A DNA stretch of 64,000 nucleotides from an uncultured Akkermansia sp. (GTDB taxonomy: Bacteria; Bacteroidota; Bacteroidia; Flavobacteriales_D; Crocinitomicaceae). Location of the stretch: positions 1,916 through 65,915 of the forward strand of contig CAZOAH010000011.1 of NCBI GenBank assembly GCA_964577845.1, in the 5' to 3' direction. Made by a program: the position numbers and the translations under genes. Below the pieces are notes generated by a model. That model did not search any database and was not told the DNA's origin. It worked only from the letters and a program-made list of their open reading frames with translations. Positions 1 to 64,000 of the stretch are shown piece by piece. Every line of letters begins with the position of its first letter. Position 1 is the first letter of the stretch.

Positions 1-2531
1 GGACCGACATCAATTGAAGCCAATGGCGTTGGATTGATGGTTATCGTGGCACTTTGAATTCCGTTACAACCAAACTGATTGCCCACTTGCAGCGTGATCA
101 GGTACAAACCATTTAATGGATACACTTTAACCGGATTTGGCAAAATAGATGAAGTATTGTCACCAAAATTCCAGTTGTAAATTAAACCATTTCCTGTTGG
201 TGTATTGTTAATAATATTGGCCTCTTGGTTTTGACAACTGTTTTCAATTAATAATTCAACTTGCGGAGTTGGATCAATAACCAAAACCTGAGTTATGGAA
301 TCTTTACAACCATTGGCATCTGTAACTGTGAACTCCACGTTATAGGATCCTGAATTATCAAAAATTCTATATGGTATAGGAATAATGGAATTGTTATAAG
401 CTCCAGTTTGTGGCATACCAAAATCCCAATAATAACTTGTAATGGCACCACTTCCGGCTGTACTCAAATTGGAAAATTGAATGGTTTCACCTTGGCAATG
501 GCCTGTATATCCAAAATCTACTGTGGGATTGGCATATATTTGAATGGTATCGTAAAAATATGCCCCACAAATTCCTTGAGAAACATACAGTTCCACCGGA
601 TAAATTCCAGGCGAATTGTATAAATGAGAAGGATTCTGCTGATTTGAAGTTTGGTTATCACCAAAATCCCACTGCCAACCATCTATAGGAGCAGCACCCG
701 CTGGGAGGCTATTGTCATCGAAAAAGGCTGAAAATCCATTACATACATTTGCTGTAGAAAAATTTGCATTTGGGGCTACTCCAACTATATTAACGTTAAC
801 AGTATCTTGAGCTATACAACCGTTGACATTTACACTTTCAAGAAAATATGTTCCAGAGGTATTGACTTGATAATTTGAAGGTTGACCTGGGGTAGCCGAA
901 CCATTCCACTCATAAGATACCGTAACGCCTGCACCTGTTTGTAATGACAAAAGATTACCCGAGCATAAATTTACGTCTGGACCTAGGGTGGCTGTGCTTG
1001 CATAATTATCCACAGTTACAAATAATGTATCTGACTTAATAAAACAACCAAACCCATCTGTAATTTTCACATAATAGCTTCCGGCCTGAGAAATTGTAAA
1101 GGTTGGAGTCGTAGAACCATTTTGCCACAAATACGAGAACGTTGGGGTAGGATAAGATGGTGCCCATGTAAATGAACTGTTTTCACATAATGAAGTTGAA
1201 GTTGGGAAGTTCATTGTAAATGGTGGAAACACTTCTATTGAATCGGAACTAACGTTGCCGAGGAAATCTGTAACTATAACCCAGTATATCCCAGGAGTTG
1301 TAACTGTAATAGAAGAGGTTGTTGCACCAGTTGACCAAGAATAACTTTGATAAACACTTTGTGCTTTCAATACTATGTTAGAACAAACTGTATTTGCATT
1401 CATTATTGTATCAGCGCCCAGACTTACCGGCGGGGCATATTTATACCTTAAGTAACTATCTACTAAATACTTATCAGCAGAAGACAACTCATTATTGTAT
1501 ATTAATATTTCACCAATATCGCCCTGGTAGTAACGGGTTGCGACTCCTCCATATTTTCCAATTTTCAATGTTGCTGTCGAATTGGGAAGTGCAGTTGGAA
1601 TGGAATTGATTGTTGATGTTGTTAACGAATTATTGTTTTTATAAAATTTCACTTTATTAACTTGCGTTCCATTGTATACAAGAGTCAAAAGTGCAGGTTT
1701 AAGCAAAACCATATCAGCATTTGTGGTAAATACTTTTTGATTTCCTGGGTCAGTAATGTTAAAACAAGGAGCAAACATCAACTCATCAGGTAGAGCAAAT
1801 TCTGTTTGCCATGCCCATGAACCCTGCGTTTGGTAATCCCATTTTGCCAAAATTGTTTTATTAACAGCAACCACAGTAGGCTTTACTAATACAAAAGCTT
1901 GAAAGGCATCCGTAAAATCAATTGAAGCATTATCCGCAATTTCAAGAAAGTCATTAACTCCATCGAAACGCATTATAGATTTATTGTTAATCAAACTGTC
2001 AGAACTCACAAACAATGGTCTTTGAGTCGACGAAACTTGACCAGCATTGTTAACATTTGAAGTAATATCATTTAAATTCTGAACATTTCCAGCACTTAAT
2101 GTAGTGCCTGAATTTGGGTCTAACCATACACTCAAACCAGGAACAGATAAGGGGGAAAATAAGACAAATGATTGCACATTAGACCAATTTGAGAACACGG
2201 CACCGTTAATACTTCTAACCCTCCAGAAATGAGATTGGCCGAAATTGGTTAATCCATTTACTAGGATTGAATTGTTAGACGTTGTTTGATCAAAAATAAA
2301 AGTTGTAAAATTAGGATTAAGTGAAATTTGAATTTGATAGTTCAAATTGGTGTAAACATCTTTATTCCACCTAAAATTAATATTGGTCTCTTTGGTTATC
2401 TCATTGGAATGGGGATAAATAAGTTCAGGAACAAACTGGGCGTATGAATTATTTGAGTATAAATAGCAAACAAGAACATTTAAAAATACTCCAATAAATT
2501 TCAAAATGAGATATCTTTTTGAATTTTCCAT
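1..2531 (-). CDS. Large secreted surface protein, N-terminal ~843 aa only (3' end off the left edge): signal peptide, LamG/concanavalin-like domain, then PKD-type Ig repeats
   Basis: Not in the ORF track. My own reverse-complement translation from the ATG at 2531-2529 reads MENSKRYLILKFIGVFLNVLVCYLYSNNSYAQ and appears open to base 1 (spot-checked at several points). The track lists no minus-strand ORF here, consistent with an ORF lacking an in-window stop. LamG-like block at about 1430-2000: MRFDGVNDFLEIADNASIDF...LVYNGTQVNKVKFYKNNN...YYQGDIGEILIYNNELSSADKYLVDSYLRYKY. PKD-like motifs: GWQWDFGDNQTS (~650-685), YYWDFGMPQTG (~415-445), YNWNFGDNTSS (~150-185). Confidence 0.75.
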   Translation of the reverse strand, partial: MENSKRYLILKFIGVFLNVLVCYLYSNNSYAQFVPELIYPHSNEITKETNINFRWNKDVYTNLNYQIQISLNPNFTTFIFDQTTSNNSILVNGLTNFGQSHFWRVRSINGAVFSNWSNVQSFVLFSPLSVPGLSVWLDPNSGTTLSAGNVQNLNDITSNVNNAGQVSSTQRPLFVSSDSLINNKSIMRFDGVNDFLEIADNASIDFTDAFQAFVLVKPTVVAVNKTILAKWDYQTQGSWAWQTEFALPDELMFAPCFNITDPGNQKVFTTNADMVLLKPALLTLVYNGTQVNKVKFYKNNNSLTTSTINSIPTALPNSTATLKIGKYGGVATRYYQGDIGEILIYNNELSSADKYLVDSYLRYKYAPPVSLGADTIMNANTVCSNIVLKAQSVYQSYSWSTGATTSSITVTTPGIYWVIVTDFLGNVSSDSIEVFPPFTMNFPTSTSLCENSSFTWAPSYPTPTFSYLWQNGSTTPTFTISQAGSYYVKITDGFGCFIKSDTLFVTVDNYASTATLGPDVNLCSGNLLSLQTGAGVTVSYEWNGSATPGQPSNYQVNTSGTYFLESVNVNGCIAQDTVNVNIVGVAPNANFSTANVCNGFSAFFDDNSLPAGAAPIDGWQWDFGDNQTSNQQNPSHLYNSPGIYPVELYVSQGICGAYFYDTIQIYANPTVDFGYTGHCQGETIQFSNLSTAGSGAITSYYWDFGMPQTGAYNNSIIPIPYRIFDNSGSYNVEFTVTDANGCKDSITQVLVIDPTPQVELLIENSCQNQEANIINNTPTGNGLIYNWNFGDNTSSILPNPVKVYPLNGLYLITLQVGNQFGCNGIQSATITINPTPLASIDVG

Positions 2532-2678
2532 TTATCACGATATTTCGGAATATAAAAATAACGCATTTAATTGATAATAGATTTAATAAATTCATTTTGA
2601 ATCGATTTCATTCATCAAATGCCTTGTTATGAATAGATTATATAAAGGTAGTAATTTATTATAATTGAGAAAAAACAC

Positions 2679-2686
2679 TATTTTTG
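2679..2686 (+). promoter_or_regulatory. Candidate Bacteroidota -7 promoter box (TAnnTTTG) for the glycan operon
   Basis: TATTTTTG ends 36 nt upstream of the wzm ATG at 2722. It lies inside the TTG-initiated extension of the track ORF, which argues for the ATG start. Confidence 0.4.
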
Positions 2687-2689
2687 AAA

Positions 2690-2708
2690 AGGATAAAATT
2701 TTTATCCT
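2690..2708. repeat. Perfect 8-bp inverted repeat (hairpin or operator) in the putative 5' leader of the glycan operon
   Basis: AGGATAAA-att-TTTATCCT read directly, between the -7 box and the wzm start. Confidence 0.6.
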
Positions 2709-2721
2709 GAAGTGCTACTTA

Positions 2722-3576
2722 ATGAAACAGAAAAATGAACATTGGACAGAAATCATTTCCCCGAAAAGAGGATGGCTGGACATAAATTTAAGGGAAATCT
2801 GGCGCTATCGGGACCTCATTTTTCTCTTTGTACGAAGAGATTTCGTGTCAATCTATAAACAAACAATATTAGGCCCCTTGTGGTTGATAATTCAGCCTCT
2901 TTTCACAACACTAATTTTTTATTTTGTCTTTAATCGAATAGCAAAAATATCCACTGATGGAATTGATCCGATTCTGTTTTACCTTTCGGGAATTACAATG
3001 TGGAATTATTTTTCAGACTGTTTTCTCAAAACGTCCAATACATTTACTGCGAATGCCTCAATTTTTGGAAAAGTTTATTTTCCTCGAATGACTACCCCAA
3101 TTTCAATTGTTATTTCAAATTTGATAAAGTTTTTCATTCAATTGCTTCTTTTCGGGCTTATTTCAATTTACCAAATTAATGTTAATGGTATTGACATTCA
3201 ACCCAATTATTATCTATTATTTCTACCCTATTATATTTTTTTGATGGCAATAATGGGGTTGGGATTAGGTATCTTTTTTTCAGCACTTACAACAAAATAT
3301 CGAGATTTAAGCTTTTTACTCGCATTTGGCATACAACTTCTGATGTATGCGACTCCTATAATTTACCCATTAAGTTACACACAAGGGAAATTACACAGCA
3401 TCTTGTCATACAACCCGATTTCTCCAATTGTTGAAAATTTCAGGTATTCCTTCTTCGGAGTTGGAATTTTTGATACTTCTGGATTAATTTATTCCAGCAT
3501 ATTTAGTTTTTGTGCTCTTCTTTTTGGAACAATCCTTTTCAATCGAGTAGAAAACAAATTCATGGATACCGTTTAG
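2722..3576 (+). CDS. wzm: ABC-2 type polysaccharide export permease (Wzm-like)
   Basis: REIWRYRDLIFLFVRRDFVSIYKQTILGPLWLIIQPL is the ABC-2 permease N-terminal signature. About 6 hydrophobic helices. Directly upstream of the ATPase. ATG at 2722 preferred over the track's TTG at 2665. Confidence 0.85.
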   Translation: MKQKNEHWTEIISPKRGWLDINLREIWRYRDLIFLFVRRDFVSIYKQTILGPLWLIIQPLFTTLIFYFVFNRIAKISTDGIDPILFYLSGITMWNYFSDCFLKTSNTFTANASIFGKVYFPRMTTPISIVISNLIKFFIQLLLFGLISIYQINVNGIDIQPNYYLLFLPYYIFLMAIMGLGLGIFFSALTTKYRDLSFLLAFGIQLLMYATPIIYPLSYTQGKLHSILSYNPISPIVENFRYSFFGVGIFDTSGLIYSSIFSFCALLFGTILFNRVENKFMDTV

Positions 3577-3591
3577 TTAAAAAATAAGAAG

Positions 3592-4830
3592 ATGCAGGTC
3601 ATCAAAGTTGAAAATCTATGCAAACAGTACCAATTGGGTCAAGTGAGTACCGGAACCATTTCCCATGATTTAAACCGTTGGTTTCATAGAATTAGGGGTA
3701 AAGAAGACCCATACGAAAAAATAACAATCGAAAATGCAAGAGAAGAAAAAGCAGATTCAAATTATGTTTGGGCCCTTAAAGATGTTAATTTTGATGTAAA
3801 TCAAGGAGAGGTTTTAGGAATCATAGGAAGAAATGGTGCTGGAAAAAGTACCTTATTAAAAATTCTCTCCAAAGTTACCGCTCCAACCAAGGGAAATATT
3901 AAAATTAGAGGCCGAATCGCCTCTCTTCTTGAGGTTGGAACTGGATTTCATCCTGAACTTACTGGTCGAGAAAATATTTTTTTAAATGGCGCAATTCTGG
4001 GAATGACAAAAAATGAAATCAGATCGAAATTCGATGAAATTGTTGTTTTTTCTGGCGTCGAAAAGTACATTGATACTCCTGTCAAAAGATACTCATCGGG
4101 AATGTACGTGCGCCTTGCATTTGCTGTAGCTGCACATTTGGAACCAGAAATATTGATCGTAGATGAAGTACTTGCCGTAGGAGATGCTGAATTTCAAAAA
4201 AAGTGTCTCGGAAAAATGAAAGACGTGAGCCGTCAGGGAAGAACAGTTCTTTTCGTAAGTCACAATTTGGTTGCTGTAAAATCGCTATGCCAAAGAGGAA
4301 TTTTAATGGAAAGAGGATCAATAACCTTCTCTGGAACTGCAGATGAAACAGTTGAAAAGTACATGAAAGCGAATGCCGATCAACTCAATCCTAAAATTTC
4401 ATTCGACACTCCAGCTGAGGCCATTGGTAACGAAATCATTAAAATTAGACAAATCGCGATAGAACCCAGCAATCCGTTTATTTCAGATGAAATCTCCATT
4501 CACTTTTCATTCTGGAATCTTTCAAATGAAGACGAAACGTTTTTGGCATTTGACATCCTCGATTTGCACGAAGAGGTAATTTTTGGTTCCGGTTTTAAGT
4601 TTAAAAAAGATGCCAATAATTTATCTTCTGGAAGGTGCAAAATCCCATCTAACCTTATGAACGACGGTATATATTCCATTCAACTGTATTTCAACTCTGC
4701 TGAAATGAGACCGTTGTATCAATTAGCAAATGCTGTTTCATTTGAAGTTGCCGACAAGGAACGTAATTATGCCTATTTCGGAAAAATTAACGGTGCTGTG
4801 CGACCTAAATTAAATTGGGAAACGGAATGA
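3592..4830 (+). CDS. wzt: Polysaccharide ABC transporter ATP-binding protein (Wzt-like) with a ~160-aa C-terminal extension
   Basis: Walker A GRNGAGKST (3826-3852), signature YSSGM, Walker B ILIVDE. At 412 aa it is longer than a ~250-aa ABC core. Confidence 0.9.
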   Translation: MQVIKVENLCKQYQLGQVSTGTISHDLNRWFHRIRGKEDPYEKITIENAREEKADSNYVWALKDVNFDVNQGEVLGIIGRNGAGKSTLLKILSKVTAPTKGNIKIRGRIASLLEVGTGFHPELTGRENIFLNGAILGMTKNEIRSKFDEIVVFSGVEKYIDTPVKRYSSGMYVRLAFAVAAHLEPEILIVDEVLAVGDAEFQKKCLGKMKDVSRQGRTVLFVSHNLVAVKSLCQRGILMERGSITFSGTADETVEKYMKANADQLNPKISFDTPAEAIGNEIIKIRQIAIEPSNPFISDEISIHFSFWNLSNEDETFLAFDILDLHEEVIFGSGFKFKKDANNLSSGRCKIPSNLMNDGIYSIQLYFNSAEMRPLYQLANAVSFEVADKERNYAYFGKINGAVRPKLNWETE

Positions 4831-5513
4831 AAAAGGTTGCAATACTTCAATCCAACTACATTCCTTGGAAAGGGTATTTCGACATTATTAAAATGGCTGA
4901 TGTTTTCGTTGTGTATGACGAAGTTCAGTATACAAAAAACGATTGGCGCAATAGAAACCAAATTAAAACAGCCAATGGCTTGTCATGGCTTACCATTCCT
5001 GTTATTCAAAAATCGTTGAATCAGAAAATCAATGAAACATTCGTTTCTCAAAGCAACTGGAATAAAAAACATTGGAATTCAATAACTTGTAATTATTCCA
5101 AAGCACCATTTTTCAAACAATTTGAGGAGGATATCAAACAACTCTATTCCTCAATCGAAACCCAAAATCTATCAGAAATCAACAAAATTTTCATTAAGAA
5201 AATCAATAAAATTCTTAATATTCAAACAGAAATAATTGATTCTCGTTCCTTAGAGTTGAATGGTGATAAAAACGAACGTTTAATTGATGCAGTAAAAAAG
5301 CTAAACGGTACGCATTATATTTCTGGTCCAGCCGCCAAAAGTTATCTTGATTTGAATAAATTTGAATCTGAGTCAATTCAAGTTGAGTGGGCCGACTACA
5401 ATGGATATCCAGAATATTCTCAGTTGTTTGGGGCATTTAAACATAACGTAAGTGTTATAGACTTGATTTTTAATGAAGGATTAAATGCAGTTAATTTTCT
5501 TAAAAACGTATGA
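4827..5513 (+). CDS. WbqC family protein (unknown role in amino-sugar pathways)
   Basis: MKKVAILQSNYIPWKGYFDIIKMADVFVVYDEVQYTKNDWRNRNQI..WLTIPV matches the WbqC-like N-terminal pattern. ATGA overlap with the wzt stop. Confidence 0.75.
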   Translation: MKKVAILQSNYIPWKGYFDIIKMADVFVVYDEVQYTKNDWRNRNQIKTANGLSWLTIPVIQKSLNQKINETFVSQSNWNKKHWNSITCNYSKAPFFKQFEEDIKQLYSSIETQNLSEINKIFIKKINKILNIQTEIIDSRSLELNGDKNERLIDAVKKLNGTHYISGPAAKSYLDLNKFESESIQVEWADYNGYPEYSQLFGAFKHNVSVIDLIFNEGLNAVNFLKNV

Positions 5514-6145
5514 AAAAACTCGCCATAATTGGATCAGGAGATTTAGGTAAACAAATTGCACAATTGGCTTTCGATAATTCCCATTATGAGATTTCTGGGT
5601 TTTATGACGATTTCGAACCAATAGGGAATCTAATTCATGGCTATCCTATTCTAGGAAAAATTGAGAATATCGAAGATCATTTTGAAAATGGAGCTTTCCA
5701 AGAATTACTGATTGGAATCGGTTATAAACATATGGATTTTCGGCAAGAACTATTCAATCGTTTAAAAAACCATATTCCTTTTGGAAAAATCGTTCATTCA
5801 TCTTGCACCATACATCACTCCGCTTCCATTGGTTTTGGATCAATCCTCTTTTCAGGAACCCAAGTGGATATGGGTAGTGTAATTGGCGAAAATTGCATAA
5901 TCTACAATGGATGCATTATTGCTCACGATACACAAATTGGCTCACATTCAATTGTTTCTCCTGGTGTTCAAATTGCTGGTTTTTGTAAAATCGGAGGAAA
6001 TGTAAATTTAGGAATCGGAACAATTGTATCAGACAATGTTAAAATAAAAAGAGGCACAAGAACCGGAGCAGGTGCAGTAATCGTCAATGATATTAATGAG
6101 GCAGGGCTTTACGTTGGAATTCCTGCAAAAAAAATAAAATCATGA
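5510..6145 (+). CDS. NeuD/PglD-type sugar N-acetyltransferase (left-handed beta-helix)
   Basis: N-terminal Rossmann-like IIGSGDLGKQI, then hexapeptide repeats (IGENCIIYNGCIIAHDTQIGSHSIVSPGVQIAG). ATGA overlaps on both sides. Confidence 0.8.
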   Translation: MKKLAIIGSGDLGKQIAQLAFDNSHYEISGFYDDFEPIGNLIHGYPILGKIENIEDHFENGAFQELLIGIGYKHMDFRQELFNRLKNHIPFGKIVHSSCTIHHSASIGFGSILFSGTQVDMGSVIGENCIIYNGCIIAHDTQIGSHSIVSPGVQIAGFCKIGGNVNLGIGTIVSDNVKIKRGTRTGAGAVIVNDINEAGLYVGIPAKKIKS

Positions 6146-7275
6146 AAATTCCTTTCAATAAACCTTTTCTTGCTGGTAACGAAACGAAATACATTGAGGA
6201 TGCAGTACTTTCAATGAAAATTTCTGGTGATGGAATTTTTACAAAAAAATGCCATGCATTTTTTGAAGAAAAATACGGTTTTAACAAGTGTTTATTAACC
6301 ACTTCCTGCACAGATGCTTTGGAAATGGCAGCAATACTCATTAACATTGAACCTGGTGATGAAGTTATTATGCCATCATATACTTTTGTATCAACAGCAA
6401 ATGCTTTCGTTTTAAGAGGAGCGCGAATAGTTTTTGCAGACTCTTTGCCCAATCACCCGAACATTGACGTTTCTAAAATTGAATCTTTAATTACCAATAA
6501 AACCAAAGCAATTGTTCCTGTTCATTACGGAGGAGTAGCCTGTGACATGGATGAAATCCTTGCATTGGCAAAAAAATACTGCCTTTATGTAATAGAAGAT
6601 GCCGCTCAAGCGATTGATTCCTATTACAAAGGGAAACCATTAGGCAGTTTTGGGCACCTTGCTGCATTTTCATTTCACGAAACAAAGAACATTATTTCTG
6701 GTGAAGGTGGTATGTTGGTCATCAACGACAATCAATTTTCAGAAAGGGCTGAAATCATTCGTGAAAAAGGAACAAACAGAAGCCAGTTTTATCGAGGTGA
6801 AGCTGACAAATATGGATGGATGGATATCGGTTCCTCCTTCTTACCTTCCGATATCATCGCTGCTTTCTTGTATGCGCAATTGGAAAACATCGAAAACATT
6901 CAAAAGAAACGTATTTCGCATTGGAATTCTTTCTACAATAAGCTAAAACCAGTAGCAGACCAAAATCATTTCACAATTCTTGAAAGTGGCGAAAATAAAA
7001 CAAACAACGGACATCTATTTGCGCTAATATTAAACGACCTTGAAACACGTTCAAAATTAATTTCACACCTGCGGGATCAAAGCATTCTTGCCGTTTTCCA
7101 TTATTTAAGCCTACATAAGAGTCATTTTTACGCCGACAAACACGATGGAAGGGATTTGTATAATTGTGATAAATTTTCAGATACACTTATGCGCTTGCCC
7201 TTTTATTACGATTTGACGTCAGAAGAAATTGATTTAATTTGTAATCATATCATTGATTTTTTTGATGGAAAATAA
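6142..7275 (+). CDS. wecE: dTDP-4-amino-4,6-dideoxygalactose transaminase (WecE/RffA-like, DegT family)
   Basis: Collinear with E. coli WecE as I recall it: IPFNKP, GDEVIMPSYTFVSTANAFVLRGA, FSFHETKN (PLP lysine), AEIIREKGTNRSQF, DKYGWMDIGSS. Confidence 0.85.
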   Translation: MKIPFNKPFLAGNETKYIEDAVLSMKISGDGIFTKKCHAFFEEKYGFNKCLLTTSCTDALEMAAILINIEPGDEVIMPSYTFVSTANAFVLRGARIVFADSLPNHPNIDVSKIESLITNKTKAIVPVHYGGVACDMDEILALAKKYCLYVIEDAAQAIDSYYKGKPLGSFGHLAAFSFHETKNIISGEGGMLVINDNQFSERAEIIREKGTNRSQFYRGEADKYGWMDIGSSFLPSDIIAAFLYAQLENIENIQKKRISHWNSFYNKLKPVADQNHFTILESGENKTNNGHLFALILNDLETRSKLISHLRDQSILAVFHYLSLHKSHFYADKHDGRDLYNCDKFSDTLMRLPFYYDLTSEEIDLICNHIIDFFDGK

Positions 7276-8410
7276 AATAAAGGTTCTTTTTGTTGTTTCT
7301 GAATTTTATCAGGCAGGCACCCAAAGGTTTACCTATGAATTGGACAGGGCGCTCAACAAAGTCCTTTTTTCAGTTGAAATTTTATGTCTTTTGCCATTAA
7401 ATGCTAGTGATCGTTTTAAAGATTATTACTATCAAAAACATATAGAATTGGGGTCGAAGATACATTTCATTAATGAAATCAATCAACTCACTTCGCCTTC
7501 TCTCAAACAAAAATTACAGCGTCGTCTTTTAAACAAGCCATACCAAGATGAACGTTTTCAGATAAAATCGTTTTTTGATCAATTCGATTGTATTTCGATT
7601 ATGGGCGAGTACAATTTCAAGGAAATTTACAAATACATTACAATTGAGAATAAGCAGAAATTACTCATTCATATACAGAACTCTAAATTTCAAGTTCCAT
7701 CAACCTACGACTACTTTCCAAAGAATCAAGAATTTCACTTTGTGTCAGGATTTCATGAAGGTCAAATAGAAGAAGAACTATCAGAATTTAGTCGATTTAA
7801 ACATACCTATTACAATTTGAATTTCAAATTTGAAAACACCTTTGAAAAAACAAATTACCAATCTTCAAGAACACCTAAAATTGGCATTTTCACAAGACTT
7901 ACACCTGCAAAACCGTTAGATCCATTTATTTATTCGTTTCAATTGCTAAAAGAACAAATTCCAGAAGCCGAATTACACATTTTTGGAAGTGGAGATCCTT
8001 TAATAGAGGGAGTTAATCGATATGTTAAACAATTGAAGCTGGAGCAAGCGATTCATTTTCGAGGTCATCAAGAAAATATTTTAAAAGCTGCTATTGAAGA
8101 CAATCTCGATTTGGTTTGGGTTCATGGATACCATGGTTTACCTGGGGGTTGGGTAAGTTTTGATCTCAGCACAGCAAAGTTTCCTCAATTATTTTGGAAT
8201 TTTGGTAACAATGAGAATTCAAAGAATTATTCTTTTTTTCCAATGTTCAATTCAATTCGCGAATTAGCAGATAACAGTATACAAATATTACAAGACCCGA
8301 ATTTGGCACAATCACTTGCGATGGAACAATTTCAATATACCAATACCCACTACAATATCGAGAACAATATTCAAGTGATGGAGGCATTGTATCAAACTAT
8401 AAAACAATGA
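7265..8410 (+). CDS. Glycosyltransferase, GT-B fold (GT4-like)
   Basis: KVLFVVSEFYQAGTQRF N-terminus and IGIFTRL...ELHIFGSGD C-terminal half. ATG at 7265 preferred over the TTG at 7253. Confidence 0.55.
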   Translation: MENKIKVLFVVSEFYQAGTQRFTYELDRALNKVLFSVEILCLLPLNASDRFKDYYYQKHIELGSKIHFINEINQLTSPSLKQKLQRRLLNKPYQDERFQIKSFFDQFDCISIMGEYNFKEIYKYITIENKQKLLIHIQNSKFQVPSTYDYFPKNQEFHFVSGFHEGQIEEELSEFSRFKHTYYNLNFKFENTFEKTNYQSSRTPKIGIFTRLTPAKPLDPFIYSFQLLKEQIPEAELHIFGSGDPLIEGVNRYVKQLKLEQAIHFRGHQENILKAAIEDNLDLVWVHGYHGLPGGWVSFDLSTAKFPQLFWNFGNNENSKNYSFFPMFNSIRELADNSIQILQDPNLAQSLAMEQFQYTNTHYNIENNIQVMEALYQTIKQ

Positions 8411-8422
8411 AAAAAGTGAAAG

Positions 8423-9241
8423 ATGATTGTAAACTATAAACTTGGTGAAAATATCATTTCTTTAGAATTGAACGGGGATACCTATGTTGGTTCTGATGAA
8501 GTTTTACTTTCACAGGATGAAAACCTCATTGAAAATACCACTTGGCATAACATCGGATATAGTATAGAGCAATTTCTCACCGATCAAGAGTTCATTGCGA
8601 TTCAACTTGGGATAAAGGAATTAATTTCAAAAAAAATATCAGAAGCTGGAGGCTTAACCGATGCGCATTTTAGATTAGAGGACTATCATTTATATGTTGA
8701 TAACGAAATCCATTTGAACTTCGCCCGTTTAATTCAATCAGGATGGAACGTTAGTGAATTTCCAATAGACATTCAAGAAATTAATCATCGTATATCTGAA
8801 ATTATAGGGCAAGAGGTTTCTACAAAGGCAAAACACGTCGACATGAATAATTTTTTCGTGCGTGTTGTAAGACCTCAAAATTTTCAAGATAACAACCCTC
8901 CCCATCGGGATGTATGGCTTGATCGACTTCGTGATGCAGTGAACATCTATGTTCCAATTTGTGGGAGTAATGAGCAAAGTTCATTAGGACTTGTGCCCGG
9001 AAGTCATTTATTAAAAGAATCTGAAATTGAACGAACTGTGCAAGGTGCTGTGTTAAATGGAACAAGTTACACCGTACCTTGTGTAATATCTATCAAAAAT
9101 GAAATGCCAAGTTTGATTAGACCCAATCCTTTAGAGAATGAGGTTATGTTGTTTTCACCCTATTTGGTGCACGGCGGAGGATACAATTTTAATGATAATC
9201 AGACGAGAATATCACTCGAGATGAGATTTTGGAAAATTTAA
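8423..9241 (+). CDS. Fe(II)/2-oxoglutarate dioxygenase, phytanoyl-CoA dioxygenase (PhyH)-like
   Basis: HxD...H facial triad candidates: PPH161RD163VW (8903-8911) and LVH250GGG (9170-9172), followed by RISLEMRF. Confidence 0.6.
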   Translation: MIVNYKLGENIISLELNGDTYVGSDEVLLSQDENLIENTTWHNIGYSIEQFLTDQEFIAIQLGIKELISKKISEAGGLTDAHFRLEDYHLYVDNEIHLNFARLIQSGWNVSEFPIDIQEINHRISEIIGQEVSTKAKHVDMNNFFVRVVRPQNFQDNNPPHRDVWLDRLRDAVNIYVPICGSNEQSSLGLVPGSHLLKESEIERTVQGAVLNGTSYTVPCVISIKNEMPSLIRPNPLENEVMLFSPYLVHGGGYNFNDNQTRISLEMRFWKI

Positions 9242-9247
9242 TTCATT

Positions 9248-10231
9248 GTGATTAAAAGAATAAAAAACAAATTAGAACGTATAATTAGTTTTTCATTGAT
9301 AAAACTTCGTATCGCTGTATACAATAATTTTAATCGGAGGAAACAAGAGAAAAATCTGTCCTTAAAATTGTCTAATAAAACAAAATTAAAGGATATTTAT
9401 TTGCATAATTCTGACAAAAAAAGGGCAGTTGAATGCACGGAAAACGATTTGAATCTAAAGGAAGTGATTGTGACGTGTTACTTCACCTTAAAACCAGACC
9501 CACAAACAGGAACCGTAAGAAGCGCTGCTGATTTTAAGTACATTCAACCATGGTACGACTCCATAATGAAAATTGGTGTCTTCGGTATTGTTTTACACGA
9601 TGGACTTGATCAAACATTTATCGATCAGTACTCAAACGAAAAGGTTCAATTTAGGTATTGCCAATTGGGTAATTATTCAATCTTTGAAGAGCGTTGGCTC
9701 TTGTATCATCTTTTCATGCAGCAATTGCCTCATTTGGAAAAAGTATATTTTACAGACAGTAACGATGTTTTTATAACCCAAAATCCATTTACAATCATCA
9801 CGAATGACACAGCACTTTATGTAGGCCGAGACAATGCGAATCGCATCAAAGACTCAGGCTGGCTAAAAGCGGAATGCGATAAATTTGTTGAAGAAAGCAA
9901 TTATAAAATTCCAAACACATACCAATACCAGTGGGTATATAATGCCGGGGTTTGTGGAGGCTCGCGTGAAACTTTGTTTTTCCTGACTCAGGAAATGACA
10001 AAACTTATTTTCAAAGCAACAAGTAACCATCACAAAGACATGACCCTTTTGAACATTGTCATTCATCAGCATTTCTTTCCCTTTTTATCGAAGTACAACT
10101 GGGAACAACAACTTGTTGATCCAAAAAATGATGCATTTGCCTCACATTCACAGCTAATAACGGGTTATCCTTTCAACAGTGGTTTCAAAGATCATGATTT
10201 TAATTCAACTGCTTATTTCATTCACAAATAG
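9248..10231 (+). CDS. Hypothetical protein; possible GT-A-like nucleotide-sugar transferase (DxD-like TDSND)
   Basis: 327-aa ORF with a GTG start, in an operon between the dioxygenase and a GT2. Only weak cues (YFTDSNDVFI, YNAGVCGGS). No family recognised. Confidence 0.3.
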   Translation: MIKRIKNKLERIISFSLIKLRIAVYNNFNRRKQEKNLSLKLSNKTKLKDIYLHNSDKKRAVECTENDLNLKEVIVTCYFTLKPDPQTGTVRSAADFKYIQPWYDSIMKIGVFGIVLHDGLDQTFIDQYSNEKVQFRYCQLGNYSIFEERWLLYHLFMQQLPHLEKVYFTDSNDVFITQNPFTIITNDTALYVGRDNANRIKDSGWLKAECDKFVEESNYKIPNTYQYQWVYNAGVCGGSRETLFFLTQEMTKLIFKATSNHHKDMTLLNIVIHQHFFPFLSKYNWEQQLVDPKNDAFASHSQLITGYPFNSGFKDHDFNSTAYFIHK

Positions 10232-10237
10232 TCCATT

Positions 10238-11050
10238 ATGACAAATCCACTGGTTTCATTTATCATCCCCTACTACAACGCAGGTGCAACCATACAAGAA
10301 ACGGTTGATTCGATATTTAATCAAACGTATCCCAACTTTGATATTTGGTTGATTAACGACGGTAGTACCGACCCATTTTCTATTGAAAAACTAAAGGATT
10401 TTGAAGGAAACGACAAAATTCACTTGCTTCATCAAGAAAATGCGGGACCGAGTGTGGCACGAAATCTTGCCATTCGGCATTGTAATGCTGAATATATTGT
10501 TCCTTTGGATTCCGATGATTTAATTGATTCACAAAGTATTGGGGAAGGTATTATAGCATTTAAAAATGCAGAAATCGGAGTTGTTTATGGTAATATTGAA
10601 TATTTTGGAGAGGACGAAACGCTTAAAATTCAATCCGATTTTTCCATAGAACGTCAGTTAATTATGAATCAAATTGCAGTTACAGCTTTGATTCGAAAGG
10701 CCGTTTATAATCAAGTGGGATATTACGACGACTTCCTTAGCAAACCAGGTTTGGAGGATTGGGAGTTTTGGCTGAGGGTTGGACAAAGCAACTGGAAATT
10801 TGTAAAATTGGATTGTACGTTTTTTAAAGCACGTTTAATTAACTCCTCAAGAACTTTTCAAGTAGCCAATAAGAATTTAGACCTCATCAAAGATTATGTT
10901 TATAAAAAACATTCATCCTTTATTATAAAAACCTATAATGACATTTATTACCATAAAAAACAATTACTTGAAAGCCCCGATTATCGAATAGGATCTGTGA
11001 TAATGGCTCCCTACCGGTTTATTAAAAAGAAAATTTTCAAAAATGGGTGA
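10238..11050 (+). CDS. Glycosyltransferase family 2
   Basis: VSFIIPYYNAGATIQETVDSIFNQTYPNFDIWLINDGSTD and PLDSDD (DxD). Confidence 0.85.
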   Translation: MTNPLVSFIIPYYNAGATIQETVDSIFNQTYPNFDIWLINDGSTDPFSIEKLKDFEGNDKIHLLHQENAGPSVARNLAIRHCNAEYIVPLDSDDLIDSQSIGEGIIAFKNAEIGVVYGNIEYFGEDETLKIQSDFSIERQLIMNQIAVTALIRKAVYNQVGYYDDFLSKPGLEDWEFWLRVGQSNWKFVKLDCTFFKARLINSSRTFQVANKNLDLIKDYVYKKHSSFIIKTYNDIYYHKKQLLESPDYRIGSVIMAPYRFIKKKIFKNG

Positions 11051-11981
11051 ATATTCAGTCTACCGTATTTCCGAGTCCCACCTTTCCGATTTAGGCATTA
11101 TTTTCAAAGATGCATTTGGACAAAAAATGCAGCAAGAAAAATTCTTAAAAAAGCAAAAAACGGGACTTTTTGGAGACGAATTTGTTGGTTTCATTGCCTA
11201 CGATGAAAATAATTCACCAGCTGCATATTACGGAGTCTATCCTTGCCAAATTGAGTATCAAGGAAAATTTTACTTGGCCGCACAGTCAGGCGATACCATG
11301 ACTCACAGTAATCACACTGGAAAAGGTTTGTTTACACAGTTGGCAACTAAAACATACGAATATTGCAAAGAAAATGGATTTCATTGTGTGTTTGGCTTTC
11401 CTAATGAAAATTCATTTCCCGGATTTATAAAGCGTCTCGGTTGGACGCATTTCGACAATTTAACCCCCTACCTTATCAGAGTGAAATGCATTCCTTGGAT
11501 TCGCTTAAAAAATACATTCAGGCTACCTCAATCTATTCACAACAAATGGTGCCAATTCCTTTTGAAATTAAAGAAAAAAGGTAAGGTTTTCAAAAGCTCG
11601 TGTCATACCACAGAGCATCCGGTAATTGATCACTCGAAAGAATTTTTCGACTACAAATCATATGAAGAAAACTATTTAATTCAAGTCAATGGAAAAAATG
11701 TGTGGGTCAAATTTGATGATACTTTTTTACTTATTGGAGACCTCGAAAAATGTTCTGAAGCTGAATTTTTAGTAGTCATTCGAAAACTGAAAAACATTGC
11801 ATTTTGGATGGGATTGCCTCACTTGCGCTTCCATGCTAGCTCTGACACATGGGGAGAACGCATGTTCAAAAAACATGGTATACCAATGGAAGTGAATTAT
11901 CCCGTGGGGGGAATTAATTTTACGAATAAAATACCGCTTGAAATGATGAAATTTACCGCTTCGGATAACGATACCTTTTAA
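11043..11981 (+). CDS. GNAT-fold acyltransferase (two-lobed, 312 aa)
   Basis: HTGKGLFTQLATKTYEYCKENGF looks like an acyl-CoA binding RxxGxG/A loop. The C-terminal lobe is unassigned. 8-nt overlap with the upstream GT2. Confidence 0.6.
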   Translation: MGEYSVYRISESHLSDLGIIFKDAFGQKMQQEKFLKKQKTGLFGDEFVGFIAYDENNSPAAYYGVYPCQIEYQGKFYLAAQSGDTMTHSNHTGKGLFTQLATKTYEYCKENGFHCVFGFPNENSFPGFIKRLGWTHFDNLTPYLIRVKCIPWIRLKNTFRLPQSIHNKWCQFLLKLKKKGKVFKSSCHTTEHPVIDHSKEFFDYKSYEENYLIQVNGKNVWVKFDDTFLLIGDLEKCSEAEFLVVIRKLKNIAFWMGLPHLRFHASSDTWGERMFKKHGIPMEVNYPVGGINFTNKIPLEMMKFTASDNDTF

Positions 11982-11983
11982 AC

Positions 11984-13027
11984 ATGAATTGGATTGAACG
12001 TAAAATTCTTGGTTTTTTTGTCAAAACAAAAGGTGTTTTTTCCAAACCGTTGTTTGCTGGAAAAGGCCTGATATTTATGCTCCATAGGGTTTTACCTGAG
12101 AATGAAAGAAATCAATTTGACTTGAATAGAGATCTTGCGATAACACCAGAAAAGCTTGAAGAGTTTATTCTCTTTTTCAAAGAAAAAGGGTATCAGTTTA
12201 TTTCACTAGACGAACTGCATGAATGGCTTGAAGGCAAAATATCCCTTTCACAAAAATTTGTTTGTCTCACATTTGATGATGGCTACAAAGACAACCTAAG
12301 CTATGCCCTACCCCTATTAAAAAAACATGCTGTCCCAGCGACGATTTATATCACCAATTGTCTTCCAAATGGTAACGCACTTCTATGGTGGTACTTATTT
12401 GAAGAACACTTAAAGACAGCAAATCACTTTATTTTAAACTCATCGGTTGGAAAAGTCGAATACAAATGGGAGACAAAGGAACAAGCCTATAGTCAATTCG
12501 GAAAAGTTGGTGAATCAATCAAGTCAATCCCATCACCGGAGTTGGAGTCGGTATTGATGGAGGCATTCGGAAAAACCAAATCCGAACTTGAACACTTGTG
12601 CATGTCTGAAGCATTGACATGGGAAGAAATAAGGACCTTATCCAAAGAACCCCTAATTTCAATCGGTGCACATACCATGAATCATATTTCGGTGAAACAA
12701 CAAACCGCTGACCTTGTGAAAAGCGAAATGTCAGCATCAAAAAAAGAAATTGAAAAATACATTGGTCAAGAGGTGAAACATTTTGCGTATCCCTTCGGAG
12801 GAGAATTTGACGTTAGTTCTCGTGATTTGCAAATCGCCAAAAATGTTGGATTTAAAACATCCACACTAAATCAACCTGGGAATATTTTTAAAAACAACCA
12901 TAAGAACCTGCAAGCACTTACACGAATGCCCTTGGGAAACGCTACTGATTCTGAACGATTGACGAACTATTTGAACGGGATATATCATTTTTCAGTTAAT
13001 GGATTCAAAACAAGTAAATACAGTTGA
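11984..13027 (+). CDS. Polysaccharide deacetylase (NodB/CE4 domain)
   Basis: LTFDDGYKDN (the NodB TFDDG motif) and IGAHTMNHIS (His motif). Confidence 0.8.
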   Translation: MNWIERKILGFFVKTKGVFSKPLFAGKGLIFMLHRVLPENERNQFDLNRDLAITPEKLEEFILFFKEKGYQFISLDELHEWLEGKISLSQKFVCLTFDDGYKDNLSYALPLLKKHAVPATIYITNCLPNGNALLWWYLFEEHLKTANHFILNSSVGKVEYKWETKEQAYSQFGKVGESIKSIPSPELESVLMEAFGKTKSELEHLCMSEALTWEEIRTLSKEPLISIGAHTMNHISVKQQTADLVKSEMSASKKEIEKYIGQEVKHFAYPFGGEFDVSSRDLQIAKNVGFKTSTLNQPGNIFKNNHKNLQALTRMPLGNATDSERLTNYLNGIYHFSVNGFKTSKYS

Positions 13028-13030
13028 TTT

Positions 13031-14047
13031 ATGCAGGGAAATGATATCGATATTTCAATAGTAATCGTCAGTTACAAAACTCCAGAACTTCTCAGGGATT
13101 GTTTGCAATCGATCATTGATACTACGGCTGAAATAAACTATGAAATTATAATAGTAGACAATGACTCTGGAGACGAATCAGAGGAACTCATCAGAAAATA
13201 CTTTCCTCAGGTCAAATGGATCAATAGTGGTTACAATGCTGGCTTTGCAAGAGCAAATAATTTGGGGATTCGCAACGCGACGGGGACATATACCTTAATT
13301 TTAAACCCTGACACCACGCTTAAGGAAGGTTTTTTGAGACAATTGCTTTCATTTTATCAAACCCAAAATGAAGTTTTCAAAAATAAACTTGGATTTTTAA
13401 CCACAAGAATTATTTCAAGCACTGATCAATCATTGCTTATCGGTACAGGAAGAAACTTTGTCGGATTTAAGAAGGAAATGAATAAAAATCCTTTTGTAAT
13501 ATTCTTCAAAAGAATCTTTCGATTAAAGCATGTGAAATATGACCCATACATTCAACATTACCTCAATCATGAAGTTGATTTTGTTAGCGGTGCATGTTTT
13601 TTAATTAGAACATCTAAATTAAAAGAATATGAATTGTTCTTTGATGAAGATTTTTTTCTGTATTTCGAAGATTTGGAATTGTGCTATCGATCTAAGCTAA
13701 AAGGCCTTAGACATTATTTTTGTGGTGATTTAGAATTATTTCATGTGAACTCAGCAAGCACTTCCCAGTCCAAAAGCAGAAATGAACAAATAAAAATCTC
13801 AGAGTATCTTTTCTACTATAAAAGATTTAATCGATTACAGTTTAATCTTTTGGGCTTTCTTATTCAAATTAATCTGTTTCTAAATATCCTTTTACTGAGA
13901 AGAAAAAAGAATTTTAAAGAAATAGAATTATTACATTTAGAAAGAGAAATATTTAATACCTATTATTTTCATTTGGACAAGCACCTCAATAAAGGTAATC
14001 TGCAAATGAAGTCGTTTTTAAAGTATGATCAAAAAGTTAAAATCTAA
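13031..14047 (+). CDS. Glycosyltransferase family 2
   Basis: ISIVIVSYKTPELLRDCLQSI, IIVDNDSGDES, GFARANNLG, NPDT. Confidence 0.85.
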   Translation: MQGNDIDISIVIVSYKTPELLRDCLQSIIDTTAEINYEIIIVDNDSGDESEELIRKYFPQVKWINSGYNAGFARANNLGIRNATGTYTLILNPDTTLKEGFLRQLLSFYQTQNEVFKNKLGFLTTRIISSTDQSLLIGTGRNFVGFKKEMNKNPFVIFFKRIFRLKHVKYDPYIQHYLNHEVDFVSGACFLIRTSKLKEYELFFDEDFFLYFEDLELCYRSKLKGLRHYFCGDLELFHVNSASTSQSKSRNEQIKISEYLFYYKRFNRLQFNLLGFLIQINLFLNILLLRRKKNFKEIELLHLEREIFNTYYFHLDKHLNKGNLQMKSFLKYDQKVKI

Positions 14048-14933
14048 ATTTTTTGGACCGGATAACAAAATTCTAATCGAAGGTTTAAAAAATAAAATTG
14101 AATCCATTCGTAAACAAAACGATTGCATTGTTTTATTCGGATCGCCTACAGAAGGTAATTGGAAAGGCATTGCCAATGCAACAACCGGATTATTCCCAAA
14201 TAATTCTATAGAAATTCCTCAATGGTACTCAAATTCAATTTTCTCTGAGAAAGAAACAATAGAAATCTGTGCAAGTATAAACGAGGTTCGCTTCAAAAAA
14301 GTCATAATCAGTGGTTTTGCTCCTTACTTTTTTAATTGGATTGAATTACTTCACCCATTCGCAACGATAGAAATTATTTTTCACGGTACCATTAGTGAAT
14401 TTCATGAAATCGACAAACAAAAGTTCGTTTCCAAATTAATTCATTTAGGCCAAACCGATGTCATAAGTAGATTTGGGTTCGTCAAAAATGGCTTGGATAA
14501 CGTATTTTCCAACCTATATGGTTTTAAGACATACCACCAACCTCTTGCCACACCTCAACTACCTCCAGATATTAAAAAACTAGAACTCGATCGAAGTAAA
14601 ATTCATATCGGTGTATTTGGGGCAGATACTTTTAATAAGAACCTTCACAATCAGGTCATTCATGCTTTAATGATTGAAAATGTTATTGTTCACGTTTTAG
14701 ATAAAAGTGTTTTCCAGTATTTGGGAATGGAGGAGCGAATTGTTGAACATGGCAAAAATTTGCAAAGAGAAGTGTTTTTGTCAATTTTAGGCTCAATGGA
14801 TTTAAATTTATATATGTCTTTTAATGAATCTTGGGGGTTGGTTGCACATGAAAGTGAGGCAATGGGCGTCCACTGTATCAGTCAAAGTGATACAGACTAC
14901 TTGCAATTAATCAAAGCGAAATTAAAAAAATGA
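14025..14933 (+). CDS. Short GT-B-like glycosyltransferase (tentative)
   Basis: NESWGLVAHESEAMGV resembles the EX7E motif of GT4 enzymes. 23-nt overlap with the upstream gene. Confidence 0.45.
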   Translation: MIKKLKSKFFGPDNKILIEGLKNKIESIRKQNDCIVLFGSPTEGNWKGIANATTGLFPNNSIEIPQWYSNSIFSEKETIEICASINEVRFKKVIISGFAPYFFNWIELLHPFATIEIIFHGTISEFHEIDKQKFVSKLIHLGQTDVISRFGFVKNGLDNVFSNLYGFKTYHQPLATPQLPPDIKKLELDRSKIHIGVFGADTFNKNLHNQVIHALMIENVIVHVLDKSVFQYLGMEERIVEHGKNLQREVFLSILGSMDLNLYMSFNESWGLVAHESEAMGVHCISQSDTDYLQLIKAKLKK

Positions 14934-16066
14934 AAATCCTCCATATCATTCCCAACCTAAAAAAGGGCGGTGCCGAGCGAATTGTAATAGACATTATGCG
15001 GCATCTGAACAAGGACCCGTCGTTGGATGTAAAATTGGTTCTTTTCGAAAATCAAATTGAATATAATGTAAAGGATCTTGAACCAATTATCGAAATCATT
15101 CCATCGTATGTGCGCTTATCGCTTTTACATAAAAATGAATATACTGTCAATGGGCTTCAATCCTATCTTGATGCTTTTCAACCTGCGATTGTTCATACGC
15201 ATTTGTATGAAGCTGAAGTGATTTCAAGGAGTTGCTTTTACCCAAGTGCCAAATGGTTCACTCATTCGCATGATCGAATGCAATCATTCAACAATTTAGC
15301 ATTGCGCTCACTCAACTCAAAGCGTGCTTTAACCAATTACTTCGAAAAAAAATACTTACTAAAGAGGTATACAGCAAATAGAGGTAATCATTTTATTGCC
15401 ATTTCAGAGAATATTGAACTCTTTTTAAAATCTGTATTGCCTAAGAATGGCTTTCCAATTCACTTACTTCCAAATGCAATTGATGTAAAACGATTTAAAA
15501 AACCTACGAAGTTTGTTACATCAAAGGATCATCTGGTTTTTCAGCTCATTTCGATTGGACGAATGGATTCGAATAAAAATCACCAATTTTTAGTTGATGT
15601 CGTTCATGATTTAATTACTAAACAAGTCCCTGTTCACCTTACACTCGTTGGTGATGGTGCTGAGCGTGATGCTATACAAGAAAAAATAAACCAATTACAC
15701 CTGCAACAACACATTACGTTGGTTGGGCTACAAGAACAAGTAGAAGAATACTTATGGAATTCCGATTTATATATTCACAGTGCTCTTAAAGAAGGCTTTG
15801 GACTTACCTTAATCGAGGCTATGGCAGCAGGATTACCAGTTGTAACATTGGATGGTGGAGGAAATAAAAAATTGATTCGTCATGGAGAAAATGGGTTTAT
15901 AATCGGTGAACAAGATGTAACTTTGTTTTCTAACTATATTACCACCTTTGTTCAAGATAAAACATCATTGGAATTATTTTCACAATATGCCATTGACTTT
16001 GCCAACCATTTTGACATTACGACCTACTGTGATAATTTAACAATGATCTACAAAAAAGCGCTTTAA
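14930..16066 (+). CDS. Glycosyltransferase family 4
   Basis: KKGGAERIV N-terminus and EGFGLTLIEAMAAGLPVV (EX7E). Confidence 0.85.
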   Translation: MKILHIIPNLKKGGAERIVIDIMRHLNKDPSLDVKLVLFENQIEYNVKDLEPIIEIIPSYVRLSLLHKNEYTVNGLQSYLDAFQPAIVHTHLYEAEVISRSCFYPSAKWFTHSHDRMQSFNNLALRSLNSKRALTNYFEKKYLLKRYTANRGNHFIAISENIELFLKSVLPKNGFPIHLLPNAIDVKRFKKPTKFVTSKDHLVFQLISIGRMDSNKNHQFLVDVVHDLITKQVPVHLTLVGDGAERDAIQEKINQLHLQQHITLVGLQEQVEEYLWNSDLYIHSALKEGFGLTLIEAMAAGLPVVTLDGGGNKKLIRHGENGFIIGEQDVTLFSNYITTFVQDKTSLELFSQYAIDFANHFDITTYCDNLTMIYKKAL

Positions 16067-17935
16067 ATGTGTGGAATAGCAGGAATTATTGATTTTGAAA
16101 AAAAGCTTCAACTTAATGAATCCATCCTTCGTCAAATGGCGAAACCACTTACGTTTAGAGGACCTGATCAGGAAGGATATTCCTATCATAATACGCCTAA
16201 TTATTCGTTTGGACTTGCTCACAAACGCCTGAGCATTCTTGATTTGTCGGATGCGGGGAAACAGCCTATGTGGAATACTGAGAAAGACTGTGTCATCGCA
16301 TTTAATGGTGAAATATACAATTTTCCAGTATTGAAAATGCGCCTTGAAAAGGAAGGTGCAAGTTTCAAATCGTCGAGTGATACGGAAGTTCTTCTTGTGG
16401 CTTATCAGCGTTGGGGAATTGATCAAATGCTCAAGGAAATAGAAGGTATGTTTGCTTTCACGTTGATTGATCTATCGAAACAACTTGTTTTTATTGCGCG
16501 TGATCGATTTGGAGAAAAACCACTGTATTACCATTCAAAAGGATTGTTTTTAGCCTTCAGTTCTGATATTCGATCTTTTCAAGCAATTGGAATATCCCGG
16601 GTAATTAACTTGCATGCTTTAGGTTATTTTTTCTCTGAGATGACGACACCAATTGATTCTTCTATTTATTCAGAAATTAAAAAACTTCCACCCGCAACGT
16701 ATATTCAAGTTAGCAACAAGGGAATAATACTAAGCGAATATTGGAATTTAAATTATAAACAAAAAACAACGTTGAGCCTGGAAGAAACGTTGAATCACAC
16801 CGAATTGTTGCTTGAAAAGGCGGTTCAAAAAACCTTGCTCTCCGATGTTCCCGTTGGTTGTTTTTTAAGTGGTGGATTAGATTCATCGCTCGTTTCCTTA
16901 TACGCTGCAAAACACTATTCTACCCAACTTAAAACATTTAGTGTAGGATTTGAGTACGAATCGTTCAATGAACTGCCATACGCTCGTGCTGTTTCGAAAC
17001 AAATCGGTTCTGAACACAATGAAATAATCTTGAACCCAGACGATTTGTCAATTGTCGATGCATTATTAAAAGAATATGGTGAACCATTTGCAGATTCATC
17101 CGCAATCCCAACTTATTATGTTTCCAAATTTGCCGGAAAAAATGTGAAAGTGGCTTTGGGCGGTGATGGTGGTGATGAAGTTTTTGCAGGTTATCGCACC
17201 TACAATCAAGGCTTGCGTATGCAACAATGGTACAACAAACGTTTTTTAGCTGTTCCATTGACAGTCTTGAAAAATCTGACAAATTCAACGAAAGCATCTT
17301 ATTTGTCAGGAGTCATGAAAAAAGACCCTGTAACTTTAGCGGGTGCACTCTACAGAAACATGGGGTTTTCGCAACAGGATTTAAAAGAACTCTTCAATGA
17401 TAAAGGGTTTTATGAAGCTCCAAAACGTGAACATGAACAAGCAATCATCAAAGCTCTGGGAGAAACAACCGATCTATTTGACACTTTACTACACGCTTCA
17501 ATAAAAACGCGTTTGGTGAATGATTACTTGGTAAAAACCGATCGTGCAACCATGTTCAATTCGCTGGAATTAAGAACCCCTTTTTTAGATAAGGATCTTA
17601 TCGAATTCAGCAACAGTCTTCCATATGATTCGATAATGCACCAAGGTAAAAACAAATACATTACCAAAAAAATAGCTGAAAAACATTTCTCAAAGGAGTT
17701 AATATATCGGGAGAAACAAGGGTTTGGCATTCCGATTGGTGAATGGATGAAAAATGTCTGGAGAAAGCAATTTGAAGAAGTGGTATTTTCGCAACAACAA
17801 GTCATACCGTTGAACTATGCGTTTATTGATAAAATTTGGCAAGAACATTTACGCAATGAAAAGGACCATTCGCATCGTTTGTGGATTGTCTATGTTTTTC
17901 ATAAATGGATTCAAAACGAATACTTGGCGGCATGA
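16067..17935 (+). CDS. asnB: Asparagine synthase family glutamine amidotransferase (AsnB/WbpS-like) inside the glycan locus
   Basis: MCGIAG (Cys2 nucleophile), HKRLSILDL, FNGEIYN, PP-loop LSGGLDSS. Confidence 0.85.
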   Translation: MCGIAGIIDFEKKLQLNESILRQMAKPLTFRGPDQEGYSYHNTPNYSFGLAHKRLSILDLSDAGKQPMWNTEKDCVIAFNGEIYNFPVLKMRLEKEGASFKSSSDTEVLLVAYQRWGIDQMLKEIEGMFAFTLIDLSKQLVFIARDRFGEKPLYYHSKGLFLAFSSDIRSFQAIGISRVINLHALGYFFSEMTTPIDSSIYSEIKKLPPATYIQVSNKGIILSEYWNLNYKQKTTLSLEETLNHTELLLEKAVQKTLLSDVPVGCFLSGGLDSSLVSLYAAKHYSTQLKTFSVGFEYESFNELPYARAVSKQIGSEHNEIILNPDDLSIVDALLKEYGEPFADSSAIPTYYVSKFAGKNVKVALGGDGGDEVFAGYRTYNQGLRMQQWYNKRFLAVPLTVLKNLTNSTKASYLSGVMKKDPVTLAGALYRNMGFSQQDLKELFNDKGFYEAPKREHEQAIIKALGETTDLFDTLLHASIKTRLVNDYLVKTDRATMFNSLELRTPFLDKDLIEFSNSLPYDSIMHQGKNKYITKKIAEKHFSKELIYREKQGFGIPIGEWMKNVWRKQFEEVVFSQQQVIPLNYAFIDKIWQEHLRNEKDHSHRLWIVYVFHKWIQNEYLAA

Positions 17936-18249
17936 GTAAGAAAAAGATTCTTTACATTGCCAACGGAAATAGTATTCATGACGTAAAATGGATGTCCTAT
18001 TTTTCAGAGCAAACTGAACATTATCAGTTTTTTTTATTGGTGGACAGCCTAAATCCCATGTCCCAAGAAAGAATTGATCAATTAACGAAATTACAGATAA
18101 CGGCTCTGGAAGCAATGAATCCAATTATGCTTTCTCATCCGATTCATACACTTCGCGCAATCCTTTGCAAAAAACGATTGATCAGTTGTATTAGTTTGCA
18201 GCAAAGATTAATGAGAGAGGGATTTATTTTAAAAACCTTGACAAAATAA
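17932..18249 (+). pseudogene. N-terminal remnant (~105 aa) of a GT4-type glycosyltransferase
   Basis: MSKKKILYIANGNSIHDVKWMSYF resembles the N-terminus of ~370-aa GT4 enzymes. The frame ends at 18249, 8 nt before the next gene, and no other frame continues it. Confidence 0.5.
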
Positions 18250-18257
18250 AATAAAGC

Positions 18258-19244
18258 ATGATCATTTTAATTACAGGTGTTGCCGGATTTATTGGAGCGA
18301 GAACAGCCGAATTGTTGTTGTCCGAAAAACACACAGTTGTTGGAATCGATAATCTCAATGATTATTATGATGTAAGAATTAAAGAACACCGTTTGTCAAT
18401 TCTTAAGAAGCATGAAAATTTCAAATTTCTAAATGAAGATATTGAATCACACCAAGTGTTAGAAAAAGTTTTTTTGAAAAATAATTTTGACATTGTTATC
18501 AATCTTGCAGCGCGGGCAGGTGTTCGTTATAGTTTGGAAAATCCTTTCATTTATGCACAAACAAATCTGATCGGATCATTGAATTTATTGGATCTAATGC
18601 GCAAATTCAACGTTAATAAATACATTATGGCTTCTACTTCTTCAATATATGCAGGAAGCGAAATGCCGTACAAAGAAGACCTTCCTGTTAACAATCCTAT
18701 TTCACCTTACGCAGCTTCTAAAAAAGCAGCTGAATTAATGGCTTTCACTTATCATCACCAGTTTGGAATTGATGTGACAATCTTGCGCTATTTTACAGTA
18801 TTTGGTCCGGCAGGACGTCCGGATATGAGTATTTTGAGATTCGTTAAATGGATAGATGAAGGTAAACCTATTTTACTTTATGGAGATGGTTCACAAGCAA
18901 GAGATTTTACCTACGTAGACGATATTGCCAAAGGGACTATTAAAGCTGCATTCACAAAAACCGGATACGAGATTATTAATCTAGGTGGCGGAAACAATCC
19001 TGTGAGTATGTCAAAATTAATCTCCAAAATCGAGACTTTCCTAAACAAAAAGGCAATCATCGATAACAAACCATTTCACAACGCAGATGTTGACAGTACC
19101 TGGGCAGATATATCAAAAGCTTCAAGGATCCTGAATTGGAGTCCTGAAGTTTCACTGGATGAAGGATTATCTGCCACAATTGACTGGTATCACCTAAACA
19201 AAAATTGGTTATCGGAAATCGATTTTCACGATAAAAAAAACTGA
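18258..19244 (+). CDS. NAD-dependent sugar epimerase (SDR), UDP-glucuronate 4-epimerase-like
   Basis: GVAGFIGARTAE (GxxGxxG), DNLNDYYDVRIKEHRL, catalytic YAASK, FTVFGPAGRPDM. Confidence 0.7.
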   Translation: MIILITGVAGFIGARTAELLLSEKHTVVGIDNLNDYYDVRIKEHRLSILKKHENFKFLNEDIESHQVLEKVFLKNNFDIVINLAARAGVRYSLENPFIYAQTNLIGSLNLLDLMRKFNVNKYIMASTSSIYAGSEMPYKEDLPVNNPISPYAASKKAAELMAFTYHHQFGIDVTILRYFTVFGPAGRPDMSILRFVKWIDEGKPILLYGDGSQARDFTYVDDIAKGTIKAAFTKTGYEIINLGGGNNPVSMSKLISKIETFLNKKAIIDNKPFHNADVDSTWADISKASRILNWSPEVSLDEGLSATIDWYHLNKNWLSEIDFHDKKN

Positions 19245-19252
19245 TTCGTAAA

Positions 19253-20386
19253 ATGAAAATCTTGTATTTTTCTGATCATGGACCCTACAGTTCAACATTT
19301 ATCCGTCAGGATGTTGAAGAGATATCCCACAGACATGAAGCTTTATATTTAGCGGCGATCAGCGATCAAGAATATGAGTCGAAAAACATTCAATCGGAAA
19401 TAATTCATTATCCTGCACATTCTCTCCGAAGTAAATTACTATGGAAACTAGAAAATGCTGAAATCAGAAGTAATTGGTTTAACAGAGAATTTCATGAAAA
19501 ATTAAAGATAAGAATAGATTCATTCAACCCTGATATCATTCATTGCCAATTTGCCTATGAAGGTTTAAAACTGTGGGATAATTACAAAACAGACAAACCT
19601 GTTTTTATCAATTTTAGAGGCTACGATGCGTCCTACAAACTGCAGAATAAAAGTTATGTCCGACATCTAAAAAAGATCCTAAGCCAATCAAATGTTTATC
19701 CAATATTTGTATGTGAAGCACTCAAAAACAATCTTTTAGCTAAAGGAATCACATTGAATAAAAAAAATTTGGTTTTGTATACAGGTGTTAATACCAGTAA
19801 TTTTATAAGAATAAACTATCAGAAGAAGAAAAATCCTGTTTTCATACAAACCGGAGCTTTTAATGCAAAAAAGGGACAATATATCACATTAAAAGCTTTC
19901 AATCAGTTTTTAAAGGTCAAACCAGAAAGTGGCGCAAAACTAGTCTTTATTGGTGAAGGAGAATTTCTAGAACAGGTAAAAAATGCGTCAGTGAAATTTG
20001 GAATAAGTGATAAAGTTGAATTCAAAGGTAAACTACCCCAAAAACAGATCGTTGAATTATTAAACGATGCAACAGTTTTTGTTCATCACAGTATCACTGC
20101 TCCGAATGGAGATCAAGAGGGAATTCCGAATGCAATTGTCGAGGCAATGTCTATGGAAATGCCAATATTGAGTACTTATCATAGTGGAATCCCTGAATTG
20201 GTAGAAAATAATGTTAATGGGTTGTTATGTAAAGAAAATGATGTTAATGAATTGACAAAACAAATGATTGAAATTATCAGTTGGTCATATCTACCAGTAA
20301 ACAGAGAAAAGGTTGAGAAAATGTTCAATTTTCAAAAGCATATAGCTGTACTGGATGAATTTTATCAATCAATATTTGTATCCTAA
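19253..20386 (+). CDS. Glycosyltransferase family 4
   Basis: QEGIPNAIVEAMSMEMPIL (EX7E), GLLCKEND. Confidence 0.8.
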   Translation: MKILYFSDHGPYSSTFIRQDVEEISHRHEALYLAAISDQEYESKNIQSEIIHYPAHSLRSKLLWKLENAEIRSNWFNREFHEKLKIRIDSFNPDIIHCQFAYEGLKLWDNYKTDKPVFINFRGYDASYKLQNKSYVRHLKKILSQSNVYPIFVCEALKNNLLAKGITLNKKNLVLYTGVNTSNFIRINYQKKKNPVFIQTGAFNAKKGQYITLKAFNQFLKVKPESGAKLVFIGEGEFLEQVKNASVKFGISDKVEFKGKLPQKQIVELLNDATVFVHHSITAPNGDQEGIPNAIVEAMSMEMPILSTYHSGIPELVENNVNGLLCKENDVNELTKQMIEIISWSYLPVNREKVEKMFNFQKHIAVLDEFYQSIFVS

Positions 20387-20492
20387 CAATGTTGCAAAGC
20401 TTTGTTGGATCAATCTGCTTGTTAAAACAATTTGTCGATTTATTTATTCAGATAATGAATAATTCCATTCTCAACTTAATAAAGATTAGTTT

Positions 20493-20500
20493 TAATTTTG
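20493..20500 (+). promoter_or_regulatory. Candidate internal -7 box (TAnnTTTG) ahead of wecB
   Basis: TAATTTTG ends 17 nt upstream of the ATG at 20517, in the only sizeable (130 nt) gap of the locus. Confidence 0.4.
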
Positions 20501-20516
20501 TAATATACAATTAGAA

Positions 20517-21611
20517 ATGCACACAACCTTAATTGCCGGAACCCGACCAAATTTTGTAAAAATCGCACCGATAATTCATGCGATTAAAAAGGCACAAAAG
20601 GAAGGTGCGGCAATTGATTATCGCTTGGTTCATACCGGACAGCATTACGACCGGTCCATGAGTGGTAGCTTTTTCGAAGACTTAAACATTCCCGAACCGG
20701 ATAGTAATTTAGAAGTCGGTAGCGGCACACAAGCTGAACAAACTGCAGCCATTATGATCGGGTTCGAAAAAGAACTCTCACAGTTTCCAACCGATTTGGT
20801 CATCGTAGTTGGTGATGTCACCTCTACCATGGCCTGCGCACTTGTTACAAAAAAAATGAATCTTCCCCTTGCCCATGTGGAAGGTGGAATTCGCTCGTTC
20901 GATCTATCCATGCCGGAAGAGATCAACAGAAAAGTAACGGATAGTATCACCGATCTTTTCTTTACCACTTCGCGTTTTGCCAATGAAAATCTAGACAAGG
21001 AAGGAATCGATTCAAGCAAAATTCATTTCGTTGGGAATGTAATGATCGATACCTTACTCGCTCAATTGGATAAATTGCGTGAACCTGCACTTTTTAAAGA
21101 AAATGATTTAGGAAATCAAAAATACCTGGTACTCACACTTCACCGTCCTGCAAACGTTGATGATCCTGAAAATTTAAAAAAACTCCTTCTGACGATCCAA
21201 CAACACAGCTATAATTGCCCGGTAATCTTTCCCGTGCATCCTCGCACGAAAAAAGTGATGCAGGAACATAACATTGTCGTTCCACACCTCATCACAACCG
21301 AACCATTGAGCTACGCTGAATTCAATTATCTGGTTAAACACTCCTTCGGGGTAATTACCGATTCGGGAGGAATTACAGAAGAGACAACTGTTTTAGGGAT
21401 TCCCTGTATGACCTTGAGAGCCAATACGGAACGACCGGAAACTTGTGTTGTGGGAACCAATGAATTGATAGGTACAGATCCGGCAAACTTATCTGCGGCT
21501 CTTGAAAAATTATTCGCAGGGTCGTGGAAAAAAGGTGACATTCCTGAACTTTGGGATGGGAAAACAGCCGAAAGGATCATCACTCAAATCCGAACTATTT
21601 ACGCTATTTGA
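20517..21611 (+). CDS. wecB: UDP-N-acetylglucosamine 2-epimerase, non-hydrolysing (WecB/WbpI family)
   Basis: IAGTRPNFVKIAPII, HTGQHYD, LEVGSGTQAEQTA, VTDSGGITEE. Confidence 0.9.
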   Translation: MHTTLIAGTRPNFVKIAPIIHAIKKAQKEGAAIDYRLVHTGQHYDRSMSGSFFEDLNIPEPDSNLEVGSGTQAEQTAAIMIGFEKELSQFPTDLVIVVGDVTSTMACALVTKKMNLPLAHVEGGIRSFDLSMPEEINRKVTDSITDLFFTTSRFANENLDKEGIDSSKIHFVGNVMIDTLLAQLDKLREPALFKENDLGNQKYLVLTLHRPANVDDPENLKKLLLTIQQHSYNCPVIFPVHPRTKKVMQEHNIVVPHLITTEPLSYAEFNYLVKHSFGVITDSGGITEETTVLGIPCMTLRANTERPETCVVGTNELIGTDPANLSAALEKLFAGSWKKGDIPELWDGKTAERIITQIRTIYAI

Positions 21612-21613
21612 TC

Positions 21614-22732
21614 ATGAAGATCCTTGTAATTTCTCAACATTTGTTTCCGATGCAAACTCCGCGTGCGCACCGAACAACTGAGTTGGTAAAAGAACTGGGA
21701 AAACGTGGACATGAGGTGACCTTATTCGCTGTTCTGGGCAAGTACGATTATTCATCTTTTGAAAAAAAGTATGGCGTGAAGGTAAAGAATCTACCGTTGA
21801 GGTGGATGGTTCATCCGTACAACAGCGATAACGACAAGCGCAGGACACTTGTAGACAAAGTCTTAGGAAAACTTCTTCAGAAGTTGGAATTTCCCAATAT
21901 CGAATTCAAGCGCCGGGTACCCGAGATCTTGAGAAAAAACCCCGATTACGATGCATTGATCACCATTGCCGATCCCCATCAGATCCATTGGGGTGTTGCC
22001 TCTTTGCGCAAAAAATCTGCGCATCTCGTTCCGCCAATTTGGATAGCTGACTGCGGTGACCCTTTTATGCTGAATGGAGGAGCAAATCATCTGTCCTATT
22101 TTGAAAAGTATGAAAGGAGATTTTCTGAACAATGTGATTTAATTACCGTTCCGGTTGAAGAAGCAAAAAAAGGATATTACAACGAATATCATGAGAAAAT
22201 AAGAGTTATTCCCCAAGGATTTGAATTTGAAGAAGATCAAAATAGAATTGAGCCAAACAATGCAATTTTAACGTTTGCCTATGCCGGTGTATTTTACAAA
22301 GACATTCGCAATCCGGAAACCCTCTTGAACTATTTAAGTTCAGTCGAAAAAGATTTCCGTTTTGAGGTGTACACACCCGATCCTTCGTCCATAAAGCCTT
22401 TCCAATCGAAATTAGGAGAACGACTCGTTTTGAAGTCACCTTTAGAACGAAAACATCTCATCGCGGAATTGAAGAAAATGGATTTCCTCATCAATATAGA
22501 AAATGTAAATAGTCCTGCACAAATTCCAAGTAAATTGATCGATTACGGAATAACAGGCCGACCGATACTTTCAGTGAATCCGATGAATATCAACAAATCT
22601 ATGATTGACGAATTTCTTCATAGAGACTATACCAATCAATTCATTGTCAAAAATCTTCAGCAATACGATATTAGAAATGTCGTTGACAAGTTTTTGGAAT
22701 TGATCAATGAGAAACAAGCGACTGCCCGATAA
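21614..22732 (+). CDS. Glycosyltransferase, GT-B fold (GT4-like)
   Basis: MKILVISQHLFPMQTPRAHRTTELVKELGKRGHEV. ATG at 21614 is 3 nt after the wecB stop. The track's extension to 21551 overlaps wecB. Confidence 0.6.
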   Translation: MKILVISQHLFPMQTPRAHRTTELVKELGKRGHEVTLFAVLGKYDYSSFEKKYGVKVKNLPLRWMVHPYNSDNDKRRTLVDKVLGKLLQKLEFPNIEFKRRVPEILRKNPDYDALITIADPHQIHWGVASLRKKSAHLVPPIWIADCGDPFMLNGGANHLSYFEKYERRFSEQCDLITVPVEEAKKGYYNEYHEKIRVIPQGFEFEEDQNRIEPNNAILTFAYAGVFYKDIRNPETLLNYLSSVEKDFRFEVYTPDPSSIKPFQSKLGERLVLKSPLERKHLIAELKKMDFLINIENVNSPAQIPSKLIDYGITGRPILSVNPMNINKSMIDEFLHRDYTNQFIVKNLQQYDIRNVVDKFLELINEKQATAR

Positions 22733-22756
22733 TATAAATATTCGCGTTAACTTTCA

Positions 22757-22927
22757 TAACGGCTTGCTTGAAACTAAATTGCCGACCGCATGATTTTTGG
22801 CCAAATCAATACATTCTCCTTTCGTCGGCCACTCGATCAGCCAAAAATGGTATCGAGGGCGGTGGAACACTGGACTAGCATTCAAAATTATACCGACCGA
22901 GTTTCCAAAGCCTAGCGTTAAAATTAG
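22757..22927 (-). pseudogene. Possible start-less coding remnant (57 codons)
   Basis: An open frame between stops reads LILTLGFGNSVGIILNASPVFHRPRYHFWLIEWPTKGECIDLAKNHAVGNLVSSKPL. It has no ATG. GC looks higher than the surrounding spacer by eye. No family recognised. Confidence 0.25.
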
Positions 22928-23036
22928 TCACCAAAAACATTTAATATTCAACTATAATTGAACACAACTATTGTAAGGATATTAATAATTAATAGAGTTT
23001 ATAGGAAAATTATATAAATTACTCGAGCAACTGTAT

Positions 23037-23219
23037 ATGACTGGTTTTAATTTTTGTCCCGTAAAAAATACTGATTACCAGCAATGCACACGCTGTGTCA
23101 TGGACACTTCTGATCCTATAATTGTGTTCAACGAGAAGGGTGAATGTAATCATTGTGCTGAATTTATCGAAAAACGGTCTTTACACAAATATCAGGGAGT
23201 CACAAAAAAGAAAAATTAG
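23037..23219 (+). pseudogene. N-terminal fragment (60 aa) of an N-acetyl sugar amidotransferase (WbpG family)
   Basis: CTRCVMDTSDPIIVFNEKGECNHCAEF is the N-terminal zinc-ribbon signature of this ~380-aa family. The frame stops after 60 codons. Confidence 0.6.
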
Positions 23220-23276
23220 GTTGTTTCTTCTTTGACTTTTTGAATTTTGAGGAAATTTGAATCTTTAATGTCTAAT

Positions 23277-23909
23277 TTACTGATATGCAATATGTTTCCA
23301 TTGTATCCAATACTCTTCTAAACCTTCCGGTGTTTTCTTCAAAGGACTGATGTATATTTTTTTGTTTTGTACTAAAGGTGGATTAGCATTGATTAATCTG
23401 TATTTTCGTTTTGCTATATCCGGAGCATGCCCCCATCCCCCGCTATGATCAAAACCAGTCATGGCATCTTGCCTCCTTTTTACTTTTACAAATGGGATTT
23501 TCAAATAATAGTGTACACTGTCATTGCCATCCTTCATACCTTTAGTTGTCATGACAATTTTTGAAAAATCAACCTTAACATAATTTCCTTCCTCGTATAA
23601 AGACTTCAGTTTCTGACCAACATACTTTGCCATTAAATTGGAAAAATTATGTGCGATATCTGTCCCTGTTAAATTTAGCTGCTCAACATATCTTTCATCC
23701 ACAAATTCAGGTCCCGAATAACTTCCTTCGCAGCCGTTCTCGTCGCAAACAGGAGTGTCAATATGAAAGTTCAGCTTTGACAATTCCAAAATGTCGCTTT
23801 CGGAACTGGTTTTTGTATTTGAACCAAGGTTCGATGCAACAACATCTACCTCGTTCGTACAAGAATTCAGTGTGTAAAAAAAAGCCAACATTAAAAAATA
23901 AAATCGCAT
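23277..23909 (-). CDS. Hypothetical lipoprotein
   Basis: Signal peptide with a lipobox (FYTLNSC). No recognisable domain. Confidence 0.6.
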   Translation of the reverse strand: MRFYFLMLAFFYTLNSCTNEVDVVASNLGSNTKTSSESDILELSKLNFHIDTPVCDENGCEGSYSGPEFVDERYVEQLNLTGTDIAHNFSNLMAKYVGQKLKSLYEEGNYVKVDFSKIVMTTKGMKDGNDSVHYYLKIPFVKVKRRQDAMTGFDHSGGWGHAPDIAKRKYRLINANPPLVQNKKIYISPLKKTPEGLEEYWIQWKHIAYQ

Positions 23910-23912
23910 AAC

Positions 23913-25247
23913 TCAATTAATTTTCATTCGAATGCGCCACTCTTTGGGGTATAAATTGTTAAAGCGATTACCAAGATGGTTGATCCAACCTAAAGGTTCA
24001 CCCAGATAATTTACAAGTATAAATCCCTTATTATTTGGCGCCATATTAAAAGTTTCACCCTTCAAATATTGCAAAGACTGATCTAAAGTCAATTCAATAC
24101 TTTCTCCTTTGCAACGAATGAAAGGATTCAAAGCCAATTCTTCAGATGGTATGAACTTTTTACCTAAAAGAGTGGAGATGGTTGTTCCCGCTTTAATGAC
24201 ATACAATTTACTACTCAGGACTTGCGCAATAGCCTCAAAACTACTCTTTGGAAATGCCAACAAGTAATCCTTCCATTGAAAAAAGTCATGATTTTCAATC
24301 TTACTCCATTTTTCTATTGAAGACAAATCTCTACAGCTTTTCCAATCATTGAAATTAACTTTCCTCAACTTTTGTCTTTGCCCATCATTTTTTTTGAGTA
24401 AAGCAATAAAGAATCCTTCTGACTTTGTAATTCCCGGAATGGCGTAATAACCAATTCCATTTCTTCCTTTGACGAAAGACTCATGAACTTCGAAAAGTGT
24501 GATTTCTGCATCAAATTCATGTGCGATTCGCAATACATTGGATTCGTTTTCACTTTCATTTAACGTGCACGTTGAATAAATCAAATATCCACCGGGTGCA
24601 AGGGCGTCCCAAACATCATCAATGATTTGTTCTTGCCTAGCGGCACACATTTCTACATTTTTCAGTGACCATTCATTTCGAGCGTCTGGATCTTTTCTGA
24701 ACATTCCTTCGCCTGAACAAGGTACATCGGCAACAATAACATCGAAAAATTGAGTGAGTTGATTGAAATCTGAAGGTTTATTATTTGTTACGATTACATT
24801 GGAAACTCCCCATTTACTCAGATTTTCTTTTAAAACCATGGCGCGGTTATTAACGAATTCATTGGCCACAAGTAAACCTTTTTCCTCTAAAAATGCTGCA
24901 ATCAAAGTACTTTTACCTCCAGGTGCAGCGCATAAATCGAGAACTTTCGGTGCAGAAGGTAAGTCCAATTGTCTTAAAACTTGATCCAAAACCATTGATC
25001 CTGCTTCTTGCGGATAATAGCATCCAGCGTGAAACAAGGGGTCTAAGGTGAAAATCGGTCGTTTATCTAGATAAAATCCTTTCTCACACCAAGGAATGGT
25101 TTCTGACAAATTCAATTCTGGTTTTGTTTTTTTGGGATTCCAACGGATAGAAATCGGTGCAGTCGAATCCATGTTTGAAAGTAGGGAATTATCCAAAAAA
25201 GGGTCGTTAAGCACATTTTTCTCAAAATCTTTCGGTAATGGAATCAT
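23913..25247 (-). CDS. rRNA cytosine-C5 methyltransferase (RsmB/RsmF, NOL1/NOP2/Sun family)
   Basis: DLCAAPGGKS (SAM binding), DVPCSGEGMFRK, YSTCT. ATG at 25247 avoids overlap with tilS. Confidence 0.85.
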   Translation of the reverse strand: MIPLPKDFEKNVLNDPFLDNSLLSNMDSTAPISIRWNPKKTKPELNLSETIPWCEKGFYLDKRPIFTLDPLFHAGCYYPQEAGSMVLDQVLRQLDLPSAPKVLDLCAAPGGKSTLIAAFLEEKGLLVANEFVNNRAMVLKENLSKWGVSNVIVTNNKPSDFNQLTQFFDVIVADVPCSGEGMFRKDPDARNEWSLKNVEMCAARQEQIIDDVWDALAPGGYLIYSTCTLNESENESNVLRIAHEFDAEITLFEVHESFVKGRNGIGYYAIPGITKSEGFFIALLKKNDGQRQKLRKVNFNDWKSCRDLSSIEKWSKIENHDFFQWKDYLLAFPKSSFEAIAQVLSSKLYVIKAGTTISTLLGKKFIPSEELALNPFIRCKGESIELTLDQSLQYLKGETFNMAPNNKGFILVNYLGEPLGWINHLGNRFNNLYPKEWRIRMKIN

Positions 25248-25267
25248 GGTAGTAAAGTTAAGGAATC

Positions 25268-26539
25268 TTATTTTGCTTCCACACTTACCTTCCAAACTGG
25301 AGTGGTATTGTTTGCAAGCGCCACCACACTTACCGCGAATCCAACAAGCCAAAGAAGATCTTTATCGTCATGAACTACCCATTGATTTTCCCGAAAAGCT
25401 AGAGGCACTTTTCCATCTTTCAAAATATCAGATACCAATTTTGAACCTGACAAACCTATTGGTCTCATCCGATCACCATCAATCCATTTTCTAAGTTTTA
25501 ATTCACCAACAATCTTTTCGGGATTCAAGTAAATGGAAAACTTATCGAAAGAATTTGGAAGTTGAACATTTTTTTCAATCACCATTTTTTTGAGGATTTT
25601 CGTATTTTCTTCATTCATTAGAAATCTGAAAGCTGCATCTTCTTTGAATATTTTTTGAATGTCTTGATTGACATTACTCGCTGAAAACTGTAAAAATTTA
25701 CCATTTTCACTTTTTCGGAGTTTGATTAATCTGGAGTAATAAGATGGTTTTATGTCAAACATTCTTAGCAGTTCATTAATTTCCTCTTGATTCATGGAAT
25801 CAAAAATTTGAAATTTAAGAATGTGCGTCTTACAAACCTCATCAAAAATTGGCTTAACATCAAGTTCCAATTGTCTTTGTTTCTCTTGGAATTTTTCAAT
25901 CAAACACAAAACATCACTTTTCAATTTTGGATGTTGGGTTTCCATTTCCGGAATGAAAACATGTCGTAATTTATTTCTCGAATAATCCAATTTCTCATTG
26001 GAAACATCTTCGCGCCATTTGAGGTTTTCATTTAAAGCATATGCATGAATTTCTTTCTTTAAGAAAGGAAGCAAGGGCCTTAAATACATCTCATTTTCTT
26101 CCAACATGCATGACAAACCCATCATCCCTCCTCCCCTTGTCAAGTTGAGAAAAAAAGTTTCAATTTGATCATCTGCGTGATGCGCCAATAAAATTTTGGT
26201 ATTTCCATCATCAAAAGAATTAAAAAAATCATACCTCACTTTTCTTGCCTCTTGCTGAAGATTTCCGCCGAAAGTTTTAAGCTGTGATTTTAAATCTGTA
26301 TTCAAATCAAAATAATCTATACTATGGTCTGAACAATATGACTTAATGAATATCGCATCCAAATCGGAATCTTCACCTCGAAGATGATAATTAACATGCA
26401 ATACTATCGGATGAAAATTCAACTTGATCAGAGCATGCAAAAGAACCATGGAATCAATTCCTCCGCTACAAGCAAGCGCAATTCTTTGATTGTGATAAGG
26501 TTGAAGAAAAGCTTTAATATGCGTTTCAATATTACGCAT
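25268..26539 (-). CDS. tilS: tRNA(Ile)-lysidine synthase
   Basis: PP-loop ACSGGIDSMVLLH and LLAHHADDQIETF. ATG at 26539 gives an 8-nt overlap with the pabB stop. Confidence 0.85.
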   Translation of the reverse strand: MRNIETHIKAFLQPYHNQRIALACSGGIDSMVLLHALIKLNFHPIVLHVNYHLRGEDSDLDAIFIKSYCSDHSIDYFDLNTDLKSQLKTFGGNLQQEARKVRYDFFNSFDDGNTKILLAHHADDQIETFFLNLTRGGGMMGLSCMLEENEMYLRPLLPFLKKEIHAYALNENLKWREDVSNEKLDYSRNKLRHVFIPEMETQHPKLKSDVLCLIEKFQEKQRQLELDVKPIFDEVCKTHILKFQIFDSMNQEEINELLRMFDIKPSYYSRLIKLRKSENGKFLQFSASNVNQDIQKIFKEDAAFRFLMNEENTKILKKMVIEKNVQLPNSFDKFSIYLNPEKIVGELKLRKWIDGDRMRPIGLSGSKLVSDILKDGKVPLAFRENQWVVHDDKDLLWLVGFAVSVVALANNTTPVWKVSVEAK

Positions 26540-27731
26540 GCAAGGCCTTAATAATCTTGTCAATCTTTGTTTGGCATTCCTTGAACTCCATTTCAGGCTC
26601 TGATTCAATGGTTATAGCGCTGCCTACAGCGCAAGAAAGGTATTTTTTTTCGGCGTTGTAGATTAAGGTTCTTATCACCACATTTAAATCAAAATCACCA
26701 TTGGGCGCAATATAACCGATTGTTCCGGAATAAAGTCCACGCTTAAAAGACTCATATTCTTCAATAAGTTCCATCGCTCTTTTCTTTGGCGCACCCGTCA
26801 TTGACCCCATGGGAAAAGTTGCCTTTAATATGTCAAGAAAAGTAATATTCTCACGCAGTTCACATGAAACAGTAGAAATCATTTGGTGTACCGTCTCAAA
26901 AGTGTAAATACCACAAAGTTCATCAACTTTAACACTGGACTTTGCTGCCACCTGTGACAAATCGTTTCGAACTAAATCAACAATCATGATATTTTCTGAT
27001 CGTTCTTTTGGATTGTTTCTTAATTGTTCTTTGATTTTTTCATCCTGTTTTTCATCAAACCCTCTTGGTGCGGTTCCCTTTATTGGCTGAGTTATAAGTT
27101 TATTACCTTCTTTCTTCAAGAAACGTTCAGGACTTCCACAGAAAATTGAAAATTCATCAAATTGGACATAAGCCGCAAAAGGCGCTTGTGTCACTTCGTT
27201 CATTTTAAAAAAAGCATCCATTGGAAAATTCAATTCGCAGTGCTCCGCATAAAATTCCTGACAAAAATTAACTTCATAAATATCGCCTCTTTGAATGTGT
27301 TTTTTTAATTGATGAACTGTCTCAATATATGTTTCAAAATCTATTCGTGATTGAAAATCAATTTGATAATTGTGAAAATTTCGATCGGTTTCTTCTTCCA
27401 AAAAGGCACTCAAAAAATCTAAACTCTCATTGTTGCGTTCGCCTTTGAGAAAAGAAATTTCTTCCCTATTGATCTTCACCACATATTCTGGAATCCAAAA
27501 AATTGCATCTGGAAAACTTAATCCATCTTCATTAGTCGAAATTAGTGGGTAAAATCGATTTTTCAAATCGTAAGAAAGGCACATGAATATGTATTCTGAA
27601 TTGTTTTTATTCAGAAAATCTTCTATTTTCTGAAAGCCATCTGAAACTTTTAAAATACACCTGCGCAGCTCACCGAACGCAAGAATTCCTGAGCCGTCAT
27701 TACTGTTTAAATATGCCTTGGTACTGAACAC
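26532..27731 (-). CDS. pabB: Aminodeoxychorismate synthase component I (chorismate-binding enzyme)
   Basis: GSPERFL, IKGTAPRG, PMGSMTGAPK, RGLYSGTIGY. GTG start. Confidence 0.8.
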   Translation of the reverse strand: MFSTKAYLNSNDGSGILAFGELRRCILKVSDGFQKIEDFLNKNNSEYIFMCLSYDLKNRFYPLISTNEDGLSFPDAIFWIPEYVVKINREEISFLKGERNNESLDFLSAFLEEETDRNFHNYQIDFQSRIDFETYIETVHQLKKHIQRGDIYEVNFCQEFYAEHCELNFPMDAFFKMNEVTQAPFAAYVQFDEFSIFCGSPERFLKKEGNKLITQPIKGTAPRGFDEKQDEKIKEQLRNNPKERSENIMIVDLVRNDLSQVAAKSSVKVDELCGIYTFETVHQMISTVSCELRENITFLDILKATFPMGSMTGAPKKRAMELIEEYESFKRGLYSGTIGYIAPNGDFDLNVVIRTLIYNAEKKYLSCAVGSAITIESEPEMEFKECQTKIDKIIKALHA

Positions 27732-27822
27732 ATCGCAAAATTAGCAAATAACACGTTAATATATTTACGCATGATAATGACATTAGCACTAACTTTAAAT
27801 AAAATTTGCGCGTCAAGAAAAT

Positions 27823-29136
27823 ATGCTGTACCGTATTTTGAGATTTATTATTGGTAATGGAATGCGTCTTTACTATCGAGAAATCAAAGTAAAGGGCAAA
27901 AATGAGTTGAATCAAAACGGTCCAATGATTATAGTTGCCAATCACCCAAATACTTTAATTGATGCTTGGATTATTGCTTATCATATAAAAAAACCCGTTT
28001 ATTACCTCACGAAAGGAACATTTTTTAATAACTCCTTTAAAAAGTGGATTTTGGGCAAATTATACATGATTCCTATCAACAGACCGATGGATTCAAAAAC
28101 TTTAGGAGTTGATAATCGAACTTCATTTGAGGCATGTTATGAAGTTCTAGAAAATGGTGGAACACTAGTTATTTTCCCTGAGGGAAATAGCATGATGGAA
28201 AACACACTTCGTGACCTTAAAACTGGGGCAGCTCGCATTGCTTTAGAAGTTCAAAAGCGCAACAAAATAAAAGAAAGCATAAAAATTTGTCCTATTGGAT
28301 TTTTTTATTCGAAGGGACATAGGTTTAGAAGTTCAGTTCTCGCAAATGTTGGAAAAGCCTTTAAAATTGAAACATTCGTTTCGAAGTATGTTGACGAACC
28401 TTCAGAAACTGCAAAGTTGCTTACCAATGAAATTAGGGTGGCAATAGAAAATTTAATTATAGGAACCGATAATCAAAATCAAGAAATTTTTATTGAACGA
28501 ATACTTCTGGCGCTCCAAACATTTAATAAATTCAAAAATATTGAAGTTAAACAACAAGAATACAAACTGGTCAAACAGCGCATTCAGGAATTCCAAATAC
28601 ATGATTCAGAAATTTATATGGAACTGGAAGCGAAAATCATGAAACTTGAATGGTTAATGGATCATTTGAGAATTCATCCAAAGGCTATACTAGAAGCGAA
28701 AAATGATTCTTACCTAAGGAGATATTTTTTGATACCATTATTTATATTGTTTGCTTTCCCTATTTTTCTTTTTGGATCATTCTTCCATATAATCCCATTT
28801 AAATTGACCCAATTGCTGATGCCGAAGCTGGTCACTACCAAGGAATACTATGCTCCGGTAGCAATTCTGATAGGACTGTTCTTGTACCCTCTAAATTATT
28901 TGTTGATCTTCATATTTCTCAAATATTATTTTTCATGCGGCACTCTTATCCTAGTTTGTGCAATTCCTTTTATTGCTGCATCTGGAATTTTTGCCTTTCA
29001 CTTTTCGAACTACATCAAACTCCTGCTTAGTCGAGCAATGTTTTTTGTTTCAAAAAAATCGGACAAAGCATTACTATTAGAAATAGAAGAAACATTAGAA
29101 GACTTGAAAAACCAAATAATTCCTTCTTCTGTATAG
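27823..29136 (+). CDS. Lysophospholipid/glycerol-3-phosphate acyltransferase (PlsC family) with a C-terminal membrane domain
   Basis: ANHPNTLID and VIFPEGNS acyltransferase blocks. Hydrophobic C-terminal third. Confidence 0.75.
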   Translation: MLYRILRFIIGNGMRLYYREIKVKGKNELNQNGPMIIVANHPNTLIDAWIIAYHIKKPVYYLTKGTFFNNSFKKWILGKLYMIPINRPMDSKTLGVDNRTSFEACYEVLENGGTLVIFPEGNSMMENTLRDLKTGAARIALEVQKRNKIKESIKICPIGFFYSKGHRFRSSVLANVGKAFKIETFVSKYVDEPSETAKLLTNEIRVAIENLIIGTDNQNQEIFIERILLALQTFNKFKNIEVKQQEYKLVKQRIQEFQIHDSEIYMELEAKIMKLEWLMDHLRIHPKAILEAKNDSYLRRYFLIPLFILFAFPIFLFGSFFHIIPFKLTQLLMPKLVTTKEYYAPVAILIGLFLYPLNYLLIFIFLKYYFSCGTLILVCAIPFIAASGIFAFHFSNYIKLLLSRAMFFVSKKSDKALLLEIEETLEDLKNQIIPSSV

Positions 29137-29144
29137 CAATTTGC

Positions 29145-30023
29145 TTAAAATTCTTGTTGCAATATGTAGAATTTACCTTTCGGATCAATTGAAATTGACT
29201 TGTTCGATATCTTTACCAATTTAAATTTAAAGTCCCTATCATTCAACAATTTCACAATTCCTATTTTTTGATTTTTTTCATTAAACAAAGAGAATTTCTT
29301 CTCATTTAGATTTGGATTGTTTTCATCGTTACTTGAAAATACCAAATCATCCAACCGAGCCATTCTTAAGAAACTTTCATTTGCCTTCACCTCATCACCA
29401 ATTTTCTTTTTAACCTCCCAAATGTATCCTTCATTTTTACTTAAATAAAAGAAATTTTGGGCGTTTTGCTCGAGTATTCGACACGTTACATAAAGACCAG
29501 CGATTTGAGAATTTCGAATAATTTGATCTTCCTCTAGATTATATATAGAAGGAAATTCTGGAAGTTTTTTGCTGATATCAACATCATTTAAAAATTGATT
29601 CCATTTGATAAATGCTTCGGGCTCTTGCAACTTTGGATTGGCTCCAATAAGATCAAGTAATTCGTCCCGAATTGATAATTTCAACTTGCTCAATTGTCGA
29701 AAATAATCAGACATATCAAGAGCAACCAAAAAATCATTTTCTTTAACAAACTCTCCTGATTTAAAAGGAACATCACCTTTTTTCAATTTCCCAGCTATTG
29801 AAAAACTTACTGGAAATAACTTTAAATATGAAACATTCAACCATATGGTATCACCATTTGTAGCAATGGTATCAAGTTTAGTTTTTTCACTTTTTTGATT
29901 ACTACCCGCAACTTCATTTTTGATATCTTTTTGTTTTACAATATCGTTTGAATTTTGATTAACAATTAGCACACCAAACAAAATGGTAATCAAAATCAAT
30001 GCTATAACAATGACATGCTTCAT
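29145..30023 (-). CDS. Membrane-anchored HlyD/periplasmic-adaptor-like protein (tentative)
   Basis: N-terminal TM helix. GKLKKGDVPFKSGEFVKENDFLVALD resembles a lipoyl-type barrel of membrane fusion proteins. No partner pump nearby. Confidence 0.35.
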   Translation of the reverse strand: MKHVIVIALILITILFGVLIVNQNSNDIVKQKDIKNEVAGSNQKSEKTKLDTIATNGDTIWLNVSYLKLFPVSFSIAGKLKKGDVPFKSGEFVKENDFLVALDMSDYFRQLSKLKLSIRDELLDLIGANPKLQEPEAFIKWNQFLNDVDISKKLPEFPSIYNLEEDQIIRNSQIAGLYVTCRILEQNAQNFFYLSKNEGYIWEVKKKIGDEVKANESFLRMARLDDLVFSSNDENNPNLNEKKFSLFNEKNQKIGIVKLLNDRDFKFKLVKISNKSISIDPKGKFYILQQEF

Positions 30024-30086
30024 AATTCGTAATTAAAGATACATTTTAGAACGAATAATTTCAAAGAAGTCACTAATTTAGCCTTA

Positions 30087-31994
30087 ATGTGCGGAATATC
30101 AGGATTTTTTGATTTTAACAGCTATTCCACTCCGGAAATTTTAGACAAAATGACCGATGTATTGACGCATCGCGGTCCTGATGGTCGTGGGGTTTATTTT
30201 GACGGAAATAAACATGGTACTCTCGGTCTTGGTCATAGGCGATTATCGATCATTGACTTGAGTGAAACTGGCAAACAACCGATGTCCTTTTCAGAGCTAT
30301 TTATAACCTTTAATGGAGAAATATACAATTATCAGGATATAAGAAAGGATCTAATTTCCAAAGGTCATCAATTTACTGGAAATTCAGATACCGAAGTGAT
30401 CCTTCATGCATATAAGGAATGGGGAACTGCATGTCTTGAAAAGCTAAAAGGCATGTTTTCATTTGTTATTTACGACAGGGAAAAACATAAAATAACCGCA
30501 GTTCGCGATCGTGTTGGTGTAAAACCGCTTTTTTACTACTTACACGAGGGACTATTCATGTTTTCATCGGAATTAAAATCTTTCCACCTTCATCCTAATT
30601 TTGATAAAACACTAAATAAAAATGCGGTAGCTGATTTTATTCAATATGGAAACATTCCTGGTTCACAATCGATATTTAAATTTTGCAATAAACTTCAACC
30701 TGGTCATTATCTTGAATTGGATTTAAGGAATGGTGCACTTTCAGTAAGTCAGTATTGGAACGTTTATGATGCATTTAACAAACCTAAACTAAAAATAGAT
30801 TTTGAGGAAGCAAAAATCATCACGAAAAATAAGCTGAAAGAAGCTTTTGAATTGCGAATGGTGGCTGACGTTCCAGTGGGAGTATTTCTAAGCGGAGGAT
30901 ATGACAGCACATGTGTCACCGGATTACTTCAACAAAACATTACAGAAAAACTGAAAACTTTCACCATTGGTGTTCCCGATATCGGTTTAAATGAAGCCCC
31001 TTTCGCGAAGGACATCGCTAAGCATTTCGATACAGACCACACCGAACTGAATTGTACCGTTAAAGATGCATTGGACTTGATTACGGACCTTCCTTTCTTT
31101 TATGATGAACCGTTTGCTGACAGTAGCGCTATTCCAACGATTTTAGTGAGTAAAATGGCTCGGAAACATGTAACGGTAGCATTAAGTGCTGATGGTGGAG
31201 ACGAGCTTTTTGCCGGCTACAATCGTTACGATTACATGCTCAAATATGGGCGCAAACTTGAAAAAATACCGAAAATTTTCAGAAAATCATTGGCAGGAGC
31301 AATGGGATTAATTCCTGCGAATCAAATTCCAATTCTGAAGAAAAAATACAACTTTCATCAACGTTATGAAAAGGTAAAAAAACTGCTTAAAGAGTTTGAT
31401 AATGAAGCTGTAATGATGAGCCTAAGTCAGCAATTTACATCAGAACAATTGGTTGAAATTCTCAAGTTTTCGCACCAAGATAATCGGGATTTGGCATTTT
31501 TCTCCAAAGAACTAAATTCAGAATACAATACACCTTTATCATACATGTTGGCAATTGATTTCCAAACCTATTTGGTAGATGATATCATGCAAAAAGTCGA
31601 TCGTGCTTCAATGGCAGTTAGTTTGGAAGGTCGGGAACCTTTTCTAGACCATGATTTAATCAATTGGGCTGCGCAACTTCCCGACAATTTCAAATACAAT
31701 GCTGGAATTAAAAAATATATTTTGAAGGAAATTGTTCATGATATGGTTCCCAAGGAAATGATGGCAAGACCGAAAATGGGATTTGCAATTCCAATTGCCG
31801 ATTGGTTGGCGAAAGATTTAAAACCTGTTGTTGAAACCTATTTATCCAAAGAATTATTGGCTCAACACAATTTATTTAATACCGATTTTATCGAAAAATT
31901 AAAAACTGATGTTTTCAATGGTAAAAAAGAAATGGCTTCAAAACTTTGGTATTTCTTAATGTTTCAAATGTGGTATGAACGGTGGATGAAATAA
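30087..31994 (+). CDS. asnB: Asparagine synthase family glutamine amidotransferase, second copy
   Basis: MCGISG, HRRLSIIDL, FNGEIYN, PP-loop LSGGYDST. Confidence 0.85.
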   Translation: MCGISGFFDFNSYSTPEILDKMTDVLTHRGPDGRGVYFDGNKHGTLGLGHRRLSIIDLSETGKQPMSFSELFITFNGEIYNYQDIRKDLISKGHQFTGNSDTEVILHAYKEWGTACLEKLKGMFSFVIYDREKHKITAVRDRVGVKPLFYYLHEGLFMFSSELKSFHLHPNFDKTLNKNAVADFIQYGNIPGSQSIFKFCNKLQPGHYLELDLRNGALSVSQYWNVYDAFNKPKLKIDFEEAKIITKNKLKEAFELRMVADVPVGVFLSGGYDSTCVTGLLQQNITEKLKTFTIGVPDIGLNEAPFAKDIAKHFDTDHTELNCTVKDALDLITDLPFFYDEPFADSSAIPTILVSKMARKHVTVALSADGGDELFAGYNRYDYMLKYGRKLEKIPKIFRKSLAGAMGLIPANQIPILKKKYNFHQRYEKVKKLLKEFDNEAVMMSLSQQFTSEQLVEILKFSHQDNRDLAFFSKELNSEYNTPLSYMLAIDFQTYLVDDIMQKVDRASMAVSLEGREPFLDHDLINWAAQLPDNFKYNAGIKKYILKEIVHDMVPKEMMARPKMGFAIPIADWLAKDLKPVVETYLSKELLAQHNLFNTDFIEKLKTDVFNGKKEMASKLWYFLMFQMWYERWMK

Positions 31995-32006
31995 TTCGAA
32001 AATAAT

Positions 32007-33245
32007 TTGGCAAAAGTTCTTTATATATCGTACGATGGAATGACCGACCCATTAGGCCAATCTCAGGTTTTACCCTATCTCATTGGATTAACAATTCAAG
32101 GGCATGAATTTCATCTCATCAGTTTTGAAAAAAAAGGCAGGTTTGAGGAAGATCGAAAAAAAATTGAAAATTTGTGCGACGAATCAGGTATACATTGGCA
32201 TCCATTATCATACACAAAAAAACCACCATTACTTTCAACAATTTATGATGTTAAGCGGATGTCTGCTATGGCAAAATCACTGCACATCAAACATAACTTT
32301 GATATTGTCCACTGTAGAAGTTACATCTCTGGCTTAATAGGTTTGAGCATTAAAGGGAAATATCAGACCAAATTTCTTTTCGATATGAGAGGTTTTTGGG
32401 CAGATGAACGCCTTGAAGGAGGTATTTGGAATGGCAACAACCCAGTTTTCAAAAGGGTTTACAATTTCTTTAAAGGCAAGGAAAAGCAGTTTTTCATCAA
32501 ATCAGATCATATCATCTCTTTAACATCAGCAGGTAAAAAAGAAATCTTGAAAATGCAACCAACTATTTCAGAAAGCAAGATTACTGTAATTCCTTGTTGT
32601 GTAGATTTGGAAAAATTTAATCCAGACAATTATTCTGAGGACCAAATTAATTCAATTAGGCAGGAACTTAATATTCCTGTAAATGACATGGTCTTGGGTT
32701 ATGTCGGATCGATTGGAACATGGTATATGCTCGACGAAATGTTAGATTTTTATATTGTTTTTAGAGAAAAATATACTTCATCAAAATTCCTTTTCATAAC
32801 TGCAGAAAATCCAAATTATATTTTAGAACGCGCTAAATCTAAAAGAATATCAGAGGAATCGATAATAATTAAAAAAAGTACTCATAACAGCGTGCCATCT
32901 TACATACTGACATTTGATTATTCGATCTTCTTTATCAAGCCCACTTTTTCCAAATCTGCCTCATCACCGACAAAACAGGCAGAATTAATGGCGATGGGCA
33001 TACCAATAATTTGCAATTCGGGGGTTGGAGACACTGATACAATTGTTATTGAACATTGTGCAGGAAGTGTAATTCCTAACTTTGAGAGTCTAGCATACAA
33101 ACATCTATTAGATGAAGGAATTAAGTTTGATAAGTCAAAAGCCTCCAAAGCTGCTCAAAATGAATTTGGTCTGAGGGAAGGTGTTGCGAGATATCAAACA
33201 GTTTATGAGTCATTGACTTTCAGTGGATTAACAAAGGAAAAGTAA
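32007..33245 (+). CDS. Glycosyltransferase family 4
   Basis: TTG start. AKVLYISYDGMTDPLGQSQVLPYL N-terminus. PTKQAELMAMGIPII in the C-terminal half. Confidence 0.75.
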   Translation: MAKVLYISYDGMTDPLGQSQVLPYLIGLTIQGHEFHLISFEKKGRFEEDRKKIENLCDESGIHWHPLSYTKKPPLLSTIYDVKRMSAMAKSLHIKHNFDIVHCRSYISGLIGLSIKGKYQTKFLFDMRGFWADERLEGGIWNGNNPVFKRVYNFFKGKEKQFFIKSDHIISLTSAGKKEILKMQPTISESKITVIPCCVDLEKFNPDNYSEDQINSIRQELNIPVNDMVLGYVGSIGTWYMLDEMLDFYIVFREKYTSSKFLFITAENPNYILERAKSKRISEESIIIKKSTHNSVPSYILTFDYSIFFIKPTFSKSASSPTKQAELMAMGIPIICNSGVGDTDTIVIEHCAGSVIPNFESLAYKHLLDEGIKFDKSKASKAAQNEFGLREGVARYQTVYESLTFSGLTKEK

Positions 33246-33249
33246 ACGT

Positions 33250-34329
33250 ATGCCAAAGAGAATTGCTTTTATTGCTCCCTATCCATACGCCCAAGCGCCA
33301 TCGCAGCGTTTTAGATTTGAACAATACTTCGATTTTTTAGAAGATCATGACTACACCTATACATTATTTCCCTTTTATGATTTTAAATCGTGGCAATTAC
33401 TCTACACAAACAATAGCGCATTTCGCAAAGCTTGGGTGGTTTTATCATCCTATTTCAAAAGATTTTCATTGCTATTTAAGCTCCGGAAATTTGATATTGT
33501 TTTCATTCATCGCGAAGCAACACATATCGGTCCTCCGATCATTGAATGGTTTATTGCAAAAGTCTTGAAAAAAAAATACGTTTACGATTTCGATGATGCG
33601 ATTTGGCTACCCAATTACAGTGAAGGAAACTCAAAATTTCACAGATTAAAAGCTTATTGGAAGGTGAAATATTGTATTAAATGGGCATATCGTGTTTCTG
33701 CAGGAAATGCTTTTTTGGCAAATTATGCGAAACAATTTAATAAGAATGTTACCATTTTACCGACAACAATCGACACTGAAAATTATCACAATTTAAAATG
33801 TCAACACAATAAAAAACCGACAATAATAGGTTGGACAGGCACACACACCACGATGCAATACCTTCAAACCGTTGTTCATATACTGCAGGAAATTGAAGAA
33901 AAATATCCAATTGAAATCCACATCATTTCCAATGAAAAACCAGATTTAGATTTGAAAAATTTAGTTTATACAAAATGGCGAAAAGAAACAGAAATTGAAG
34001 ATCTTGTTAAATTTTCTATTGGCATCATGCCTTTAGAAGACAACATATGGGCTGAGGGTAAATGTGGGTTTAAAGGATTGCAATACATGGCTTTAGAAAT
34101 TCCAACAATAATGTCGGCTGTTGGAGTGAATAAAACAATTTTAAATAATGGTGTAAATGGATTTTTAGTAAAGGATTCTAATGACTGGAAAACAGCATTG
34201 GTCTCATTAATTGAGGATCACATGCTAAGACAAACAATTGGTAAAGCAGGGTGTGAAAGCGTGAAAAAAAATTATTCTGTTCTTGCAAACAAAAGTTTAT
34301 TTCTAAGTTTATTGGAGACACAAAACTGA
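33250..34329 (+). CDS. Glycosyltransferase, GT-B fold (GT1/GT4)
   Basis: IGWTGTHTT, GFKGLQYMALEIPTIMSAVGVNKTILNNGVNGFLV. Confidence 0.7.
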   Translation: MPKRIAFIAPYPYAQAPSQRFRFEQYFDFLEDHDYTYTLFPFYDFKSWQLLYTNNSAFRKAWVVLSSYFKRFSLLFKLRKFDIVFIHREATHIGPPIIEWFIAKVLKKKYVYDFDDAIWLPNYSEGNSKFHRLKAYWKVKYCIKWAYRVSAGNAFLANYAKQFNKNVTILPTTIDTENYHNLKCQHNKKPTIIGWTGTHTTMQYLQTVVHILQEIEEKYPIEIHIISNEKPDLDLKNLVYTKWRKETEIEDLVKFSIGIMPLEDNIWAEGKCGFKGLQYMALEIPTIMSAVGVNKTILNNGVNGFLVKDSNDWKTALVSLIEDHMLRQTIGKAGCESVKKNYSVLANKSLFLSLLETQN

Positions 34330-34355
34330 AATACAAGTCTTAAATTTTCAAACAA

Positions 34356-34934
34356 ATGCAGCTAATTTTTGCTACCCACAATCAAAATAAGGTTATTGAA
34401 ATACGATCCCTTCTTCCTGAAAAGATGGAGTTACTGTCTTTGAATGACATCAATTTTCATGAAACCATCGCTGAAACTGAAAACACTATTGAAGGCAATT
34501 CTCTATTGAAAGCTAAAACCATACAAATGAGAACCAACAAAAATTGTTTTGCTGATGATACTGGTTTGGAAGTTAACTTTCTAGGTGGCGCTCCAGGCGT
34601 GCTTTCTGCAAGATATTCTGGTGAAAATGCTAATGATAAAAATAACGTGGATAAACTATTGCACGAAATGCGCTTTGCAACGGACCGATCTGCACAATTT
34701 AGAACGGTGATTACTTTATTAATTGATAATAAAACCTATATTTTTGAAGGTATTATTGAAGGGAAAATTGGATCAGTGCCACAAGGTAAAAATGGTTTCG
34801 GTTACGATCCGATATTTATCCCCGATGGCTATGAAAACACATTTGCGGAAATTTCTCTTGAAGAAAAAAACAACATAAGCCATCGTGCGATTGCATTCAG
34901 GAAAATGATTAGTTTCTTGAAAAATATGCCTTGA
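34356..34934 (+). CDS. rdgB: Non-canonical purine NTP pyrophosphatase (RdgB/HAM1)
   Basis: FATHNQNKVIEI, DDTGLEV, GFGYDPIF, ISHRA. Confidence 0.9.
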   Translation: MQLIFATHNQNKVIEIRSLLPEKMELLSLNDINFHETIAETENTIEGNSLLKAKTIQMRTNKNCFADDTGLEVNFLGGAPGVLSARYSGENANDKNNVDKLLHEMRFATDRSAQFRTVITLLIDNKTYIFEGIIEGKIGSVPQGKNGFGYDPIFIPDGYENTFAEISLEEKNNISHRAIAFRKMISFLKNMP

Positions 34935-35011
34935 CAAATATCATTATTAATTTTATTTATTTCTATTATTTAATTTTTTAAAATATCCTTTATTTCTAGC
35001 CATTAAATGGA

Positions 35012-35019
35012 TAAATTTG
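35012..35019 (+). promoter_or_regulatory. Candidate -7 box (TAnnTTTG) for icd
   Basis: TAAATTTG ends 25 nt upstream of the ATG at 35044. Confidence 0.4.
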
Positions 35020-35043
35020 CCACCGGTTCTTAATTCCATTTAA

Positions 35044-37844
<2,801 letters not shown>

Positions 37845-37850
37845 GTTCTA

Positions 37851-39239
37851 TTGAAAAAAATCGCTGGTATAGGAGCAATCTTGCTGTTAACATTTGGCTG
37901 CGGTACTATTTCGCCTGAAGCACCTGATTATGAGGTATCCCCTTTACCTCCAATAATACCAACCCTTTCAACCATTCATGCACCAATTACATTAGAACTA
38001 AAATCATATTTGAACGAAGCAGAAAAATCCGTTCCAAATAATCTAAAAGGTGAGGAAGAAAATTGCTCAGGAGTAAGTTATTCTTATACATTTAAAAGAG
38101 AACCTATTGTTTTCTATGGATCTGAATCAACCATGAATTACAAAGTAAATGGTGCCTATGGTATCTCAATGAATTATTGCCCCACATGCACTTATTTGTT
38201 TGATGATGAAGGAACTTGTATAATCCCCAGAATATATCTAAGTTGTGGTGTAGACGAAGCCATGAGGAAAATGAGCTTATCCTATGCTACGACGATTGCA
38301 GTGAATAATGATTATACTTTCAAATCGTCAACAGAATTAAAGGAATTCAAATTGATTGATCCCTGTGAAGTTTCACTTTTTAGTTTTGATGTAACAGGAC
38401 AATTAAAAAAACAACTTACGCCTGTATTAACTGATCTGGAAAACGACATCGACGAACAAATAAGGGCCTTAGATATTAAACCACAGTTGAACGAACTTTG
38501 GGAATTGGCAAATACACCAATTCCTTTTGAAGACTTTGGCTATTTAAATATTAATCCGAAAAACATTTCTTTAAATAAATTAACATTCAACGGCACAAAA
38601 GCTCTGTTAGATGTGGCCATTAGCTTACAACCATCCTTTACAACATCTTCAATTACTAAGGGTAATACAAAATTGCCAAACCTTACCAAAATAAATGCAA
38701 ATGATGGATTTAATATCGCCTTGGATGTTTACGCCGGTTATGATTCTCTCAGTGGCATAATAACCGATCAAATAAAAGATGATACTATTTTCATTAAAAA
38801 AAATGCATTCATTATTAAGGACTTGCAAATATCTGGAACTGTAAATCAAGAAATAACTTTGAAAATTAACTTTGATGGAAAAAGAAAAGGAACATTATAT
38901 CTTATTGGTCAACCAACTTATGATGCCGTGTCACATGAAATATCCTTTCCTAATCTTGATTATGATTTATCATCTAAAAATTTATTACTCCGAACTGCGA
39001 AATGGTTGTTGAACGATAAAATTCTTTCGACCATAAGAGAGCAAGCCAAATACAATATTGATAATGAACTCCATAACTTAAAAAAAGTACTTCAAAGTGA
39101 GATAAATAAAAACAATAATGAACTTTTTATGCTAAAAGCTGACATAAAAGATTTAGATTTATCTCAGATTTTTCTTGATGACAAGAACATTATACTTCGT
39201 CTGCATACAAAAGGAAACGTTTCAGTTTTGGTAAAATGA
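37851..39239 (+). CDS. Lipoprotein, DUF4403-like (tentative)
   Basis: TTG start and lipobox LLTFGCG. The ~460-aa size and all-beta character fit what I recall of DUF4403, but this is unverified. Confidence 0.4.
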   Translation: MKKIAGIGAILLLTFGCGTISPEAPDYEVSPLPPIIPTLSTIHAPITLELKSYLNEAEKSVPNNLKGEEENCSGVSYSYTFKREPIVFYGSESTMNYKVNGAYGISMNYCPTCTYLFDDEGTCIIPRIYLSCGVDEAMRKMSLSYATTIAVNNDYTFKSSTELKEFKLIDPCEVSLFSFDVTGQLKKQLTPVLTDLENDIDEQIRALDIKPQLNELWELANTPIPFEDFGYLNINPKNISLNKLTFNGTKALLDVAISLQPSFTTSSITKGNTKLPNLTKINANDGFNIALDVYAGYDSLSGIITDQIKDDTIFIKKNAFIIKDLQISGTVNQEITLKINFDGKRKGTLYLIGQPTYDAVSHEISFPNLDYDLSSKNLLLRTAKWLLNDKILSTIREQAKYNIDNELHNLKKVLQSEINKNNNELFMLKADIKDLDLSQIFLDDKNIILRLHTKGNVSVLVK

Positions 39240-39291
39240 ATGTTTTAGACAAATTGGCATTATTCATGTTTAATTCTACTTTTTAAAAATT

Positions 39292-40449
39292 ATGAAGTAT
39301 TTATTCCCATTAGTTTTATTGTTATTTCAATTTAATCTTCTCGCACAAAAAAACACTTTTTCCATTTCAGACTGCGATGGTTTTAAGCAAATTGAAAAAT
39401 CTGGAACCTACAATTTAAAATTTACTGGCGAAACTGGCAAGAAGGATGATTTTTTAAAAAATTCCGTTTTAAAAGACTCATTGGACAAAAATATGATCTG
39501 GGTTTCTTTTACTCCTACACAAAAGGGGATTGCATCTTTTATGGCAGAGGTAGATAGAGAATATATACAAATGGTGATTTTTATGGGATACGACATCAGT
39601 TGTAATACTATTTATAATGGTTCGACTAAAGATTATTTAAGAATTACCAAGAAAAATCAAACCACTCTAAGCACAAAATCTCAACTGACTGATTCTGAGT
39701 TAAACGATATTGAACTTAAAACAGGGCAGAAATTAATTATTGGATTTAGCACGTTAGCAAAAAGTACAGGGAATCTTAGTTTTAAGTTTAACTACACCAC
39801 TGAGACAACTGATAGTGAATTAATTGAGCTTGTTGATAACACAAGCAACGAAAATGGTTTTCTTATTAGATTTTCAATTCGAGATCTTGAAACAGATGCC
39901 CCTGTTTTTTCAACAACGACAATTGAAGGTGATGAAGAATTGAACTCCATTTATCTAGGATCCGATATTTTAGTCAATTCAAGTGGTTCTACAACAGTAA
40001 TAGTAAGTTCTGAAGCCAAAGGATACTTCTTTAAGGATACTACTTTTGAAATCACAGGAAAAATAGATGAATTATTCGTTTTACATCTTGATAAAATTGG
40101 GGTTGGGAAAACGATGAAAATTGAAGAAATAGAATTTGAAGCTGGCACAGCAGAGGTGAGTCAAAATAGTAAAGATGAACTGGATAGATTAACACATTTC
40201 CTTTTACTTAATAGTGAAATTGAAATTGAAATACAAGGACATGTTTTTGCCGAAGGCGAAAATACAATATCGACTCAAAAAATGTCTGAAGAAAGAGCTA
40301 AAACAATTATGAAATATCTTATAACTAGTGGTGTAAGTAAAAGTAGACTTACGGCTGTAGGATATGGTAATACCAAACCAATATATGCAAATGCAGAGAA
40401 TGAAAAACAACGACAAGCAAATAGACGAGTCGAAATAAAAGTTAAATAA
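39292..40449 (+). CDS. OmpA-family protein (unassigned N-terminal domain plus C-terminal OmpA-like peptidoglycan-binding domain)
   Basis: Signal peptide. C-terminus: IEFEAGTAEV...RAKTIMKYLITSGVSKSRLTAVGYGNTKPI...NRRVEIKV. Confidence 0.8.
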   Translation: MKYLFPLVLLLFQFNLLAQKNTFSISDCDGFKQIEKSGTYNLKFTGETGKKDDFLKNSVLKDSLDKNMIWVSFTPTQKGIASFMAEVDREYIQMVIFMGYDISCNTIYNGSTKDYLRITKKNQTTLSTKSQLTDSELNDIELKTGQKLIIGFSTLAKSTGNLSFKFNYTTETTDSELIELVDNTSNENGFLIRFSIRDLETDAPVFSTTTIEGDEELNSIYLGSDILVNSSGSTTVIVSSEAKGYFFKDTTFEITGKIDELFVLHLDKIGVGKTMKIEEIEFEAGTAEVSQNSKDELDRLTHFLLLNSEIEIEIQGHVFAEGENTISTQKMSEERAKTIMKYLITSGVSKSRLTAVGYGNTKPIYANAENEKQRQANRRVEIKVK

Positions 40450-40453
40450 GTAA

Positions 40454-41017
40454 TTATATTGTCATTATTTCCTTTTCCTTGACTTCAAGTAAGTCGTCAA
40501 TTCTTTTTACTCCAGAATTGGTGATTCCCTGAATTTCGGATTCCGCATCCTTGAACATATCTTCGGACAAACCTTCATTTTTGAGATCTTTTAGCATATC
40601 CAGAGCATCCTTACGGTTATTCCGAATTCCTACTTTCGCATGTTCACATTCTGCTTTTGCTTTTTTAACAAGATCTTTGCGTCGTTCTTCTGTAAGTGGT
40701 GGAACAGATATTATTAAAACTTCACCATTATTTTGTGGAGCGAAACCAAGATTTGCATTAATAATTCCTTTTGCAATTTCGTTCAACATTTGTTTTTCCC
40801 AAGGCTGAACTGTAATTGTTCGCGCATCCATTGTTGTTATGTTTGCCACTTGCTGAATGGCTGTTGGAGATCCATAATAATCAACCATTACTCCATTGAG
40901 CATTGCTGGAGTTGCTTTACCAGCTCTAATTTTCGAAAATTCATTCTCCAAATGAACAATTGACTTTTTGTTTTGAGATTTGAATTCATCAAATATTAAT
41001 TGAACCTCTTCTGTCAT
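40454..41017 (-). CDS. frr: Ribosome recycling factor
   Basis: 187 aa. FSKIRAGKATPAMLNGVMVDYYG, PPLTEERRKDLVK. Confidence 0.95.
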   Translation of the reverse strand: MTEEVQLIFDEFKSQNKKSIVHLENEFSKIRAGKATPAMLNGVMVDYYGSPTAIQQVANITTMDARTITVQPWEKQMLNEIAKGIINANLGFAPQNNGEVLIISVPPLTEERRKDLVKKAKAECEHAKVGIRNNRKDALDMLKDLKNEGLSEDMFKDAESEIQGITNSGVKRIDDLLEVKEKEIMTI

Positions 41018-41039
41018 ATCGTTAATTTATTTTCTAATC

Positions 41040-41747
41040 CTAGTTATTCACAATAGTTCCAACCTTTTCGCCGGAAAGTAATTTAAATAAATTTCCAGGA
41101 GTATCCATGTCAAACACAATAATTGGCAAATTGTTTTCTTTACACAATGTAAAGGCTGTCATATCCATTACTTTTAACCCTTTCTCGTATGCTTCATCAA
41201 AACTGATTCGATCATATTTCGATGCTGTATTATCTTTAAATGGATCGGCAGTATAGATACCATCAACTCTAGTACCCTTCAAAATAACATCCGCATTAAT
41301 TTCAATTGCTCTAAGTGATGCTGCAGAATCAGTAGTGAAAAAAGGATTTCCTGTTCCTGCTCCAAAGATAACTACCCTTCCCTTTTCTAAATGACGTACC
41401 GCTCTTCTTCGAACATAAGGTTCAGCAATTTCTTTCATTTCAATTGCAGATTGCAATCGTGTTTTAATTCCTTCTTTTTCTAAAGCAGCCTGAAGCGCCA
41501 TTGAATTGATCATTGTGGCAAGCATTCCCATATAATCTCCATGTGTGCGGTCCATACCACCTTCCTCAGCTTGAACTCCGCGAAAAATATTCCCTCCGCC
41601 AATAACAATTGCAATCTCCACACCTAAATTATGGATTTCTTTGATTTGTTTGGAATATGACGCCAATCTCAAATTATCTATACCAAATTGTTTATCACCC
41701 ATTAAGGATTCACCACTTAGTTTTAACAGAATACGCTTGTAATTCAA
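41040..41747 (-). CDS. pyrH: UMP kinase
   Basis: [25 protein letters not shown]. Start set at the TTG at 41747 (or 41753), because the track's start at 41822 lies inside the tsf terminator hairpin. Confidence 0.9.
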
Positions 41748-41802
41748 AATCAATTTATTTGTGAACAAATATAATTTATGTTCTTTATTTAAAAAACCTA
41801 AA

Positions 41803-41832
41803 ACAAAAAAAAAGGCTATCAATCGATAGCCT
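41803..41832 (-). terminator. Rho-independent terminator after tsf
   Basis: Minus strand reads AGGCTATC-gatt-GATAGCCT followed by a run of nine T then GTTTT, 8 nt after the tsf stop. Confidence 0.8.
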
Positions 41833-41839
41833 CTTATTT

Positions 41840-42670
41840 TTAACTTAATGAAAATCGTCTAAAGTCTGTAACTGTCAGATCTTTCTCAGATGAACTCAGA
41901 AAGTCAGCTACGGTTAACTTATTATCACGAACGAAAGCCTGACTTAACAGTGTATTTTCTTGGAAAAATTTGTTTAATCTTCCCATTGCAATTTTTTCAG
42001 CCATGTCAGCAGGTTTTCCCTCTTGAATTGCAAGTTCCTTACCTACTTCAATTTCCCTCTCAATAGTACGTGCATCAACCCCATCTTTATTCAAAGCAAT
42101 AGGATTCATTGCCGCTACCTGCATTGCAACTTGTTTTCCCGCATCTTCTGCAGTTTCTGAACCACTGTTCAGTCCAACAAGTGTAGCCAACTGATTTCCT
42201 GGATGGTTGTATGCTACAACCTTATCAGCTTTAATTGTGCTGTAATTAGATAAATCTAATTTTTCTCCAATTACACCGATTTGTTCCGTTATTTTCTCGT
42301 CAACAGTCAATCTATCGTCATATTTTAATGCTTTCAAATCATCTATAGATGAAGGCATATTATTTAAAGCAATATCAACTAAAGATTGTACAAGTGCTCT
42401 GTAACCATCATTTTTGGCAACGAAATCTGTTTCACAATTCAATGTTAGAATTACACCAGACTTTCCATCTGCACTCGACTGAGCGATAATTAATCCTTCT
42501 CTCGCATCATTATCACCTCTTTTGGCAGCAATTTTTTGTCCCTTTTTTCTTAGGATATCGATAGCAGTTTCAAAATCACCATTAGCTTCCACCAAGGCGT
42601 TTTTACAATCCATCATTCCTGCTCCAGTTTGTTGACGGAGCTTATTTACATCTGCAGCAGTAATTGCCAT
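41840..42670 (-). CDS. tsf: Elongation factor Ts
   Basis: [44 protein letters not shown]. Confidence 0.95.
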
Positions 42671-42694
42671 TTCAAATAAATTTAAAATTTGTTA

Positions 42695-43468
42695 TTAATC
42701 GTTTCCTTCTTTTGATTCTGGTTGTGCTTCTGCACCGACTGTTTCTTCAGCAGTCTCTTCTTTCTCACCTCCTTTAGCTGACTTTCTATCCTCCAGACCT
42801 TCTTTAATAGAACCACAAATGGCATCAAGTATTAAAGAGATAGATTTGGTTGCGTCATCATTAGCAGGAATAGGGAAATCAACCAATTTAGGATTTGAAT
42901 TGGTGTCAACCATTGCGAAAGTAGGGATATTCAAACGTTTAGCCTCATTCAAGGCAATATGCTCTTTCAAAATGTCAACGATGAATATAGCTGCCGGTTG
43001 ACGCGTCATGTCGGCTATAGATCCAAAGTTCTTTTCCAACTTCTCACGCTGACGGGTTTTAAATAACTTTTCTCGTTTATTCAAAGTCTCCCATGAGCCA
43101 TCGGACTTCATTTTATCAATGGTTGCCATCTTACGAATTGACTTTCTTGTTGTTTGAAAGTTGGTTAACATTCCACCTGACCATCTTTCTGTAACAAACG
43201 GCATATTCACTTCCGCAACCTTTTGGGCAACGATTTCTTTCGCTTGTTTTTTTGTTGCAACAAACAATACTTTTTTACCTGACTTGGCAATTTGTTTCAT
43301 TGCTGCGCAAGCCTGATCCAAATGAGCGATAGTCTTGTTCAAATCAATGATATGAATTCCTTTTTTCTCCTCAAAAATGTATGGAGCCATTGCAGGATTC
43401 CATTTTCTTTTCAAGTGACCAAAATGAACACCTGCTTCTAATAAATTTTCGAAATTAACTTTTGACAT
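42695..43468 (-). CDS. rpsB: 30S ribosomal protein S2
   Basis: LLEAGVHFGHLKRKWNPAMAPYIF. Confidence 0.95.
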   Translation of the reverse strand: MSKVNFENLLEAGVHFGHLKRKWNPAMAPYIFEEKKGIHIIDLNKTIAHLDQACAAMKQIAKSGKKVLFVATKKQAKEIVAQKVAEVNMPFVTERWSGGMLTNFQTTRKSIRKMATIDKMKSDGSWETLNKREKLFKTRQREKLEKNFGSIADMTRQPAAIFIVDILKEHIALNEAKRLNIPTFAMVDTNSNPKLVDFPIPANDDATKSISLILDAICGSIKEGLEDRKSAKGGEKEETAEETVGAEAQPESKEGND

Positions 43469-43593
43469 TTTTCTTTTTTTAAAATTGTTTACATTCCTTT
43501 ATTGCCATTCAAGGCACTAGTACATCACAACAAACAAAGGGTCCTTTCGGAAGATACTTTGTAGTTTGGATACTAAACAACCAATAGCCCGAA

Positions 43594-43980
43594 TTAACGC
43601 TTCGAGAACTGGAATTTCTTACGTGCTTTGGGCTGTCCAGATTTCTTACGTTCAACCATTCTAGGGTCACGTGTCATTAAGCCTTCAGCTTTTAATAATG
43701 TTTTATTTTCTTCAGCAACCTCAACCAATGCTCTTGAAATACCTAAACGAATTGCCTCTGCTTGGCCATTAATTCCACCTCCAAACACGTTTACTTTCAC
43801 ATCATATTGTCCTGTTGAATTGGTCAATACGAATGGTTGTTGAATTTTTGATTGAAGAACAGCGACAGGAAATGCTTCTTTATAATCTTTTCTGTTAACG
43901 ATTACCTTTCCGGATCCTTTTGTCAAGTATACACGTGCAACAGATGTTTTACGTCTACCGGTTGTATTGATTACTTCCAT
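43594..43980 (-). CDS. rpsI: 30S ribosomal protein S9
   Basis: GRRKTSVARVYL...; C-terminus PKARKKFQFSKR. Confidence 0.95.
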   Translation of the reverse strand: MEVINTTGRRKTSVARVYLTKGSGKVIVNRKDYKEAFPVAVLQSKIQQPFVLTNSTGQYDVKVNVFGGGINGQAEAIRLGISRALVEVAEENKTLLKAEGLMTRDPRMVERKKSGQPKARKKFQFSKR

Positions 43981-43985
43981 GCTTT

Positions 43986-44441
43986 TTATTTAAATGTATC
44001 TAAATTAAAAATTTCAGGTTGTTGCGCTTGTTGCTTATGCTCAGCTCCAACATACACTTTAAGATTCGTATATAACTTTCTTCCCAATTTATTTTTAGGG
44101 AGCATTCCTTTTACAGCCTTTTCAATCAAACGCTCAGGGTGCTTGCTTAACATTTCTTGAGCCGTAGTAATGCGCTGACCACCAGGATAACCCGTATATC
44201 TAACGTATTCTTTATCCACTAGCTTTGTTCCGGAAAAAGCAATTTTTTCAGCATTGATTACAATTACGTTGTCCCCACAATCTGCGTGTGGTGTGTAGTT
44301 GGTTTTGTGCTTTCCTCTGATAATCTTAGCCACTTTACTTGCCAAACGACCAACTGTTTGACCTTCGGCATCAACAACCAACCACTTTTTATTAGCAGTC
44401 TCCTTATTACCAGAAACGGTTTTATAACTTAACGTATTCAC
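43986..44441 (-). CDS. rplM: 50S ribosomal protein L13
   Basis: KWLVVDAEGQTVGRLASKVAKIIRGKHK. Confidence 0.95.
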   Translation of the reverse strand: MNTLSYKTVSGNKETANKKWLVVDAEGQTVGRLASKVAKIIRGKHKTNYTPHADCGDNVIVINAEKIAFSGTKLVDKEYVRYTGYPGGQRITTAQEMLSKHPERLIEKAVKGMLPKNKLGRKLYTNLKVYVGAEHKQQAQQPEIFNLDTFK

Positions 44442-44483
44442 AATTCTTCAATTAAATAAGACATTTACCCTATTTTGGGGGTG

Positions 44484-44491
44484 CAAAGATA
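44484..44491 (-). promoter_or_regulatory. Candidate -7 box (TAnnTTTG) for rplM-rpsI
   Basis: Minus strand reads TATCTTTG, about 43 nt upstream of the rplM ATG at 44441. Confidence 0.4.
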
Positions 44492-44583
44492 GAACTTCTA
44501 AATTTATTAACAAATGATTTTTTAAAAAAGAATGGAAATAATTCACTTTTACCATTAATAATGAGAAAAGAGGTTCCGATCAA

Positions 44584-45357
44584 TTATTTAGATTTGAAAG
44601 AATTTATAGCATTCACGGTAAAGTCGCTCAATACCAAGTTACCACTAATGGCTGCCCTCTCAATCAACAAATTGTCCCAATGATCTGTTCCCTGCCAGAA
44701 AATTGACTTCAACTGGGCCATGGCTTCAGGATTTGATTTCGCTAACTTGTTTGACAATTTTAGGATTTCAGCATCCATTTCTTCCGTTGAATCATAAACA
44801 TCTGTAAATAAACCCTTTTTCTTGGCCCATTCAGCAGAACGCCATTCTGTTGCATTGATGGCAAGTTCGCTCATGGCTGATAGTCCAATCTTTCTTTCAA
44901 CGGCAGGCCCAACAACAAAAGGACCTATACCCACTGCTAATTCAGAAAGTTTAACATCTGCGTATCTTGTTGCCAGACAATAATCTACTGCAGATGCAAT
45001 TCCCACACCACCACCAACAGCTTTACCATGAACCCTACCAATAATTAATTTTGGAGCTTTTCTGCATGCATTAATTACATTGGCAAATCCAGAAAAAAAT
45101 GTCTTTCCGGTTTCCAAATCTTTAATCGCTATTAACTCGTCAAAACTTGCTCCAGCACAAAAGGCTTTTTCACCTCCTGAAGTTAAAACAATCACCTTCA
45201 CTTGATCGTCATTTCCGAGTTTTGTAATTGTTTCAGCAAGTTTGCTTAAAATTTTACCTGGAAGTGAATTACTCATTGGGTGCCCAAATTCAATTGTAGC
45301 AACACCAATATCGTTAATATTAAAATTAACATAGCCTTGATCTTTATCTAGACTCAT
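44584..45357 (-). CDS. Enoyl-CoA hydratase/isomerase (crotonase) family protein
   Basis: VIVLTSGGEKAFCAGASFDEL, GKAVGGGVGIA. Confidence 0.85.
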   Translation of the reverse strand: MSLDKDQGYVNFNINDIGVATIEFGHPMSNSLPGKILSKLAETITKLGNDDQVKVIVLTSGGEKAFCAGASFDELIAIKDLETGKTFFSGFANVINACRKAPKLIIGRVHGKAVGGGVGIASAVDYCLATRYADVKLSELAVGIGPFVVGPAVERKIGLSAMSELAINATEWRSAEWAKKKGLFTDVYDSTEEMDAEILKLSNKLAKSNPEAMAQLKSIFWQGTDHWDNLLIERAAISGNLVLSDFTVNAINSFKSK

Positions 45358-45392
45358 CGTGTTTAAACTGTTTAATGATTATAGAATTAATA

Positions 45393-45710
45393 TTAGTTTG
45401 GCCTTTGAGCTTTTTGAAAATGGGGTTTCTTTTTAGACTCTTCTTTATTTTTAATTGGACGATTCCCTTTTGGGGAGGCAATTTTAACATCCAATTTACG
45501 CCCGTTAATTTCCATTCCGTTCAATGCATTAATTGCATTAATTGCGTGGTCTGTTTCAGCCATTTCTACATAACCAAAACCCTTAGAACGTTTGGTATCT
45601 TTTTCAAAAACAACATGAGCATATAGTACAGGCCCAAAAGAAGAAAAGGTAGTTCGCAAATCATCAGAGGTTATTTCCCAGTCTAAATTTGCTATAAAAA
45701 TATTAACCAT
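45393..45710 (-). CDS. RRM-type RNA-binding protein
   Basis: RNP2 NIFIANL and RNP1 KGFGYVEM. Basic C-terminal tail. Confidence 0.85.
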   Translation of the reverse strand: MVNIFIANLDWEITSDDLRTTFSSFGPVLYAHVVFEKDTKRSKGFGYVEMAETDHAINAINALNGMEINGRKLDVKIASPKGNRPIKNKEESKKKPHFQKAQRPN

Positions 45711-45729
45711 TATTTTTTATCGAAACATT

Positions 45730-46707
45730 TTATTTTAATGTGAAGCTATCAGAACCGATTAACATTCCGTCACAATAAATCTTAATTTTATAATTTCCTG
45801 AAAGCGCTGTTTGTCCTTTCAAATCATAATAAATTGTAACATCTACACTTTGATTTCTGTAATCTATTTCTTTTTTATCTGAATAAGAAATTGGACCACT
45901 ATCAGTTTGAAGCACATTGGTTGATTTGGACTGCATTGTTTTACCATCCGGATTCATAATCTGCATGTAGATTACTTTTGTACCTGCTGACGCTAACGTA
46001 TTTTCTGACAAGGTAAAGGAAGAACGTATTTGAACTGTATTTTTGGCTTTTGTTGTTACTTCTGAAGTATTGTTCAACTTCATTTTTAGCGCCTCAGTAA
46101 CAATCCCATAAGCCTGTAACTTTGCCCCTTTTTTAACCTGCTCTGCCTTTTGTTCAGCATCAGCTTTATAGACATCTCTTTCTTCTATTGTTGAATTCAA
46201 TTTAACCGTTCTATCATCTAGTTCTCTTGTCAAATTATCTTTTTCCTCATTCAATTTGACAATATCACTCACATAGCCCCGCATTATTTCTCTCAAAGTC
46301 TCATTCTCTCTTTTAAGTTTTGCCAATTGAGATGCATTCATATTTTTTGTGCTGTTTATTTCGTTAATTAAGGCTTGAATTTTTGCCTTTTGAATATTCA
46401 ATGAGTCTGCTTTGCTTTTGTCTTGCTCAATTAACGCATCATATGTCTGAAGCATGTTTAAAAAATCTGCTTTTAAATCGCTTGCAGTATTAATATCTCT
46501 ATCTCCTAAGTTAGCTGAGAGCAATTTCTTTAATCCATCTAATTCAGTTTGACTTTTTGTGAAACCTTCAGAGCAAGCATTTAACTCCTCATTTTTTTGC
46601 GACCACAAATAGGCCATATAACCGATACCTCCGATAAGAAGTAAAATTATGGCCATTAAAATTAAGGATGTCTTTTTTCCACCATCATTTCTATCTTCTT
46701 CAGTCAT
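45730..46707 (-). CDS. Membrane-anchored coiled-coil protein with a C-terminal beta-rich domain (hypothetical)
   Basis: TM helix SLILMAIILLLIGGIGYMAYLW, then about 170 aa of heptad-like K/E/L-rich sequence. ATG at 46707 chosen because a -7 box lies inside the longer track ORF. Confidence 0.6.
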   Translation of the reverse strand: MTEEDRNDGGKKTSLILMAIILLLIGGIGYMAYLWSQKNEELNACSEGFTKSQTELDGLKKLLSANLGDRDINTASDLKADFLNMLQTYDALIEQDKSKADSLNIQKAKIQALINEINSTKNMNASQLAKLKRENETLREIMRGYVSDIVKLNEEKDNLTRELDDRTVKLNSTIEERDVYKADAEQKAEQVKKGAKLQAYGIVTEALKMKLNNTSEVTTKAKNTVQIRSSFTLSENTLASAGTKVIYMQIMNPDGKTMQSKSTNVLQTDSGPISYSDKKEIDYRNQSVDVTIYYDLKGQTALSGNYKIKIYCDGMLIGSDSFTLK

Positions 46708-46730
46708 AGCTAAAAAATTATAAACAATTA

Positions 46731-46738
46731 CAAATGTA
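46731..46738 (-). promoter_or_regulatory. Candidate -7 box (TAnnTTTG) for the coiled-coil/RRM/crotonase genes
   Basis: Minus strand reads TACATTTG, 24 nt upstream of the ATG at 46707. Confidence 0.35.
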
Positions 46739-46785
46739 AGCATTACAATGTACGGATTGAAATGTTACATTATTTTTTACGAAAA

Positions 46786-48372
46786 TTATCTTATAATTTC
46801 AGCGAATGATAATTTTCCATTAATTCGACGCAGCACATTCAACGGATTTTTATCCTTCAGTAGATCTGGAAGCAATGCATCAGGGAAATTTTGAAAACAT
46901 ATAGGCCTCAAAAATCTATCTATCGCATCAATTCCAACTGCACCAAATCTATTATCTGTTGAGGCAGGAAACGGACCCCCGTGATGCATTGAATCACATA
47001 CCCTAACCCCAGTTGGAACATTATTAAAATTTACACGACCAGCCTTGTTTTGAAATATTGATATACATTTCATTATCTTTCGATCGGTGTGAAATTTGGG
47101 ATCAACAAAAATTGATGACGTCAACTGACCGTCCAATGATTCAAGACAATCAGTAAGTTCTGAATGGTCTTTGCATTCTACGACCATACAAATAGGACCA
47201 AAAAACTCTTCCTTGAAGATTAAATTCGAAATAAAAAAGGATCCAGAAATCCTAATTGCCTGAGGAAAAACTGAGGATTTAGAATCTATTTGGAACCTAT
47301 CAAATTTGAACACTTCATAAAGTTTATCCAATTGACTTTCCAAGTTATTCTTAAGTCTTGGATGCACCATTGTTTTAGCACCATTATTTTGAACCTTTTG
47401 ATTAAGTATTTGGATGAAATCCTCTACATTTTCTCCAGACTCTATAAAAATCAACCCAGGTTTTGTACAAAATTGACCCGCATCATTGGTTATTGATGTT
47501 GCTATATCACTGGTCCATTTATCCATATGCTCACATAAGGAGCGATTATCAACCACAATTGGATTGAGACTGCCCATCTCTGCGAATACTGGAATAGGTT
47601 CATTACGTTTCGCCGCGATGTCAAACAAGGCTTTACCACCCTGCAAGCTACCGGTAAAAGCAACACCTTTCACCATTGGGTGGTTAACTAATTTAGCACC
47701 AGCTTCAATACCTGATCCGTTAAGATTTGAAAATACTCCGTCTGGAAGATTCGTTAATTTCTGAGCTTTTATGATAACTTCTGCGACCAACTCTCCTGTA
47801 CCTGCATGCATGGGATGCGACTTCACAATAACTGTACATCCTGCTGCCAAAGCAGAAACAGTATCGCCACCTAATGTAGAATATGCAAGAGGAAAATTAC
47901 TTGCACCAAAAACAACAATTGGCCCAATACCAACCTTTATTTTACGTGTATCCGCACTTGGCTGATTGTGAATTTGAATCGAAGTATCAATAGACGGTAT
48001 AATCAATTCATTTTTTTCGAGCAGTCTTGAATATTGTTGAATTTGGGTTATCGTCCTATTGAATTCATTTTCAGCCCTTAATTTTGAAAGCCCTGATTCC
48101 AATTGATACAATTCCAAAACATTCTCCCTTGCAACGAGCATTTCACTTTCCAGAGCTCGAAAGAACATTAATTTCTGCTGTGATGAGAAAAACTTGTATT
48201 CTTCAAAAGCTTTTGACGCAAGCACTACTGCTTCATTTATTTCGGCAGATGTGGCATCAAAAAATAAAGTTGGATTTTCTTTTTCTAGATAGTGATTGTA
48301 TGTTTGAAAAGTTATTTGACCTTCAGCAGACAATCGTTGTCCAATGTAATTCTTTCCCGTTATCACGGTCAA
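46786..48372 (-). CDS. Aldehyde dehydrogenase family protein (2,5-dioxovalerate/KGSADH-like)
   Basis: FTGSLQGGKAL, EMGSLNP, catalytic Cys in DAGQFCTKPG. Confidence 0.8.
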   Translation of the reverse strand: MTVITGKNYIGQRLSAEGQITFQTYNHYLEKENPTLFFDATSAEINEAVVLASKAFEEYKFFSSQQKLMFFRALESEMLVARENVLELYQLESGLSKLRAENEFNRTITQIQQYSRLLEKNELIIPSIDTSIQIHNQPSADTRKIKVGIGPIVVFGASNFPLAYSTLGGDTVSALAAGCTVIVKSHPMHAGTGELVAEVIIKAQKLTNLPDGVFSNLNGSGIEAGAKLVNHPMVKGVAFTGSLQGGKALFDIAAKRNEPIPVFAEMGSLNPIVVDNRSLCEHMDKWTSDIATSITNDAGQFCTKPGLIFIESGENVEDFIQILNQKVQNNGAKTMVHPRLKNNLESQLDKLYEVFKFDRFQIDSKSSVFPQAIRISGSFFISNLIFKEEFFGPICMVVECKDHSELTDCLESLDGQLTSSIFVDPKFHTDRKIMKCISIFQNKAGRVNFNNVPTGVRVCDSMHHGGPFPASTDNRFGAVGIDAIDRFLRPICFQNFPDALLPDLLKDKNPLNVLRRINGKLSFAEIIR

Positions 48373-48374
48373 AA

Positions 48375-48626
48375 TTAAGCTTGATGAATCTCAAAAGAAT
48401 AGGTTTCCATGATTTGATTGCACAGCAATTTCTTACAAGCATCTTCAACTTTTAAAGAAGCCTCTTCAGTTGATGAAGCATCAATAAACAATCTGACATG
48501 ACGACCAATTCTTACGTCTTCGATTTCAGGAAGGCCTATACTTTTCATGGTGTTGGATACTGCTTTTCCTTGTGGATCAAGTAAGGCATCGTGTGGCATT
48601 ACGTCAATTTCTGCTCTGAACTTCAT
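48375..48626 (-). CDS. purS: Phosphoribosylformylglycinamidine synthase subunit PurS
   Basis: 83 aa. ALLDPQGKAVSNTMKSIGL. Confidence 0.85.
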   Translation of the reverse strand: MKFRAEIDVMPHDALLDPQGKAVSNTMKSIGLPEIEDVRIGRHVRLFIDASSTEEASLKVEDACKKLLCNQIMETYSFEIHQA

Positions 48627-49449
48627 TTTTTTGTTTTTGTAAATTGAAATTAAAGATGGATAAAATTAGGTATAAAAATACAATTATAGGTATCGACCAA
48701 ACTTTCAGCGATATAATTAAAACCGCACTTATTGAAAGAAAACCATACTTAATGTAGTTCGATTTCCAATCGAAGGTTGAAAATTTCAAAGCCATTAATG
48801 GAATCTCTGTAATCATTAAAAAGGCCATTACAATGGTTATTGCACCAACAATATAAGTGTCAAAAATGTATAGATATGGTCTTGGATCAAAGGACCATTT
48901 TCCAAAATCAAACCAAAGTAGTAATGGAAAAAAGGTTAAAAATAAAGTGTTTAGTGGTGTCGGAACTCCTAAAAATCCATTTGATTGCCGCTTATCTAAA
49001 TTAAATTTTGCCAGTCGAAACATCGAAAGGATAGGAATTATTAATGCGATTAACGGAAAGTACTTGATTGATGCATCCATACCATTTGGCACACCATAAA
49101 AAAGCGCGTTCACCCATGTATTCCATTCATAGTGAACGTGGGAGCTAAATGCTTCCTTATTATATACAGGTCCTCCGAAATTTATTGTGACAACCAGTAC
49201 AACCATCATCATTATTCCGGGAGCAACACCAAAAGACACAACATCAGCAAGGGAATCCAGCTGTTTTCCCAATTCACTATTTGACTTAAATATTCGGGCA
49301 GCAAAACCATCAAGAAAATCAAAAGATGCTGCAAAAAGCAACAATATAGGCGCCCAATCTAAACGACCACTAACTGAACATAAAATACTAATTAAACCAC
49401 AAAATAGATTTGAGGCAGTTAGGATATTGGGCAAGGTGAATAACTTCAT
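48604..49449 (-). CDS. pssA: CDP-diacylglycerol--serine O-phosphatidyltransferase (CDP-alcohol phosphatidyltransferase family)
   Basis: DFLDGFAARIFKSNSELGKQLDSLADVVSFG, i.e. the motif D(x2)DG(x2)AR...G(x3)D(x3)D. Confidence 0.85.
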   Translation of the reverse strand: MKLFTLPNILTASNLFCGLISILCSVSGRLDWAPILLLFAASFDFLDGFAARIFKSNSELGKQLDSLADVVSFGVAPGIMMMVVLVVTINFGGPVYNKEAFSSHVHYEWNTWVNALFYGVPNGMDASIKYFPLIALIIPILSMFRLAKFNLDKRQSNGFLGVPTPLNTLFLTFFPLLLWFDFGKWSFDPRPYLYIFDTYIVGAITIVMAFLMITEIPLMALKFSTFDWKSNYIKYGFLSISAVLIISLKVWSIPIIVFLYLILSIFNFNLQKQKNEVQSRN

Positions 49450-49590
49450 TAAAAAATCAAAATCTAAATCAGAATATAAAAATTGAATTCCGTAAATTTA
49501 CCTTTTAATATTACAGAGTCAAAAGCGGAGTATACAATTTTTTTACGATTATGGTGTTAAGTAATTGAAATTTTTAATCTCTACCGATAA

Positions 49591-50685
49591 ATGAAGTCGA
49601 TTATCATTTGTGTTATAAGTATAATTTCTTTTCAGCTTTATGGACAAGATGGTTCGCTTGCTCCGAAATACTCGAACGAATTTTTATCTATTGGAATAGG
49701 CGCAGACGCTCTCGGATTGGGGAATGCAGTGGTTGGCCAAACTTCAGGTGTAAACTCGGGTTATTGGAATCCAGCAGGATTAACCAAGGTTAATGATTGG
49801 CTAGAAGTTGGATTAATGCATTCTGAGTACTTTGCTGGAATTGCAAAATATGATTATTTGGGTTTGGCGCACAAGATCGATGACAAAAGTGCGGTTGGTT
49901 TTTCAGTAATTAGATTTGCTGTTGATGACATTCCAAACACAACGCAACTCATAGACAATGCAGGCAACATTGATTATGACAAAATAACCAGTTTTACTGC
50001 TGCCGATTATGCATTTTTAACAAGTTACTCCAGAAAACTTGGAGTTGAAGGACTTAGTGTTGGTGGAAACTTCAAAGTAATTCATAGGAAAGTAGGTGAT
50101 TTTGCTAAATCGTGGGGTTTTGGTTTGGATGCTGGCATTCAATATGATTTGGGAAACAAATGGAAATTTGGCGGCATGTTACGTGACGTGACTTCAACTT
50201 TCAATGCTTGGGTTTTCACTTTGGACGATGCTACAAAAGAGGTATTTCTTGCCACTGGAAACGATTTACCTGAAAATGGACTTGAACTCACTTTGCCAAA
50301 ACTTATTCTTGCTGGATATAGAAAATTTGACATCACTGAATCTGGTTTGTATGCCTCTTGTGAATTGGACTTGGATGTAAGTACTGATGGTAGAAGAAAT
50401 ACATTAATAAGAACCGGATTGTTTTCAATTGATCCCCACATGGGGATTTCGGTAGGATTTAAAAACTATGTTACAGTTCGAGCGGGTTTTTCAAATTTTC
50501 AATATGTTAAAAATTTTGACGATAGTCAATCTTTAAATTTTCAACCAAACATTGGTTTAGGAGTGAATCTTAAGAATTTTTATCTTGATTACGCATTCAC
50601 CGATATAGGTGATGCATCCGTTGCGCTATATTCGCACGTCATATCTTTAAGATTGAAATTGAAAAAACCTTCCAATATGAAGTGA
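49591..50685 (+). CDS. PorV/PorQ-family T9SS-associated outer-membrane beta-barrel protein
   Basis: Signal peptide. The N-terminal motif IGADALGLGNAVVGQTSGVNSGYWNPAGL parallels the PorV motif (DAR..GMG...WNPA). Alternating beta-strand pattern throughout. The stop is 1 nt before the C25 gene start. Confidence 0.65.
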   Translation: MKSIIICVISIISFQLYGQDGSLAPKYSNEFLSIGIGADALGLGNAVVGQTSGVNSGYWNPAGLTKVNDWLEVGLMHSEYFAGIAKYDYLGLAHKIDDKSAVGFSVIRFAVDDIPNTTQLIDNAGNIDYDKITSFTAADYAFLTSYSRKLGVEGLSVGGNFKVIHRKVGDFAKSWGFGLDAGIQYDLGNKWKFGGMLRDVTSTFNAWVFTLDDATKEVFLATGNDLPENGLELTLPKLILAGYRKFDITESGLYASCELDLDVSTDGRRNTLIRTGLFSIDPHMGISVGFKNYVTVRAGFSNFQYVKNFDDSQSLNFQPNIGLGVNLKNFYLDYAFTDIGDASVALYSHVISLRLKLKKPSNMK

Positions 50686-50686
50686 T

Positions 50687-53600
50687 ATGAAAAAGTTGTT
50701 TGTTTTCATTGCCATTTTATCATGTGTTTTATATTCCGAAACATTAAATGCTCAAGTTTATGGGAATGAATGGATAAACTACAATCAAAAGTATTACGCT
50801 TTTAAGGTTGTTCAATCCGGAATCCACAAATTGGATCACTCAACATTAGTTTCATCAGGAATTCCTGTTTCATTATTTTCAAGTTCGAACATTCAAATTT
50901 TTGGGAAAGAAAGTGAAATACCAATTTACATTGAAGATGGCGGTGACAACCAGATCAATTCTGGAGATTTTATTCTTTTCTATGCCGAAAAAAATGATGG
51001 TTGGTTGGACACTAGTTTATATGAAAATCCTGAAGACCTCGGTAATCCAAAATACAGTTTATATAACGATACTATTGAGTATTTCTTTACATGGAACAGT
51101 CAAAACAGTAACAAACGATTTGTCGTTGAAAGTGATCAAGCCATTACCAATTATACTCCATCAAATTATGTTTTATTTGAGAAATTTCAATCATTTAACA
51201 GTGCCTACAACGAAGGAGAAAAAACCTCTGATGCGTCAAGTTCTTTTTACACTTCTGGAGAAGGCTGGGGACTTTCACCTGTAAATGGCGCCAGTGGATT
51301 CACGTGGACAAATTGGAGCAGTACCGTTTTGGATCATATTTATCAAGGACCAGACGCTCCTGATGTACTATACAATGCCGTAACAGTTGGTGTTTCCAAT
51401 GCAAATTTTACCGGTACAGGAAACCACCATTCGCGACACACAGTTGGAGCAAGTAATATAGTTATTGCGGATTCAATTTTTCAAGGCTACAAAGCCATTC
51501 ATTTCAATAAAAGTTTTAATCCAAACATAATACCCGCATCTGGTCAGACAAATTATAAAGTTTCGATTGTAAATGATCAAGGGGCGACAACGGATTTTCA
51601 ATCATTGAATTACTGGTCTTTTCTTTACCCCAGAAATCCTTCAGTTGGGAGTTTGATGAATTCATCTTTTAAGGTAATTAACAGTGCTTCGCAAACAAAA
51701 ATTAGAATTGATTTATCAAATATTACATCTTCAAATCCTGTTTTATTTGTTTTGGGTACAGCTCCAAAAAAAATCGCGTTAATACCAAATGGTAGCAACT
51801 ATTCTCTATTATTCGCCAATAGTCCCGATGGATCTGATCAAAAGGTTGTGATTGAAGATGCTTCTAATTTTAAAGTGATTAATTCATTGAAGGCTGTCAA
51901 TGGAAATGGAAGTTTTAATAATTATGCAAATACATCTATTTATAATGTTGAGCAGGCATTATTGATGATATATCACCCTAAATTGCAATCCGCGTCTGTA
52001 GAATACGCCTCATACCGCTCCAGCGATCCGAACGGAGGAAACTACAATGTAATTCTTGCCAATATCAATGAACTTTATCAACAATATGGGGGAGGAATTC
52101 CAAAACATATTAATGGAATAAGAAGATTTGCTCATCACATTTACGACTTGGCTACAGAAAAACCTTTGGGCTTGTTTTTAATGGGTAAAGGTATTCGAGA
52201 GGCGAATGTTTCTGGACTTTCTTCCACTGGTCCGGGAACTCGAAATAATGCAGTCAATTACGAATTATCACTTATACCTTCATTTGGTCAACCTTCAAGC
52301 GATGTATTAATTACTGCAAATTTACCAGGAACTACAAAATGGACACCGCTAATACCCACTGGAAGAATTTCAGTTCAAACGAATCAGGAACTGTTGGATT
52401 ATTTGGACAAGGTTAAACTATTTGATGCCAACCAAAATCAATCATCTGTTTATAATACTTCAACGAAAGATTGGCAAAAGCATGTATTACATTTTGTAGG
52501 CGGTACAAATGCTACGCAACAAAGTACTTTTCAGAGTTATATGACCACCTTAGAAACAAAAATTGAAAATGAATACTTTGGTGGCTTGGTACATACTTTT
52601 GCAAAAGTTGGGAATACGCCTTTAAGCCCTTCTGAACTGAATGTCATCATGGATCGCATTCAAGAAGGTGTTTCGTTGATAACATTTTTTGGACATGCTG
52701 CTCCAACTACGACTGGATTTGAAATTAACATTGACGAACCAGCAAATTGGAATAACAACGGAAAATACCCTTTGATTTTCACCAACTCTTGTTACAATGG
52801 CAACATATTTCAGTCAGGAAATTCCAAATCTGAAACTTTTGTTGGCATTGCAGGAAGCGGTGCAATTGGATATTTAGGGCAGATTAGTCTAGGTTTTGCA
52901 AATGTTCTAAATTCATACGCAAGTTTATTTTACAAACAAATTACTGAAATAAATTACGGTTCAACGATTGGTGAACAACTGAAAGCGACAGTTGCTTCCA
53001 TGGAATTCCCTGGTGCAGGGCTTGCCATAGAAAGCACAACGACACAAATGACATACAATGGTGACCCCATGATACGCTTAAATTATCATGAAAAACCTGA
53101 GATTGAACTTTTGGAAGAGAACATCACCTTTTCACCTCAAGAACTTGATCTTACCGTTGATAGTATAGAAATGCACATCACTTTAAAAAATTTGGGTAAA
53201 TCGATTACTGATACTTTTTCCTTAGAAGTCACAAGAGATTTTCCAAACAGCAATTCTGATTCAGTTTACGTATTTGCTATTCCTAATTTGGATTACACAT
53301 ATGATTTATCGTTTAAAATGCCTTTACAATCCAATATCGGTGTTGGCCTAAATAATTTTACAATCAAGGCAGATATACCTGATAATATCGATGAAATTTA
53401 TGATGAACTGAACAATAATCAAATCAATAAAACACTTTTTATCAATGTAGAAGGCATTCTTCCTGTAATACCTTATGAGTTTGCTGTTGTTCCGGATGAC
53501 AGCGTTACTTTAAAAGCTTCAACAGTGAATCCACTCGCTGAATTTAATACTTACAGGTTTGAAATAGACACGACAGACTTGTTTAATAGCCCGGAAAAAA

Positions 53601-55858
53601 GATATGCAGTGGTTTCAGGATTTGGAGGTGTAAAAGAAGTAAATCCAAGTCAATGGATATCGGCTTCTTCAGGAATAAACTTGCCATTGGTCTGTGAGGA
53701 CAGTATGGTTTATTTTTGGAGGGTAGCTATTGATGAGCCCAACCCAACTTGGAGGGAAAGTTCTTTTCAATATATTGTTGGTAAATCAGGCTGGGGACAA
53801 GACCATTTCTTTCAATTTAAAAAGAATGGATTTAATGGTATTGCCTATAATACAAGTCAAAGAAAAAGACTTTTTGGGCCTAATTTGAGGCAACTTACTT
53901 GTGACGTAAAAAGTTCTTCAGGCATTCCTGCCATTTATGAAAATGCATATTACCTAGATGGAAATCAAGAAGAATATGGGCTTTGCCTTACTACCCCAAG
54001 TTTATATGTTGCCGTAATTGATCCATTAACAATGGAACCTTGGGGCACTCGATTCTTTGATACCATAATGCAAAATCCAAACAATAACTTTGGCAATGCC
54101 AATGATCTTGGCGCTTGCCGCAATCGGGTAGAAAATTATTTTATTTTTCGACAGAATATCAGTTCTCAACTTGACAATTTCAACAGTATGATGGCCGCAA
54201 TACCAGACAGTCATTATATTCTGGTTTATTCTCCAATAACTGCACTTTATGATCAATGGCCCTCAACCGTATTTTCAACTTTCAGTGCTTTAGGTTCAGA
54301 TAGTATTGTTCCTGGTATTCCAAATTTACCTTTCGCATTTTTCTGCAAAAAAGGAGATACTTCAACAGTGGTTGAAGACATTGCTCAAGTTTTTGGAGAG
54401 GATATTCATATTGAAGCATTACTGGTTGGATCTGATTATATTGGGAAAGAAACATCCACTTTAATTGGACCTTCAGCAAATTGGGGAACTATATACTGGA
54501 AACAAGACGCATTAGAAACACCGACGTCAGACTCAACCATATTGAGTATTGAGGCATATAATGCTGCTGGCATTCTTCAACTTGTTATAGATACACTTTT
54601 TACCGCCAACGATTCAATTCTCTTGCTGAATAATCTGGTTAACGCACAAAATTATCCATTTATAAAATTGTCATCGCGTTACGAAGATTCATTAAACTTC
54701 ACTCCTGCCCAAATTGACAGATGGCATGTGTTGTACACCCCACTCCCTGAGGCCGCCATAGATGGAAGTAATGGCTATACTTGGCTGCCAAATAATGACA
54801 CTATAACCGAAGGACAGGAAGTGAAATTTGCCGTTGATATTAAAAATATTTTCTCTATCCCAATGGACTCAATTTTGGTGTCCTATTGGGTTCAAGACGC
54901 TAATGAAGTAAAGCATCTGATTAATTACAACAGACAGGACTCTTTACTAGTAAATGAAGTATTTAGAGATACCGTGACCTTTTCAACTATTGGTTTAAGC
55001 GGATATAATTCATTATGGATGGATTTAAATCCATATGTAAATGGAAGTTTATACATTACCGACCAACCGGAGCAGACACATTTCAATAATGTGCTTCAGT
55101 TACCATTTTATGTTATAAATGACGAAGAGCACCCTATTTTGGATGTCACTTTTGATGGTCAGCATATCTTAAATGGCGATATTGTTTCTCCTTTGAGTGA
55201 AATTCTTATATCTCTAAAGGATGAAAATCCATATTTAATTATGGACAACATCTCAGACACTACTCTTTTTGGTGTTTACATAACAGATCCAAATGGCTTA
55301 CAAAAGCGAATTCCATTCATTGATGCAAACGGAAATACCATAATGCAATGGATTCCTGCAGATAGTCAAAACAAGAGGTTTAAAATTATTTATCCTGGAA
55401 ATTTTGATTTGGATGGGATTTATTCCCTTCAAGTACAAGGATCTGATAGAAGCGGAAACCTTTCTGGAGACTTGGAATACCGTATAAACTTCGAGGTAGT
55501 TCATGAATCTACGATAACGCGTTTATTGAACTATCCAAATCCTTTTAGTACAAGTACAAAATTTGTGTTTACACTAACAGGTTCAGAAGTTCCTGATGAA
55601 ATACTTATTCAAATTTTGACTGTTACAGGAAAAGTGGTTCGAGAAATCACAGAAGATGAATTGGGTTCCATTCATATTGGAAGAAACATTACAGAATATG
55701 CATGGGATGGACGAGATGAATTTGGTGACCTTCTTGCAAATGGGGTTTATTTATACCGTGTGCTATCCGAAATTAATGGTGAATCCATAAAACTTCGTGA
55801 AACAAATGCGGACCAATATTTCACCAAAGAGTTTGGAAAAATGTACTTGTTTAGGTAA
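50687..55858 (+). CDS. PorU-like C25 (gingipain-family) cysteine peptidase, 1723 aa, with a T9SS-type C-terminal domain
   Basis: Signal peptide. PorU-like N-terminus (IQIFGKESEIPIYIEDGGDNQINSGDFILFYAEKNDGW). His670 in FFGHAAP (52694-52696) and Cys702 in FTNSCYNG (52790-52792), 32 residues apart as in the C25 dyad. C-terminal LLNYPNPFSTSTKFVFTL...WDGRDEFGDLLANGVYLYRV. Confidence 0.75.
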   Translation: MKKLFVFIAILSCVLYSETLNAQVYGNEWINYNQKYYAFKVVQSGIHKLDHSTLVSSGIPVSLFSSSNIQIFGKESEIPIYIEDGGDNQINSGDFILFYAEKNDGWLDTSLYENPEDLGNPKYSLYNDTIEYFFTWNSQNSNKRFVVESDQAITNYTPSNYVLFEKFQSFNSAYNEGEKTSDASSSFYTSGEGWGLSPVNGASGFTWTNWSSTVLDHIYQGPDAPDVLYNAVTVGVSNANFTGTGNHHSRHTVGASNIVIADSIFQGYKAIHFNKSFNPNIIPASGQTNYKVSIVNDQGATTDFQSLNYWSFLYPRNPSVGSLMNSSFKVINSASQTKIRIDLSNITSSNPVLFVLGTAPKKIALIPNGSNYSLLFANSPDGSDQKVVIEDASNFKVINSLKAVNGNGSFNNYANTSIYNVEQALLMIYHPKLQSASVEYASYRSSDPNGGNYNVILANINELYQQYGGGIPKHINGIRRFAHHIYDLATEKPLGLFLMGKGIREANVSGLSSTGPGTRNNAVNYELSLIPSFGQPSSDVLITANLPGTTKWTPLIPTGRISVQTNQELLDYLDKVKLFDANQNQSSVYNTSTKDWQKHVLHFVGGTNATQQSTFQSYMTTLETKIENEYFGGLVHTFAKVGNTPLSPSELNVIMDRIQEGVSLITFFGHAAPTTTGFEINIDEPANWNNNGKYPLIFTNSCYNGNIFQSGNSKSETFVGIAGSGAIGYLGQISLGFANVLNSYASLFYKQITEINYGSTIGEQLKATVASMEFPGAGLAIESTTTQMTYNGDPMIRLNYHEKPEIELLEENITFSPQELDLTVDSIEMHITLKNLGKSITDTFSLEVTRDFPNSNSDSVYVFAIPNLDYTYDLSFKMPLQSNIGVGLNNFTIKADIPDNIDEIYDELNNNQINKTLFINVEGILPVIPYEFAVVPDDSVTLKASTVNPLAEFNTYRFEIDTTDLFNSPEKRYAVVSGFGGVKEVNPSQWISASSGINLPLVCEDSMVYFWRVAIDEPNPTWRESSFQYIVGKSGWGQDHFFQFKKNGFNGIAYNTSQRKRLFGPNLRQLTCDVKSSSGIPAIYENAYYLDGNQEEYGLCLTTPSLYVAVIDPLTMEPWGTRFFDTIMQNPNNNFGNANDLGACRNRVENYFIFRQNISSQLDNFNSMMAAIPDSHYILVYSPITALYDQWPSTVFSTFSALGSDSIVPGIPNLPFAFFCKKGDTSTVVEDIAQVFGEDIHIEALLVGSDYIGKETSTLIGPSANWGTIYWKQDALETPTSDSTILSIEAYNAAGILQLVIDTLFTANDSILLLNNLVNAQNYPFIKLSSRYEDSLNFTPAQIDRWHVLYTPLPEAAIDGSNGYTWLPNNDTITEGQEVKFAVDIKNIFSIPMDSILVSYWVQDANEVKHLINYNRQDSLLVNEVFRDTVTFSTIGLSGYNSLWMDLNPYVNGSLYITDQPEQTHFNNVLQLPFYVINDEEHPILDVTFDGQHILNGDIVSPLSEILISLKDENPYLIMDNISDTTLFGVYITDPNGLQKRIPFIDANGNTIMQWIPADSQNKRFKIIYPGNFDLDGIYSLQVQGSDRSGNLSGDLEYRINFEVVHESTITRLLNYPNPFSTSTKFVFTLTGSEVPDEILIQILTVTGKVVREITEDELGSIHIGRNITEYAWDGRDEFGDLLANGVYLYRVLSEINGESIKLRETNADQYFTKEFGKMYLFR

Positions 55859-57094
55859 CTAAAAAAACCGACAACTAAAAACAGCTGTATCATCGATCAA
55901 ATCCAATTCTCCACGCCATTCGTCCAACTTGGAAAAAAGTAAATTATTCAAATCTTCCATTTTTAAGGGATAGAAGGAATTGACAAGCTTGATAAGTCGT
56001 TCAACGCCAAAATATTCGTTGTTTGCATTTTCAAGTTCAACAACACCATCTGTATACAGAAAGATGGTTGTATTGGGTTTAAGTGTTTTTTTTCCGGTTT
56101 GAATAAAAGGTAATTCATCTAACATCCCTAAACCAATGCAACCTTCGGTTAGCATTTCAACTTTCCTACCATTTGTAATAAACGGATGGTTATGGCCTGC
56201 ATTAATGTACTTCAATTCCCTTGTAGTTGCATTATAGTGTGCAATAAAGAAGGTAATGAATTTTTCACCCTTGGCACTTCGCATGACTTTCTTATTGAGT
56301 TCTTCTAACATAAACTCCAAATCAAAACGCTGATAATTGAATACCGTTCGAATGGTTGCTTGAAAGTTTGCCATAAGCAATGCAGCACCAATTCCCTTTC
56401 CGGAAACATCAGCGATGCAAATAACATATTCATCATCACCCAAGGGGATAAAATCATAGTAATCTCCTCCAACCTCATGTCGAGGTGTGTACTTTGCTGA
56501 AATATCCATTCGACGATTAGACGGAAGATCGGAAGGAAAAAGTAATCGTTGCATCTCAGAGGCTACTTCCAATTCTTTCTTAATTCTTGCCTGAATAAGA
56601 CTTTGTCCTGCCAATCGAATGTTTTCAATTGCAACAACAATGATATTGGTGAGTGTTTGAATAAATCCCAAGGTATCAAGCTCTTTAGATTTAACGATTG
56701 TATCAAAAGAGAAGTCCCCTTTCAAAAGCAAGAAAGCAATCGGACTTTTGTTGTGAAAAACAGGAATAACGATATCAAAAGCCTTTAAAAAATTGGAGTG
56801 AGATGATTGAATTTGTGTGATATCCTGAAACCTTAACAGTTCGCTTGATACATCTAAATCTTTAATACGCCCTTTGTAACCATTTTTAACGATGCAATCC
56901 CACTCATTGGACTTATTGAAAAGTATGAATCGCTGGATTCCAATTTGTTCATTGAGAATGAAACTGTAAATTCGTAATAATTGATCAACGCCAGCATTAT
57001 TGTTGATGGCCTTCGTTATTTCTAACAAAGAACTCAACATAAAATCCTTATCCTTGATTTGATCCTCAAGAATCTGCTCGCGCAATAGACTCAT
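55859..57094 (-). CDS. GAF-domain PP2C/SpoIIE-family serine phosphatase
   Basis: HEVGGDYYDF, IADVSGKGIGAALLM, LYTDGVVE, DDTAVF. The N-terminal ~170 aa are GAF-like. Confidence 0.8.
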   Translation of the reverse strand: MSLLREQILEDQIKDKDFMLSSLLEITKAINNNAGVDQLLRIYSFILNEQIGIQRFILFNKSNEWDCIVKNGYKGRIKDLDVSSELLRFQDITQIQSSHSNFLKAFDIVIPVFHNKSPIAFLLLKGDFSFDTIVKSKELDTLGFIQTLTNIIVVAIENIRLAGQSLIQARIKKELEVASEMQRLLFPSDLPSNRRMDISAKYTPRHEVGGDYYDFIPLGDDEYVICIADVSGKGIGAALLMANFQATIRTVFNYQRFDLEFMLEELNKKVMRSAKGEKFITFFIAHYNATTRELKYINAGHNHPFITNGRKVEMLTEGCIGLGMLDELPFIQTGKKTLKPNTTIFLYTDGVVELENANNEYFGVERLIKLVNSFYPLKMEDLNNLLFSKLDEWRGELDLIDDTAVFSCRFF

Positions 57095-58020
57095 TTGATT
57101 TTATCAATGATTTGAGGCAATCTTCTCAAAGAGGCCAATTCTCTAAATTTCTCTTTAACTTCTCCGCATGGACTTCCAAAATAGGTTTTGTTGCCTTCCA
57201 AATCCTTTGAAACGCCGGACTGGGCTAAAATAACTGCTCCCTCCCCTATTGTTAAATCGCTTGCAACACCCACTTGCCCCCAAAGAATGACACGGTTTTG
57301 AATTTTTGTACAACCAGCAATACCAACATTTGCAGCTAATAAGCAATCTTCGCCAATTTGAGTATCATGACCAATATGCACTTGATTGTCAATTTTAGTT
57401 CCCTTACCTATTTTCGTTACTCCGGTAACGCCAGCATCTATGGTACATAATGCCCCAACTTCAACATTACCTGCAATATGCACAGTTCCACAGGTATGCA
57501 TGCGATGATAACCATCCGTTTTTTTCTTGTAATAAAAAGCATTGAATCCAATAACGGTGTTCGGACCAATAATCGAGTTATCTTCTATAACTGTTCTGTC
57601 GGCAATAAATGCTCCTGAGTATATTACTACGTTTTCACCTATAACTACATTCTGACCGAGATGAACATTAGGATAAATAATGGCTGATGGGTGAATTTTC
57701 GATTCGTTAATTTCACCATTAAATTCATGTTTCAAAGGTGAAAAATGCAACGTTAATTTATTAAAATCGTCGAATGGCGTAGCTGAAATTAATAACCCTT
57801 TTCCTTCTGGGCATTTAACCTCTTTATCGATAATAATTGTTGTTGCAGCACTGTTTAATGCCTTATCATAATACTTAGGATGATCAACAAAAACCAAATC
57901 GCCATTTTCCACCATGTGAATTTCATTGATTCCGATAATTGTATGGTTGGGATCTCCAATGTATTTGCAATTCAAGAATTCAGCTATTTCAGACAATCGA
58001 TAAGACTTCGGCAATTTCAT
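57091..58020 (-). CDS. lpxD: UDP-3-O-acylglucosamine N-acyltransferase
   Basis: LSEIAEFLNCKYIGD N-terminus, then hexapeptide repeats (IGENVVIYSGAFIADRTVIEDNSIIGPNTVIG). Confidence 0.8.
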   Translation of the reverse strand: MKLPKSYRLSEIAEFLNCKYIGDPNHTIIGINEIHMVENGDLVFVDHPKYYDKALNSAATTIIIDKEVKCPEGKGLLISATPFDDFNKLTLHFSPLKHEFNGEINESKIHPSAIIYPNVHLGQNVVIGENVVIYSGAFIADRTVIEDNSIIGPNTVIGFNAFYYKKKTDGYHRMHTCGTVHIAGNVEVGALCTIDAGVTGVTKIGKGTKIDNQVHIGHDTQIGEDCLLAANVGIAGCTKIQNRVILWGQVGVASDLTIGEGAVILAQSGVSKDLEGNKTYFGSPCGEVKEKFRELASLRRLPQIIDKIK

Positions 58021-58152
58021 GACAACACTTTTTTTAAAATTACATCAGAGAAGAACGCAAAAAACAAATAAATAGCCTGTTTTATCACCTCATCTCTGTT
58101 AATACTATTTCATACTGGTAAAATCTTATTAAAATTGCAATTCATTAAGAAA

Positions 58153-59055
58153 ATGACAGCAACGCATTCAAAATTTAAAACCGCTATCAACGCAGCTTAT
58201 TTCAGTATTTTCGGGAATTTAGCTTTGGCTATAACGAAAGGAATAACGGGTTATTTTGGAAATTCTTTTGCGTTGATTGCAGATGCTATTGAATCGTCTT
58301 CAGATGTCTTTGCATCCCTTTTGGTGTTATTTGGTTTAAAATATGCTTCTCGACCACCTGATGAAAATCACCCTTATGGTCATGGAAAAATCGAACCATT
58401 AACCACGTTTGCCGTAGTTGGATTTTTACTCATTTCTGCAACCGTTATCTTTGTTCAGAGTATTGATAACGTTTTCACACCACATGATACGCCAGCACCT
58501 TTTACACTATACGTCCTCGGTGGTATCATTTTGATAAAGGAATTCTTCTATCGTTTTGTTATTCGAAAAAGTAAGGAAACGAACAGCAGTTCTTTAAAAG
58601 CTGATGCTTGGCACCATAGAAGTGACGCAATTACATCGCTCATGGCATTTATTGGGATTTCTGTAGGATTATATTGTGGTCCCGGATACGAAACTGCCGA
58701 TGACTATGCCGCTATGATCGCTTCACTTTTCATTGTTTATAATGCGTACCTTATTTTTCGTCCAGCTTTGGGTGAAATTATGGACGAGCATCTTCATGAT
58801 GCATTAATAGATGATATTCGCAAAGAAACCGAAAAAGTAAATGGTGTCATCGCAACCGAAAAATGCTATGTGCGAAAAATGGGAATGCACTATCTGATTG
58901 ATTTACATGTTGTCGTGAGTTCATCTCTTTCAGTAGGTGAAGGTCACGCAATTGCACACGCAGTCAAAGATCATCTAATAAACGAGATACCTGATATTTT
59001 GGATATTCTCATCCATATCGAACCCGACGAAATTACAGAAACGGCCTATTATTAA
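58153..59055 (+). CDS. Cation diffusion facilitator family transporter
   Basis: ALIADAIESSSDV, HHRSDAITS, C-terminal HIEPD. ATG at 58153 preferred over the TTG at 58135. Confidence 0.85.
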   Translation: MTATHSKFKTAINAAYFSIFGNLALAITKGITGYFGNSFALIADAIESSSDVFASLLVLFGLKYASRPPDENHPYGHGKIEPLTTFAVVGFLLISATVIFVQSIDNVFTPHDTPAPFTLYVLGGIILIKEFFYRFVIRKSKETNSSSLKADAWHHRSDAITSLMAFIGISVGLYCGPGYETADDYAAMIASLFIVYNAYLIFRPALGEIMDEHLHDALIDDIRKETEKVNGVIATEKCYVRKMGMHYLIDLHVVVSSSLSVGEGHAIAHAVKDHLINEIPDILDILIHIEPDEITETAYY

Positions 59056-61103
59056 AAATTCAATAGCTGATCTAATGCATCTTTAACATGTTGGCTATTG
59101 GTCAACAGCGCAGCCTCCAATGTTGAATTCAATGGAATTGCCGGGGTATCAATAGAACCTATAATACCAATTGGTGCATCCAAATATTGAAAATTATCAC
59201 GTTGTATACGACCTGCCAATCCAAGCGTGAACGTATTTTCTACAGATTCCTCTGTCACCAACATTACCTTTCCATGTTTTTGAGTCGCATTGTTAATCGC
59301 GTCAATATCCAATGGATTTAGAGATCGCAAATCCAAAATTTCAACTTGCCCCTCAAAAGTTTTCGCTGCTTCCAAAGTCCAATAAACGCCTCGTCCATAA
59401 GTTATAACGACACATGATGTTCCGTTTTTTATTGCATCAGACGAAGCTTCTTGCACCGTTCTTGCCTTACCAAATGGAATAATATAATCCTCGTCAGGCT
59501 CAATGGACATCGCTCCTTCAGTTCCGGGGATTTTTGACCAATATAAGCCTTTATGTTCTAACAATACAACTGGATTAGGATCGTAAAAAGCTGCTTTCAT
59601 TAACCCTTTAAGATCTGCTCCTGTAGAGGGATAAGCCACTTTTATACCTCTAATGTTTGTGAGCACAGATTCTACACTTGAGGAATGATAAGGTCCACCA
59701 GAACCATAGGCTCCGATTGGAACGCGAATAACACAGCTTACAGGCCATTTTCCATTGGAAAGGTAATATGAACGGGATACTTCAGTAAAAAGTTGATTCA
59801 AACCAGGCCAAATATAATCAGCAAACTGCACCTCAACAATTGGTTTAAGACCAACAGCAGACATTCCCACAGTTGAGCCAATAATAAAAGCTTCTTGAAT
59901 TGGCGTATTAAAAACCCTATCGTCTCCAAAAGTTTGTGCAAGTGTGGCTGCTTCTCGAAAAACTCCTCCCAAACGTCCACCTACATCTTGACCGTAAAGC
60001 AATGCTTCAGGATGTTTTTCCATGATTTCTCGCACAGCGAATAAGGCAGAATCCACCATTACCGTTTTCTTCTTTCCTTTAGGCTCGCGTTCCCCTTTTT
60101 CTTCCGTGATAGGGCTTGGAGCAAAAATAAAATTGGTAACCGATTCTGGATCAGGATCAGGAGCGTTTAGTGCATTTTCATAGGCTTCATCAACCTTTTT
60201 ACGGGCAGCAGCCTCAGTATTTACGATATCGGCTTCATCAATATTATTTGCCCTTAAAAGTTGTTTCAATTTGGGAAACGGATCTTTTTTAGCGGCTTCT
60301 TCCAAATCATCCCGATACCATTCTTTTCGTACTCCTGAAGTATGATGACCTAAAAGTGGCACCTTTGCATGGATTATAAACGGTCGTCTTTCCTTTCTTA
60401 CCGTTTCAAAAACTTCATTTACTGTATTAAATGCCAACTCAAAGTCAGTCCCATCTATCGTGCGAACTTCAATACCGTTGAATCCTCTAGCATATTCGGA
60501 CATGTCTTGAGCTCGTGTTTCTTTAGCATTTGCAGAAATATCCCAGCCATTATCTTGAACCAAATACACTATTGGAAATTGTTTCAAAGCCGCCATCTGA
60601 AGTGCCTCGGAAACTTCTCCCTCAGTGCATGAAGCATCGCCTAAGGAACAAACCACAACTGGATTTTCACCATTGTAATCTGGATTCAACCCCAACTTTT
60701 CTTTGTATTGAATTCCCATTGCTACGCCGGTTGTAGGAATTGCCTGCATTCCTGTTGCCGAAGATTGATGCGGAATTTTCGGCATTTCTTCACGATTCAA
60801 GGATGGGTGACTGTAATAGGTTCGGCCCCCTGAAAAAGGATCTTCTTTTTTGGCAAAAACTTGAAGCATAAGCTCATATGGTTCCATTCCTATTCCTAAA
60901 AGGATGCTATCATCTCGATAATAAGGCGCCACCCAATCTTGAGGTTTCAATTGCATTCCTACAGCTAGTTGAATGGCTTCATGACCTCTAGAAGTAGCAT
61001 GAACATATTTCGAAGTAATTTCCTTATTCGCTTCAAATTTCTCCGCCATAGTTTTGGCAGTGCTCATTAATCCGAATGCTTTCAGCAATATATTTTTTTG
61101 CAC
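59052..61103 (-). CDS. Fused alpha/beta E1 component of a 2-oxoacid dehydrogenase (TPP-dependent)
   Basis: 683 aa with a GTG start. The alpha-like half carries GDASCTEGEVSEALQMA. The beta/transketolase-like half carries VFNTPIQEAFIIGSTVGMS. Confidence 0.8.
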   Translation of the reverse strand: MQKNILLKAFGLMSTAKTMAEKFEANKEITSKYVHATSRGHEAIQLAVGMQLKPQDWVAPYYRDDSILLGIGMEPYELMLQVFAKKEDPFSGGRTYYSHPSLNREEMPKIPHQSSATGMQAIPTTGVAMGIQYKEKLGLNPDYNGENPVVVCSLGDASCTEGEVSEALQMAALKQFPIVYLVQDNGWDISANAKETRAQDMSEYARGFNGIEVRTIDGTDFELAFNTVNEVFETVRKERRPFIIHAKVPLLGHHTSGVRKEWYRDDLEEAAKKDPFPKLKQLLRANNIDEADIVNTEAAARKKVDEAYENALNAPDPDPESVTNFIFAPSPITEEKGEREPKGKKKTVMVDSALFAVREIMEKHPEALLYGQDVGGRLGGVFREAATLAQTFGDDRVFNTPIQEAFIIGSTVGMSAVGLKPIVEVQFADYIWPGLNQLFTEVSRSYYLSNGKWPVSCVIRVPIGAYGSGGPYHSSSVESVLTNIRGIKVAYPSTGADLKGLMKAAFYDPNPVVLLEHKGLYWSKIPGTEGAMSIEPDEDYIIPFGKARTVQEASSDAIKNGTSCVVITYGRGVYWTLEAAKTFEGQVEILDLRSLNPLDIDAINNATQKHGKVMLVTEESVENTFTLGLAGRIQRDNFQYLDAPIGIIGSIDTPAIPLNSTLEAALLTNSQHVKDALDQLLNF

Positions 61104-61143
61104 GATGCGATTTTTAAAATTCTAATATTGGTCAAATGCGCGC

Positions 61144-61151
61144 CAAAATTA
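61144..61151 (-). promoter_or_regulatory. Candidate -7 box (TAnnTTTG) for the E1 gene
   Basis: Minus strand reads TAATTTTG, about 41 nt upstream of the GTG at 61103. Confidence 0.35.
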
Positions 61152-61187
61152 ACACAATATAATGGAACAACTAAATTGGCAATCTGT

Positions 61188-63326
61188 TTATTGATTGTTA
61201 TCAATGATGTATTGCAAGACTTTTTCTATCAAATGAACCCGATCCTTTCCAACGACATTATGTTTGTGCATCGGATAAGGAAAGAAATCCATTTGGATAC
61301 CCAATTCAACAAATTTTTGCACTAAGGCTAAATTATGTTGCATTACAACAACGTCATCTGATGTTCCATGAATTAATAGTAAATCTCCCTTTAAATTGCC
61401 TGCATGCGTTAAAAGACTAGCTTGTTCATAACCCTTTGGATTTTGCTCAGGTCTGTCCATATAGCGCTCACCATACATGATTTCATAATATTTCCAATCT
61501 GTAACAGGTCCGCCAGCTACACCGACTTGGAAGACATCCGGTTCACGAAGCATTAATGAAGTTGTCATGAATCCACCGAAAGACCATCCATGGATAGCCA
61601 ATCTCGTGCTGTCTACAAAAGGTAAAGATTTCAAGTATTCAACTCCTGTTAATTGATCTTCAATTTCAACAGTGCCCAATTTTCTATGGATTTGAGACTC
61701 GAATTTCACGCCTCTTTCTGCAGAACCTCTGCCATCAACAGTGTAAACAAGATAACCTTGTTCCGCCATCCAAAACATCCATAAATCCGCATCATCCAAC
61801 CAAGAATTGGTAATCATTTGAGCATGAGGTCCACCGTATACATAAACCATCACAGGATATTTTTTTGTTGGATCAAAATTGCTGGGTTTTATCAATCTGC
61901 CATACAATGTGGAACCGTCATTTGCTGTTAAGGTCATCACTTCTGAAGTTCCTACTGCATAATTCGCTAATTTTTCTGGACTGGTAACGAGCTCTTTCGC
62001 CAATTTCCCATTTGTGGAATAAATCGCTGACTTATGTGGTGTATTGTGATTCGAATACCCATCATAGAAATGCTTACCGTCCGACGAAAGTTGAAAATCA
62101 TGAACACCTTCAACAGATGTTATCAATTTTTGCACACCATTTAAATCTACTTGGTAAACCATTGTATTTAAAGGATTTGGACCTGTTGCAGAAAAATATA
62201 CCGATTTTCCATCTGGACTTGCGGTAAGAATAGATTTCACCACAAATTCATTGTTTGTTAATTGCTTCAACAATAGACCATCAATGTCGTAGTAATATAA
62301 ATTGTTGAATCCACTTTTTTCTGAAATCCAGATGAAATTGTTCGATTTTGGATTGGGAAAAAATGCAGGATGCTCAGGTTCCACCCATGTTTGACTGGTT
62401 TCTTCAAGAATGGTATTGATAAAATTACCCGTTTGTGCATCATATACATTCAGCCACATGTGGTCTTGTTCGCGATTGACTTCTGCAATAAGAATGAATT
62501 TACCGTCAGGAGTGAAAGTTAAATTGGTCAGATAATGGTCTTTCTCTCCTCGAGGAGCAATCATTACAGTGTTACCACTTGCGAGATTATACAATCCGAC
62601 TTTTGGATATTCAGACAACTGTCCTGCCATTGGATATTTTATAAAATCTGCTTCCCCAGGCGTTGCGGTGATATCAAGCAAGGGATAATTATGAACATCT
62701 GTCTCATCTTTTTGATAGAAAGCCAAAATACCACCATCAGGTGACCAAAATAGACCACCGCTAATACCAAACTCGTTACGGGCAATAGATTGTCCAGAAA
62801 CAATGTTTGGGTCCGTGTTTTCAGTAACATTAATTTCCTTTCCCAGGGCAGTAGTAATTTTAATATTATTATCAATTGTGTATGCCAAATCTGATCTTTT
62901 ACTTATTAAGGGATTCGCAATTTCTTGAGAAAATGAATGAATCAGACTGCCTTTTTTAGTGCTCAAATTATAGGAGTAAAAATGCAATCCATCATTTATA
63001 CTGAATTCATCTTTTGATATCCATTCTAAGCCCCAAAAACTATATAACTCCGATGCCAAGGCTTCATTTAATTGCTTAATGGTTAAGATAACCTCCTCAT
63101 TTTTTCCGTTAACAGATGATTTGAACAAAGTTTGATAGGATTTATCGTTATAGGAATAGGAGTCTCCATTAGGAATCCATTGAAAACCATATAATCGGTC
63201 CGGCCCGAAAGTACGGTATTGACCTAAAACGGCATCTTTAAGAGTCAACTCAGTTTTCTGAGCGAAAAAAGACGCGGTTAAGAATATAAGAGCACTGGTC
63301 AAAAATAATTTTATCACATTATTCAT
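61188..63326 (-). CDS. Dipeptidyl peptidase IV / S9B prolyl oligopeptidase family
   Basis: Signal peptide, beta-propeller N-terminal half, catalytic serine in HGWSFGG, HGTSDDVV, MHKHN. ATG at 63326. Confidence 0.85.
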   Translation of the reverse strand: MNNVIKLFLTSALIFLTASFFAQKTELTLKDAVLGQYRTFGPDRLYGFQWIPNGDSYSYNDKSYQTLFKSSVNGKNEEVILTIKQLNEALASELYSFWGLEWISKDEFSINDGLHFYSYNLSTKKGSLIHSFSQEIANPLISKRSDLAYTIDNNIKITTALGKEINVTENTDPNIVSGQSIARNEFGISGGLFWSPDGGILAFYQKDETDVHNYPLLDITATPGEADFIKYPMAGQLSEYPKVGLYNLASGNTVMIAPRGEKDHYLTNLTFTPDGKFILIAEVNREQDHMWLNVYDAQTGNFINTILEETSQTWVEPEHPAFFPNPKSNNFIWISEKSGFNNLYYYDIDGLLLKQLTNNEFVVKSILTASPDGKSVYFSATGPNPLNTMVYQVDLNGVQKLITSVEGVHDFQLSSDGKHFYDGYSNHNTPHKSAIYSTNGKLAKELVTSPEKLANYAVGTSEVMTLTANDGSTLYGRLIKPSNFDPTKKYPVMVYVYGGPHAQMITNSWLDDADLWMFWMAEQGYLVYTVDGRGSAERGVKFESQIHRKLGTVEIEDQLTGVEYLKSLPFVDSTRLAIHGWSFGGFMTTSLMLREPDVFQVGVAGGPVTDWKYYEIMYGERYMDRPEQNPKGYEQASLLTHAGNLKGDLLLIHGTSDDVVVMQHNLALVQKFVELGIQMDFFPYPMHKHNVVGKDRVHLIEKVLQYIIDNNQ

Positions 63327-63346
63327 AACTTGAAATTTAATTTTAA

Positions 63347-64000
63347 TCAATAATTTTTCACTTTTTCGAAGAACAATAGCATTGGACGTGCGTCTTGGTA
63401 TAATTTTACAATTTGATTAATGAAATTATCTGATAAACATGACTTTGCATCCAATTGATGATAAAAATACCATTGTTTATTAAAAATAAGCGGTTCTTCG
63501 GCTGCTTTTTCTTTCAAATGGGATGGAAGTATTTTATTTTTCTCTCCTAAGATCGAACCGAAAGATTGTTTGAATTGATTGGAACTGTACAACTTTTGAA
63601 ATTCAGGCAAGTATTCCGCCAATCCTTCTCTAAAAAACAGCAAGCCTTCACCTGAAATCTCATAAACACCACCGTAAACACGAACATATTTGGGACTTAA
63701 TTCCAAATAAACTCCATTTACGTTCGTTGATTTTTTACCTCCATTTCGGAGAATTGCCGATAACATTAACTTATATGGCGCTTTATCTTTTGAAAAACGC
63801 ACATCACGATTGATTCTGAAAATACAGTCTTTGGCTTGCAAGTTTTGGAAAGACGCATCAATTTCACTCAGATTGAGAATAACCTGACTAATAAAATGGT
63901 GAAAAGGTTCCTTTACAACCGTTTCATAACGTTTTCTATTCAGATCAAACCAATCCTTATGATTGTTTCCTGACAAATCAATAAAAAACTGCAAAAAATC
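63347..64000 (-). CDS. DUF2461 family protein (5' end probably just beyond the right edge)
   Basis: DFLQFFIDLSGNNHKDWFDLNRKRYE and IFRINRDVRFSKDKAPYK match the family pattern. The frame is open to base 64000. Confidence 0.7.
   Translation of the reverse strand, partial: DFLQFFIDLSGNNHKDWFDLNRKRYETVVKEPFHHFISQVILNLSEIDASFQNLQAKDCIFRINRDVRFSKDKAPYKLMLSAILRNGGKKSTNVNGVYLELSPKYVRVYGGVYEISGEGLLFFREGLAEYLPEFQKLYSSNQFKQSFGSILGEKNKILPSHLKEKAAEEPLIFNKQWYFYHQLDAKSCLSDNFINQIVKLYQDARPMLLFFEKVKNY

Follow-up and report, generated by a model that had tools for sequence, protein, structure and literature searches.

The window (the whole stretch of DNA that was analysed, 64,000 nucleotides) carries at positions 49591–55858 a real, intact two-gene operon, porV2-porU2, and this pair is an ordinary member of the catalogued PorU2/PorV2 family. 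[quoted passage not shown] Beyond the catalogue entry, the analysis adds the conservation of this CTD, the Ig-like extension of PorU2 and a conserved, divergently oriented pssA-like neighbour.

The porV2-porU2 operon and its family

The porV2 gene (49591..50685, + strand) encodes a 364-aa outer-membrane beta-barrel protein of the PorV/PorQ family with a signal peptide and a predicted mature N-terminus at Gln19. The porU2 gene (50687..55858, + strand, including the stop codon) encodes a 1723-aa PorU-like C25 cysteine peptidase or transpeptidase. These coordinates confirm that a single base separates the stop codon of porV2 from the ATG of porU2, as the first-pass annotation had it. An AT-rich intergenic gap of 141 bp (49450..49590) between porV2 and the divergent pssA-like gene presumably serves as the promoter region. 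The GC content of the pair matches that of its flanks and the surrounding synteny is common to a 64%-identical relative; the locus is not an island. Neither next to the pair nor elsewhere in the window were other T9SS genes found among the annotated ORFs (the window has 50 of 150 aa or more, of which approximately 30 were annotated), in agreement with the first-pass remark that no T9SS core gene is adjacent, and BLAST detected no paralogue of PorU2 or PorV2 among all window ORFs.

Both proteins match dedicated NCBIfam equivalog models, NF052324 ('putative type IX secretion system sortase PorU2'; 670 bits against a cut-off of 450, residues 6–910) and NF052325 ('putative type IX sorting system protein PorV2'; 482 bits against 325), and orthologues carry the name PorV2 in UniRef. 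Our search of the literature for these names or for a 'second PorU' found no experiment on any member. Among 68 loci of this family, which covers at least 595 species, porV2 is located directly upstream of porU2 and in the same orientation in 65; the commonest junction is a 4-nt ATGA overlap, and most species show translational coupling of the pair. At three loci (L041, L043 and L064), PorV2 was absent within 3–6 kb upstream of PorU2. Full-length PorU2 representatives range from 1616 to 1814 aa and the 120 closest homologues from 1706 to 1740 aa. The inverted order and the oversized peptidase, to which the first-pass annotation had drawn attention, are both genuine and recur as fixed features throughout the family. 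Because the window pair passes the dedicated models and shares the gene order, length and catalytic dyad, it is an ordinary catalogued member, and nothing in its architecture or pairing sets it apart.

Relation to the canonical PorU-PorV pair

PorV2 is a barrel of the PorV/PorQ family: it contains the motif GADALGLGNAVVGQTSGVNSGYWNPAGL, on the basis of which it had been described as a PorV/PorQ-type barrel, scores 98 bits against the subfamily model NF033709 (PorV_fam, PorV/PorQ; cut-off 90) and weakly matches the F. johnsoniae PorV sequence (6h3i_F). A FadL-type transporter, considered as another candidate, was rejected in view of the PorV/PorQ-family scores and of only 18 bits against the FilD model (cut-off 970). 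Assignment to the canonical families was likewise rejected. With NF033707 and NF033710 representing the canonical porU-porV pair, the 1723-aa protein falls short of PorU (180 bits against a cut-off of 420, the NF033707 match covering residues 33–812) and the 364-aa protein of both PorV (40 against 250) and PorQ (60 against 220). In size PorV2 resembles PorQ, and the PorQ model scores slightly above the PorV model.

Relatives of the window organism from the same family, in the genus Fluviicola, keep a canonical porU-porV pair as well. The 4,633,577-bp chromosome of F. taffensis DSM 16823, whose canonical pair is Fluta_2550 (PorU) and Fluta_2551 (PorV) (PMC7323717 supplement), encodes both the canonical PorV (P0275) and a member of the PorV2 cluster, AEA44445.1 (P0533). 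A second Fluviicola genome has both loci, the canonical one arranged as gldJ-porP/sprF-porU(1298 aa)-porV(422 aa) and the other as pssA/porV2-porU2(1729 aa). Inside one genome, the barrel paralogues share approximately 19–24% identity, and BLAST of the peptidase paralogues detects only their last 240 aa.

It is thus highly improbable that the pair is the organism's sole PorU/PorV, a canonical attachment pair whose lineage evolves fast. In F. taffensis and its relatives the T9SS proteins are indeed unusually divergent, with 14 of 19 trees placing them away from the clades expected (PMC7323717), and TXSScan fails on F. taffensis (PMC10515386), but both pairs coexist in two Fluviicola genomes, the canonical cut-offs are missed widely while the PorU2/PorV2 models are passed, and the family maintains a constant architecture in Flavobacteriales, Bacteroidales and Chitinophagales. 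The first-pass proposal of a paralogous second pair, rather than a divergent canonical one, is accordingly supported.

PorU2/PorV2 resembles the canonical pair (P. gingivalis PG0026/PorU 6za2; F. johnsoniae PorV 6h3i) in its multidomain fold with the C25 dyad, in the penultimate Ig domain followed by a type-A CTD, and in the PorV/PorQ-family barrel as a partner. It differs in its reversed gene order and unmet equivalog cut-offs, in approximately 570 extra residues that form beta-sandwich and alpha/beta domains, in a CTD that carries an extra loop and ends in the conserved GKMYLxR tail, and in its location, which is not beside gldJ or porP/sprF, the neighbours of the canonical locus in Fluviicola.

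Domain organization and docking of PorU2

PorU2 begins with a signal peptide and PorU-like domains, continues with an intact C25 His/Cys domain and an Ig-like stalk, and ends in a type-A CTD. The Sec signal peptide (residues 1–22, 50687..50752, + strand; MKKLFVFIAILSCVLYSETLNA|Q, with the cleavage site predicted) corresponds to an N-terminal helix of low confidence in the AF2 model and is followed by a near-invariant Gln23 (139 of 145 representatives). The PorU-like N-terminal beta-rich domains (residues 23–425, 50753..51961, + strand; pLDDT 88.6) lie inside the NF052324 match. Foldseek aligns the first 910 aa to PorU 6za2 along approximately 1000 columns with E = 2.4e-28, and the gingipains rank below this match, in agreement with the PorU-like N-terminus recognized in the first pass.

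The Peptidase C25 catalytic domain (Pfam PF01364, 164 bits; residues 426–798, 51962..53080, + strand) is modelled at high confidence and matches RgpB and Kgp in Foldseek with E ~1e-15; the family profile matches both PorU 6za2 and RgpB 1cvr. The pair of residues picked out earlier as a C25-type dyad, spaced 32 residues apart, is present and in register with the C25 catalytic residues: in the family profile, His670 (motif FFGH, codon 52694..52696, + strand) aligns with RgpB His211, and Cys702 (motif NSCYNG, codon 52790..52792, + strand) with RgpB Cys244 and the catalytic Cys motif TATC of PorU; P. gingivalis PorU has its GH/C motifs at the aligned positions. Both residues are kept in all 147 family representatives that cover these columns, as are the flanking Gly/Asn motif residues, down to ~30% identity. 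Such conservation, together with the confident model of the domain, leaves little room for PorU2 being a catalytically inactive surface protein, structural or adhesive, that has kept a C25-like fold, even though Ig-like domains make up more than half of the protein and a low-confidence loop (residues 673–676) directly follows His670. PorU2 may be a transpeptidase or a plain peptidase, activities that sequence cannot separate.

The PorU2-specific extension (residues 799–1480, 53081..55126, + strand) is modelled with pLDDT 86 as some four to five Ig/macroglobulin-like beta-sandwich domains and one mixed alpha/beta domain (approximately residues 1040–1240), the latter in addition to the Ig-like sequence expected from the first-pass annotation. 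It has no Pfam matches, and its Foldseek matches were confined to generic multi-Ig structures, with no propeller among them; in the model, the extension is built of Ig-like domains, unlike a PorZ-type propeller. Its conservation is on a par with that of the catalytic domain (36% and 37% identity, respectively), and BLAST of the Fluviicola PorU2 extension against the canonical PorU from the same genome detected nothing. In contrast, the penultimate beta-sandwich domain (residues 1481–1609, 55127..55513, + strand) is common to canonical PorU: residues 1485–1711 of Fluviicola PorU2 align with residues 1079–1292 of canonical PorU at 31% identity (E = 4e-17).

The T9SS type-A CTD (residues 1610–1723, 55514..55855, + strand), with its family-specific loop insertion and conserved GKMYLxR tail, is aligned by the family profile to the CTD of PorU. 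The T9SS-type CTD claimed in the first pass is thus present; since it barely passes TIGR04183 (24.3 against a cut-off of 23, residues 1616–1695), the dependence of PorU2 on the T9SS can only be presumed. This domain is the most conserved segment of PorU2 (66% mean identity compared with 29–37% elsewhere), which suggests that it may be retained for docking on PorV2. There are precedents: in both PorU-PorV and PorZ-PorQ, the exported protein retains its CTD, which stays bound to the barrel (reviewed in PMC10202324). From the gene coupling and from the conservation of PorV2, which exceeds that of PorU2 (e.g. 73% versus 48% in L020), we infer that the two proteins may interact, PorV2 being more likely a dedicated anchor like PorQ than a general cargo shuttle.

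Under the preferred reading of a second, CTD-retaining module, PorU2 would be carried across the inner membrane by Sec and exported over the outer membrane by the T9SS by way of its CTD, which it would then keep, docking non-covalently on its own barrel PorV2, as in PorU/PorV and PorZ/PorQ. As to function (sortase or protease, cargo and acceptor), we infer that surface PorU2 would act as a cysteine endopeptidase or transpeptidase with substrates or an acceptor unlike those of canonical PorU. The likeness to PorZ-PorQ is that an exported protein retains its CTD as the means of docking on a PorV-family barrel of its own; PorZ, however, is a non-catalytic double beta-propeller presenting A-LPS, whereas PorU2 is a C25 enzyme with no propeller, and PorV2 is below the PorQ cut-off.

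Alternatively, PorU2 could be a gingipain-like protease that PorV2 anchors at the cell surface, serving nutrition or remodelling and having no part in T9SS cargo sorting or attachment. PorU2 shares with the gingipains RgpB and Kgp (MEROPS C25) the catalytic fold, the dyad in register, Ig-like domains and a type-A CTD; long Ig-like stalks are typical of surface enzymes and adhesins, no PorZ-type acceptor-delivery partner is fused to PorU2 or adjoins it, and CTD-mediated tethering of proteins to PorV-like barrels is known from the T9SS (PMC10202324). We nevertheless regard this explanation as unlikely. The gingipains lack PorU-type N-terminal domains and have a prodomain, a cleaved CTD and no dedicated barrel gene, and their Foldseek match to PorU2 (~1e-15 over ~500 columns) is much weaker than that of PorU to the whole N-terminal 910 aa. 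Furthermore, the NF033707 match spans most of this region, the penultimate domain and CTD are homologous to those of PorU, and the fixed length, core-genome position and very wide vertical distribution resemble machinery more than a variable digestive enzyme.

The pssA-like neighbour

The gene upstream of the pair (48604..49449, - strand) encodes a pssA-like CDP-alcohol phosphatidyltransferase (PF01066, 65 bits). It is found near the pair in 45 of 62 loci and is absent from 17; in 35–37 loci it is directly upstream and divergent, with a median gap of 128 nt. This association by synteny makes it the only neighbour conserved across orders, every other one being found in at most ~17 loci. Lnt, LptB, MBOAT and LpxD genes also recur near PorU2 loci, and the unrelated housekeeping genes tilS, pabB and purS share an old synteny block with the pssA-like gene.

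One could imagine from this neighbourhood a lipid-directed sorting system, in which PorU2 moves the C-terminus of its substrate onto phosphatidylserine or phosphatidylethanolamine made via the pssA-like gene. Sortase-like lipid anchoring with a requirement for PssA/PssD has a precedent in the archaeosortase ArtA, a C-terminal sorting peptidase with a genetic association to a PS-synthase-type CDP-alcohol phosphatidyltransferase (PMC7157517). The recurrence of Lnt, LptB, MBOAT and LpxD would fit such a scheme, and the window PssA-like protein weakly matches NF038086 ('protein sorting system archaetidylserine synthase'), scoring 52 bits where the cut-off is 200. The parallel is an analogy only, as the enzyme fold and cell compartment of PorU2 are unrelated to those of ArtA and the link consists of synteny. 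Several observations make this scheme very unlikely: no psd gene adjoins the pair, the outer leaflet, where a T9SS-exported enzyme would be located, is not expected to hold phospholipids, and we found no literature linking PS synthase to the T9SS. With tilS, pabB and purS in the same old block, the pssA-porU2 linkage may be historical, and the score of 103.5 against TIGR00473 (pssA; cut-off 107) indicates that the gene most likely encodes a housekeeping PS synthase.

Family assignment of the gene pair

The pair consists of porV2 (49591–50685, + strand; 364 aa), whose product has a signal peptide and a PorV/PorQ-type N-terminal motif, and porU2 (50687–55858, + strand; 1723 aa), whose product also has a signal peptide and carries His670 within FFGH and Cys702 within NSCYNG. 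A single base lies between the porV2 stop codon and the porU2 ATG, and the two genes are translationally coupled; their GC content (∼0.35) is the same as that of the flanks. The first-pass annotation had the two ORFs, their coordinates and the 1-nt spacing exactly right, and the N-terminal motif and the His/Cys pair that it had claimed are both present.

Profile-HMM searches, which that annotation had proposed as a check, placed the two proteins with the PorU2, PorV2 and Peptidase_C25 models and below the cut-offs of PorU, PorV and PorQ. Thus, PorU2 scored 670.2 bits over residues 6–910 against NCBIfam NF052324, 'putative type IX secretion system sortase PorU2' (curated equivalog-domain cut-off 450 bits), and PorV2 scored 482.2 bits over residues 10–358 against NF052325, 'putative type IX sorting system protein PorV2' (curated equivalog cut-off 325 bits). 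Against the models of the canonical pair, i.e. [quoted passage not shown] PorV2 also fell below the PorQ model NF033711 (60 bits versus 220) and was sub-threshold for Pfam PF19572 (PorV; 22.2 bits versus a gathering cut-off of 27). It is nevertheless a barrel of the PorV/PorQ family: it passed the superfamily model NF033709 over residues 30–200 (98 bits versus 90) and matched PorV 6h3i_F in phmmer at E = 9e-4. PorU2 contains Pfam PF01364 Peptidase_C25 at residues 426–798 (164 bits; domain cut-off 23 bits) and a type-A T9SS C-terminal domain (CTD) at residues 1616–1695, which passed TIGR04183 marginally (24.3 bits versus 23). The controls were Fluta_2551, which scored 405 bits on the canonical PorV model (cut-off 250), and the first 560 aa of Fluta_2550, which scored 320 bits on the PorU model and passed the PorU long-form N-terminal model.

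The possibility, raised in the first-pass annotation, that the 364-aa protein is an unrelated FadL/OmpP1-type transporter was rejected, as PorV2 had no significant FadL-family match and its sole match there was FilD, at 18 bits versus a cut-off of 970. PorV2 is also the name already in use for its orthologues in UniRef. It follows that the pair is an ordinary representative of a family already named 'putative PorU2/PorV2' in NCBIfam and UniRef, and not a new kind of system. Literature searches for PorU2/PorV2 by name returned superscript-citation artefacts and no paper naming or studying the pair, and searches for PorU paralogues or PorU-like second copies found no description.

Coexistence with the canonical pair and distribution

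The T9SS components of Fluviicola taffensis DSM 16823 offer a comparison. The supplementary FASTA files of PMC7323717 give its PorU as AEA44535.1 (Fluta_2550), PorV as AEA44536.1 (Fluta_2551), PorQ as Fluta_2759 and PorZ as Fluta_1377; the T9GPred paper has no locus-level PorU/PorV data for this organism. The canonical PorV (P0275, identical to Fluta_2551) is encoded on the F. taffensis chromosome, a contig of 4,633,577 bp; AEA44445.1/WP_013687215.1 (P0533), which belongs to the 90% PorV2 cluster and is 72% identical to the PorV2 of the window, is likewise found on a contig of that length. A second Fluviicola genome has a canonical locus (positions 4044–9269 of the fetched locus L084, from the 4,937,621-bp JGI contig Ga0573885_006) that reads gldJ-like (FGE-sulfatase), porP/sprF, porU (1298 aa), porV (422 aa) and ispF, with genes for a CHU_C protein and a Por_Secre_tail protein a few kb downstream. 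The PorV2 of this genome (P0404), which is followed by a 1729-aa C25 protein, comes from a JGI contig of the same sequencing run that is likewise 4,937,621 bp long; judging from this identical length and source, the two loci appear to lie on the same contig. The PorV2 and PorV of a single genome are only ∼19–24% identical, over ∼130 residues.

Since two Fluviicola genomes hold both, PorV2–PorU2 is a genuine second module in this genus, the only one for which co-occurrence is established. Among the canonical PorV hits listed, which were filled by Fluviicola, no contig matched in length those of the PorU2 hits from the window's own sub-lineage, such as the 3.2-Mb contig of L002. Together with the failure of the canonical models, this bears out the suggestion of a paralogous pair made in the first-pass annotation, and we consider it very probable that the pair in the window is a paralogous PorU/PorV-type module. 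Neither the annotated ORFs of the window nor a paralogue search revealed a canonical PorU or PorV, and that search also found no paralogue of PorU2 or PorV2 in the window. No canonical porU or porV was found in the window or in the sequence flanking 82 related loci; the matches were PorU2 and PorV2 themselves at 18–34% identity, with one short fragment at 42%.

When GTDB was scanned with each species represented by a single genome, at least 595 species had a full-length relative. The carriers listed include Crocinitomicaceae, F. taffensis, Crocinitomix algicola, Lishizhenia and Taishania, as well as many Flavobacteriales, Bacteroidales and Chitinophagales MAGs. The inverted gene order pointed out at first reading, relative to the canonical porU then porV, is real: of 68 loci whose upstream sequence was long enough, 65 have porV2 immediately upstream of porU2 on the same strand, a 4-nt overlap being the most frequent junction (19 loci). 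PorV2 is more conserved than PorU2, and a 64%-identical relative has the pair at the same syntenic position on a 3.2-Mb contig. Three loci (L041, L043 and L064) encode a full-length PorU2 with no PorV2-like gene within the 3–6 kb upstream or elsewhere in the fetched locus; the barrel gene may have been lost from these genomes or may lie at another site in them. Two pair-carrying contigs are labelled 'uncultured Akkermansia sp.' (L004, CAZQKN010000011.1) and 'Candidatus Competibacteraceae' (L059, CAZUXM010000025.1); as the synteny of L004 is Crocinitomicaceae-like, these labels probably reflect mis-binning or mislabelling.

The attachment step of T9SS is understood from one complex, PorU-PorV-PorQ-PorZ of Porphyromonas gingivalis. 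A deeply diverged, vertically inherited second pair, catalytically intact as judged by sequence and found in at least ∼600 species of Bacteroidota, implies that surface sorting or processing in many environmental members of this phylum has a second, so far unstudied, branch. Cultured carriers of both systems are F. taffensis DSM 16823 and F. chungangensis; in the cultured C. algicola, the PorU2/PorV2 locus alone was seen. The family being widespread, the pair is of moderate specialist value as an experimental target.

Catalytic domain, insertion and CTD of PorU2

A single-sequence phmmer search of PorU2 against PDB gave no match; a profile built from 26 family members was needed, which retrieved P. 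gingivalis PorU (6za2, E = 6e-7) and the gingipain RgpB (1cvr, E = 9e-4). In the profile alignment, GH670 falls on RgpB His211 and C702 falls on both RgpB Cys244 and the TATC motif of PorU, so that the dyad proposed in the first-pass annotation is in register with the C25 catalytic residues. Both residues are found in all 147 representatives (50% clustering), at identities down to ∼30%. The C-terminus of PorU2 aligns weakly to the PorU CTD in the same profile.

The AlphaFold2 model of residues 1–910 (pLDDT 88.6, pTM 0.87) matched PorU 6za2 in Foldseek over ∼1000 alignment columns (E = 2.4e-28), with gingipains next (E ∼1e-15). The likeness to PorU thus reaches well past the catalytic domain, and the domain organization of PorU2 is of the PorU type. 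This speaks against the main rival reading, according to which PorU2 is a tethered gingipain-like protease that has no sorting role; it would account for the C25 domain and the RgpB match, and we regard it as possible but rather unlikely.

The remainder of PorU2 (residues 800–1723; pLDDT 86) is modelled as a chain of beta-sandwich domains with a mixed alpha/beta domain at ∼1040–1240 and the CTD, in agreement with the extra Ig-like sequence claimed at first reading. Foldseek returned only generic multi-Ig/macroglobulin arrays for this part, the Ig/CTD part of PorU appearing at rank 24. A PorU-PorZ fusion as the source of the extra length was rejected, since the beta-sandwich model has no propeller and PorZ appeared neither in Foldseek nor in the PDB profile search. 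When PorU2 was compared by BLAST with the canonical PorU of one Fluviicola genome, the last ∼240 residues alone, comprising the penultimate domain and the CTD, were detectable (31% identity). This makes the part specific to PorU2 an insertion of ∼570 residues that separates the C25/Ig module from the C-terminal module common to both proteins; its conservation equals that of the catalytic domain (36% versus 37% mean identity). Overall length is fixed in the family, 118 of 150 representatives having 1616–1814 aa and the remainder being mostly fragments; the closest 120 homologues span 1706–1740 aa, and the 1723 aa of the window protein fall within the ∼1650–1750 aa taken as typical.

The CTD (residues 1610–1723; window 55514–55855) is the best-conserved segment, with 66% mean identity among diverse representatives versus 29–37% in the N-terminal, catalytic and insert regions. 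NYPNPF occurs in 108 of the 118 full-length tails. Compared with the CTD of a canonical PorU from the same genus, that of PorU2 carries an additional loop (ETNADQYFTKEF) together with a conserved tail, GKMYL[MLIF]R. These features suggest that PorU2 would be exported by the T9SS and held at the surface by an uncleaved CTD docked on PorV2, much as PorU docks by its CTD on PorV and PorZ on PorQ (reviewed in PMC10202324). There it may act as a transpeptidase (sortase) or as a peptidase only. Such conservation would be unexpected in a disposable export tag, and the family-specific loop and tail likewise argue for a retained, docking CTD, as does the high conservation of the barrel itself. We give this docking and sorting mechanism an even chance, and rate the overall statement, which joins it to the paralogous origin of the module, as moderately probable. 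The catalytic Cys and the hyper-conserved CTD tail, a likely docking element, offer experimental handles on PorU2.

The predicted first mature residue is Gln in both proteins, Gln19 in PorV2 (49645–49647) and Gln23 in PorU2 (50753–50755), the latter being kept in 139 of 145 representatives. N-terminal pyroglutamate is a common habit of exported proteins of Bacteroidota, with which these residues are consistent.

Genomic surroundings and the pssA-like neighbour

The neighbours of the pair are housekeeping genes. A gene for a pssA-like CDP-alcohol phosphatidyltransferase (48604–49449, − strand) lies upstream and divergent, followed by purS and genes for an aldehyde dehydrogenase, enoyl-CoA hydratase and rplM; downstream, and convergent, are a SpoIIE/PP2C phosphatase gene and lpxD, beyond which come a CDF transporter (+) and an E1 dehydrogenase and a DPP-IV-type peptidase (−). 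As the first-pass annotation had noted, no T9SS core gene is adjacent, and none was seen among the ∼30 of 50 window ORFs of at least 150 aa that were annotated.

Clustering of ORFs from all loci singled out the pssA-like gene as the sole neighbour whose conservation spans orders. Of 62 loci, 45 have it, and in 35–37 of these it sits directly upstream in divergent orientation (median gap 128 nt); every other neighbour occurs in at most ∼17. This conserved link to a phospholipid synthase gene is a further handle on the pair, and may be functional or may represent ancient synteny only. It recalls the archaeosortase ArtA, whose lipid anchoring requires PssA/PssD (PMC7157517), a parallel known here from synteny alone; the pssA-like protein of the window weakly matches the NCBIfam model corresponding to the ArtA-linked synthase. 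By analogy, PorU2/PorV2 might use an aminophospholipid supplied by the pssA-like enzyme, as a bacterial counterpart of archaeosortase/PssA lipid anchoring. The cross-order conservation of the gene speaks for this reading, but the enzyme is probably a housekeeping PS synthase, the unrelated tilS, pabB and purS share the same old synteny block, and no connection between PS synthase and T9SS was found in the literature; we consider it highly improbable. We see equally little likelihood that PorU2/PorV2 forms a self-contained second attachment system that would join the C-termini of dedicated cargo to a non-LPS acceptor such as this aminophospholipid; a milder version would invoke any distinct acceptor glycan or cargo class.

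Genes for Lnt, an LptB-like ATPase, a DUF5686 protein and MBOAT proteins recur near the pair in subsets of loci. A functional cluster of the pair with LpxD, Lnt, LptB and MBOAT was not adopted, as each is confined to such subsets and tilS, pabB and purS share the block. In the window, tilS and a gene for a pabB-like chorismate-binding enzyme (25268–27731, − strand) lie 22 kb from the pair; in other lineages (loci L036, L046, L070 and L071) they immediately follow porU2-lnt, which suggests that the pair belongs to an old synteny block of housekeeping genes.

A 337-aa ORF (45730–46743, − strand) beside the aldehyde dehydrogenase gene has no Pfam or NCBIfam match and is kept in Crocinitomicaceae loci; its orthologue in the related locus L002 is listed with DUF8429/DUF8428. 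The window also contains a large polysaccharide-biosynthesis region (2665–22732 and 30087–34329, + strand) that encodes an ABC-2 permease and ATPase, a DegT-type aminotransferase, a polysaccharide deacetylase, several GT4 glycosyltransferases, a dehydratase/epimerase, a UDP-GlcNAc 2-epimerase and two asparagine-synthase-like amidotransferases (16067–17935 and 30087–31994). Its amino-sugar and amidotransferase genes are reminiscent of the A-LPS linking-sugar pathway.
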